Made by a program: the position numbers and the translations under genes. Under the pieces are notes generated by a model. The model saw only the letters and a list, made by a program, of their open reading frames with translations, did no database searches and was not told the DNA's origin. 64,000 nt of DNA, taken from NCBI GenBank assembly GCA_973895155.1, contig OZ316897.1, forward strand, positions 7,058,470 through 7,122,469. The letters run 5' to 3'. Positions 1 through 64,000 of the stretch are shown here, in pieces (the stretch's first letter is position 1; the number at the start of each line of letters is the position of its first letter). The stretch comes from Marsupella aquatica (lineage: Eukaryota > Plantae > Marchantiophyta).

Positions 1-1856
1 GGGGATGAAACGGCCATAGGTCCTTACTCCTGGGACATGATGGTCCAACCCGTAGTTGGAGTCATTATTGCCGTAGTCCTCCACCACCTCCTCCCCGGCT
101 TGGACTACCGATTTCCCCCGCTGCTCTCCTTGTCTTGTTGTGAACACGGCCTCTTGCCAATCATAACTCACAGGTCCTAGTTCCTCCTCCGGCTTCCAGG
201 CTGTCTTGTCCCTTTGTTTACTGCAAACAGGAGCTTTAGGCTGCTCTTCCTCGGCTTTGGGACTCGAGGCTCCTACATACATTCAAACCCCCGGCTCGTT
301 GTGGAAAGCCTTTTTTGAGGAAGTATTCTAAGGAGTATTAAATCTACACTTTTCAAAACTTTTGAAGCATTTTAAGTGACAAAATGAGTCACTTAGAGAA
401 GATGAAGGAGTTAAGCTCTAAAACTGCTTTCACATTGAAGGATCTTTTTTAATCGCCAAATCATTTTCACATCTGAAGAATCGTTCAGGCGTTTTAAGTT
501 GGATTTTGATTCAATTTTTCTTAAACCATTTTCTCTCCCTTTTCCTAAATTGAGCTCATTAGATAGAATTTAGCTTAGCTAAACTAGTTTAGCCATCATT
601 AGGAATCTTAGCTTAGGAAAGTAGTTAGAACTACTCACCTTTTCAGATCTCTTTGATCTATGAGGGAGTATTATAATTGAACTCCCAGGCAAAATTGCCT
701 TGTCATTTTCTCTGGAAATGATTTGTGACCAGTATGGGTCTTTTCCTCATGCCAGGTTGGGCTTAGGAGGAAGAATCGCAGAAATGAGAAAATGCACCAC
801 CCAAATTCTACTGTTATTCATGATTTCCTCGTGCATTTCTTGCAAACCTTGGAATGACTGAATACATTTTAAGAAAACGTTTCTTTGGTTTTGTATGGAA
901 AAAATATGAGTAAAGTTATGAAATCTAGAGTTTAGAGAATTGTAGTGAAATTCCTAATGTAAAGCCGATCTTTGTCGAGTATAAGGAATTTAGGAATGGA
1001 GTGAAAATCAAACTTCTATTGAGAAGGAGCGATAGTCTCAGATTTTCCATATTAAAACGATTGATCATAAATATTTTGAGTGATACATAGTAGTTGTGTA
1101 AGGAAAGAGACTCCTAAAGATCTCAAAGTCCTTAATACTATCATAAGTTGATTTCCTTTATTCCCTACAGGAACGAATTCGAGTTTCTAAGATACATTTT
1201 ATACAAGTTTCATCTAAAACGCTTACCACACTCGTGTTCCGACCTCCTTCTTTCCTTGGCTCCGGTAAAGGGGTTTTCCCTCATGAGTTGGCTTAGGCCG
1301 ACTTCTGGGGCAGTGTCCTGTACCATTGTCGTTGTCGTTGCCGTCCTCTTCTCCTTCTCCAGCAATTTCAGCAGATTCTGCATGCCTGGTTGTTGCATCG
1401 GAGTCTTCTGTCCTTGGCCTAAACACCTGCTCGATCGTAGGACTATCGGGCTGGTTGGGTTTCTCTACTACCGGCCTCTGTTTCGGAACCTCCTCTGGTG
1501 CCCTTGCTTGTAGGGGAAGTACTGGGGCAAAGATCTGACTTCGGGCATACCGGCACAACAGCGGCATGTGATAGCCAAGCCGCGACATGCTTCCATTGCC
1601 AATCACTTGATGTTCCTCCTTCAAGATCTTCTTCAGTTGGGTGAGGAGGTACCCGTTGTAATCCTGACTTGGGTCTGGCCTCTCCGCCAGGCAGACCTGT
1701 GCCTTGCCAATCTCTGGCCTTGTTAAGTTCCAATGCATGGTTACTCACAAGAAATCGATTATCTCTCCGATGTGCAGGTTGGTGCAGGTGTTCCGGAAAG
1801 TCGCGGAACTCGACTACCTTAACACTAAGCTCCGGCGTCGCTGACTCCGACGCCAA
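1..1856 (-). pseudogene. Antisense, probably spliced accessory ORF in the 3' internal region of an LTR element (frameshifted)
   Basis: Overlapping minus ORFs 1443-1856 and 1223-1738 end at a GTAAG-type donor near 1225; an open minus-strand segment follows a TTTGCAG acceptor near 221. Lies upstream of the PPT at 2393. No recognisable domain. Confidence 0.35.
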
Positions 1857-2400
1857 GCTCCCTTATGGTCCAGGCCCGGATAGGCCATCCGGGTAGGACT
1901 TAGCATGGGGAGACTTGTGGGAAATGAGACATGGCACTGGCGAGGCTAGGGGCCAAGCTGGGGACACACACTAAGGACTTGGACTAGCCTATGGCTGGTC
2001 GGGTCAAGGGGAAATGGGTCGGGCTCAAGGATGGTCATCCGGACCGTCGGATGGACTTTGAGTTTTGAGGGCTTGGGAGCGAGCTCCTCTTGGGCCCAAG
2101 GCCAACGGAGTTGACGCCATTGGCAACGGACGCTTGGGGCGCAAGTTGTGGCCCGATCCGGGTTGGGCCGGTCGGGGGCCCCGAGCGGTGATCAGACCTG
2201 AAGGCCTAGGAATGAGCACTGGGTCGGCCCGGTCACAACGGGCTAAGGCACTCCGCTTGCGGATGCCTATCAAGAAAGTTATGGGCGTTGCCAATTGGTG
2301 GCACCCATTATGCGTGATGGGATCCGGGTTGGGGGCCAAATGTTTAGGGACCAAAGCTGGTCCGGGGGTGGCAGGTCTCCAGAAGCATATATGAGGGGAG

Positions 2401-3288
2401 TGGTGTCTCCCTGGGGGCTAAGGCCGAGCCAAAGTCGTGAGCTGCGGCGGTCGCGACACTAAGGGAAACCGCCAAATGGAAATGGCGATATCTTCCCAAC
2501 GGGAAGTCCGTTGGAGGACTTCTTGGGTGCGTTGGAAAGCTCTTGAGGAGGGATACGTCGTTCTGAGCTCAGATGGGTCTAGGGGTGCCATGGGTTCTCG
2601 TGGTTTGTGGGTGTTAGCTTGCCCGCTTGCCAAATCCTGCCGAACAGCAGCCAAGCCGCGTTCAGCCTCCCAAGGGAGCTTGCGTTGGGGAGGCAAGGCC
2701 AAGTAGGTATGGAGGCTGAGTCCCAAGGGCGCTCGGTCCCTAGACCATCAGTGGGGCGAACCGGGAGCGGTTGTTAGAGTCGGGGCGATTCTGGTCCCAG
2801 AGTGTTGAGACAAGCTTGGGACAAGCTTTAGGACAAGCTACACTATTTGGGCCATGAGCATGTCCTGAGGTCAGGGCGGTCAGTTGGTGATGGATAGGTA
2901 CGAGGGGGAACCCGGGCCGCGCCCAAGGAAGGAGCTGCCCTGGACGGACAGTGGGCGTGGGTTCTGGTTCCAGCTTATGGCATCGGGAGGACCTATCGTT
3001 GACCTATTTACCAACGTCTGTTGAGCTTGAGTTAGGATGCTAGACTTGGGGAGTTCTAGATCCGTAGGGGTTACTTACCGAGGTGCTTGGTTGCTTGTGC
3101 AGACAATGAGGATCGTTGAGTAGCGGTCGTGTAGGTGAGCAAGTTCGGCTTTGTATGGGAGGGGCCGCTGGTGGTGCAAAAGGCACTTGGGGGCTTGCTC
3201 GAGGTATTCCGTAGAGGCGTTCAGACACCAAGGGCACTTAGGCGCGAGTGCTGGGATTGGTGAGGGCGCTGGGTAGCGAAGTCCACCA
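2401..3288 (+). repeat. Gypsy LTR
   Basis: Termini TGGTG...CACCA; purine tract GAGGGGAG (2393-2400) immediately upstream; PBS immediately downstream. Confidence 0.6.
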
Positions 3289-3292
3289 CTTG

Positions 3293-3304
3293 TGGTATCA
3301 GAGC
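3293..3304 (+). promoter_or_regulatory. Primer binding site (tRNA-iMet)
   Basis: TGGTATCAGAGC followed by gag. Confidence 0.9.
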
Positions 3305-3434
3305 AATTGCTAGCATAGACACCGGGCCGGGGTTGTGCTAAGTCGGAATCCAAAATCTTAGCAGATTTTTGCGGGGACTTAGTGCTTCAACATGCCCGGC
3401 GGGTCGATTGCGGGCAGATTCGGTCGCTGGGAAC

Positions 3435-5783
3435 ATGGCTAAAAACACTCGATCAAAGAGTGGCAAACAGGCTCCCCCCACTAAGGGGAGAGCCTAAGTC
3501 CAAGATGAACAGAAGGAGGATGGGTTGATTTCCCTAGACGAACGTTACAAGTAGGACAAAAAAGATGCAACGGCCAAACCATCGACCGCTGTGGTGAACA
3601 CGTCAAGTGCAGAGCACCGTCGACTTAAAGGGAAGGAGGTGGCTGATCCTTCAGAGGATGGGTCGGACGACGACGACTCCAACGCAGAAGGAAGCGACAA
3701 CGAGGTTGAAGCCGAAACAGAGGAAGAGGGTCAGGACCCAGAGGAGGAACTGATCCCAGCCTTGAGAGGGTTGAATGCGGAACCAGAGGATGATGTCAAG
3801 CCGGACGTCATCATGGATAATTTGACCAAGAAAAACCAGGATGACGCAGGTGATACCTCAGTCCCGGGAGGTCATGGTGCTCGCAAGACGCGGGGGGTAT
3901 CACCAAAATCCACAAGAGAACCTAAGGACAGGTGGCCCGCAAAGGAAAGACGGTTGGAGGACCATCCTCATACAACCCGCAAGGGCTCGGCCGCTGACGA
4001 CGGTCAGGGTCCGTTGACTCAAGACCAACGACTCATCTATGAGCAGTTGGAACACAACAAGGGGGTCCAAATTAAGTACTTACTTAGTCTGGGTAGTCAG
4101 AGTGCATCGCGTCCCAAGGGGGGAATGGTAGTGGGACGGAGTATGTTCTAAGTAAACCAGCTACCGACTCCTCCAACTTACGATGGGGCCTACGAACAAA
4201 GTGGACAAAAGTTCTTGAGTTGGCTCTCCACAATGGAGATTCATCTCCAAGCGTGCGTTGAGCGTTCCACTTGGGCTACGGCAGCCGCTCCTTACCTGAA
4301 GGACTATGCCTTGACTTGGTACAAGTCATGGAAGAAGTCGCGAGAGGACTCCTCCTTGCCATTAACTTGGGAAAACCTGGTTGAGGGTCCCCGTGCTCAT
4401 GTCACCACTAAGTACCCGGAGCGGCATGCTAAGAAATGTGTAACGGAGATGAGCTTCAGGGGTGATATCCAAAAGTTCATCACTTATTACCAGAATCAGT
4501 TGGCGTGTATACACAGCTTCACAACTTTATCGTGAAGCTCCCGCCGTTGCTCAGGGAAAATTTGTAGGAAAAGCGTCATGAGTTCAAAACGCTTTCTAAC
4601 GCCTTCGACAAGGCCACTACGTTGGTGAATAATCGACCGAACTTGGCGAAGGTGGGTGGCAAGGGATCCGAGGGGGAAGCTAGGAAAGCAAAAGGTCTCG
4701 GGAATAAGCGTAAGCAACCTGAGGGGGCGGGGGCCGGTGGTTCGGATCCCCAGCCCCAGAATGGAGAAGCTAAGCAAAACCGGAAGGCCGGCAACTTTAA
4801 GAAAGGAGCCTCATCGGCACAGAAAGCAAAGAAGCAGGCAACCATGGAGCAGAGGCGGGCTGAAGGTTCGTGCTTCACATGTGGCGCCATGGGCCATCAA
4901 AGTAAGGATTGTTCCACGAAAGGTGGCAAGCCAAACGGAGATGGTGGAGGGCAGAAGAGCATTAAGGTAAGTATTGCTCTAACCGAACCCTTAGTAGCTG
5001 ACAAGGTCCCTATAGGGGATGTCCCTGACGGAGAGAGGGTGTTGTTGCAAGAGAAGATACCTAAAGTTAAGACAATGGATCCTGAAAAACTGATTTTTGT
5101 GAATGTCACTTCTAACGGTAATCTGGGTGTTGCTTTGGTGGATACAGGCACGACCGCCTGCTTCATAAGTGGGCAGGCGGCAGCTCGTCTTGGGGTGGAC
5201 GTGCAAGAGTTGCTACAACCATTAGTGTGCAAGTTCGCCAACGACACGAAGGGGATAGTGTCAAGAGTAGTGCATAGACTTCGGGTAGAGGTCATAGGCG
5301 AACAACAAAATTTTGATAGTCAGGAGATGTTCTACGTTCTAGACGGTCTAGCCATAGACTTCATTTTGTCGGTAGGTTATCTCAGAAAGCACAATGTTAC
5401 CTTGAAACCGGGGGGTGAGGTGCTCCATTTTCCCAATAAGGGCGGTGAGCCCATCGTGGTACACGAAATTACCGAAAATAAAGAAAGATTTCTTAAAGTA
5501 AAGTGTCGAGGATGTCTCCGTGTGTATCGGCGAAGCAATGGTGGAAAGACTTCAAGGGTGGAAATGAATGTTTCTTCTTTCATCTTCACCCAACTAAGGA
5601 GGCTGATTCGCAGCCAAAGGTCAAGTCAGCTAAGGTCAGGCCCGACTGCGGTCGAATTCCAGAAATTTTAGAGGAATTCGACGACGTGCTCTCGCAGAAG
5701 CTACCTAAAGGTTTACCCCCGCGGAGAGAAGTGGATCACCAGGTTTGGTTGGAGCCGGGATCGGCTCCTCAGGCTAAAGCTCC
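3435..5783 (+). mobile_element. Degenerate Ty3/Gypsy gag-protease, truncated before RT
   Basis: Gag-like WLSTMEIHL..YLKDYALTWY; zinc knuckle CFTCGAMGHQSKDC; protease ALVDTGTTACFIS; pre-RT LEEFDDV..LPPRREVDHQVWLEPGSAP. Stops and frameshifts present. Confidence 0.9.
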
Positions 5784-7788
5784 TGTGGAATGGCTTAGTG
5801 GAGGCTTGAGTAGGAAATGCGTCAGTTTTTTGCTTTCAAGGAGTAGTAATTACATAGTTTTAGTGATTAGCGGAGTTGTTAGGTTTAGGGTAACTAAGGA
5901 AGTAGAGTAGGGAAATAAATTGAGGGAGAGGACATGTTTCTCTAAGAAGTATCAAGAGTTGAGTAAGTTATTTGGTAAGGGCGGAAAAAAGTTATGGTAG
6001 TTGGCAAGTCGGGCCGAAGGTATGACCGATACTTTTGAGTGATAAGTTTTGCTAAGACTCACCCTATAGGTGCTAGGTAGTCCCTAGACCACACATAAAA
6101 GTCACAAAGTCAAGTGGGGTCTTAACCTAGGAGTTGTAAGTATTTTGGCAAAACTTAAAGTTACCAAATAGCGGGTCTCGAGAAAAATAGCTGATGGGAA
6201 AAGGTAGGGGTTCCAAGTTTCAAAGTAGGTTAAATATGGTCCACTATATCCCTGGAAACTTGTGGGAGAACTTGGTTATCTTTGGTTACTTTTTGGGAGC
6301 ATCTCAAAGTTGAGAAGAATTTTGGAAAATATAAGAATTAACCCTCTTTAACTAATTTTAGAAAATTGGTTATATGATTTTGTTTAGATCTTAGTAAATT
6401 AAGACATAGCCCTATGTCCAGAGAATCTATGGATCTACTCAAAAGTACTTTTGGATTTATAGGTGATTTTTGGCAATGGGTACAATATGGGCCGGGGAAT
6501 TATATTTTTTCCAAAATAACAAAATCCGACTAAATGTAAAAACGCTTCGACGAGGCTACCACAAGGCAGGAATAGGTCAAGCACAAGGGAGGCTAGGAGA
6601 TGGTTGAATAGACCAGGAAATCACAAGGTGAAGGAGCTTGAGTGGGAGTGGTAGTTAGTTGGACTTTTGTTATAGTGTGACTTTAATAGTTAGTTGGACT
6701 TTTGTTGTAGTGTGACTTTGGTAGTTAGGAGGACTTTGGTGATTGGACCTTGGTCCTTGGTCCTCTACCTTGGTCCTTGGTCCTCTACATTGGTCCTTGG
6801 TCCTCCACTTTGGTCCTTGGTGGGCTACCTTGGTCCTTGGTCCTCTACTTTGGTCTTTGGTCCTTGGTGGGCTACCTTGGTCCTTGGTCCTCCACTTTGG
6901 TCCTTGGTGGGCTACCTTGGTGTGGTGTGGAAGGAGAATAGTATATAAGGAGGAAGTTTTCATTTGTTAGGGACCGGGAGTCTCATCTCTTAAGTGGAAT
7001 CTCTACCTTGCCAAGGTAGGGCTAAGCTTGAGAAGGGAGAGGTGGTCCATGCTTAGTGTGGAGAATGTGTAGTGAACTTTTGTTTTAAAGATGATGCAAT
7101 AAAAGGAGACTTGTCAATCTTCATTGTGACCATTAAGTGTGAGTGCATTTGAAGTGTATGGAAGCAAGAGAAGAGTCCATGCTATGGTGTAATCTTGGTC
7201 TAAGCTCAAAGGGGATGTGCTAGTACAAAACCAAGGCCAAGGAGGCAAGGTTAAGGTAGAGCACTACTTTGAGACTTAGAGAGGATTATAGCTTGAAGGT
7301 GGAAAGTACTTTGCTTGGTGTGTGACCATGTTAACAAAAAGTAAGTACAAGAGGAAGAGTCCTTAGATAGAGGAGCCTTCTTTAGAGCTCAAAAGGGATG
7401 TGTGGACCCAAACCAAGGCCAGGGGGGCAAGGTTGAGGGATAACACTACTTTGAGGGTCTTGAGGAGACTTAAGCTTGAAGAGGAAAGTACTTTGGGTTC
7501 TTGGGTGTTTGTGTGAGAATCTACTCTAAGGTGACAGCTCGGAGCGAAGATCCCCCTTGCTGATCCTTGGAGTAGAGGAGAGGGGAAGGGTGTGAGTACA
7601 AAAGTAGTCAAGGGGACTACCTCTCTAGAAGTGGAGAGTTGAAATTACTTATGTATGGAGTGATTAGACATTGTAGGCACATTTCAGAAGTTTTGTCAAT
7701 CCTTTGTGACCCTGGTATGATATGGAATAGGTATTAGGTAGTCTTTTGGGGAGAAAAGCCGCTTAAGCTCCTTGATAAGTGTTTGATA
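5784..7788. mobile_element. Solo LTR (about 2 kb)
   Basis: TGT...GATA termini flanked by GCTCC at 5779-5783 and 7789-7793; homologous at both ends to 42444-45353. Confidence 0.75.
6741..6921. repeat. Degenerate tandem repeat (CCTTGGT-based) inside the LTR
   Basis: Many TGGTCCT/CCTTGGT units; source of the spurious repetitive ORFs. Confidence 0.9.
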
Positions 7789-7789
7789 G

Positions 7790-10700
7790 CTCCTTAATTG
7801 GCATGTTTGTGGGTTATGCAAACCCAAAAGGAAAACGGTAGTGAAAAACTGGATTGAATCCCGGAGAGAAAGAATAGACATTTTGGTGTTACAAGAAATT
7901 AAGGCTGAGCAATTAAGGCTAGATATTGCTCTAAGAGCTATATTGCCCACGTACCAATACTTGACATCAGCACCGGATGGAGGCCGTGGAGGATCTGCAC
8001 TACTGCTACACCCAGACCTGAAACTAGTTGCCTTTGGAGTCGTGGATCTAGCACAAGCTGTGTGGGCTCTAGTGGTCTCAAGGGGCACGCCTTTGGTATA
8101 GTGAGTATATATGCGCCAAAATTTCCCCGTCTGCGAGCTAGCTTATGGAACAAGCTCAAAGCCAACCTGCCTCAAGGGAACTGGATCTTTGGCGGGGATT
8201 TCAACATGACTGAGACCGAGAGGACTCTACGAGCATCTCACCTCTGATCAAGGGGGGAAAAGCGGAGCTGTGGAGATTCTTGAAGGTTTGGTTTGATCTT
8301 GCTGATGCTATGCTGATCAAGGGTACTGTTATTGGCGCTTGGTTTACTTGGCGTCGTTGTAGGAATAATGTGATCGTGCAGTCACGACTAGACAGGTTCT
8401 ACATCAGCAAAAAAGGAGAATGGCTTGGCAAACTGGTAGAGTTGATTCATGAGGGTGGTTCTGCGCTCTCGGACCATGACCCTGTGGTGTTACATCTTTG
8501 TTTGGGTGACTTGGAGGGTGGTTTATCACCCATCAGGGCGGTGTGGTTCAAAGCTAACCCTACTGTGGTGAGGAACAAGGGATTTCTGGAAGAGCTTGAA
8601 GCGGCATGGAGATGAGGCAAGGGGGACTGCTTGGATCCCTTGTTGGCATTTGATAGGGATCACTCTAGCATGCGGAAGATGTATAGGAAGAAGTAGAGCA
8701 CTCCAAGAGATTGTTTGGAAGAAATGCTATTTTTAGGCAATAAGCTACGCGTACTCAAACTATCCTTGTTGGAGGAGCAATCTGAGGAAGACCTGAGTAT
8801 GTACATTGACGTTGAGGACCAACTGCATGCAGCTGAGCTAGAAGAAGCACATATTGGGAGGAGACTTGCCCGGATCAAATGGCTCGAGGAAGGAGACGAG
8901 CCTTCTAAATTTTATTTTGCAACTGTAAAAGCAAAAAGAAACAGGGAGACCATGAAGACTTTGATTGTTGAGGGAGGACTGAAGATTATGGATCCGGTGA
9001 TGATTTTGAAAGAAGTAGTAAAATAGTGCAAGGATTTTTATGCCCCACTTGCTCCCTCAACAGCCAAGAATGGAGAGATGTTGCGTGTTAGGAGAGAGTT
9101 GTTGGCTCATACTAGCCACTCTTTATCCACTGCAGAGTTGACTAAGATGGAAAGACTCCCAGATTGTAAGGAAATAAAAGAGACTGTATGGAGGCTGCCC
9201 CTAGATAAGACTCCTAGACCAGATGGGATGACTATTGAGGTGTACTGGGCATGTTGGGAGTTCATTCAGGTGGATCTGACTGCCATGATACACGTTTTCT
9301 GGCTGACTGGAAAGTTTGCGCCAGGGGTAAAGGATGGGATAATTAAATTTATCCCCCAAAAACCAGACAAGTGATTTCTGAAGGATTGGCGACCTCTAAT
9401 TATGTTGAATACAATATACAAACTCATTGCTAAGATTGTAGCGAATAGGCTGAAGCTCATATTACCTAAATTGATAAACGCCCAGCAGACAGGGTTCATC
9501 CCGGGAAGGAACATTTTGGAAAACATATCTCTTGCCTAGTTAACCTGCAATTAGGTGAAGAATAGGAAACAAGAATCTCTGTTTCTCAAGCTGGATTTTG
9601 AGAAGGCATTTGATAGAGTTAACCATGAGTACATCTGGGAGACAATGCACTTACTAGGGATCAATAGTCACTTTATTAAGCTGGTGCAAGATTTGTTAAC
9701 AGATGCCATGTCACGAGTAATGGTGAATGGCTTGTTGAACCGTGACCATTGGGCATTGGGTTGAACCATGGAGTCGGACAAGGATGCCCACTATCCCCTT
9801 TACTTTTTGTCATATCAATACAACCACTTATGGATCTCATGGATGCGGAACTGAAGGTTGGGAGGTTACTTGGGATTAAAATCTATATATGAGACACTTA
9901 CAATCTATTACAGATTATTTGCAGATGACCTAGGAATGATCATCCCCGCTATAGAGTGCAGTTTTCAAATGGCAAGAACAATGTTGAACTGTTACAAAAC
10001 TGCCACAGGAGCAAACTTAATTTGAGGAAATCTTTTGTGATCCCTTTAGCTATACTATGTATCCCACATTGGCTGATAAACACTGGATGCCTGATCAACA
10101 AATGTGGGGAGACCCAAAAATACCTTGGTGCCCCTCTGGGAGTAGATCTGAGGACCGATCAGTTGCATCGATTTGTTTTAGACAAGGTCGGAGCGCGGCT
10201 ATCCTCATGGGCAAACAAGTTGTTATCCTTTTTTGGAAGGGTTCTGTTAGTTAGACATTTACTCCATGCTATTCCTATATACCACTCAATGTTCCTAAAG
10301 GCTGCAGAAAGTTTGGCTAAGAAACTGATTGCACTATGCCAAGACTTTATGTGGGGATATAACCCGGAGGGGGGAAAACGGGTACCACTTGTCTCTTGGG
10401 CCAGGATGGCCAGGCATAGAGTGGAGGGAGGACTTGGTCTAAAGCACTTTTGCTGCCACTCCAATGCTCTCCTTTCAAAGTGGTTTACATGGGTTCTTGA
10501 CTCTCCCCACACTGAATGGGCAGGAATTTTTGCTGAAAACTTGAAGTTGGTTGGATGGCAGAACTTCAACTGAAGCTGATTTGTAGGAACAAGTACTCTT
10601 TCCAAGATAAAATGCTTTTGTGTTGCCCTCGTTTGTTTAATGGTCTGACATACACAGGGGGACTTTGTAAAGCATGGATCCAGATTTGTGCACACTTAAT

Positions 10701-11969
10701 CTTTTTGCCGTCCCACGAGATGCCCGGGAGGTGGAATGTGAACGACACTCTGCAATGTTTCAAGGGCTTACAATCCTGGCCTAACCAGGACTACGTTGTG
10801 GTCAAGTTTTTGTGCGGTTGCATGGGCATCCAATGCATCCAGGACCTATGGGACAGGGAGCTGAATGAATGGCGCATTCTGGATGGTGTACTGGAACATA
10901 CCAAGGGCTTCACAGTGAGAGAGAAGGACTGTTGCAGAGATTTTTTGGGGAAGATAAGGACGACTATGGGCTGCAACATGTACCACGAGCTAGGTCCGAG
11001 AGACTGGTGTTGGGCTGATTGACCGACAACACTGAAGTTTTTTAGGATCAACAACCGGAGGGCCTATATTCTCATTTGCCCTGTGGTAGCTGACTACGCC
11101 ACTCTGAACCAAACTTGGGATTGCATCAAAATGGAGGCTGATTGGAACACAAGTTGGGCAGGTTTGTGGGGTTCAGACTTGTAGTCTAGGGCCAAGACCT
11201 TCATATGGAGGATCCTGGCCTCTAGGTTGTTCATTGGTGTGAGAGCCGTCCGCATTGGCAAGGGAGACGGCCACTATAAATTGTGTACGGGGTAGTTGAA
11301 ACTATTCCTTGAGTCACCTTTTTACCAAGTGTTGCATGCTAGAAAATGTTGGGCTCTAGGAGCTGAATGATACCAAGGCACCTTTATGGATTACTCAGAC
11401 CACATGCTGGTGATGGACGATCTGACAGTCCAGAAAGATCATCTAAGGGTAGCTAAACTACTTGTATTTTACCAGATCCTTTGGTCTCTTTGGCTGGGGC
11501 AAAACACACAGTTGTTTCAGGCCAACGGCTGTAGGAAATTTGATCTTAGATTCATATTATCAGAAGCTATTGATCATGTGACTGCTGTTGGTCTGTGCTT
11601 GTCCTCGGGAAGGCAACACACTAGATTGCTAAGGGTGAAAGAGTTCATTAACCAGGAAAGAATAGCTTGGTTGCATAGACGGGATGTATGGATACCCTCT
11701 GAGTGAGACCCGGTCTTAACCTAATGGCTACTCCCAGAGGGATTGATGGGCTGCACTGCCCTTTCCCTTTGGAGACTCTTGGTGGGACTCAGGGTGCCCC
11801 CGGGTTGCATTGGTTACGATGACGCTTTGTTGGATGTGATGTTATTTGATACCTGTCTGCCCTTTCAGAGGCATTGTTGTTTGTTGGCTGTTGATTGGCC
11901 TAGTTGTTTCCCCTTTGCCATGGGGTTTTCGTGGCTAACTTATTAATGAAAAAATGCATTTCAAGGAAA
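7790..11969 (+). mobile_element. Decayed L1-type LINE ORF2 (endonuclease, RT, C-terminal region) with 3' UTR and A-rich tail
   Basis: LNWHVCGL, LVLQEIK, GGDFN, SRLDRFY, SDHDPV (EN); LKLDFEKAFDRV, GVGQGCPLSP, LFADD, KYLGAPL (RT); many stops; A-rich end at 11945-11969. Confidence 0.93.
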
Positions 11970-13923
11970 ACTTGGAATTCTCCCCCGTTTTGACCACCTC
12001 GGTGAATAACCAAAATGCAAACTAGTACCCAACATCAGAAACACAATTCAATTGGTGCACCTTGTGGCCAACTCCGATGGCTACCTCCTTGCCAAAGACA
12101 AACAAAAAAAGTTACCATTCGGCGGACGGAATCTTTGACGGACAACCTAAAACACACTCTCTGTTTTTTGGGAATATTCCCGCATAGAGTAGCAAGGCTC
12201 ACAGGGGACCATTCCCCCTGTCCAAGTGGTGAAAGTGGAGGGCGGCAAGTCCCGGGATGCGGCTACTAATCAAAAACTGGGGAAAAGGAATAAAAATAGG
12301 GGCTAAAGGGGGTTTAAAGCCCCTTTATTAAATTGGGCGTTTAAAAAAAAGGGGGGGATTCATGGGGGAACTGAATTGATTTATTTATGGCTACCATTCC
12401 AAGGAAAAAAAGGGGGGGGATTCGTTTGGATGGGCACGTACAAGGCGGGGTTGCTCACAGACGGCTGGGAGGAGAAGCCACAAAATGGCTACCTGAAGCA
12501 CTCGTTGAATGCGTGAAGGGCTGCAAAGGGGTGGTGACCGGCGGGAGGGCAAGGGAGGACCGACGGGCTGACGGGGGCCTCCCTTGCCCTCCCGCAGTTG
12601 TGGCTTGTGTATTTGGAGAGGGGCGGTGGTGGGGTGCGTAAGGGAGGACTGGGTGTGTGCACACACCAACTTTGAAACTCCCTAAAAAAAACCGAAAAGG
12701 CCCCCCAACAATACAAAGGAAATAACCACACGTCGCCAAGGAGAAGAAAACAGCATGCGCCTCGTAAGGGCCCTAAAGACACTTCTCTCCAAAGAGTGAT
12801 AGGGTCTCTATATAGAGAGAGAGACGTAAATGGAGTATTTTTTGAGCAAGAAATTGGTCCGTAAGAAATCCAAAAATGCTTGTGGAAATCAAATGAAAAT
12901 ATCTTGCACCTTGTAACGTTCGGATTATGGCGAGGAATCAAAAACCGATGTCGGTGAGTTGGAATGATTTGCGCACCCACACCGTTTGCTGGTCAATCAA
13001 TGGCAAAAGTTCAGAACTCCCTCCCTCCCGTGGGCAAACACATCAATCTTGGACTCAAAAGGATCACCTCTTCATGATCTCTCCGTTCAGCCCAAGCACT
13101 TCATGTCTCTCCCTCCGAGTTGAGCGCAATGATGATAAACCCGCTCAGGCAAAACAAGACTCCATAGCTGGTCAGAAAATCAGAATGCTTCTTTTGCTCG
13201 TTGTGACGCACTCGTTACACACTCGGCAACAAACCATCTACCAAAACGATCAGCTTGTCCCGATCTACAAGTGGAGCTACAGCATGCGACGCCTCATGCA
13301 CCACAAAGCTCACACCGTCGAAAAAATGAACTCTTGTCCCTCCTTCAAAAAACCATTAAACACGAATGTTGTCAACTTTCTTCACAAAATCCAGAACGAC
13401 AAAAACTTAGATCTCTCCGCACCACAAACTCCGTTCAACAATTTCTTTGCACCGTTAGAAAGCCCTTGCCCCGATCTATCCGCTGAGCCCCAAAACTCCA
13501 AGTTCCATGCTACAGAACTCCAGGAAACCCACCGACACTCAATGTTGGAAAAACCGTCACGAAATCCCGTCACGAACACACGTCACCTCCCAGGCATGCT
13601 CTGATACCAATTGTTGAGCATAGACGATAATTGTAACGGTAAGCACATGACACATCCAATGCGCAAGTAGTCAACACAAGAGATACGTGGTTCACCTCCT
13701 CGAGACTACGTCCACGGGAACACACAAGAGAGTTTTACTGAACTCTAAGCCCGTCTCCTCACCTCTCAAGTGGCTCCATAACAATGAGCCTAAGTTCCAC
13801 TTATCCAAGCAAAACCGCTTGGCATATAGTGTGCATCCTAGTTAACCTAACCACATCTCCGACTATGGTTAGCCTAACTATGGTTATATATCATAACCCT
13901 AGACCTTGAGTAAATACCTAACA
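11967..13923 (-). mobile_element. Truncated Copia copy: 5' LTR (13612-13923), PBS (13598-13609) and leader
   Basis: Homologous to 40033-41608; PBS reverse complement GCTCTGATACCA; LTR TGTTG...TAACA. Confidence 0.9.
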
Positions 13924-16036
13924 AGGCTATGGTTGATGTATATTTGATTGTACATAGTGGTCATTCTCTCACAGCCGTGAACGTAGCCAAAATGGGGTGA
14001 CCCAATACTACTTTCAGTGTTCGCTATGTCATGTGTGATTAATTAATTACAACCTATAGTGTTTATTTCTATACACTATTAGCCCCCCTTGCCTGCTGCC
14101 CATTTCAATTACCTGACCATGGTATTTTAATAACAATCTGGAAGCATGAGAATATTTTAACTTTGACCAGGCCAAGAGTCACTGACAGAACATAGGAGTT
14201 TAGCAGGTCAGGACCTAAGGATCAAAACCTACAGAAGACATTAATTCTTTTAACATGAATAGCATGCATTAGTGGGTTTTAGAAATAACCATTGACACTT
14301 TGAAAGAAATGGCATACTCCAAGACAATTTGGCTTGTGCTGATAGAGAGGGCAGTGCATGCATCAAGTTTAATGAGCTCAAGGTCACCATGCTGAAAGTT
14401 CACTGTATTTTCAAATATGCCATATTTTTCATACATGGTGACTTTGGTTGCATTGGTGAACTTGTCGTCCATATATGAAAGCAGTGGTATATTCATAAAT
14501 ACAATAAAACATAGACAATATTGTCAATTGGAATATTTTTAGTGGCAGAGTAATTAACAGTTGATTTTTTAAACTGTTACCATGGTGGGACTAAGATAAA
14601 GCCAAATATAGTAGTTCAGGTTAGTGGTTTAACTTTAGTTGTGACCAAATAGTTGTATTTGAATAGTGAACAAGGGGGCACTCTATCCAAATAGTGAGCC
14701 ATGAACATTGTGTTCAAATTTTGACTTGATGTTTTGGATTTTTTTTACATATTTTGACATTGTGTTCAACTGAATGCAAATTGTTGAATGCACTCCCTCA
14801 TGGTTGAAACAATGAAAGTATATTGAGAGTTTGACCAATGGTTACCTTCACACCATGGTGTTGTGTTAATTGATTTGAGTGCAAACAACTTTGTACTCAC
14901 CCGAATTGGTGTTGTGTTTGGGGGGACAATAATCTGCTTTTTCCCCTTTTTGTGCAAGTTCTGGTCCATGAAGGCCACCTGTAACCTGAAATTTCTCTGC
15001 TACTCTGAGATTTCCCCTGTTTGGCGAATTCCGGTCCAGGAAGTCCACGTGTATCCTGAAATTTCTCTGCTAGAGTGCATTATCCCCTACTTGGGTGAGT
15101 CCCGGTCCAGGCACACCGAGTGTAACCTGAAATTTCTCTGCTAATGTGCGTTTTACTCTACTAGCCCTAACTACCCATTCTTTGAACGTAAATAGGAGAG
15201 AGGACAATAAAAAAATTATCAAAATATATTTTCTATTCATATTCATGGATGTGCATACAAAAAAAATATCATTTTAATAGTCATATATAATATACCATTC
15301 TCCCTTATGTGCACATGAGTCTTTTTTGTATGCACATCCATCTTCTATGCACATATGTTATGGTGGGGCCATAATGCCTATAAAAATTATCACAAAAACT
15401 GACATGTATATACATCATAGTCATGTTATGAGTTTCTATCATGCACATGGTTGCCGCACATGGTGGCCATAGAGTTAAGATCTAGAGGCTTCACTCTAGA
15501 CCTAGGCTCTTAAAAGTATACTTGAGTTGACGCTTTTATAAAAAGATTTGGGCGAATTCAGGCCCCCAAGAACTCAGGAAGTACACCTGTAACCTAACCT
15601 GAAACTAAACCGAAGCGGGCACACCAAACGATATCTACAATAGGCTTTGCTCCATGAGCGGCATCCCATCTTTCGTACGCTCCAAGTATAGTGGTGAATC
15701 AATTCGCCCTCGTTTCTCCTCGGCGTCCTACCCTTGGGCCATCACATGTTTGTTGTTGGAGGTCCTCATGAGATGCTACCGTGAACTTTGCTGAAAGAGC
15801 TTCTGCACCCCTCGTCATTCTACATCGCTTTCCTTCGTAGTTTACCCGGGAGTAGCGATGTAGCACGTCGTTTTCCCGAAAGAGCAGGAGAACGCCGTCC
15901 TGGGAGTTGTGAGTGTCATCAATGTGGAGCATTGGATAAGTGGATACTCAGTGGATAGTCCTTTGAGACAGTTGTTGACGTTGAAGCGTGCATTCGTCAG
16001 TGCACTCACCGGGTTCTCTAGGCTGCTTGCTACACT

Positions 16037-16061
16037 TCTGCCTGCCTGCCTGCCTGCCTGC
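16037..16061. repeat. (CTGC)n microsatellite in the probable 5' UTR or promoter of the host gene
   Basis: CTGC repeated about 6 times. Confidence 0.8.
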
Positions 16062-17060
16062 TACAGCTACAGCTCTTTTCTTGTCCGAAGTTCCACCTTA
16101 GAGTTACCGAATTGATAAGTTTGGAGTGGCAATAGTAGTAAGACGATAGTAGACAGCGACTCTTGTCTGCTATGCGCCCGCTCGTGTTTGTTTGGTCGCA
16201 GGACGAGGAAGAGCGTGGTAGCTGTTCTGTGTTTTGGAAGGCGTCGTTGTGAAGGAAAGGGTTTGCTTTACAGAACCGGGAGCTCAGTGTTTTTTACAAT
16301 TGCCGGAGGATGGTGGTTTTGAGTAGGGTGGGGGAGGGAGTGACCAAAATTCTGCCACTCGAGTCCAGGAATTCAGGTGTTGGTTCTAGTTCGTGCGGCA
16401 ATTTTTGTTTGCCCGAGCTGCAGCTGTCTTTTAAAAAGCGAAGGAGATAAACAGAGCGCGCATGGTAAAGAGGCAAATTTTCAACGGGGCGGAGCCGAGA
16501 TGTTCTTTAATGAAAGCGAGTCGATCGTCATGAGAATGGTGAGAATTTGTAGGATGGCGTCGGGCAAGGAGATGGAGACAAGGGAATGAACAGCAGCTGG
16601 TCCAGTGTCGAGGATTGGGGAAGGGGACGACTGGGCGCTGCGGTTGTGATATCGACTGTGACATGTACTATAGCGCGCCTTAATTATCGGGATGGAGCTG
16701 GCTAGGCAGTGAGAGTGGATGAGGCAGGTTGCGTTTTTTCACTAGACAAGGTGTATGAACCTAAGAAACTTTGCCTCGGTTGTTGAGGTGGAGCAATTTC
16801 GAGCTCACATTGTGCTCTACTCTAGCTAGAAGGGTAAGGCTTCCTCGAATTTAGGGCGTATCAGCAGGGTATGTGACTCTTTGCTCACGTTGGCAAAGCC
16901 GGCTTCTTGATTAGCGAAAAATCGCATGAAAGCACTAGGATTGCGGGTAGTCGATAGCCTGCGAAACTGACACAGGTCTTCTCACCGGGTGAATCGCGTG
17001 ACAACTCTATCGATGCACTCAAGGCTTTGAAGTTCTGCTTTCTGTACGCGACAGCGCCAC

Positions 17061-20000
17061 ATGTCGGGGTCTAGTAAGTTCTCACGAGGGGGTGGCCGGG
17101 GGCTCAATAGGATCCCCCCCCCCCCGTTGGGCCGTGGCATGGTGCCATTGAGAAGGGGACAGCCTCCTGGGAAAGAAAAAGGGCGGCCTGACGAAACATC
17201 TAAGGGACGAGGCCTTACCCTGAAAGGTAATTCAATTGGCGCTAGCAGTGTGGGAGGGTTTCAAGCCGAAGACTTTCAGTTGGTATCCTGCCGAGAACAG
17301 GGTGCCCTTCCTCTCTACGCAATGGCAATTCGGCTTACGCCCGGTATGCTCGAGACGCTCAAGCGAGTAGAAGAGCTAGGAGAGACTACTACCATGAAGT
17401 TCGGTGTCAATAACTCTGGCCATGTATGTATGCTTCCTCACAGTTGCAAATTTCATTGCACTTCATGTCTTCCTGCTGAATCTTCACGATCTGGATGGTT
17501 GTATTTAAGTTAGACACTGCAGACCTATTTTGTTGGACTGTCTTGGAATTGGTGGCCTGTTATTTATTTACCGTTCTATAATTCTTCTTTAAACTACACT
17601 TTTTAAAACACCAGTTCCTCAGGAGGTAGGTTTAAGCAGAGGGAAGCCTTCCAGGTTATTGACATTCAGTGAGAGCAGCGTGAAGCTGTCGAGCAAGATA
17701 AAACCATGCGAGTTCTATGTCTACTTCTGCATCGTAGTTAGTTTGGTAAGCAAACTGACTAGACAATTTTGGATATGAAACTCACTTATACTAAAGTTCC
17801 AAGGATACGGCTGCCTCAAACGAAGGGCTTACAAGGTAGAAGTCAGTCGACTGATAGCTGAGCACTAAAGAGTTTATGTTTTAGCATTCAAATAAATTTT
17901 AAGAGCAGGAGTGCACATATGGTAATGGTAATGTACTATAAGCTCCGGGACCATAAAGTCAAGGGCCCCGTAACAAAAGTGAAAGTACAATGCAAAGAAA
18001 TGAGCAAGCAATATGGTCCTAGGGCATCCAATTGGATCGTAGGAACCAACAAGGTATAAAGATATGCCAGACTCCTAACTGTCCTCTCCCAGCTTACAGG
18101 ACAGTCTAGACTGCCAGCAAAATAGGAAATTAACAATTTAGCAATTAACAAGAAATTCCTTAATCCTTCGTAGGGAAGCACTGATCTGATCTCTTTTTGT
18201 TTCAAGAGTCCAAGAATGTTAGATGGAGAGTAGTATGTTTAGCGGTTCCGGTCTCAAGTTCTAGGAATTTGCTAACGACGCTTTTTGAAGCTTTACATCA
18301 ATGTATCAGATTATCAAGGTTGCCGAAGAAGAATTCCGATTTTCATCTGCACCCGAGCCTGGCGAACTCTGTGACATATTTGAGGAGCAGCGGAGAGGGG
18401 AGGACGGGAATGGCCTCCTGGTCGAAGCCGGATCAGTCTGGAGGAAATTATCAGTAATACGCACTCTAAGTGCTACAGACAAGGCGACAGTGAAAGCTCG
18501 ATCTGTGGAGGCAGAGAGACAGCAGAAGTCCCGCAAGTAAGTTCTCACATTCACTGGTTGGAGAAATTGTTGGGTGTCAGATGAGGTCATTTACTGATGG
18601 CTGGGAGGTTTGTAAAGTCTTTTTGTTTACTTGAGTGGTTGAGGTACCCACTCCATCAAGTTACGTGGAATGAAGGCTGCCATGATTGGAAGGATTGCAA
18701 GGCTTTGTCCAGGATTAATCATGTGACGTAACTTTTTCATGTCTAACGTGGCCCTGTCTATCTTGTTGTGTCTGCACAAAATTGCCCGTCAATAAAAACT
18801 CTAGGAGATTATAATTGCTTCTTAAGTTGGAAGGTCCTTTTGGATCGATTCCTCCTCAAATTTGCCTTTGCGACTCCCATCATGATCAGGAAGATTAATG
18901 TTCAAACCTTGGAACCGCAACCGTTGGACTCTGAAACTACCCACTTCCTCTAGCCAGGTGGGTTTCGAAAATATGGCGCTGACGATGTGGTATGCGTGAT
19001 TCAGGGCAATTATTCTGGATCATAGCAATTCCTTGATGAATAATAAGGCGGCCACTGCAGGAGATGGTATGAATTTGGGCTTCTTATTCATTGTTGGCAA
19101 TGAACATGTAGAACATATGATATATACCTATGGGAAGAAGTCTTGCCGTTGCAGTAGGTTCCAAGACCAACAGGCACTCCTTTTGACAAGGGTATCACCT
19201 CTTAGTGATGGAGTCCCTTGCTGCAATATGAAACTTGCAGATGGTGTAAAGTTTCAGAATAGATCTGGTGCTGTTAATGTTTGGTCATGATTATATGAGA
19301 TTCTCAAGAGGGTGCTTCTGCTTTTCAATCTTCGTCAGTCCTATGGAATATTTCATACTGTTGTTGATGACTTTGTTGGCCAGTAATTTGCTTGCTGTTA
19401 TCGTTTGATTTCTATATGCATTGCTTGGTGATCTTTCTTCTCTCCTATGACCAACTCTGGCTATGTGTCCTTTGTATATGCTTGATATCTGTCCAATGCT
19501 TGCATGACTGTCATGTCTGTTGGCTCGAATGGTGGACTCGTGCTATCTTGATAAGAGGGCCCCCTGTTGGTGTGTAGCAAATGGTCGGCGAGCATCAGTG
19601 ATGGCAAAACCCAAGAAGGAGCCTCCTCAAAAGAAGCGCAAGATCGTCGCGACTGCTCCAGGTTGGCATTATTATCCAAAGCTATCGTAACAGCTTGTGC
19701 AGAAAGGTATATCTTTGTGAATTTTTAGGTGAATATATTAGCCATCTGAGTTTATCTGCCGCAATGTTGTTGTCGGACAGGGACTCAGTTGAGGCAGTGG
19801 TTTTTAGTGGGATTCGGGATTCAGTGGGATTTGGGATTCAGGCAGTCAACAAGGTGGTCAAAGAAACAGATATAACCTCTTTGGGAAGAGATAAACTTGC
19901 AGATAAATAGATTCCAGTTGCTGTTTGTAATAAGACTCTTTGAAGAAATACATATTGAAGAAGAAAGTTTGTTATTGTTACTGAAAATATTCCTGTGACT

Positions 20001-23000
20001 CAAGACATATCCTTTGCACCTGAGCTTGGCGAACAGCAAGTTAATTGTTTCGAGGACATCGAGCTGAGTGATAGTTTTTGATGGAATCAGCCCTGTTTCT
20101 TGTGCGCCATTCCTGTATCATGTGTTTTTCTTTAGAGGTGCGGCTTAAATCTTGATAAACTTCTGAATTACGCTGTCTGTGGCTCGCAGTGATACCTCCT
20201 TTATCTGCTGTGAAGACCAGGCCAATGCCACCTATGATAGAAAAGGCTGCAGGTGCAGCTGCAACATCAAAACTGGGCAAATCTACATCAGTTTCCTCAC
20301 CGCCAGATGGACCGCCCATTTCATCCCGTCCACCACCACCACCACAGGGCTCTTTGGTGCCTCCACTTAAACTAAGAGGTGCGGCGACGGAAGAAGGCGG
20401 GGGTACGGCCAAAAGTGTATTAATATCTCACAAGGATAAATTGTCTAGTCCAGCGTTAGCAACAGCTTTTGAGACAGGAGCCATTGCGAAGACTGCCGGG
20501 GTAGTCAACATGAGTGAGCTCCGAAATTGTTTGATCACACTGCTAGTTGACAATCCGAAAGGGATGACCATAAAGGTATTTGCAGTCAGCTCAAAATGAT
20601 GTCAGTTTACAAGAATGGTAGCAAATTCCAAACTCAATTGTTCTTGTATTGTGACTCTCTGATCGTATTCATTGAGGCATTTCAGATCAGCTTCCCAGAC
20701 TCCAAGTATTGTGGGCAGGTCCTGCTACAAAATTTAGACCTGTGCTTCGACAGACTAATTGTTACAGTTTTTAAAACGAGTGGTCATGGCCTTACACTTG
20801 ACGTATTGCTGTTGCCTTACCTGTTCAGGCTGTTGAGAAAGCTTTGGGAGAGGCAATGCCTAATGTTCGACCAGACAAAAAGCAGATTGAAAAGGTGATC
20901 AAGGCGGTAAGTGTTCTTCGAATATGAACATCATTTCGTGATTTGATTTCTTAATCACTTACTTTGTTTAATGCGTTACTGCTTGTGCGTTGTCTTTATT
21001 TTCCTGCAAAGAAGTATAATTTTCAGATTCCTTTTCTCGGGTAGACAGTTGTTTCACGTCTCTATTTCCTTCTGGATATATGTCTTCAGTGACTTATTGC
21101 TGTGTCTTTTGGGAAACATCGGAGGATTATGGTTGGGTGGTGACGGTTTTTCCTCGCTTGTGCCATCAGATTGCATCATATCATGCTCCCGGAAAGTATA
21201 TGCTGAAAGAGGGGGTCGAGAAGGGAGCTTTTGCCAAACCATCACCTGGAAGTGGAAGGTTGCGTTCACGCACTGCTGTCTCTCTGATTTGTAATGATTT
21301 ACCACGTCTTAAGAAGGAACGTGGCAGGACACTGGATTAGAAACCTTCAAGTATGTCCTGGGGTGGAAGGGTCACTTGGGACAGGAATATCTCCGAGCTC
21401 CCGGCTCTCTCGACCGGCTCTTCATCTTGTTTTAAACTGTGAAACTTAACCCCTTGTTCATTAGCTTACAGTGGCTTTAGTATTCCGTGTCCCAATTGGA
21501 ATCCATGTGGACTAAACTTCTTTCATCCGTTTCTCGACTCCAGTCCTATATGAACATCGTCTCAATTCAGCACTAACCATCTTCTGCACTGACTACACCA
21601 ACTCCCAGTATTCGATCGTGCTAGTCCCTCTGTCTGACTGCGTTGATGTACGAATGTTGCGGATATACTTTATGTTGTTAGCAAAATTGTGTTTTGGCGA
21701 CATGTTATAATTTTGTTCCCTTAGTGTCGCATGCCATCTTTTGTAGAAGAAGGACGATTCTATTTCATGATCATATCCTCATTAGAATGAGTTTTATAGT
21801 AATTGTTCTGCCATGGCTTTGATTAGGTTTCCCGGGCGGGGAGGGGAATGTGGTCAATTTCATTTAACTTCTGTCGTGTTTGTTTGCAGCTCTCCAGAGA
21901 CAGCTCCAGTAGATTCACCTCCGTTAGGAGATTTGCCAGTTCTCATGGATAACGCCCCAGAAACACAACAAGAAATAGCTGGTACTGTTGGCAGTGGGGA
22001 AGATCGTACTGTCGCATTGCGTAAAGACCCGAAGAGAACAGATGGTGCAAGCCGGAACTCATCCCTTCCTCTTCGGGGTGGTGAGAGTGCCATGAGCAGA
22101 GCAATTAGAAGGGCCGGAGAGATGGTTCGGGGTAATGCAGAGAAACTTCATTTTTCGGGATTGGATAAGTCAAGGACTGCTGTGGAATCATCAGGGCAGA
22201 AACCTGAAGATTCGATTGTGAAGGACTCGACTGCTGGGCCTGAGATTGTAGATGCTGACCATGTAAGCATTGGAGGTGATGAAAGCCCGGTGGTAGGTTC
22301 ACCTGAGAATGAGAACGATGGCAAGTTTAATGGAATGGAGGTGGAAACTATTGACCCGGACCTTCAGAATCTGGGTTCACCTCATTTGGCTGAAGCTGAT
22401 AATAAGAAGGCGAACAGTGACGGAAGTGACACTTCAAGCTCAAGCTCAAGCTCAAGCGAAAGTGGTAGTGATAGTGATAGTGAAAGTGCAAGTGGGAGTA
22501 GAAGTGGAAGTGGAAGTGAAACTGACAGTGATGGCAGTAGTAGCAGCGCAAGCGAGGAGGAGAACATGGATGAGGATGTCGATATTATTAGTGATGATGA
22601 AGATAAGGCAGGTGTGGATGTAGTCACAGCAGAGGCTTCGAAGCAGAAATTAAAGTCTAAAGAAAACCGAACATCGCTTGAGCGTCAGGAAAGTAGGGTT
22701 CAGAAACAGGCTTCCCGTGGTAAGAAGCAGAAACAAAAAGGATCAGATGCTGGCATGACCCCTCATGAATCAGAAGATGCAGAGACTGGTGATGGAGGAG
22801 AAGGTGGAGACATCAGCAAGTTGGTGGATCAAGAAGCCACTGAGAAGGGGGCCAAGGGTAGTAACAGTGAGGAGGAGGTCGATGTCGTTTCTAGTGATGA
22901 GGATACTCCTTCACCTCCCAATCAGAGAACTCATTCTCCTGCAGAATCTGGTGAGCACAACGACAAACCAATTGATTTAGATCTTGAGCTCCACTCAAAC

Positions 23001-26000
23001 TTTCCCTCCATGGAAGAGGTTAAAGGCGGGCAGGGTAGTCTTCATGCGGCCGTGCCAACTAGGAGTGGCTCAGAGTCAGATCACAGTATTGAAGAATATG
23101 AAACCAGAGCTGAAACCAGCGGGGTGAGGGGTGCTAGAGTGAAAGTCATTGGAGAACAGAAGGATGACATCTTAGAAAGGAAGATTGAAGGTCTTGAGAG
23201 TGTTATATCTCTACGAAGTAAGGGGTCTGGTGGAACCAAAGGATTGGAAACCCCACATAGTGTTGAACGGGGAAGCAAAACAGAAGTTGCAGGTATTTCC
23301 CCGGCGTTGAAAGGCTCTGATATGACTGATGGCCCAATGGGGAGTAAAGAACATCTTGTATCTAGTGGAGTGTCTTTTAGATCAGACCACCAACAAAGAT
23401 CACTCCTTGGAACTCCTCCTGTGCCAAGAGATGGTCTGGATCAAGTCGGCTCACGTACGCACCGAGAATCCCCCGTCAAGACCAAAGCAATTCAGTCGAA
23501 AAGAAAGGGGTTGAATACGAATTTGCAGACGGGCGAAATTCACGAAAAGTCTTCCGTAACCCAGCGAGGTCCTCATCGCTTCAGGAAGATAATGGAGCCA
23601 CCCGGTCGCACTGCAAAGTTCTCAGACGTTTCCTCGAAAGCCCTTGGGGAGGGAGAGATACATTTGAAAGCTGCAGATGGATTCTCCAAACTAAGCGAGG
23701 AACCTGGTTTGATTGGGAAGGGGCCAGAATCCAGAGATACATCGACGGCAGACCGTCCAGTGAAGTCAAGTCGGGATGGCAATACACTGGAAAGGCATGA
23801 TGTACATAAGAGGCGAAATAGGGAAGCAGGTCTTCTTGCCAAGGCCGATAAAGGTTCAGAGCTGAATAATTCCAATTTGTTAGGCAAGCTTGGTAGGGAT
23901 TCCAAACAAGCGAAGAAGCCAGGGGAGAAACTTGAGGGTCTCAATAGAGGTGAGCCTTCCGAGAAAGCAGTCACATGCCCCGAGTTCGGAGAGAAGCTGA
24001 CAAAGGACACTGAGATTCAGAGAAGACTTTTACGGGATGGAGAATCTTGGCGGAAGTCTCCTAAAGTGATAGAGTCAGGCATCAGGGTAGGCAGTGATAA
24101 CGAGGTTCACAGTGCTAGGCTGAAGGATCTTCCAAAGTCTGACACAGATCAATCAGAAGCTGCGAAGATCAAGGTCTCTAGAATGACTTCCGATCTGGAG
24201 CTAGGCGAATTGAGGGACATAGTTGCAGGAGAAGAATTGAGACCAAAGGATTCTTTACGGCAGGACGTTTTGAAAATGAGGGAGGGCTCTGATATTTTGT
24301 CTAGGCAACCACAAAACAAGACGAATGTTAGCCCTGACAAGGACAAGCCAAGAAATACTGGAAAACTGGGCGATGTGAAGAAGCGATCGCCGGCTGATTT
24401 GAAGAAGCAGCAATTGGCCAAGAAGGAGTTACAAAAGGCGGATATTCCCGTACCTTCAAGAGATACCATGCGACCAGCCTTAAGTGGTCAAAAATTTGGT
24501 GCTGGTCATGACGACAAATTAGAGATGGGCAACCACCGTGCAGGTGAGGCACCTAGAACTTTTGGAGATCCTAATGAGAAACACATTGAATGGAGGAATG
24601 GAAAGCGTCTGGCTGATGATTCTGGAAATCATGAACTTGGAAGAGCTTTGAAGAGGACTGCGTTTGAACAGTCGCAAGCAGCAACATCTCTTGGGCGAGG
24701 GGACCCAGATGCAACTTCCTACAAAGGAAATTTGGTTTTGGACGCTGCTGCGAAGACTTTTGCTCTGGATAGTGGCAAGAGCAATTTGGCAGATGGTGGG
24801 AATCAACTGGCAGCGAATAGCAGCAAACTCACGGACGATAACGGACCATTCCTAGCTCCAAAAAGCAAGGGCCAGGAAATCATGGACAACGACGTTGTTG
24901 ACAAACGAGGTTTTGGTTTTGATGATAAGCAGAAGACAGCAGCTGGTTTACTTGGGCCAGGATCCAAGAAGGATACACAAAGCAACGGGAAGAAAAGGTG
25001 CAATCAACCCAGAGAAAAGCAAAGCCGAGAATTCTTTGCACCTTATGAGAAGAGGGCTGCTGAATTAAAAGGCCCAATTTTGCAGTACGACCAGTGAGTA
25101 TAAACCTTTTTATTGTAGTCTATTGCATTCGCAAACTCTTTGTGGAGCGTTTTTGGAGTGTTCTGTATTTTGTAAAGTCGAGTTGAAATTTCGTGGGCAT
25201 GTGAAGGTTCCTGGAATATTGCAAGGAATACAATGAGAAATATCCAGTTTATGTGCGCCTGCATACCGTACTTGAGAGTGATAAGTAAGTATCGTAACCT
25301 GCTCCAGCCATGTTGTCCCCCCGCCCCATTACCTGTCTTCGTTCAAATCCAGTCTAATCTTTCTTCTCCTGCAGTGCGCCTTGTCATACGAGATGCCACT
25401 TAGTAGGTCCATGTCTCTTACTTCTGTTTTTGGCATGAAGATAGTAAAATTTTGTAGGTACCTACACGAATTTGGTAGCCACGAATGTTAGTGGAGATTC
25501 CTGTGAAGGATTGTCCTAACAGATCATGTCAGTAGCGCTTATCCTTGAGAAAGGCCGGAACACTTTGTGGATTTGTTTTTGGGTTTGGACATTAATAAGT
25601 TCCAGTGATCTGGAATCTGTTTTTGGATGCAGGCTTTCATATTAGAGTTCCTGTGCCTGTGATTCTAACTGACATCCTTTTGGTTAATAAATATGCTGAT
25701 GACAGAGAGGATTTCGAGAACTTTTCAAGGGAAATAAACGTCGCAAAAGCAGCCGAAGACAAAAATAAGCTCGGGCTTCTATATGGGAAAGTGAGGAAAG
25801 ATTATATGCAATGTTCAAAGGTGCGCTACCATTTCCTTGGCCCTGAAATTCTGATGTAGAGAAACAGCGCTGATAATAGTTTTGGCTAATCTCCCATAGC
25901 TGCTTGTTCCAAGTTTCAATTCAAGTAATTGTTTTGGTCCTTCGAGTGAAAGTTTTGGGTGGGGTCTCACCGGAAATATTGCAACGAGAGTGTTTCACGA

Positions 26001-26467
26001 GAATTGAGTCTATTTGAACATCGGCTTTTTTTGTGTGTCTGTGTTTGTCTGTTTTGGAGTGGCCTATTTTGCGTTTTACTGGACAGTAAAGTTTGCTTCG
26101 ACCATTTGCTTGATCTACTGATCTTTGTAACTTCTGTTTCAATTCCGCAGAGATTCAAGCGCATGCAAAAATCCTTTTTTATCCTACATGACGAACTGAA
26201 GGTATAGGCGTCAACTTCGGCAAGTTTTGTATCGTATTTGGCTGTTGACATCCCATCCGCCTACCCTGATTATTTCATTTTCATTGAGAGCTTGTGTGTG
26301 ATTCAAAGAAGCTGCTGGATCTTTCCTTTCAACAGTAACTGGATCCGATCATCATGACATAGTTGTACTGTTCTTTAAACCAACCTTTGACTTTGAACGT
26401 TCTGCCCTGTTTCTCTCAGGTCATAAAGCAGCGCTGTAACGAGTACGCCGAGAAAGGGCCCCAGTGA
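17061..26467 (+). CDS. Host gene for an ELL/occludin-homology-domain protein (putative Pol II elongation factor ELL-like; plant 'dentin sialophosphoprotein-like' family), 12 exons, about 1594 aa
   Basis: Exons 17061-17423, 18310-18536, 19005-19066, 19578-19661, 20190-20575, 20829-20906, 21170-21258, 21890-25093, 25207-25284, 25706-25820, 26151-26201, 26420-26467. All introns GT-AG and phase-compatible; 4785 nt open. N-terminal LYAMAIRLTP..CDIFEE..VWRKLSVIRTL; NLS-like PPQKKRK; Ser/Asp-rich tract; C-terminal EYCKEYNEKY..RFKRMQKSFFILHDELKVIKQR. Confidence 0.88.
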
Positions 26468-27094
26468 TAGTGGTTGCACAAGCAGAAGACACAGGTGTAA
26501 TAGTATTTGTATCTACATGAATACGGTTCCACAATTTTGATCTTACAGCCTGAGTAGGGCCATGCTCAGTGGTTTGCCTCGGTCTTAATTGGTTAGAGAA
26601 GGCATCTATTTTTATGACAGGCGTTGACGGGAGCAGCCAAGACCTAGTTGAGTATAGCCAATAACCTTTATCCGCACATTGCTCGAGTGTATACACCCTA
26701 CGCCATGCCTCACTATCTGAGCACTTGCTCATTGTACGAACAAAACACTTGACTTATTCTGCTCGTCAGAAGCAGTCTGTAAAATATGTACGTTTTCAAG
26801 AGTAATGTAGAGATACCAACCTTTGCCAGATTTGCACATTTGTCAGAGATTAAGCCATTTGTTTTTCTGACCAAACCTTCTACTCAATCCAGGAAATTAA
26901 GCGATGTTTGTGTCTTATCTCACCAGAGGCCAAAGGGACCTGTGCTTTGTGGACAGAGAGACCAATAGGGTGTGTCAAAGCAATGGCATAAGCAAGGTCT
27001 TAATGGCTGTGACCTTTTTGTAAGTGTGATGTCTGATCCTTGTAGGGCATGTATATAGGAAGCCATTTGGCCTGGCCATAAATCCATTTTATGT

Positions 27095-27229
27095 CCTTGG
27101 CCATACTTCAATTACAGCCCTGTTTTTACAAGCCCTACTTGCTTGGCCATACTTCAATTACAGCCCTGTTTTTAGCCCTATTTGCTTGGCCATACTTCAA
27201 CTACAACCCTGTTTGTACAAGCCCTATTT
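27095..27229. repeat. Tandem repeat of about 42-46 bp, 3 copies
   Basis: CTTGGCCATACTTCAATTACAGCCCTGTTT repeated three times. Confidence 0.85.
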
Positions 27230-27895
27230 GTGACTAGACATGCCTTATGGACCAAGGCCATTTGTCTTCAAGGATTTCCTTCTCACATCATTTGCAAGTG
27301 ACTATTGTCTTGCAGTGCAGAAACTTTGGATGGACTACTCATCCTTCCTCCTAGTCGCAGTACATGGGGCTCCAATTTCTTTTCAGATCACACCAACAGA
27401 TTTCAGGACTCTGTAGTCACGGGTGTAGTCATAAGGCATACACCCATAACACCCACAACAATCCCAAAACAAATCTTCATTGCATTTGTCATGGCATCTC
27501 TGTATTAGTTTTGTAAAGGTGCAGACTAATACCATTGGAGCTGCAAAGCCACAAGAGATGTGTAGCCTCAACCTCTTTGCACCAATTTATCATACCATTC
27601 AGGCCGTCTTCTTAGGAGGTACACCCCTTTCAGTTGTGTACTTTTGCACTGAGAGCATTCCCAGATTGCTCAGGAACTCCATTCTAGTTCCTTGCTGAAT
27701 GTAACTTTGAACCTACACCCTTCCTTGTTCTTGGTGTACACACTCCACTCTTCTTGCCTTGTGAATAAGCCAAGGTTGGATCACTCTTGATGGTTCTCCC
27801 GTCTACACAGTATTGTCTCTTCTTCCTTCTCAACTTGTTTTGAACCCTTCCTTTGCTTCTCTTAATTACAATTAGTCCAATAAACTCAAAGCTAG

Positions 27896-28140
27896 TGTGT
27901 GTGATTGATGTGACACAATGGTTTTATTGCACTCTAGGCCACTCAACCATACCAAGTATCCATAGCACAAGCTCTCCCTATCTCTCAAGTGGCTCCGTAA
28001 AATGAGCCTGAGTCCCTACTCACAAACAACAACCTACCTACAAGTGCATATAGTGTGCAACACGATCACCTAACCAAGTCCGCAACTAAGGTTTAGGGTT
28101 TACTAAACCCAAAACTACGACTGCAATTGTAACCCTACTA
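27896..28140 (-). repeat. Diverged LTR fragment related to the Copia LTR family
   Basis: Shares ATACCAAG, TCTCTCAAGTGGC, ATGAGCCT and GCATATAGTGTGCA blocks with 33553-33895. Ends uncertain. Confidence 0.6.
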
Positions 28141-28830
28141 GACGTAAAAATAAATGCTTAAGAGGACGACCATGGGCACCTTGTTGTGAATGTTATATTT
28201 GCTCAATAGATTGGGGAGTGGCTATGAGATTGGTTCATTCTAGCTATAACATGCAAAAACATACGTAGGCAATTAAGTGTTTAGAGTGAAGCCTCTAGAC
28301 TAATGTGGGGATGAGAAAATGGAGACTGGGTGGGGACGATTGGGAAGCAACATGCAAATTTGTAGTGGCCTATACTGTGATGCCTAGCTTGCCAGGAATC
28401 ATTTAGTTTCATTAGGGGTTAAACTTTTTTAAATAAGTACATGTATATAGTATTGTGTAGATATATTATAAAATTAAACATTTGGGGCTGACTATGGAAC
28501 CGATGCTGTAGCCAAAATGGAGGGTGGATTTGCAATCGTCAGTGAAACAGATTAGGGTTACAGGGTAATCAAGATTGGGCACCCTAATCAACAAAGGATT
28601 AGGGGCGGCAACTTCAATGAAGGGTTTGATGAGGGATAAGGGTCAGGCCCAACACCGTTTACTGTTTATTCTAGCATTCTTGACATTTAGCTTGGCTGGT
28701 GAACAGTGGTGATTGACTGACTATAGCGACGTGAGTGTGGGCATTTGAAGGGGAATTGCAGAAGCTCAAGCGTTGATTCCCCAATTGATTCTTACAAAGG
28801 AATGAACATTGTCAATCAGGCGAGTAAGTT

Positions 28831-29376
28831 TTGGGGCTGCTCAAGGAAGCGCATCAGCTCATAGCGACTTACAAAGTCAAGGAGCCCGGGCAAGCAACAA
28901 TTAGGAAACAAGCGAAGGTGGCCAGACTAGGCAAGGAGGCGAATCTAGGGAGGAATTTAACTCTTGACGTGGACAAGAAGATCAATGAATTACTTGTGGA
29001 GTACCAAGATATTTTTACTTTGAGTCAACTTGACTTATAAGGGATGGATCCAAAGTTAGGAGAACATTGAATTGATCTCATGTTGGGAGCTAAATCTGCC
29101 AATCAGGCGGATGAATCCAAAGTACTCGTTGATGGTGAAGCAAAATTGATAACCTGGTGGAAGTCGGGTTCATCACTCTAGTTTTACATTTGAATTGGGT
29201 ATCCCCAATTTTGATTGTACCAACAAAAGCTGGACCTAATGGAAGATAGAGATCCGGGCCTGCCAGGATCATAGGAAGTTGAACGAGGCCACTTTGAAGG
29301 ATCATTTTCCATTTTCTTTTATTGACATGTTGCTGAACACTATAGCCAGCCATTACTTATACTCATTCATGGATGG
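28831..29376 (+). pseudogene. Gypsy RT N-terminal fragment
   Basis: LLVEYQDIF, RRMNPKYSLMVK, WVSPILIVP, DHFP, YLYSFMDG; cut off at 29376. Confidence 0.8.
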
Positions 29377-31297
29377 TGTTCGCCCCTTTAAAGGTGTCAC
29401 ACAGGGCTGTTAAGCCCCCGGTTAAGCCTTTGAATTTGCGGTATTATAACATAGAGTCATTGCAAAATCATATAATTTTGACATCGCAACATCGCAACAT
29501 CACAACACTGCATTATTGCATCATTACGTAATCATAGTATCGCGACATTGCGACATCGTGACATCGAGGAACTTAGGCTTGTCGGCGGTGATGTGTCGGT
29601 GACAGGTAGGGAGGACAGCTTAACCTACAACTAAGTAATAAGTGAGGGATTTTAGGAAGTGATGGGTTGTTGTGGCCTGGAAGAGCACGTTGAATTGAAG
29701 GAGGAATTCAAATCATAAGTCATCGAGATGGAAAGTCGCATGGAACTCAGGGTAGGAAAACTCAGTAGTAGTAGGAATTTTCTAGAGCAACATTTGCTCA
29801 ACCAAATTGGCTGAAATTTGGTGTGAAGGTAGAGGACAAGTAGACTCACTTGCTAGTAAAGTTTGACTATCAACCAAGTTCTGGTTGGTGAGAGAGAAAT
29901 CAGATGCTGGAAGGGGGTCTTCTGGCAACTTTTTTGCGTGATTGCTACGAGTTTGTTTGAAGTTCTTGAAGCACGTGGAGAGTGTTATGGTGGAGGAAGA
30001 CTTCTCTTGTGTGAAGGAGACATTCAAGGTGAATTATGTTGATTGATTGTGCAAGAAGGTGAGCTAATGTTGATCATTGGAAGATGGGAGGGATGGAATT
30101 TTTGCAGCCGATGTACAGCAGTAGACCAAGGGCAATTATCAACTTGATTGTAGTGAACAATTGATTTGAATCAATGCACCAGAGTTTGAATGGAGGTTAG
30201 AGGCTTGATTAGGAGCTAGATTGAGAGGGAAACACTCAGCCCATGGTGAGGTTTGGATTGGAGTGGCCAAAACTTATTTAAGTGTTCTAGTTTTTGTTGC
30301 TTGGGGACAGATGCCTTGTTGATTAGAGGAAACTTTGCCCAGATGGAGTGGAACCTAAGATCAACAAACATTTGATCCTAGAGTTGGACAGTTGTAGAGA
30401 AGGGAGGAGAAGAACCCTGGACATAGGTTCCATTTGAAGCAAGAAAATTTATGATGTTACGTAAAGTTTCTTTTTCTTGCATCCTTCTTTGCTATGACTT
30501 TAATTATGCAGTTGGCATGAGAATTGAGCTTTAGAGGGATTGAGCACCTGGATGTTACCTTGTGCTCACGCCGGTTGTTTTCTTGGATGTTCCATATGCT
30601 TATGTGGTGTGTTTTGCTATTCATATTTGGTGTCCCATTGGCCAGAGTTACCCCTGGGAGTGACACACTAATTTCTAGAGTCGGGAGGTGATTTTTGACT
30701 AGGGGAGCTATTAGAGTCTTATGCTTGAGATTGTGTTGTAGTCGGGCCCTATGGGCTCAACCCCTAGTTCCATTCTACAAACCAGTTGATGGTAAGAATA
30801 GCAGCATGCCAACGACAAAACTTATGAGGTACCTAGTAGGGTTCTCGGTGACCTGTTGGTGCGTTGTCAGAATGTAAGATCAGCTAGAAGCTATGGTGCA
30901 ACTTCAGGTTCTCCGTGGTCCGGGCAGTACACCTTGGCATCATATTGGCAGTTCCTTATGAAGCCTTGGTGCCTCTAGTTGTGAGCATTTAGGAGGGGCT
31001 TGCTTGCAGGTTTTCTCTGGCTGCCCTACTTGAAGCATATTAGTAAAAGTTGCACTCTCAAAGGGAGGGAGTCCTTGTGGAGAGTTAGGTTGTTTTTGTC
31101 ATTGTAGTCCATGGTTTTGAAGTGGAGAAAGCTCTCCAGCCTCTTGGAAGATAGAGGTGGGGTTTTGGTGGTTCTAAAAAGTATTTCCATCCATCTTCCG
31201 TTGCGGTCCCACCCTAAGCTCTTCCATGGGCACGAACTGGTAGAGATAGCAATATCTTTGCTTGGGTTGTGTGCCCCATGAGTTACCCTCCATGACA
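29377..31297 (+). repeat. LTR-like sequence ending at the Athila-type PBS (may be composite)
   Basis: Non-coding; ends ...ATGACA just before the PBS; internal TGTCAC (29395)...GTGACA (30665) segment. Confidence 0.45.
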
Positions 31298-31300
31298 TTT

Positions 31301-31318
31301 TGGCGCCGCTGCCGAGGA
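31301..31318 (+). promoter_or_regulatory. PBS, tRNA-Asp type (Athila-like)
   Basis: TGGCGCCGCTGCCGAGGA, close to the TGGCGCCGTTGCCGGGGA consensus. Confidence 0.75.
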
Positions 31319-31745
31319 GTTGTGGCGTGAAGACCAAAAGTGGAAGATCTGGATGAGTGAGCGACAACAACGATATTCAACAAGAAGTACTAGGAGAACT
31401 GCTGCAGATCAGGAGGAGGAAGGAGAAGCTTCACCGGGGGACGCTTTTGTAAAAAACTGTTGGCTCCAGACTAGAAAGCAATGCGGAAACATGAGAGAGA
31501 CACTCAATCGGACGCTACACCAACGAGACACCCCAAGTGGAGAAACTCTTGAAGGCTCCATAGCAAAATGAGAGTACATGTGAAGAATGAGGGAGAGAGT
31601 GCTCTCCCTCCAGCCTATACCCCCAAGGGGGCCAAGATGAGTGGGCCTAAACTAAGCGGATCTTATCCTAATGTAATCCAAGGTTAACTAACCCTAGTAA
31701 GGCCAAACTAAGTAAGTCGGGAACTAGAGTCAATTCCTAACAGCT

Positions 31746-32850
31746 TTGGTGAAGAGGACCAGACCTGCACCAATTGTAGCTACTGTACCAGTTCAGATCA
31801 CTCATGTCCAGGTAATTCCAGTCAAGATGCCTCCCTCCTTTCGAATCAAGTACACTAGATTCAAGGGAGATGGTAGTCAATATGTGGATGATTGGATGGA
31901 ACAATATTTGGTAGCCTTAGCAACTAATGATGAGGGAGATGAACCCACAATTACCAAGAGGTTGTTTCATGGATTGATCGATGGTGAAGCTATGAGGTGG
32001 TACAATGTTTTGACACCTGGAGTGAAAGCTAATTGGCCGAGGCTAAAGTCAGCATTTGAGGAAGAGTTCAAGGAGATTGGAGCTGATTCTAGAGAGATGT
32101 CCCGACTGACTCTATCAAGATTCATGCGCGCCAACTGATTCCTTGCAGAGCTACACCCAATGGGTCCAACAGCTGATTGGAAAGTTATGGACTGCACCAC
32201 CAGCTAACCTTCAGCTGGAGTGGTTCATCTCTGGCCCTCTCTCTGGCCTACCAGAGTTGCTTGGTTTTGAGGTAAGGAAGGCAGATCCTCAAACCTTGGC
32301 AGCTGTTGTTGATGTAGCCAAGATGTATGAGAAGTCAGCACTACTGTCCGACCGTTGGGCAGATAAGAAGCTGAAGAAGGTGAGATTTAAATAGGAATCA
32401 GAGGATAGTGATGACTATTTGGTAGAGGAGGAGCCTAAGCCCTGCCCAGCTAAGGAGACACCCCTTGCCAAGGTGGTGAAGGATGAGATGCAGACCTTGA
32501 GGGCAGCCATTGAAGAGGTGAAGGTGCAGATGGCCGACATCAAGAGGAATAGGAAACCTGTACCTATGGCCCGCGCCAATGTGTGGTGTACCTGTTGCAA
32601 GAAAGAAGGTCACTTCTCTCAAGATTGCCAAGCTGATTGGAGGATGATTCAGGAGGCTGAGATGAGTCCACAAGAGGTTGAACTTAGGGAGATGGAGTCT
32701 CTTTATGCCATTCAGCAAGGACCTGTGCGTGTTGAGATGAGAGCTAGGACTGGCTATCCAGTGCCTAGAATACCCGGTACTTGTTGGGAGTGTGGAGAGG
32801 CTGGTCATATTTCACCTGAGTGCCCACATCGGCGATATGACCGTCACCGT
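31746..32850 (+). mobile_element. Degenerate Gypsy gag with two zinc knuckles
   Basis: RFKGDG..DDWMEQY, GEAMRWY, CTCCKKEGHFSQDC, CWECGEAGHISPEC. Confidence 0.85.
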
Positions 32851-33552
32851 GATCCAGAGCCCCATGATCACAACTCACCTTCACCTTTGGAGGAGGGGTC
32901 TGGAGAGGCCATGGCTGTTGTTCTTGGGATTGGACCAGTCCACAAGATCCTTGCCCTCGTAGACAATGCAACGGCATTGTATCTCACAATAGGAATACTG
33001 TCGTTAGCCATCTAGGATTCACGGTCGTCATGTACCACCAACACCAGAGTTAAGTTTCCTTCTTATTGCATAACTATTTTGCTTAACTTTAACTATCACA
33101 AGGTTGGGGCACTTTGCCTTCATTCATGTTCAAGTTTGCTTGCATTCTGAGATTTTATTGATTACATGTGGAACAGATTCTGGTTGTGCCATCACCTCCT
33201 AAGGACCGCATGAGAGAGGTTGCACGTCAAGCACTCACAACACTGGTGCCCCCATCGGCACTAGATGCCACTTTGAGGGAAATAAACCGTGTTTTTGATA
33301 GGAGGAGGGTGTCACAAGTGCACCTTATTGAGAGGGGAGTCATGGCCAATACCAGACCACGGTCTTTGGAGTCTCGTTTGCCTAGAACAAGGCCACCACA
33401 TTGTCCTTTTCTTTATGCATCTATTTCTCGAGCACCAAGAGAGTTGCATGGGAGAGCCTTGGAAATCATAAAGGACTCCTTCCCTACCCAACTTGGGCTC
33501 CTTGTGGACCTTCCAATTAGGGAGCCTAGCATAGTTTGGGATTTCCCATAGG

Positions 33553-36500
33553 TGTTGAGCATAGACGACACTCGTAACAATAAGCACATGACACATCCAA
33601 CGCGCAAGTAATCGACACAAGAGATACGTGGTTCACCTCCTTGAGGCTACGTCCACGGGAACACACAAGAGAGCTTTACTGAACTCTAAGCCCGTCGGCT
33701 ATACCAAGTCTCCACAGTGTAAGCTCTCCTCATCTCTCAAGTGGCCCCATAACAATGAGCCTAAGTTCCACTTATCCAAGCAAACACCGCTTGGCATATA
33801 GTGTGCATCCTAGTTAACCTAACCACGTCTCCGACTACGGTTAGTCTAACTATGATTATATGTCGTAACCCTAGACCTTGAGTAAATACCTAACAATCTC
33901 CCCCTTGACTCTGGTCTAGGGGAGGGCAATATTGCTAACCTATATGATTCCTCAGCGGGAAGTTCTGGACGGAAACCAACATGGTTTCCCCTCTCTAACT
34001 AGAGCAAACCAGAACTAAGCCGTAGCCTATTACTAGGAGTGAAGAAGAGCATATATCAGTAATTACAGCGAATGTTAAGAAAAACCCTTACTTGTGACGC
34101 AATTGCAAAACCTGCAACACATCACAATGTCTAGAGAAACTTTCCAAAGGAATCACTTTGGTAAATGCGTCAACTGGGTTGAGTTTACCGTCTATCTTGA
34201 CTAGCTCAAACAAATTATCAGACACAACCTGCCTGATAAAATGGTACCTGACGTCTATGTGCTTCACTCTACTGTCCATCACCTGGTTCACAGCAAGGTG
34301 GAGCGCACTCTGACTATCATAGTGGAGCTTCACATTCCCCTATGGCAATCCCATTTCAGTGATAAGTCTATCCAACCAAATTGCTTCCTTCACTGCTTCC
34401 ACTGCTGCAACATACTCTGCTTCTGTAGTAGACTGAGCAATACACTTCTGCAAAGTAGACCTCCAACTTATGCATCCACTGCCAAGTGTGAACACGTATC
34501 CTATTGTTGATCTCCTTCGGTCTAGATCTTGTCCATAGTCAGAATCTACATGGCCAATCAATGATCTTGCATTATTTGCATTTGCATCAAATAAAAGACC
34601 ATGATCCATGGTACCGTTCAAGTACCTGATAATCCACTTCACTGCTTCCCAGTGTACCTTCCCTGGATTCGATATGTACCTGCTTACCTTGCCCATAGCC
34701 ATGGCAAGATTAGGTCTAGTGCAAGTCATCAAATACACGAGACTTCCCACTACCTTATCATAAGGAACCTTTGACATCAGCCCCTTCTCTGTCGCATTTG
34801 TGGGACAAAAAGCTGTTGACAATTTGAAGTGTGCAGCCAAAGGGGTACTTACTGGCTTACTATCCCCCATGTTGAACCTGGGAATTACCTTCCTTGCATA
34901 ACTGCTCTGTGTCAACCATAGCTTACCAGCCTCCAAGTCCCTAGTGATCTCCATACCCAAAATCCTCTTAGCTGGCCATAAGTCCTTCATCTTAAACTTT
35001 GCATTTAGCAGTGCCTTGAGCTTAACAATCTCAGACCTATCCTTGGTCGCAATAAGCATGTCATCCACATAAAGTACTAAAACAATGAACCCAAAGACAA
35101 TATTTTCACCGGTTTCAAATATACACAAGGGTCAAACACACACCTGTGAAAACCTTGTGACCGAATCCAATTGTCAAACCGCTTGTTCCACTGTCTTGGT
35201 GACTGCTTCAACCCATACAAGGATTTCAACAATCTGCAAACCAGTTCCTCTTGTCATCTCTTCACAAAACCTAGCGGCTGTCTCATGAAGATCACCTCTT
35301 CCAAGGTGCCATAGAGGAAAGTTGTGACAACATCCATCACTAGTACATTTTACCTCCTTTTTCTGATTCTCTCCACATCGGATGCCTTTGTAAAATAAAA
35401 TTTGAAAAACCATACATCCGATACTACTAGCATCGCAACATGCCATTTTAATAGTATCAGATATTGACAATCGGACTTCTATCAGAAAGTCCGATGGTGG
35501 GAGAATGGGAAAGTCCGATGCTAGGAGAATGGGAATGTTCGATGGTGAGAGAATGGGAAAGTCCGATGCTAGGAGAATGGGAAAGTCCAAAGCAATCGAA
35601 ATGGGATATGCATTTCAGCGGACGAGACATGCTCAGGTCACCCATCTCTTCCGATCCTTTAATTGGGTTCTACGTTCATTTGGAACTATGAGCTAGGTGC
35701 CCATTTCCCTTGACATGTGAACTCTTCAAATTTTCTCAACTAATTGGTCACCCATCCCAATTGCTATTCCTCCAACATGAGCTTAACTTTGTGGTTCTTA
35801 TTCCTTACATTGTACATGCAAGCTTAGCACTTTTGTTGTTTGACTTAGAGTGTTTGGGGATTTTATACACTTGTGAATTTACTAAGACCCATAATTTGGA
35901 CCCATTCTTGATCCATTTTTCTCTATCATGAGATTAGATCTTTGCATCAAGTGACCTATTCTAGTTACCCTGTTACATTCCCCTAGGAGAAACCAATAGA
36001 AATTTGGCAGGGGTCATTCGTCGATAGTAAAGCCTTCCTTCATTAGATTTGATATGGGATAATATTATGGCTTATTAGTTATTGATGATATTTTGGTCTA
36101 AAGCCTTAGCATCAATGGCTCTTGATTGTCTCATCTTTTATCAACTATGTTGTTGTTGGACTTGCAACAAAGACTACATGGGAGAAGCAATCTCCTTCTA
36201 GATGATATATTTTGGACTTGGCTGCATGTTGAGCACATATTTCCTTAAGGGAACAATATGTTGGGTCTTGGAAGGAGGCAAAAACAACACTCAAGTCCAT
36301 TTGCCTCAAGTATAAAGTTATTCATGCATGCAAGAATGATTGCATCTTTTGGGAAGAGTATGTCGGTGCAACCACATACCCCATCTAACACATCAAAACT
36401 TTTCATTTTAACACAATCAAAATTTGTCTTTTTGCCACAACCAGACTTTCCCATGCTCCCAGCATCGAACTTTCCCATTCTTCTAGGATCGGACTTTCTC

Positions 36501-39500
36501 ATTCTTCTAGCATCGGACTTTTCCATACTCCCAGCATCGGACTTTCCCATGTTAGCACAATCGGATATAATATCCGTTCTTATTAACTACAGAACTTTTC
36601 CGATCAATATTGTAATGCACATCATTTTCGTTACAAAAAACATCGGACATATCAATCAAAGTTTTTGTTGAGGGATCCGACGTGTTTTCTAACGGATATG
36701 ATCCGTTTTTTAACGCATCGGAAAGGTTCCGTTGTCAATTATATCGGAAATGAAGATATCCGAAGCCGAGAGTATGGCATATTGCCATTTTATGATAATC
36801 GGAATTTCCGATGCTAAAAGAATCGGACGCTGATTGTTCGCAAAAATTGAGCATCGAAAATCAGCTTAATATGTACTAGTGCATCTGATCTAGCAGTAGA
36901 CCAAACATTACAACAAGCACACACAATAGCCGTATTGTTGAGTACTTAGCAACTGGTGAGAAGAGCTCATTGTAATCCACACCTTTCTCTTGTGTGAATC
37001 CCTTGGCTACCAACCTAGCCTTGTAGACCTTCAATCCACTTCCTACGGAATTATCCTTCAGCTTGTAAATCCACTTGTTGTCCACCACTTGCTGACCCTT
37101 AGGCAGCTTAACAAGCTCCCAAGTTTTGTTGTCCTTTAGTGATTGCATCTCCGTTTGCATTGCTACAGTCCACTCTTGCTTCTCCTTTGAAGCACTTGCC
37201 TCATGAAATGAAGAAGGTTCCCCTTCTTCCAAAACCAACGCATCACCCTCATCATCAGCTGCAAAATCATCCTCTTGCAATTGAGATAAATCAACCCACT
37301 GTCCATACCTAGGAGGAGCGCGTACAGTGCAACCAGATGTTCTTCTAGTCAATGACTCTGGTTGAATTGCATCTACTAGTACAATTTGAATCTCAGCAGC
37401 ATCCACTTGCTGCTCATCAGCATCAACAAACTCCTCTTGTTCCTCTGGCACAGGAACCAGCTCCATGCTTGGAGCACCTCCTTCTCGTCGATCATGTACC
37501 TCATGATCAATCTCTCCCTCAACAAGATCCGGGATAGGAGATTTTCCTTTGTCAGTACGGGAGACCTGAGTATTCTTCCCCTCCTCCAATAATCTGGATT
37601 CATTGAAGGAAACATCCCTACTGACAACGAGCTTACAAGCAATAGGATCCCATAGCCTGTAGGCCTTCACACCACTCTGATACCCAAGAAAAATATATTT
37701 CTTGGACGTAGGATCCAACTTGGTCCTATTCTGCTTTGGTGTGAGAGCATATGCATCACTTCCAAAAACTACCAAGCCATGATAGTCTGCTTGCCGCTTA
37801 TAACGTATTTCAAACGGCGTTTTGAAATTGATTGCACTAGAAGGAGAAAGATTTACCAAATAAGCTGCAGTATTGACAGCTTCTGCCCAAAATTCATGTG
37901 GTAAACCTGATTGGCTCAACATACTCCATGATCGCTCCAACAGTGTTCGATTGAGCCTCTCAGCGACACCATTCTGTTGCGGAGTATAAACTGTGGTGAG
38001 ATGGCGAGTTATCCCCTGTTTAGCACAGTACTCTTCAAATTCTATTGAAGTGTACTCCCCACCGTTGTCTGACCTCAGACTCTTCACCCTTGTATCCAAA
38101 CACTTAACCGTGTTTCCTGTCTAATTCTCCACTTGGGCCTTCCACTTCGTAAAAATGGACAAGACATCAGACTTATGCGTCATGAAATAAATCCATACAA
38201 ATCTTGAGTAATCGTCAATAAATGATACATAGTACAATTTTCCAGAGTGTGAGGGAGTCGGGGATGGACCCCACACGTCACTATGTATGTACTCAAGAAC
38301 CGCTTTGGAACGATGAGTTCCAACACCGAAAGCACGACGATGTTGCTTTCCAAAAATGCAATGCTCACAGAAATCCAATTTAAAAGACTGCAAATCAGAA
38401 ATGAGCCCATTCTTCCGCAAGATAGCCAATCCCTTCTCACTCATGTGGCCTAGCCGTGAATGCCACAGTTGAGTCATTTTCTCGTGAGACTTGGTTACAT
38501 TGGCCTCTCCACATATTGTATTGCCCTGCAGCACATACAAATTCTTCTGTCTGCTCCCTTCAAAATCATTGTCTCTCCCAACATGACTTGAAGTTCACCA
38601 TCAATTACTGACCATTTGTATCCAACACGCCGAGTGAAATCAAATTCTTACGCATGCCAGGTACAAACCTGACTCCGGACACTGTGCGCACAATGCCATC
38701 AAACATTTGAATCTTTACAGACCCAATACCCTCAACTCGACAGGAGTGATCATTTCCCATCAAAACTGAACCGTTTGACACAGAATAAGAATTGAAATAC
38801 TCGCGAATGTAACAAATGTGAAAAGAGCAAGCACAATCAAAAATTCACACATCATTTTCTCTCTTAGATGATGTGCACAGGGCATACTCATGACTTCATA
38901 AAACATACTCATCATTGAGTAAATCAACTTCTTCATCAGCACTAGCCCACATTGGCTGATGAAGATTCAGCTGCCTTATCCTTACAATCCCTCTTAACGT
39001 GACCAACCTTGTGACACTTCCAGCAGACTACTGGCTTTCTCTCCTGGGACTTCCCCCTTGAAGCAAATCTTGTCCTAGATTTACTTCTTCCCATGCCCTA
39101 CGTGCGTTGCTCTTGACGCTTTTGTGACCTCCCACGATTCACATTCAAGGCAGCACCAGACGATGATGATGGCTGAGAGGGCATGGTCAATTTCTGCTGC
39201 AAGTCATCAGTCAACAGAGCACTTACAACTTCATTGTAAGTGAAAGTCTTCCTGTCACGATGAAGCAGCACTCGTGACAATGACTGATACGATGAGGGTA
39301 AAGAGCTAAGCAAGTGAAGAGCCTGCCGCTCATCACTCAAATCCTCCCCCAGATTTTGCAAATCAACGACCAGGTCGTTGAAACCATCGATATGGTCCTT
39401 CATCTTTGCACTTCCCTCCTTCATCTTGAAGCTCATAAGTTTTAAAGATGTGTAGAGCCGATTTGATAGCTCATTTTGATGGTACTTTTGCTCCAACGCG

Positions 39501-41608
39501 ACAAACAATGATGCACAATCGACATGGTCTGCCAACTGCTTGATGACATTAGGCTGAAGATAGAGCATCACAGTGCTCACAGCCTGCTCCTGCATGTTCT
39601 GCCAGTTATCATTGTTGACATCATTTGGCTGGTCCTTCAGCAATTTCCCAAGCCCGGTTGCACGGAGTACCCCCTTCACTTGTTGCTCCCACAACAAGTA
39701 GTCTGTGCGGCCATCGTATTTTGTAACCTTAAACTTGGGACCTCCAAGCTTGATTGTCCCCATCCTTTTTCTTGTCACTCATCGCAATACCGGTGACCAC
39801 AATTCTGCTAGATCTTCCGCTTCCTCCCCTGTTCTCTCCGGTGACTCAACAGAACCCTCCTCCAAGTCACTCATGTGAGAAATCAAGAAAAAATGACGTT
39901 TTTCTCAACTTCTCAAAAAACTCAAAAGTTATCACCGCCACGTAGCCCACGAGCCTAGCTTTCCAACGCTGAAAACCAAAATCAAAACCGAACTCCAACG
40001 TAAAAGTTATTCACTTTTCGGTCGGGGTGGGTAAAACTTGGAATTCTCCCTCGTTTTGACCACCTCGGGGAATAACCAAAATGTGAACTAGTACCCGACG
40101 TCGGAAATGCAATTCAATTTGTGCACCGCGTTGCCAACTCCAATGGCTAGCAACTTGCCGAAGACGAACGAAAAAAGTTACCTTTCGGCGGACGAAATCT
40201 TCCACAGACGGACAAAACATATCTCTCTGGTTTTTTGGAATATTCTATGACCCTTGTACAGGCCCTGTGGGAATTTTGGAAGAACAATTGAGGGGCTGAC
40301 ACGTGTCCTCAAACCCCCAAAACCCCCTATCACCCTTCGTCATCGAAATTTGGTCGCGCGCGCAAAAAATACACATGGCAGAATGTACCCCTTGACACCA
40401 AACGCAAGATATCTCACTCGTAGTTTGACGAAATCAAGATCTGATTTCAGATTTGGAAACTAGATTCCAAAGCGGTGAAGATCGATATAAGAAGCACCCA
40501 AAATGAGGAAAGAACAAGGGAGAAAAAAATTGGTAAAAATGACAGATTTTTCTCAATTGCCATAGCCAATTTCGAATCAGTTTTTCAAAGAGAAAAAATG
40601 GTACCTTGTCAACAATGAATGTTAATGAATTGCACTTGGTGCCGTCACCAAGTCCAACAAGGTAATTGATTTCGCTTAGCCTTCCTCTTCGCATCAAAGA
40701 GCCAATCCCGGACTCAAAACAATCGTCTTGCCTCAATCTCTCTGTTGAGTCAAAACACTTGACGCTTCTCCCTCCGAGTCGATTGCCATGACAGGAAACC
40801 CCACTCAGGCAAAAGAGGACTCCATAGCCGGTCAGAAAATCAAAATGCTTCTTTTGCTCGTCCCGTCGCACACGGTACTCACTTGGTAACAAATCAGCTA
40901 CCAAAACAAATAGCTCGTCCCGATCTACAAGCAGAGCTATAGCATGCGATGCCTCCTTCGCCGTAGAGCTCACACCGTCGAGAAAATAAACTCTGGTCCC
41001 TCCTCTAAAAAACCGTCGAACACAAATATTGCCGACTTTCTTCACAAAATCCAGAATGACAAAAACTTAGATCTCTCACGAGCTCTGTTCAGCGATTTCT
41101 TCACACCATTAGAAAGCTCTTGCCTCGATCTATCCATTGAGCCCATAAACTCCAAGTTCCATGCGATGGAACTCCGGGAAATCCACCGACACTCAACGCT
41201 GGAAAAACCGTCACGAAATCCCATCATGAACACACGTCACCTCCCAGGCATGCTCTGATACCAATTGTTGAGCATAGACGACACTCGTAACGATAAGCAC
41301 ATGACACATCCAACGCGCAAGTAGTCGACACAAGAGATACGTGGTTCACCTCCTTGAGGCTACGTCCATGGGAACACACAAGAGAGCTTTACTGAACTCT
41401 AAGCCCGTCGGCTATACCAAGTCTCCACAGTGTAAGCTCTCCTCATCTCTCAAGTGGCCCCATAACAATGAGCCTAAGTTCCACTTATCCAAGCAAACAC
41501 CGCTTGGCATATAGTGTGCATCCTAGTTAACCTAACCACGTCTCCGACTACGGTTAGTCTAACTATGGTTATATGTCGTAACCCTAGACCTTGAGTAAAT
41601 ACCTAACA
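33553..41608 (-). mobile_element. Full-length Ty1/Copia LTR retrotransposon (inactivated)
   Basis: 343-bp LTRs at 33553-33895 and 41266-41608 with 4 differences by eye; TSD ATAGG/ATGGG; PBS 41252-41263; PPT from 33896; gag (39098-39778), CWKCHKVGHVKRDC, integrase (HSDVWGP, RSDNGGEY, PQQNGVAER), RT (YKARLVAKG, QMDV, LYVDDML), RNaseH (VKHIDVRYHFIR). Confidence 0.97.
35338..36881. mobile_element. Non-autonomous CACTA element inserted in the Copia RT
   Basis: TIRs CACTAGTACAT/ATGTACTAGTG; 3-bp TSD CAT; inverted arrays of about 21-bp GAATGGGAAAGTCCGATGCT repeats at about 35485-35590 and 36443-36552; removing it restores LDQMDV. Confidence 0.95.
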
Positions 41609-41767
41609 ATGGGTCCTCCTCTCGTCCACATTGGGCCCTGACATAGGGCTAGGATTATTTGCGCTTGTAGATATTGTGATCCCTGATGGTTGTGCACCCG
41701 AGGGCTTGTCTCAACAATATTGGACCTTTGGGCAATATGGCATGTCGGTCAAGCTTGACCCTAGGTA

Positions 41768-42103
41768 TGTTAAGTATTTCTCTTAGTCTTGTGACTCATA
41801 GGTTACAACAATTAGTCTAACCATAGTTAGGGACTTAATTAACTGAGGTTAGGTTAGTTGTAAGTGACCTTGTATATACCAGGGCTAGTGTAAGCCACTG
41901 GACGGTACATTAGTGCTTGCGTATTGTAACGACGCAACGTGAGAGAGAGAGCTCAATTGTGGAGACGACTCTTGAAGTAAAGCTTTTCATGTTCGTGTGG
42001 ATGTAGCCTTGGAGAAGAGGTGAACCACGTATAGATTGTGTCAACTATGTGGGCATCGTATGAGTCATGATCATATCGTCAAGAATGACGTTTTAATTCA
42101 ACA
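41768..42103 (+). mobile_element. Copia-type solo LTR
   Basis: TGTT...AACA; perfect TSD AGGTA; shares GAGGTGAACCACGTA with the Copia LTR family. Confidence 0.92.
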
Positions 42104-42443
42104 AGGTATGCTCAAATGGATGGTTACCCGCCGCACACTGGAAACCTGGCGGGTTACATCAATAGCAGAGTGGGTTGTAGGCATTCAAGTTTTAGGCCAA
42201 ACGCTGAGTGGCATGAAAACCATGACCAGACTAACCCTCATTTGCCCGTGGCTTGTATGCATTACATCTTGACCCATGCTACCTGCACCATTAGAGCAGG
42301 GAAAGAGATTCTTGTAGATTATGATTGGCATTGAGGAAATAACATACTCATAATATATGGACCCATTGTTGCATATTGCATTGAATCATATGTAAGAGAG
42401 TTTGATTACATAGGACTTTGTATTAAATATTGAATTTCACAAT

Positions 42444-45353
42444 TGTAGACTTGAGTAGGAAATACGTCAATGTTTTGCTTTGGAGGAGTAGTAATAACAA
42501 AATTTTAGTGATTAGTGGAGTTATTAAGTTTAGGAGAACTTAATAACTAGGGAAATGCAGTAGGGAAATAAATTGAGGGAGAATACATGTTGTTCTAAGA
42601 AGTATCAAGAGTTGAGTAAGTTATTCGGTAAGGACGAAAAGAAGTTACGATAGTTGGCAAGTCGGGTCGGAGGAATGACCTATACTTTCAAGCGATATAT
42701 TTTTCTAAGACTCACACTATAGGTGCTAGGTAGTCCCTAGACCACACATAAAAGTTATGAAGTCAAGTGGGGTCTTAACCTAGGAGTATTTTGGCAAAAA
42801 TTAAAATAACCAACTAGCGGGTCTCGGAGAAAATAGCTAAAGGGTAAATTTTGTGGTTTCAAGTTTAGAATTGAGTTTAGTATAACCCATAATATTCTTG
42901 GAATGTATTAGAAGTACTTGGTCACCTTTTCTTACTTTTTGGGAGCATCTCAAAGTTAAGGAAGAATAGTGCGCATTATAGATATGGGCAAACTTAGGTA
43001 ATTTTAGAAAAGTCATTATGAAATATTTAGCAAGTTGGATAAATTTAGGAGGGAGTCCTATATTCAGGGATATACTCAGAAGTCATTTTGGACCATTGGG
43101 TAATTTGTTTTTCTTTTGGGGGGGTCCAAAATAGCCAGGGAATACTTTTTTTCCAAAAAAAACCAGAAATTTTTCTTAGTGCAAACCGTGTCAACGGTGA
43201 CCACGCGGCAAGCATGAGGAGGGGAGAAGCAAGCATAAGGTCAAGTAGAGCCATAAGGGTCAAGCAAGAGGTGGGCTAATTGAAGGGCTACTTGCTATGG
43301 AGGAATAAGCAGCTGTGAAATTGAGTAGAGATGGCTGGCTACTGCTCATCAAAATAGGCTACTACTTATCTGAATATGCAGCTGCAAAATTAAGAAGAGA
43401 GGTTGTTGGCTGGCTGAGTGAGGAGAGCTATGGCTGCTGATTGGAATAGAGCTCACTATTGAGAAGGAATCAACCTGGCTGCTGCTACAAAATTGAAGGG
43501 TTGCCTGACTGATTGCAAGGCTGCTTCAAATTAGATTGAAAGGGTTGTTGAGTGAAGGACTGGCTGGCTGCTTTGAAGATCAAGTAGGGAGAAGAGGCAC
43601 CTGCAAACACAAGATGCTTCATGGGGCTGAGCTATGGAAGGCTATGAGGAGGGCGCAACGATCCCAAGAGAGAGCATAGCCATTAAGAATCAAGAGTGAT
43701 TGCTTAATCAACAAGCTATGGCTCCGTTTCCTTCTAGGCAATCTGAAATTTCTGAAATTTCTTCCCTGGCCTCCACATTCCTGAGTAATAGCGAGGATCC
43801 TCCCTTGGTGACACCTGGAATCCCCACAAGGGGCGTGTAAAGATTAAGTGTAAACATGATGCAATTTACACCTACTTTATGCCCAAAATGGCCAAATGAA
43901 AATGGGCATAACTTGGGCTAGGGGCATCCATTGAGGCCCAATTTTTTTGTGTTTGAAAAGGGGAAGGTAAAGCACTCCTTGTTGAAGGTAGAAACCCAGG
44001 AAAAGAAACACCCAAAGATATTTATAGCCAAGGCCAAGAGGGGGTCCCAATCACTTGCAAACCGGAGTCGACATAGGGGAATGAACACCAGATTTAGGGA
44101 CTGACCTTTCTTGCACCCATACCACTTTAGTTAGGCTCTAGGGAAGGGTACTTAGCTTTGGACAAAGATGCAAGGTTGTTAGGGTAAGGAAAGTAAGTTG
44201 ATAGGGCGGTTTACTTAGGATTTGTAAAAAGATTACAAGTAAAATAAGGTCAACTTTGACTAGGCATAACTTGGGACTCACTCACTCTTTTTGCAATTTC
44301 AAGTGGATTGGAAAGTTGGTGAAGAGGACCATAAGTGGGAGTATGTTTTGAGGTCAAAGCATGCAACTCATGTGTGGCATATTCCAAGGTTTGGAAAGAA
44401 TCAAAACAACAGGTTGTAGAGTGGGCTATGAACTATAGATTTGGACTTTGTGTGTTAGGAGGACTTGGGGGAGGTGCAGTGGGACCCCAGGTTGAGCTTG
44501 GTGTTGTTTGGAAGGAGAATAGTGTATAAGGTAGAAGTTTTCCTTTGTTAAGGGTCCATAATTCTCACTTCTCAAAGTAGAGGCTTTACCTTGCTAAGTT
44601 GGGACTAAGCTTGAGAAGGAGGTGAGATACATACTTAGTGTGAGGATTTTGTATAAGATCTTTTGTTGTAAGGATTGAGTATGCAATGAAAGAAGTTTTC
44701 TCAATCTTCATTGTGATCATTAAGTGTGAGAGATTTGAAGTGTATGAGAGCAAGAGAAGAGTCCATGTTAGGGTGCAACCTTGGCCTAAGCTTGAAGGGG
44801 ATGTGCTGGTACCCAACCAAGGCCAGAGAGACAAGGTTAAGGTGGAGCACTACTTTGGGACTTAGAGAGGATTGTATCTTGAGGGTGGAAAGTACCTTGC
44901 CTTGTGTGAGAACAAAAAGAAGAGTCCTTAGAGAGAAGAGTTATCTCTAGAGCTCAAAGGGGATGTGTGGGCCCAAACCAAGGGCAGAGGGGCAAGGTTA
45001 AAGGGTAACACTAATTTGAAGATCTAAGGGGGACTTAAGCTTAAAGAGAAAAGTACTTTGGGTTCTTGGGTGTTTTTGTGAGGGTCTACTCTAAGGTGAT
45101 ACAGCGTGGAGTGGATATCCCCCTTGCTACTCCTTGGAGTAGAGGAGAGAGGAAGTGTGTGAATGCAAAAGTAATGAAGGTGACTACCTCTTCAGAAGTG
45201 GAGAGCTGAAAGTACTTATGTATGGTGTAATTAGAACTTGCAAGCATATTTCAGAAGTTTTGTCAATCCTTTGTAACCCTGGTATGACATGGAACAAGTA
45301 TTAGGTAGTTTTTTAGGAGAAAGTCACTTAAGCTCATTGACAAGTGTTTGATA
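42444..45353. repeat. Long LTR-like repeat, same family as 5784-7788
   Basis: Both ends align with the 5784 copy; longer interior; no clear TSD. Confidence 0.75.
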
Positions 45354-45384
45354 ATATGTTACTCCTACACCTCACCCATCCATA

Positions 45385-48300
45385 TTGACAATGTCAGCGC
45401 ATGCTTTTCATCTATGTGCCACTCTAAATTTTTCTGATGAGAAAGATGATGACCTAGAGCCTATTGATATGGATAGTGACCATAAGGAATACCATGATGC
45501 ATATGATGGAGACTTTGATGAGGACGATGGAGATGAGGTGAATGCATCCATTAATATTCTTGAAGAGTTTGCTTTTGCCCACCTTTGGACCACATGCACC
45601 TGAGGGCAAGAGGCCTACCATGGAAGTAGACCAAGAAGATTGGGACCAGTTGGAAATGGAAGCCACAACTCCACTCTTCTTGGATTCTCATCATCATGGT
45701 ATATATAAGGTTCATTATTTCAAAATATGTATAGAGTTTAGGGTATGATCCAGCCCAAGTAGTGAATGTATTGACAACTTGTACATACCACATCCAATGT
45801 CGTACCTCAAACCAATCGCGTGTAATCCCCTGGTTTCACAAATGCAGGTTGGGTGCCACTTTGTTGATGTTGAATTTGCAGGGAGTTTTCAACACTTTGA
45901 ACGTCCATACAGTGCACTATATTCTAGCTATTCCACCAAAAACTCTTGCCCCAGCCAAACACTCTTCCTAGGTGTGTGAGGGAGGCTAAGAAGTTGTTAA
46001 CCTCAATTGGATTGGCTTTAGAGACTATCCATATGTGTCCAAGTGGTTGCATCCTATATAGAGGGACATACTTGGACCACATAGAGTGCCCAGAGGCACA
46101 GTGTAAGCTTCCACAATACCGGCCCGATACCATTGGCAACAAAACTTCCAGAGAATTGTGAGAATATATCTCCGACCTGCTAAGATTGCAAGACATTTGT
46201 TACAAAATTAACGTAGGACTCCATAGAGTTACGTTTCAAACAACGTTGTTTAAATTATCTAAATCTAGTTTTCCCATTTAACGTCATCTTAGTTAACGTA
46301 ACAAACGTTACATTGTATTTTTAGAGGTACCTTACGTATCAAAGTATGTAGGACGTACATTACATCTTTATAAACATCATATGGGTGACTATACATTGGT
46401 GATGAGGTTGCTCAAACCTAGCAACATTATGAACGTCATCATACTTTACGTCGTATAGGATGAGGTATTTCTGGTAAAATGTTGAGTTATTTGACGTTTA
46501 ATCTCAATTAACATCGGAGGGTTTGTTGTGATTGTGGTTTTGGCAGGTTTGTAGGTATTTCCCAATCACACCCCAACTACAGCATCTGTATTGATGGAAA
46601 CATCTGAGTGTCGGCACTCCAAACTTGGCATGTTGAAAACAAATCCCCACCAGAGACTATGCGGTATCACCATGACAGCCTTGCATGGAAGAATATTGAC
46701 ACCACTTGGCCAGATTTTTCTCTGGAGCCGCATATATAATGTTTGATTGGGGTTGGCAATAGATGGGGTAAACCCATACAAGCAATGATGCAAGCCTAAG
46801 TCCATATGACCAGTTCTCTTGATAAACTAGAATATCCCTCCATGGTTGGCAATGAAGAAGGGTCATGTTCTCCTCCTTGCTATCATTCTTGGTCCTCAGG
46901 CCTGTAAGAATCCGGAAATTTGTTTGGCTCCAATTTATAAAGAGTTTTGCAAAGCTATGGTGGGGCAGTGACCACAGATGTGACAAGTGCACGGGATAAT
47001 GGGAGGACATTTCATATGAGAGTGATGATCACCCACTGTACCACTGATGGTCCAGGTAATTCTCAGTCACTGAAATTTTTCAGACATGCACGGGGACATG
47101 CATTGTGGAGGGTCCTATATATTGCATGGGTCAATGTTTATGGCCTGAACATTTTTTTCATTTCATTCACAGGTATGGCCACAATATCTGGGTTGAAGGT
47201 GCATGGCTGGTTATCCAACTTGGCCTTCATATGGTCTTGAGTTGCATGGGAGATATTCTAAGCGTTTGCATAACACCACATATGAGGGTAGAAGGGGCCG
47301 ATTACCGATGGACGATATCTTGCGACATAAAACCACACGTTGCGCTCAGACTGAGTTTAGGCCATGTCCCAATGGGCCCTCAGCTAAGACTCAAATTCAA
47401 ATGGCGGAGAAAGTCATGTCGTGCGAGAGTGCATGGTTATCATCGCCCATCACCATACCCTGTGCACACCCGCTAGGATATTATGGTAGTTTAGGTTCAT
47501 CATTTAGAGGCCATATATGCAAGCTATAGTAGATATGCTTGGTGTTCTCTAAGCAACCATTCTCCTCTTAGTAGCACTTTGGGCAATGTTCTTGTAGCAA
47601 ACCCTGGTTGTTCTTGAAGCAAATAGTCTTTGTTAGGAGCACTCCAGAGCTAGTATACTTAGATTGCTCATGAGTTTATGAGTCGATTATGGGTTTAATA
47701 AGTCAGCTTCCCTTCAGTCAGTTAGGCAAATAAACGTATTCCTAAGCTTAATGCGCAAAAACACATTCACTTCAGTTGTTCGTTCTTGAGTCTTAGCTTT
47801 AGCTTTGCAAGCACTTGGCTATGGCAGCACACTCCATGGCACCTCCACACATTCAAGGATTGACTATGACTAAAGAGATGCTCCCAGCACATCATGGCAC
47901 GGTGCTGGTTTTCATATGCACTACTCACTCTACATGCTACATACGTATTCCTTGAATCATTTCAAATTTTTATAATTTTTTTGCCACGCAAACCCCGTGG
48001 CAGAGGAAACATGCAGAAGCCATACACAGTGCAGCCCAACAGCCACATCACAAAGCACACCGCCAACACCAGCAAGCACAGCCACCAATCAGCATTGCCC
48101 CAGTGCAGCAGGGGGCAGCCACTAATCTACCATGAGCGGAGTTTACTCAGCTGGATACGTATTACATACAGGAGTTTACAATAGGGTCTTTCATGTCCCA
48201 ACATTTATTCATCTTGGTGTTAATGGACAACCATGTACATTATCTTTCTGGTTTTTTATTTTGTTGTGTTACTTGGATGCATATGGTACATGTCTTGATA

Positions 48301-49662
48301 TCTTATGCTACCAACTATGTATGTCACGACAAAGGCAAAGTTACTTCAACCCAAGCACTGTCGTGGGACTTTGCCTTATTGGAGGGTAAGTAAATTAAAA
48401 CTGGGCCTCATTTAAGTTAGTGACTTGTAGTATTCTCATTATGAGTTTCTCACTAGCAAAACATGATTTTCCACTCATTTTGCAGATCCTCGATCCAAAT
48501 CCAATGGTTGTTGGACCCCATGCATATTGAAGTGAATGTTGCCAAGAATATAGCGAAGCACATTTATGGGAGGAATGATACTCCTGGGGTCCAAGAGGAT
48601 GCAAAGAAAGTTGGAGTGGTAAAGAGTTGTTGGATAACTCAAGTTGGGGAGAAGCCCGCTGCTCCTTAGGTTATGCCAAAGGAGATTTTGAACGGGATGA
48701 TATGTCTTACGTTCAAAATCTCCTTTGGCATAACGGCTAGCCATTACAGAGCAGGTTCTAAGGTTGCACTACAAGGGATGAGCACATAGTTACCCCCAAC
48801 AGGCTTGAAGTCTCACAATTATCACAAGGTGATTCAACATGTTGTATAAGTTGTCTTGCGTTGTTGTGATGATTCTAGAGAGCTAAGCCTACTTTGACTC
48901 ACAGTATATGAGATGTGCTCCATTTTCAGGTTACCATTGAAAATTAAATTCATGTACTAGTTGGAAAATGTGGGAGTTAATCTATTCAAAGCATGTGTTT
49001 ATGTACTAATAATTTGAGGCCCATTATGGGTGCCTTGTGAACAAGTGGGTATGCGCAAAGGAGATAAAGGAGAGTGAGATTATGGAGATGAGGGAATGGT
49101 CAACACATGTTATGTGCAATATGGAGAAGATGTTTTTTACCATGTATTTTTGACATGCAGTTGCATTTGCTATGTCATCTAGTGGACGAGGTAGCCATTG
49201 CTGGTCCAGTACACGCGCATTGGATGTATTGGGTAGAACGCTACATGACAATGCTCAAGTCTTGGGTGAATCAACCCGCTCGACCAGAGGGAAGTATGGC
49301 AACATGGCATATTTTGTCGGAGTGCCTCTTCTACTCTGGTGGGGTGATAGGGAGTTTGGACACAAGGCTCCCACAACTTGGGAAGAGGCACAAGATGATG
49401 AGATTGGTGGATTGCGAGTGATGGGCGCATCAAAGAAGCAATCATTACATGGAGACATTTTCTGATGACAGATCCACAATTATGTGTTGGAGAATCACAC
49501 TGAGATGTCAGATTGGAGAGAGCTATATAGGTAGGGAGGTCATCCTTCATGTTGAGTCCTACTTAGATGGAAATGTAGATGGATAATTGTAGGCAACAAT
49601 GTCTAATGTATATGTGACCCTATACTTGGCAGGGCATGGGTGGAGCAGCAACGGATAGGGGC
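45385..49662 (+). mobile_element. Decayed, intron-containing CACTA (En/Spm) TnpD-type transposase
   Basis: LPRCVREAKK..IHMCPSGCILY..CP; DGVNPY; LDPMHIEVNV; HLLCHLVDEV..GPVHAHWMYWVERYM..ARPEGSMA. Confidence 0.9.
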
Positions 49663-50277
49663 TGTCATGCGCATAAACATCGCTACACAACATACATCGC
49701 TTGTCACACATATCTAAGCATAGTCACAATCAACATCACAAACATAAGAGAATGGAGTACAAGTGGAGCTCCTATCCACGCATGTCCAAAACCCACAATC
49801 GGCAACAACAATCTTCAAGAGCAATCAAACAACGATTGATGCCAATCAAACACACAATCCTGCCCGACGCGATCACATGCTTATGTCAAGCCAAACGCAC
49901 CTTGCGCCTCAAAGAATCCACGTTACATACACACAACCTAGACAACCACACCATAGCCGCTAGAGCTTTGCTTGAAAGGCTCAACATCAAAAGATGAGAC
50001 CTTTGAGCCAACACAAAGAGATATATAATTATCCCTCACAAACATACACTAACCCTAAAACACTTAGATAACACACATATGAAAGCATCAAACTTGCATA
50101 GTCTGATATCCTATACTACCACTCATATTGGTGTGACAGCTGTCGTGTGCATAAACATCGCTACACAACATACATCGCTTGTCACACATATCTAAGCATA
50201 GTCACAATCAACATCACAACATAAGAGAATGGAGTACAAGTGGAACTCCTATCCACACATGTCCAAAACCCACAATC
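49663..50277 (-). repeat. 3' LTR region of the DNMT-Gypsy: full LTR (49663-50138) plus partial tandem copy (50141-50277) next to the PPT
   Basis: TGTC...GTGACA termini; about 137 bp duplicated; CCCCCCT tract at about 50279. Confidence 0.7.
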
Positions 50278-50449
50278 ACCCCCCTAGTTGGGAGTGAGGT
50301 CCCCTAACTCTAGCTAGCCATAAGTTTTACAAGGTTGAAATACACCTTTTTAAGTGTGGAGATAAGGAGGCCGAGTGCAAGTGAGCCCCATCGATCACCT
50401 TCCTGCAATCTATACCTTCCATGAGAACACCAATGGTAACTAGTCGGCT

Positions 50450-50600
50450 TCACCAATATTGAGGACACAACCATGATCCACTAGGAATCACCTCTAATGG
50501 TGGTGTCAAACATGACATATGCCATCCTCTAGAACACTTATCACAAATCAACATAGTGGTTGCTCCTTGAGCAGATCCACACAACATACACTTCAAGCCG
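50450..50600 (-). CDS. PHD finger at the integrase C-terminus
   Basis: CMLC..LICDKC..WHMSCL.PPL..IPSGSWLCP; the last Cys appears mutated to Tyr. Confidence 0.9.
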
Positions 50601-51168
50601 GCACGAACATAAGCAAAAATTGGATCTACAATACCATCAATGTTTGAAAGATGACATGGTGCACAATTGTGCACATGATCCTTCCAAACCATACCATCAC
50701 GTCCTTCCAACATTAGGACACCAGAAGACAACACTTCACGCACACGTAAGATTGTTCAACCCGCGGTCACATCAAGTGTTGTTGGTGCGATTTGCTGCAA
50801 ATAAACAAAATCACCAGGACGAAACCGTCAAATCCTCGCACGACAACCTCCTCCATGAATAGTGACATACCTCAAAGTATCACGATGTTGGGCAATGGCA
50901 AGGTTGTCAAAGGCCATGAGTATGACTCTCTCAAAAACTTGTTCCCTTTCTGAACACACCTTGACCCAAACATTGGGATCATCCAAATCCACAACAATTG
51001 CCACATCATGACAAATAGCCATTGGCAAATCTGGCTCTCTACCATAGAGCAAGAAATAAGGTGAGAAGGATGCAAGTGATGCTTGTCGACTGAGCCCATA
51101 GCTAGCCAAGGTAGCTAGAGATCCCAATCTCCCAAATGACCAACCTGCAAGCCATACTTACGCAATCT

Positions 51169-51398
51169 CTTTTTTTTCTTTCCATTTATTCCGCTTGAAC
51201 CCCATGGAGAGGGCAACCAGCAGGCCAAAAAAGGGCATAAAGAGAAGCCCTAAGGGGCAAGCAACAAAAGAAGATCTGTGATAATGCACGTCAGGGGTAG
51301 TGCAGATCCAAGTAGAGGGGAATTGCTTCCCTCATCCAAGTGCCTAAAATACTCCCAAATCTAGACAGTGCAAAAAGTCCTTAGCACATAACCACTCG
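51169..51398 (-). mobile_element. Short 5'-truncated LINE (or SINE-like) insertion in the integrase
   Basis: 14-bp TSD TACTTACGCAATCT (51155-51168 and 51399-51412); AATAAA and poly-A on minus; 3' end resembles the LINE 3' UTR near 11895-11930. Confidence 0.85.
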
Positions 51399-53769
51399 TA
51401 CTTACGCAATCTTCTCTTCACAGTTTGTACAACTCTCTCTGCCAATCCATCTGCCTCAGGATGATCACGAGAAGTAGAATGATGATCAATAAGAGCTTGC
51501 TCACACAAACCCTCAAACTCTCCACGGAATTCCATGCCCTGATCAGTCAACACCTCAGTTGGTGCTCCAAATGACTGAGTACTCAATCCAAAAATGTGAT
51601 AGCCACTCCTCCACTAGCTTTATATGACAATGCCACTAGTTCAATCCACTTGGAGAAGTGCTCCACCATAACCAAAACATATTGATTATGACGTTGGGTA
51701 AGAGGTAATGGACCAGCAAAGTCCAAACTCCATCAATATCCCAAACCCATTATCGATAACGGATGCAATTGGGGAGTGGGAGCATTGAACGATGCTCACA
51801 CTCAATCACATACCACACACTTAGTGATCAATTGTTGGACATCAGTACGCATACCATGCCACCAATACTGTGTCTGCAACAAGTTGTATGTGCGTTTCAC
51901 ACCAAAGTGACCCAACTCCTCGTGCGCATGTCGCACCAAACGTACTTGTTGTGCGGGTTTTGGTACAACCAACACCTTGCCATCACGTAGTATCCTCAAA
52001 AGATGGTTTCCTTCCCATCAAAACCTCTTGGCTCGTTGTAGAACCCTATCTCGCTCCTTAGCATCATAATTGCCAAAAATGGAGCCACCACACAAATATT
52101 CCAACACTCTCTTATCGTCATGAATATCTTGCTGCCCAAAAACTACCTCATCAACATCCATATATGAAGACTCAACGTCTACCCCATCCAATGAAGTAGA
52201 GTCCACAGATCCACTATATGTTGGAACCCAACAAAGAAAGGCAGATGCATGCCATCTTGACACACTCTCCTTATCTGACTCATCATGCCATCAAGCTCCA
52301 GTCTCATCCTCTTGACTGGTACATGGATTATGGCTCAACCCATCCGCATCCAAGTTCACTTTACCAGGCCTATGCACAACCTGGAAATCATACTCTTGTA
52401 ACAACAATGCCCATTGTGCAAGCTTCCATGTAAGCTTGTTAGACTCCATTAACCACTTGAGGGGCTGGTGATCAGTGATCAAGGTGAATGGATTACCAAA
52501 CAAATAGCAACAGAAATGTGATATAGCCCACACAACTGCCAAACACTCTCCCTCATATGAGCTATACTTAACCTTTGCTGAATTGTTTGATCTACTGGCA
52601 TATACCACAACAAACTCATTCCCCTCATCATCCTTTTGAGTCAACATTGCTCCAAGTCCTACTCCACTCCAATCAGCGTGTAGCTGAAATGATCATCCCA
52701 AAACGGGTCTTCTCAAAATAGGTGTTGAGGCCAATCTTTCCTTCAACTCTTGGAAAGCATGCTCTTGGTCGTCACCCCAAATCCACTCCTGGTCCAACTT
52801 AGTGAGTATAATTAAAGGCTTAGCAAGTTCGCTAAATCCTTTAACATATCATCTATAATAGCTTGCCAATTATCCCAAGAATGCACGAACTCTACTCACA
52901 TCAGTAGGACAAGGAATCTGTGTAATGGTCTCCACCTTAGTCTCTTGCACACCCAATCCTCCTAGGTAGATAGTGTGGCATGGTATATATATCAATCAGA
53001 TTTTTTCTGATAATTAATAGGTCGATAATCACCACACATTTGCCTATCTATGTAATTGCCACGCACATCCTTCTTGGCTGACATCACTATGGCAGATGCA
53101 TACTCCCCGTATGAGATCTCCACCAAACCAGCCTCCAACAAATCCTGAGTTCTACTCTGGATCAAAGCTCTCTCCATGTCACTATATCGATACGGTCATC
53201 AAAAGATTGGCGCATCACTAGCCAATTCAATCTGAATACCAAGACCCTTCAATGTCCCCAAATCCTTCATACTAAATGCAAAACAATTCCAATAACTCTT
53301 CAAGAATTGATGCATGCAACATCTCTCCCTCCCGGTCAACTTAGGACCAATCTGTGGTTCCCAACTCTCCATCAAAGCTGCGACATCTTCCTTTGGAGTT
53401 GAAGAGGCCACAAGCCATGGGCAGTGACTCTCCATCAAAGTAGTGACATCTTCCTTTGGAGTTGAAGAGGCCACAAGCCGTGGGCTATGACTCTCCATCA
53501 AAATTGTGACGTCTTCCTTTGGAGATGAAGAGGCCACAAGCCGTGGGTTGTGGATGGAAGAGTCAATCGCTTGTTGCTATTTCTCAAATAGTTTGAGCAA
53601 CCTCCTTGTGCTCAACAATATGTTTTGCCTTGGCCAATCTTGCCATAGGTCCATCAATCGTTTGCTTGCCCCTAGCTATGGCCGCTATTGTCTCGGTAGG
53701 CCGCAAGCTCACCAATGGACAAGTTGTAACATTAGAAGTGCGCATTTGCAATTGTTTAGCTAATCCCAA

Positions 53770-54690
53770 GCTGATAATCCAAGTCAAGCAATTCAAATCC
53801 ATGGTTTGACCATGGACTTGACAACGTGAATGCTCCGACACCGAGGCCACTCTCTCTCATTAGCGGTAGGCTCTACGAGTCGTTGTAGAGATGTATCCCA
53901 AACAAGCCCAAGGTCACCTACTTGAAATGCGTATGAAGCAGAATGGCTCATAAAAATGGGTAATGCACAACGCGGATGCCCAACTACATTGATTTCACCA
54001 TTGCCAATGGGGGTCGATCAGATTGGGTAACACTTTGTGCACGACGCCCTGGATCCAAAATACCATCCACCACTAAGGTTGTTGAGCAAGGTATGCCATC
54101 AAATTCTTGCTTCAAGACCTCACATGGTAACAAATTAGTCCATCGCAATCGTGGATGATGTGCACAAGAACCCACACATGCAACATCCAATAACATAGCA
54201 GGTCCAATACAAGATCAAACCTGATGAACACTAGGAACAATTTGATGACGATCATCACCCAATAATGGCACATTCTCCAAAATGTATGTAGGAGAATGTG
54301 TCTGATGCGTCTAGAGATGGCGCAACACACGTAACATCTCTCAAAATAATTCAGATCTTGGATCATGAAATCCATGTCCAATTCTAGATTGAGATTGACC
54401 CTGACATGGCCAACCCGCAATCACCAAATCAATGGGGCCAACACGATCCAAATGATCCGCCCCCAATAATGAAATATCAATAGGCAATGCATGCTGATAA
54501 CCACGAACGACATCCATTGGAAACAAGTGTGGATAATGTTCCACCAACATCGCTACATGAGGTAGTGAGATCCTCCGTGTTATCTCATCATTTTCCATGT
54601 ACAAGTAACAATGCACAGGAATTCTTGCTTGAAGAATAGCAACCAATCCAGTGCTAATCCCACCAAATAGATCCAAGAAACAAATACCCT
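53770..54690 (-). pseudogene. C5-cytosine DNA methyltransferase domain inside Gypsy pol
   Basis: Motif I LDLFGG (54659-54676); II YMEND; IV GWPCQ (54401-54415); VI ILENV (54269-54277); VIII AHHPRLRWTNL, all in one frame. IX-like EPTANER and X-like GQTMDLN follow. Confidence 0.9.
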
Positions 54691-56626
54691 CCTCTGGATA
54701 CTGCCACAAAATAGGAGTGGTATCCAATGGTGAAAGGGTCATCGGTCCATCTGGAAAAGATTGTTTTGCTCCTGACTCAGGTGTGAAAGCATGACGCCAG
54801 ATATCATGTATCAATTGGGCCGCATTTTGTTGAAAGGCCTCTCCAATACCCCATACTGGTGCCACAATAGTATCAACAGGTAATACACCCATCCTGTGTT
54901 CCTCACGTGGCTCCTCCATTGCCAAAACATCTGCTGCATGTGCGTTACCTTCAATCAACTCATCAAATCCAATAATCAAACTACTAAAAACTGCCAAAGA
55001 CAACGGTGCAGATTTAGGACCTTCGGCAAGTCCACTAAATTGCATTGGGAATTGGCTCAATTGAGCATCTCCAAATTGCCAATTGGGTCAATACGGCATC
55101 GACTCATCCCAAAAATCAAGAACAAATCCCATAGGATAAAATACTGTACATCCCACTAACACATCATATGACTCAGCCTTAGTCAAAATAGCTTGAGCTT
55201 GGATCCGTGAGTTATCCTTTGGATGATCCTCTTGAATCCTAAGTTCAAGTGCTCGTCTGGTGATATGTTGTTTGGGTGTAGGTCCTCCCAATGAAGTCTA
55301 AATGGGAAAGGGACACTCCTCCAAATCATCTAGACGCAATCCCAATCCTTGTATTGCAGACTTACCCAACATCAAGGGCTGAGCACTAGTATCCAATAAC
55401 ACTCATTCTAGCTGGTATATTGCTCCAAAAGGCCCAACTAATTGGAAGATACCACTCCAATTATCTAATGATACCACACTAGGTTTAAACCTAGTTCTCT
55501 CAAAGGCAGGGCGTGCTGGTAGCTCCATCAACCTCAGCGTTGCTGCTTGCCATGTTTCACCACTAGCAATAGGTGGAATCAACTCCACAACTTCAGAATT
55601 ATGCACTGTCTTTGCACGAGAAGCAACAATTGGAGTGTCTTCACATAATGTGGCCGCCAATCTGAACACTTCAGCTGGACTTACTCCCAATGCCAATATA
55701 TCTGTTGTTGAAAATAACAGGGTGCGCACAATGTTAGTGGCCGCCCCCAACAAGGTACATGCTAGCCCTGTTGCAACATCATCCAATTCTACCAACTTAT
55801 CAACACTTGGATTTTTCTTAACCGGGTTCATAGAGGTAGTGTGAACTGCCTCTAACAACGTAAATGATTGGGGAAGCTTTGTTTGACGACGAGCCTGCCC
55901 CCTTTGAGGATCCAACTCTACCATTGCTCCTTGGGGCTCAAGGGCTTTGGTTGCTCCTTGAGTCAAAGCTGCCGATGCATCAACATGGGCAGTGTCACAC
56001 ATGAATCCCATGGTGGCCAAGTCTCCGTCAGCTCCATAAGATGTAGAAGCTCCATCACCAGAAGTAGGTCTAACGTGAGAACTGGCCATGGTAGCCAGTT
56101 GTTGCTCCAATTGAGCAATCTTTGCATCCTTTGGATCTATGGCAGTGGCAAGAGCATCACCTCCTTGTCTCCCTACATGTGGCATACCTTGGCCATGACC
56201 ACCACCTCTACCTCCTCTTCTTTGATCATACGTATGCAAACCTCCCCGTTGTAGTTCAGGATGGAGTATAAAACACCTATCCGGTGTGACCAGAAACTCC
56301 ACAATGATCACATAATTGTTGATTGGGCATAGATGCCCCTTCGGACCCTCTATTATCCGGGGAATATCTTTGTGCATGACCCCCACCACAAGTCCAACAT
56401 CCTGACTGTTGTCCAGCATAGGAAGGCACAAGTCTCTGACTAGTAGATTCCCGTGTTGTAGGCTTCTCCCTCTGGCTCTTCCTTGCAGTAGGTTGCAATG
56501 TGGATGTAGATGCAACCTTTGGTGGGCCTTCCTTGACAAATCCGGAAGTCACCACCTTCTCATTCACCATATTGAACTCAATGCGCTCAGCAAGTGCAAA
56601 AACAACAGCCAATGTGGGATCTGAAT

Positions 56627-56900
56627 TGTCACACCATTCTAGATGTTGTTGTAGTATATAGTGCTAGTTGAGTATGTACATTTTGTATGTGTGCTATTGG
56701 AGCCGGTAGGGTTCCATTAGGTTTGTGTGAGAGGGTAGTTCTCTCTTGTGAGGCATTGAAAGGTTATCTTTCAATGTTGAGCCTTGGAGAGGGGAGCTTG
56801 TGTGGTGGCTATGGTGGCTGAGAGCTCTTTCTATGTAGCGTGGATTCCTTGAGTACAAGGTGCGTTGGCTCGATATACATGTGTGATTGGATCCCCTGGG
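56627..56900 (+). repeat. LTR related to 49663-50138 in the opposite orientation, truncating gag
   Basis: Starts TGTCACACCA; its reverse complement shares CCAACGCACCTTG, GAATCCACG and GGCTCAACAT blocks. Confidence 0.65.
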
Positions 56901-57084
56901 CCCTCAATCTTAACTGATATGTGGAGGACGTGCGAACGCTGTTGTGGGGATTCCTTTTAGAAGGCTAGAATCCATATTGTGTTATTTGAGTTTATGTGAA
57001 GAGGGTTTTACTTAAAAGCTTCATAGTAGTACTATTAGAGCATATATGTTACATTCTATATGTAGTGTGTACATTCTACAATGG

Positions 57085-57320
57085 TACACAGTAGTTCCAC
57101 CATTTATGCATAGTAGTTTTACAAACTAGATGCATAGTAATTCCACCAACTACGCATAGTAGTTGCACCAATTACGCATAGTAGTTTCACCAACTACGCA
57201 TAGCAGTTGCACCAATTACGCATAGTAGTTTCACCAACTACGCATAGTAGTTCCACCAATTACGCGTAATAATTCCATCAACTACACACAGTAGTTCCAC
57301 CAACTATGAATAGTACTAGC
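57085..57320. repeat. Tandem array of about 22 bp, about 10 copies
   Basis: GCATAGTAGTT(C/G/T)CACCAA(C/T)TAC repeated. Confidence 0.9.
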
Positions 57321-58932
57321 ACACTTATAGGTGCTTGATGCTTGCCACTTGGCTTCCATCCAAGGGTCAAGGCATCGATCCATGCCCTCTTGGAAAACAC
57401 AAAGGGGCACTATAAATAAAGTGAAAAGGAGCACACTCTCCTCATTCGCATTGTTTGATCTATCGTGTTGGACTTGCAACACTGTAAGAAACTCTTCCCC
57501 TCTTGTGCACATGTCTTGTTTATTATTTACCTCCATGCTTGGGTACTAACTTGATTGTTAGCCTTAGAACTATTTTATATTTTATGTTTATTAGTCTTGA
57601 GATCAATTTAGTGTGCTTGTAATGAATAATATGATAAATGGAGTACCTAGAGTTTATCCCCCACCTGCTATGCCATTTGTCAATCCTTTTTTAATTAGAA
57701 TTCATTGTCTTAGCAAGCATACCATGAGAATGCATCTTCTTTATCATTTTGGATTTGAGTTAATGGAAACAGTTATGAATAGCGATGCACCATTTATATA
57801 CCCGATTGTTATTTATGGAAATGAATGGAATGTAACTATTTTTATTTTATATTAGATGGATTTTAATAGACAATCCATAAATGTACCGGAGTTAGATTTG
57901 AATAGGCTTCCTAATAATGTGTCTGATTTTCTTTCATCTATTGACATTAGAGTGGTATGCCGTAAGAAGGTTGATTGTAGAGATGTTTTAGTTAGAAAGT
58001 ATGGAGATGAAAGATATAATGTTATGCTTAGGATGCCAGAGCCTGTGATTATATCATCTATGGTAAATCTTAAGATCATAGTCTTTGTTTTCTATAATTG
58101 ACTTATCTAAGGGGTATTTACATAAGACAGGAAACAGGAAAACAGGAAACCCAAAACAGGAACCGATGACAGGAAACAGGAAAACCGAATACACCAAACT
58201 TAAAAGAAAAATACCGGAAACTTGTCTGTTGTTAAGCAAGAACTTGACACCCAAAACGGGGCTTTTAGAAGATTGTAGTCAAGTCCAAAAAAATGATGTA
58301 GAATAGCAACAGGCGCTCGAATACTAAGCCGAGGGGAACGGTACATTTGAACCTGGGTTATACTGAAAAGCACATTAATTCACCAAGCGCTGCCATTGTA
58401 ATTGTACAGAATGGAGCTCTAAACAAGAAACTCTGGCGCGTCCGTTGGACCGGTGCAGATACTAGCGCCAGGCGCTAGTTATATCGCTCAGTCAGACAGA
58501 GGCCGACGTGATAAATACGATGAAACCACAGGGACAATCGGACCGGTATTTAGGGTTATACATCCAAAAGAACCAACTCCAACCAATTCGCATAATTGAA
58601 CGCCACCCCAAAATCCACAAAGTCTTGCGATACAATTTTTTTAAGTAAGATGGTAGCGCCAAGAGCTTACAAAAGATCAAAATGATCCGCATAACCACAC
58701 CGTAAACGGAAGGTATGAAAGTTTCAAAAAGCTACGCGCATCCGACGCCTCTCGCTTAAAACGGCCGAACAATAAACTAGTGCTAGGCACTTCACCGAAC
58801 TCCACACAATCGAGTTCCAAAATGGCTACATCTAACAACAAGATTTCTAAATTCTGGTCAAGTCCCGATGAAGTCTTCATCACATTGGGAAAAACATGAG
58901 CGCAATGGGCACCATAGTCTTATCGACCAATG

Positions 58933-59409
58933 CTAGCGTCGGGCGCTAGTCCGCTCATTGGTCGATGAGCCACATTCATCATTCACTCCAGCATTAGATC
59001 GGGCCCTATCTGGAACGAAACCGTGCTCACGGTTCCTCACGAACGCCATCGACGGAACTCGCTCATCACCGGTTCGGGGAAACACGCCAGGAATGGTCGT
59101 GTTCTGGAAATCAACACGGCCAAGTTCTTCCTGTTTCCTCATCTCATCCTCCCGAGTTGGACTGTAAGGAGGAGGTGGCCAGTGAATCGTAAACCGCTCT
59201 GCAAATCTCCTAGGCGGAGAATCCCTCAGCCATGGGATCAGATTGTCACCAGGACTAATGACTTCGTCTTGGGGGAGACTAAAACGGTTGCGGAAAGCAG
59301 TTGTCTCCGACCATTCAGGTTGCTCAGTTTCTGGAACCGAGCCCTCCTCTGAAATGATTGTTGTGTGTCTCTGAAAAGAGACCACGGAGATTCTCCTCGG
59401 GTTATTCAT
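58933..59409 (-). CDS. Hypothetical 158-aa ORF within a packed run of small minus-strand ORFs
   Basis: ATG start; neighbouring ORFs abut closely; no known motif. Confidence 0.35.
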   Translation of the reverse strand: MNNPRRISVVSFQRHTTIISEEGSVPETEQPEWSETTAFRNRFSLPQDEVISPGDNLIPWLRDSPPRRFAERFTIHWPPPPYSPTREDEMRKQEELGRVDFQNTTIPGVFPRTGDERVPSMAFVRNREHGFVPDRARSNAGVNDECGSSTNERTSARR

Positions 59410-60396
59410 GGTAAGACACCTCTAGGCAGCGGATGGCAGATGCAAAGATATAGTTCTCAATACGACCCTGGTCAGCGAAAGAGCTCGAAGATTATCGAAA
59501 GTGGGAACAGAAACCACTAAAGCAGTAGCGAAACTAGGCAGTCGGGATTTAATCTCCCAAGTATTATAAGCAAACACGTTCGACCTAGATACGCCCATCG
59601 AAATGAGGGAGGGGTTGGACATTGCACCTTCAAAGTCCCCAAACTACCCGTTCAACATGGAACGGTCACTCCCATCTCACATGATAGTTGCGACGTTTAC
59701 CATCCCGAAATTGTTTCTGGCATGCAAAGTCCCGTTGTGACGTGAAGTGACCGTTTTTACGAGAAAAATCCGATACCAGCTCACATGCGAGTCGCGACAG
59801 GCCGAACAAACTTAGAACGGGATAAAAGATTACCTCGAAACTTCCAATGATGTCATCCAGAGCGTACGGGAGAATCATTGTAAGATAGCCTTGACCGTCA
59901 TACAGTTATAGTAGCGCCCGACGCTAATATTAGAGTATTAAAATGTTTACATTAATAACAGAAGGAACAAACAAAATAGTTGTCGCTGACATGTGGAAAA
60001 CACTTAACGGACAATGTTTCCGAAATATGTTTTGCTAGCGCCAGGCGCTAGCATAATTCAATTGACAAATAGACACAAAATAAGCGGAGTTGCAGGTCAA
60101 TTGTTTCCGACCAATCGGAATGTCCAGTCTTAGGAAGTAAACCTACCCTGAAATGGACAACAGAAAATTGAAAAATATGCGGGTATATGATCATGGACAT
60201 TAAATTATGGTAGCACCAGGCGATACCATAAAAACATTCGAATATAGAGAACATAATAGAATAAAGATACACCAAAAAAGTATTCAATGTATCGAATACA
60301 TTTGAATAAACGATGTTTCCAGGTTACATAACAGTAGCGCCCGGCGCTAGTATAACTTCAGTGTATATAAATCCCAAAATACCCTTTCGAGGAAAA

Positions 60397-63300
60397 TCAA
60401 TCTGAGAATTTTGATTCACTTGACTCGGACCTGTCGGTGGATTCTGCCTCCATGTCTAAAAATTCGTTCTCGGCCATATCATCAACATATCGACTATGAA
60501 TAAATTTTCTATCAGACCCTCTCCTTAATCTCAAACCTTTATGCTCCCAATGGAGGGTCCGCGCACTATCAGCTCGTCTAGCAATATTCTCAGCATAGGA
60601 AGGTAGTACAAATGGTTTCTCGGGAGTTTTAATATATCGCCTAGCTACTTTCCTTCTGAGTTTGAAACGCCGGCGAAGATTCCAGTCTGACCTGAGGACG
60701 AGAAGTTTAGGGTTTTATGTCAACACCAAGAATATTTTAAAAACAAAAAAAAATGAGAAATCTAAGAGAGAATAAGGTAATGTACTAAAAAACCAAAAAA
60801 CAGGGTTTTCTTAAGAGCTTACTCGGAAGCTTCTTACTCAGAAGAGTCTCCGCTGTCACTCCCTCCATTAGATCCTGGATCTTCTCCAGTAAGAGACACT
60901 TTGGGAATGTTAGGATCCTCCTCTTCTTCCCCCTCTTCTGTCTCATCCTCATCATCAGAATCAAAATTTAAGACAGACTTCAGTTTGTCTCTCTTTCGTT
61001 TTGAAATAGAAGACTTTGGAGGGGATTTGGGCTCAGACTCTTTTGGAGTAAGAAGATCCAGAAATACCTTAGAAGCAGTTTCCACAAACTCCTTCCTATT
61101 CTCGAGTCCAATTACAAAACGACCACAATTATCACCTGCAACAAATGTACTCCCCGAACCTACAGCCCAATCCAGAACAATATCTCCTGGACACGTAATT
61201 AGTTCCAACACAGCCTGCATGAATCCTGGATGTAGTCTGGCATTCCCGGAAAATTCAAGCTCCGGAGTTGTATCAACCTTCGCGAAGGGAAGTCCAATCA
61301 GATTTGTAATGGAAGGATCCTCTGTTTTTGAAAGGGGTTTGAACTTAGGATCTTTTGGGACTTTCACCTTGGATGATATCCGCGAAAATACATCCAAACG
61401 TAAAGTGAATACCTGAAAAGGGAACAAAATAGAGGAAGGACCCTTAGATTACAATAGCGCCAGGCGCTAGCAAATAATCCACAAAATCAAGTTGAATAAT
61501 TTACCTGAAATAAGGTCGAATAAAAAGGAAAGTAATAGATAATATGAATAGCGCCGGGCGCTAGCAAAAGGATCAATAAAATTACCTGTAAATCAGACTT
61601 CGCTTTGTACATTGGGAACCCCATGACGACACTATGTGTACATAGACATTGGAATTTCTTGGACTCTTGACAAGCGGAGATGACCTGAGAAATTTGATCA
61701 TACTCCCCCGTATGGAGTATCGCAATAATTCCGTCATCCGACAAAAAAGGATCCATTGCCCAGAAAAAGGATCGGGCTAGGGTACAGTCGGGGACGTTCC
61801 ATTTAGGGACCTTTCTGTCAAGCAAAGTTGGTTTTAGTCCAGTTGGCAAGTAAATAAAACCAGCGTCAACACCAAAAGGTCTTTGCTTCCCACCCCTCAC
61901 CACTCCTTTCAGCCGGCATCCAAATTTGATCAGGTCTTTCCCCCACTTTTCGGCAGCATTTACCCATTCCGGCTTCTCCTCCTTATTAAACATACTGTCC
62001 ACAAGTTCACTGACACTGGTCTCAACGAAACAATGACGAGACGACTTGGCTTTAAAATCCCCAATATCACGTTGGAGCCCAGTGGCAGCTTGAGAATCCC
62101 GTTCTGATTGTCCAACATCTCGAGTCCTTCTGCTTTTCTTTTTTGTACTCGTCGCATTGACTGGGACAATCGATTTCCCAGAATTAACTGATGTAAGTGG
62201 ATTTGGCAAAGCGCCAGTATTTGCTTCTGAAGCTTCTGGAGTAGCCTTCGTATCATCTGTGCCATCTGCATCTGACTTCTTTTGACCTATGGACATATTG
62301 CAAAGAATGTGGGATTAGGGCCTTCAAGCAAACACTGATGAAGATTGAATCACAAGAATGGTAGCGCCGGGCGCTAGCAAACATTTGAAAAAAGATGGAA
62401 AACTTACGTTTCTTTCCGGATCTCGTGGAGGCACTTGGCAATGCAGTGTCTATTTTAACTTTCCCTCGTGGCTTGCGGCTCCTATCTACATGGACAACTA
62501 CTGTCTCACAGATTGTCTGTAACTCCGTAGAAGACTTATCGACGTCGCTAAGGAGACCTTGCTTCATCTCAGAAACAATGTTGGGAAGGATCTGCGACTT
62601 TGCAAGTTTCAGAAACCAATCCTTCTCCACTTCATCAAAGGGTGAATCCCACTTGTCTGTGTCAAGGTACCATGGGCAGTGAATTCTTTCCCAATCAGAC
62701 ATTTCCCTTGGCGGTAGTTTACCCTCGGCAGGATACATCGAGTATAAGTCACAAACAAGATCTCCCTCCTTTACAGTAATCCACTTGTGAAATGCGGCTG
62801 GATACGACCAAAGAGCATCTGGGGAATGAATTTCCATCCAAATGTAGAAACGATACAAATACCTCTTGGCCCTCTTCTGATTTTTCTCGGTATATACCTC
62901 TTTATCAGGGTATTTTGATGGCCACATGGTGTTGAAGAACTTTGCCTTCACAAGATCCCCATACCTTCGGAATTCACTTGAAATTACTTCAATCAGATTT
63001 TCTACCGAGTCACACCCTGACTGGGCAAGCCTATCAACCGGTAGCGTTTCAATCGCTGCGGACATTGCCGAGTGTAGCATCCCAATTGCAATTCCCTTGA
63101 CGGTATTCCATGTTTGCCATGTGTGGCACCACTGCTTCACTGGATCATCATTCACACTCGAAGGGTGGAAGAATTGTTTTCTCAACTCTGGAGTACAGTG
63201 AGCAACGAGCAATGTACACCTCAATTTCGGATCAAGCGCCGAAACTGCAGTGAAGAGTCTGGCACGGTCCATAGTGCAAACAACCGAATCTGGTTTTTTC

Positions 63301-64000
63301 TCTCGCTTGTTTTTCTCTGTCAAAACATACATCTCTGCACAGGTACCTAGAAAATCTTCAAACTCAGGACTAAGAAGAGGAGTGATTTTGGACATTTTTG
63401 TGGACCAATCTTTAGTAGATTCTTTCAACATGAGCGATTGCCGCTTTGTGATGTCATCAGCCGACCAAGGATTGCCTTGACTTGCTGCCAGTGCCATGTC
63501 CATCTTGAACTGGTTAGTGTAAGCTTTGATTTTGTTTTCGCATAAAATATAGACTAGAGCTTCCAGAGGCATTTTTCTTGTGTACCAAGAATGTTTTTGA
63601 GTCTTCTGTTTGATATACTCAAACTTTGCATAATTGGCGCTGTCAATGATAGACTTGTAGTGCTCTAGATCGTGAGAAAGAATCCTCCGGATTCTGTCTG
63701 CGTCAAGTATCCACGACGGTTCAACAATGGCCTGCCCTAACCTGCAATAGGTCAGGTTTTCAATTATTAGCGCCGGGCGCTAGCTTAACTTAAACACTCA
63801 ATTAGCCTATAAACATTGTATTATTTTATAAACACTCCATAAACATTGTATTTATGTAATCAACAAGTATTGCGGAAATCATTAATTACAAGCTAGGGCA
63901 AAAAACGTACTGGTTCACAGTGTGCATAGCCGCCTCAATCTGAATTTGTGAAGCTTTGTCGCCCTTGAAAATGGTGTAGAGAACTCTGGGATGATACTTG
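60397..64000 (-). CDS. Spliced gene (5'-partial) for a large protein with a C-terminal N6A/N4C amino-methyltransferase-like domain, probably transposon-borne
   Basis: Exons >64000-63911, 63741-62408, 62286-61586, 61412-60838, 60691-60397 (alternatively a stop at 60834). GT-AG, phase-compatible, no stops. LELITCPGDIVLDWAVGSGSTFVAGDNCGRFVIGLE; upstream VDAGFIYLPTG..W..FLSDDGIIAIL. Confidence 0.75.

Follow-up and report, generated by a model that had tools for sequence, protein, structure and literature searches.

Why should a transposon carry the silencing enzyme of its host? The question is raised by a locus of the liverwort Marsupella aquatica (contig OZ316897.1), where a DNMT3-like C5 cytosine methyltransferase (DNMT) domain lies within a retroelement, and it is one that is testable in Marchantia. 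The stretch of 64,000 nucleotides analysed here (the window) contains a dead copy of a Ty3/Gypsy family that encodes the domain between protease (PR) and reverse transcriptase (RT), upstream of RNase H (RH), integrase (IN) and a PHD finger (Table 1). Our reading, to which we give a probability of roughly 0.6 on the strength of sequence comparisons, is that members of this family would package a Gag-PR-DNMT protein, methylate their own cDNA, make the remainder of Pol by readthrough of a stop codon, and integrate from circular cDNA.

Table 1. Features of the element and of the adjoining repeat, by position in the window
Feature	Position	Strand	Remarks
Repeat B2, 3' end of element	49663..49800	-	138 bp; ends GACA
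Repeat A2	49801..50138	-	338 bp; starts TGTCAC; 5' twin A1 outside window
Palindromic junction GACA-GC-TGTC	50135..50144	-	B1 end, 2-bp spacer, A2 start; same in 8 related loci
Repeat B1	50141..50277	-	137 bp; ends GACA
Polypurine tract (PPT)	50278..50290	-	adjoins repeat B1; same place in related loci
C-terminal PHD finger	50459..50590	-	PF00628, E 2.5e-11
DDE integrase (H2C2 zinc domain and rve core), broken	51026..51969	-	PF17921, E 1e-17; PF00665, E 1e-3; tblastn
RNase H	52324..52779	-	PF17917, E 4e-33
Reverse transcriptase remnant	52831..53192	-	~135 residues deleted between 52989 and 52977
Three in-frame 63-bp tandem copies, stop-RT linker	53364..53552	-	
In-frame stop TAG, then CAA, between DNMT tail and RT	53577..53579	-	candidate readthrough site
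DNMT3-like C5 cytosine methyltransferase domain	53770..54685	-	motifs I-X, canonically ordered; this copy has 3 internal stops and 2 frame breaks
Protease-DNMT linker	54686..55036	-	same frame as motifs I-VIII
Aspartic protease (LLDTSAQ), with stops	55037..55456	-	48% to Marchantia protease region, E 3e-43
Gag, C-terminal part only, zinc-knuckle-like motifs	55457..56626	-	breaks off at 56627; tblastn and translation
A-like repeat of a second, related element, opposite orientation	56627..56890	+	66% identity over 272 nt to A2

Motif I (LDLFGG) of the methyltransferase starts at 54685 on the minus strand, END, GWPCQ, ENV and AHHPRLRWTNL follow in the same frame, and motifs I, IV, VI, VIII and IX-X stand in unrearranged order. 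A first-pass annotation, made from the letters alone, had placed the motifs in a single frame; all those it cited are present, but the single frame covers motifs I-VIII only, and the motif IX-X region continues in two other frames down to about 53770, with breaks near 53990 and 53850. The span then given for the domain (53770..55060) is likewise too long, as the part beyond 54685 is the linker to the protease. The DNMT3-like character proposed at the time is confirmed. The domain matches PF00145, the search suggested as a check, at E 1.2e-9 (score 38.6 bits, cut-off 22; stops read as X), and its best PDB matches by sequence are DNMT3C, 3A and 3B, above DRM2 and bacterial enzymes. The fold model of a natural homolog (P0004) has a mean pLDDT of 67, with 83-95 in the core and values under 50 in residues 250-335, a poorly folded stretch in the DNMT insertion region; its listed structure matches are all DNMT3A/3B, the best at E 5e-11. 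DNMT3A, 3B and 3C and plant DNMT3 (Yaari et al. 2019, PMC6453930, as far as accessible) provide the best sequence and fold matches and share motif order and the wording of motifs VIII and IX-X, whereas the retroelement domain has ~20-23% identity to them, has no PWWP or ADD, and contains two insertions. The corresponding Marchantia domain is 54-63% identical to that of the window over three pieces (tblastn).

The copy is dead, as had been supposed. Besides the two stops recognised at the outset (TGA 54341-54343 and TAG 54311-54313) and the two frame breaks, there is a third stop at 54215, the first Arg of motif VIII is His, and the deletion in RT takes out the YxDD region. An origin of the first two stops by deamination, also part of the first-pass annotation, fits the comparison with other copies: homologs carry Trp and Gln at these places, and at the TAG most of the depth from other copies in four sequencing runs has a sense codon. 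The element has a CpG observed/expected ratio of 0.40 and a TpG ratio of 1.55, a loss and an excess that fit methylation-driven decay.

The order Gag-PR-RT-RH-IN, with a Ty3-like RT, is that of Ty3/Gypsy elements, and the RT of a relative (P0104) has Ty3-G as its best match (E 2e-94). Relatives of the window protease match Asp_protease_2, while the window piece itself has no Pfam match; tblastn coverage of a Marchantia gag query in the window is limited to residues 216-357. The PHD finger sets the family apart from the chromoviruses (Chlamyvir, Tcn1), which have a chromodomain at the integrase C-terminus; the window family has none. Phygy elements (REXdb) use a tRNA-Trp primer site and an NCGN target, and are set apart by description (supplement table) only; none of five target duplications of our relatives is NCGN. 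In the four sequencing runs, 2,772 to 11,225 contigs fall on the element stretch, with a DNMT depth like that of RT, RH and IN. This shows the element to belong to a high-copy family, contig depth not being copy number.

Homolog searches gave 52 near-length and 58 longer homologs, with names from Calypogeia, Marchantia polymorpha, M. paleacea, two Sphagnum species, Mesostigma, Chromochloris and Haematococcus; names looked up for 20 clusters added Klebsormidium nitens (GAQ93235), six Closterium and one Scenedesmus. The order PR-DNMT-RT is found in relatives from Marchantia, Calypogeia, Sphagnum, Closterium, Mesostigma and Klebsormidium. Against the first-pass view that canonical land-plant Gypsy elements lack a DNMT, many land-plant copies exist, including long open Gag-PR-DNMT frames annotated in Marchantia. 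A further 80 metagenome loci are Sphagnum-like by sequence and were picked by their DNMT, so that members without the domain cannot be counted among them. Here PR lies upstream of DNMT in 47 of the 57 loci having 900 nt upstream, RT lies downstream in 53/61, and RT-RH-IN-PHD follow in order in 26 of 80. RT or RH just upstream of DNMT occurs in none, and no locus of the 80 contains a stop-free frame of 500 codons.

Selection on the domain was assessed by comparing copies, as had been suggested. Between the window and the main clade (68 unsaturated of 70 pairs), the median omega of DNMT is 0.21, next to 0.19 for PR, 0.17 for RH and 0.09 for RT; within the decayed main clade it is 0.62 for DNMT. 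The domain is under purifying selection, with omega about 0.2. A fragment of a host DNMT3 captured once, or inserted into this one copy, would be compatible with the broken state of the copy and with nothing else that we see, and given an omega of about 0.2 and a domain that occupies the same place in dozens of loci and in six named streptophyte genera, its probability is negligible.

A different domain order appears outside the streptophytes. A profile search returned 324 clusters at E<=1e-30; among the best 150 of these, RT or RH precedes DNMT in 63, an integrase follows it in 18, a protease precedes it in 15 (13 ending without RT, 2 running on), RT follows it in 2, and DNMT stands alone in 52. 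Chlorophyte relatives have the DNMT downstream of RNase H and upstream of the integrase. Among the named members, those with PR-DNMT or DNMT-RT order are streptophytes without exception, and those with RH-DNMT order (3/3) are chlorophytes. A DNMT tree (37 rows, support 96) separates the two orders by a single branch, and one branch of an RT-RH tree makes the same split (28 rows, support 100); both are quick, unrooted trees built without an outgroup and without host DNMT3. The simplest reading would be one early gain of DNMT and one move of the domain. Word-pattern scans, which have low sensitivity, showed nothing closely related to the RNase H among viral contigs, and nothing closely related to the DNMT among prokaryote genomes.

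The Gypsy-Dnmt3 kind itself is known from Klebsormidium; what appears to be new here is the spread in bryophytes, the conserved stop, and the termini and junction described below. KnitGypsy-Dnmt3 of K. nitens (de Mendoza et al. 2018, PMC5890265) was treated as an acquisition in the K. nitens lineage. Like the bryophyte elements, it has an intronless, unrearranged Dnmt3-like domain in a Gypsy polyprotein under purifying selection; the legend of Fig. 4c (PMC5890265) describes its repeats as 'the same as a DIRS retrotransposon', which would be a split layout too. The K. nitens protein GAQ93235 has PR followed by DNMT, with 30% identity to the window domain over 233 residues (E 5e-27). There are two differences: one lineage was described there (PMC5890265), whereas here the elements extend over liverworts, mosses, Closterium and Mesostigma, and also over chlorophytes, in which the domain has moved; and the K. 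nitens elements are described as one ORF (peer-review file), while bryophyte copies are split by a conserved stop. The accessible part of that account does not discuss termini, target duplication, junction or priming site (PMC5890265). Very probably the window family is of the same lineage as KnitGypsy-Dnmt3, and that lineage is old in green plants. Later papers, in the text available, mention Gypsy-Dnmt3 as 'streptophyte' (PMC12344493, bioRxiv 10.64898/2026.05.21.726589). In the openly accessible literature searched there is no prior account of the family in land plants, of the stop, or of a circle-junction route.

DNA methyltransferases also occur in other retroelements. SymbioDIRS-Dnmt3 of Symbiodinium has a Dnmt3-like domain and A-coding-B-A-B repeats, but uses a tyrosine recombinase (PMC5890265), whereas the window family has a DDE integrase with PHD and 4-bp target duplications. 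DIRS and Ngaro elements are marked by a tyrosine recombinase and the absence of a target duplication; the 33 long relatives scanned contain no recombinase family, and have an rve integrase and 4-bp duplications instead. EpiLTRs and DAM-LTRs are also Ty3/Gypsy elements with DNA methyltransferases and a chromatin reader, but have their own DNMT, sister to DNMT4, together with DAM and a chromodomain; the preprint, in its accessible part, sets the EpiLTR DNMT apart from streptophyte Gypsy-DNMT3 (bioRxiv 10.64898/2026.05.21.726589).

The order PR-DNMT-RT given by the first-pass annotation stands, but an in-frame stop precedes RT, and the single PR-DNMT-RT-RH-IN-PHD frame it expected of intact copies is not the bryophyte arrangement. 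About 65 codons past the DNMT domain the Gag-PR-DNMT frame closes at a stop in 52/57 metagenome loci (TAG in 39, TAA in 13), and in 52/57 CAA comes directly after it; for comparison, any one codon within DNMT is a stop in at most 7/28 copies. These 57 loci form one closely related clade and count as about one event, and 8 distant loci are too decayed for the stop to be read. DNMT and RT share one frame in 30 of the 43 loci with RT close behind DNMT. TAG CAA also stands at the corresponding point of the window, in frame with RT, and 125 open codons follow. In this copy the DNMT tail is in a different frame from the stop, with the break near 53590, where other host copies vary in length; at 53574-53579 there is no variant among the 40 of 55 entries listed for those copies. 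Several Marchantia frames of 1278-1281 aa, seen as protein annotations alone, comprise Gag-PR-DNMT with intact motifs and end just past the domain, and in a further clade frames of about 1330 aa end likewise after DNMT.

An in-frame stop at this point means that RT-integrase likely needs readthrough. MuLV, SIRE1 and Tca2 also have an in-frame stop between structural and enzymatic frames (PMC2194720), while the bryophyte stop differs in falling after protease and DNMT. CAR-YYA after a stop is the readthrough signal of TMV (PMC2194720, accessible text), and the context matches it at 5/6 positions in the moss-like clade and at 4/6 in the window. The stop is probably read through, and DNMT would then be made at a Gag-like level, far above RT and integrase. 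A less likely account has the stop as a true terminator, with RT-integrase made from spliced or subgenomic RNA or by re-initiation, or else as a lesion inherited from non-autonomous master copies. An ATG two codons past the stop in most of the 57 moss-like loci allows re-initiation, Tca2 shows that readthrough by the TMV rule is not obligatory for such a stop (PMC2194720), and relatives with a single frame exist, there being no stop between DNMT and RT in P0158, P0205 and P0196. Against this account, the window copy, at least 26% diverged in protein, keeps TAG CAA and an open frame into RT with no ATG behind the stop, and RT, RH and IN beyond the stop are under purifying selection. The readthrough reading makes a prediction about the amount and place of the enzyme, namely particle-level and with Gag.

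Whether the enzyme works is a separate matter. The catalytic Cys is kept in 141 of the 143 clusters covering it, the motif VI Glu in 140/143 and the motif VIII Args in 135/140 and 138/139, and the SAM-binding motif I is conserved across green plants. We give about even odds to the prediction that the domain is active and methylates, de novo, the cDNA of the element or its insertion site. In yeast the Klebsormidium domain gave no DNA methylation, a result that its authors call inconclusive, while the SymbioDIRS Dnmt3 domains were active, with de novo CG methylation (PMC5890265, accessible text). The Klebsormidium result, and a motif IV that reads GWEC or GFEC instead of PC in more than 70 of the best 150 clusters, would suit a non-catalytic or weakly catalytic DNA-binding module, serving as cDNA tether, integrase guide or silencing decoy. 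This is unlikely in view of the conserved catalytic and SAM-binding residues, the canonical GWPCQ of bryophyte copies and the activity of the related SymbioDIRS domains.

A canonical LTR pair was sought in the window and its relatives, and none was found. Four relatives (L019, L060, L062, L064) have the full-length form A-coding-PPT-B-A-B, of which the window shows B-A-B. A opens with TGTC and B closes with GACA, and five of six distinct full-length insertions among the relatives (the 5' end of the window copy is missing) are flanked by 4-bp target duplications; a DDE integrase, TG...CA ends and duplications of 4-5 bp are marks of Ty3/Gypsy elements. Inside the element, at B1|A2, these two termini meet across a 2-bp spacer, both in the window and in 8 related loci; this junction is likely an integrase attachment site. 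B1 and B2 of the window differ by 4 substitutions and 1 indel over 138 places, a near-identity indicating that the insertion is not ancient; B1 resembles B2 within each element, yet the sequence differs between clades. With a PPT before B1 and a primer site after A1, the product of ordinary reverse transcription would be [B-A]-coding-[B-A]. If the ends of such a molecule were joined and one B|A junction were cut, exactly the integrated A-coding-B-A-B form would result, and the likeness of B1 and B2 would be explained.

Circles of LTR elements are usually regarded as dead ends. From the repeat layout, we nevertheless put at somewhat above even the chance that the ends of a linear [B-A]-coding-[B-A] cDNA are joined and that integrase then cuts the internal B|A junction. 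It is doubtful that integrase instead joins normal linear cDNA ends, the layout being due to an RNA route like that of Ngaro/PAT or to ordinary LTR rearrangement. Most loci share one A2|B2 joint, as would be expected from inheritance, and the short form described below can arise after insertion; both would suit linear cDNA. Yet the position of the PPT predicts a B-first cDNA, while insertions start with A and finish with B, the terminal TGTC and GACA meet inside the element as well, at B1|A2, L059 and L060 have a different A2|B2 joint, and B1 and B2 are near-identical in each element but unlike between clades. Nine loci end at a single B, in a short A-coding-B form. Integration of one-LTR circles was considered for this form and dropped: one short and one long copy (L042 and L059), with 3' flanks 95% alike over about 800 nt, are the same insertion, which makes at least one of the short copies a later product or one due to assembly.

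A TGG-type primer binding site after A1 is absent from all 18 loci. Instead, in 10/18 loci the 11 nt after A1 pair at 9-11 of 11 bases with a site in A, ~31 nt past a TATA-like box, a match that shuffled sequences reach in 0-1 of 200; in the other 8/18 it is absent. Tf1-type self-priming follows an 11-nt rule. We put the chance of such self-priming slightly above even, on the evidence of the moss-like clade only. Self-priming is present in plant Tcn1 elements (PMC6317226, accessible text), and Tf1 and Tcn1 share the use of a self-complementary primer site instead of a tRNA site, but the window family differs from them in having neither a chromodomain nor a canonical LTR pair (PMC2194720, PMC6317226).

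Put together, the proposed life cycle would run as follows. A transcript would span A1 to A2, and Gag-PR-DNMT would be produced from it in bulk, one DNMT per Gag, with RT-RNase H-integrase-PHD added by stop readthrough on a few Gag chains only. The DNMT would be packaged into the particle, freed there by the protease, and would methylate the new cDNA; the cDNA would be circularised and then inserted by integrase, whose PHD may read chromatin. A bolder version is tentative: an old lineage, predating the chlorophyte-streptophyte split, in which the domain moved once, DDE integration proceeds from end-joined circles at a palindromic att junction intact in every full insertion, and an active Gag-fused DNMT3 in large excess leaves copies pre-methylated and may contribute to the methylomes of Marchantia and of mosses. 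What had been published as an algal oddity now extends to Marchantia, a genetic model in which long open Gag-PR-DNMT frames are numerous, and the repeat layout points to an integrase route via circles. In annotations these frames figure as hypothetical host genes, and tallies of DNA methyltransferases in bryophytes could be distorted by them.

Around the window element, the A-like repeat of the second element opens with TGTCAC exactly where gag breaks, the gag match stopping at 56627, and it is likely a nested insertion that pushed the 5' end of the element out of the window. A neighbouring host gene has a single match among 7,997 candidates scored, in Calypogeia fissa, at 77%; this one gene points to a leafy liverwort as the likely host. 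The window has no tRNA gene.

Among relatives of the DNMT element, the dead Gypsy copy with a DNMT3-like domain between protease and RT, motif IV around the catalytic Cys (GWPCQ in the window) varies. More than 70 of the 150 best protein clusters (P0179–P0316), out of 324 found at E<=1e-30 in a profile search, have GWEC or GFEC at this position, those of Mesostigma and Closterium included, and across much of the lineage Glu replaces the Pro that precedes the catalytic Cys. Three metagenome loci of a distant clade (L066, L076 and L077) have an inverted protease-DNMT piece after the DNMT and a partial RT, a rearrangement that recurs.

Other genes and elements of the window are listed below.

Other features of the window
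Feature	Positions	Strand	Basis or placement
Host gene, 1103-codon open stretch	17031–25097	+	Calypogeia fissa protein match
Copia element	33553–41609		Long open pol pieces on minus strand
CACTA-type transposase piece, decayed	49092–49421	+	DUF4218, E 7e-21
Second element	56627–56890	+	TGTCAC start as in the DNMT element; in gag, reversed
22-bp tandem array	57087–57329		Follows repeat of second element
N4/N6 DNA methyltransferase gene piece, probably spliced	60834–62314	-	C-terminal motif, PF01555
Orphan frame, 508 codons	62253–63779		Adjoins methyltransferase piece

The N4/N6 methyltransferase piece may belong to another mobile element with a methyltransferase. Its profile match (E 2.2e-8) exceeds the cut-off, and its Atlas neighbours are bacterial. 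The region that it shares with the orphan frame has lost CpG slightly (o/e 0.84), and palindromes of the form TAGCGCCxGGCGCTA are dispersed in it. A 4mC enzyme from a liverwort, DN4MT1 of Marchantia, has been described (bioRxiv 10.1101/2021.02.12.428880).

The opposite end of the second element falls outside the window. The 3' end of the DNMT element adjoins the transposase piece. The Copia repeats (33553–33852 and 41266–41565) are 99% identical. Among 7,997 candidates scored, the host gene, which grounds the reading of the host as a likely leafy liverwort, has a sole match, the Calypogeia protein (77% identity over 495 residues), which contains an occludin/ELL domain.
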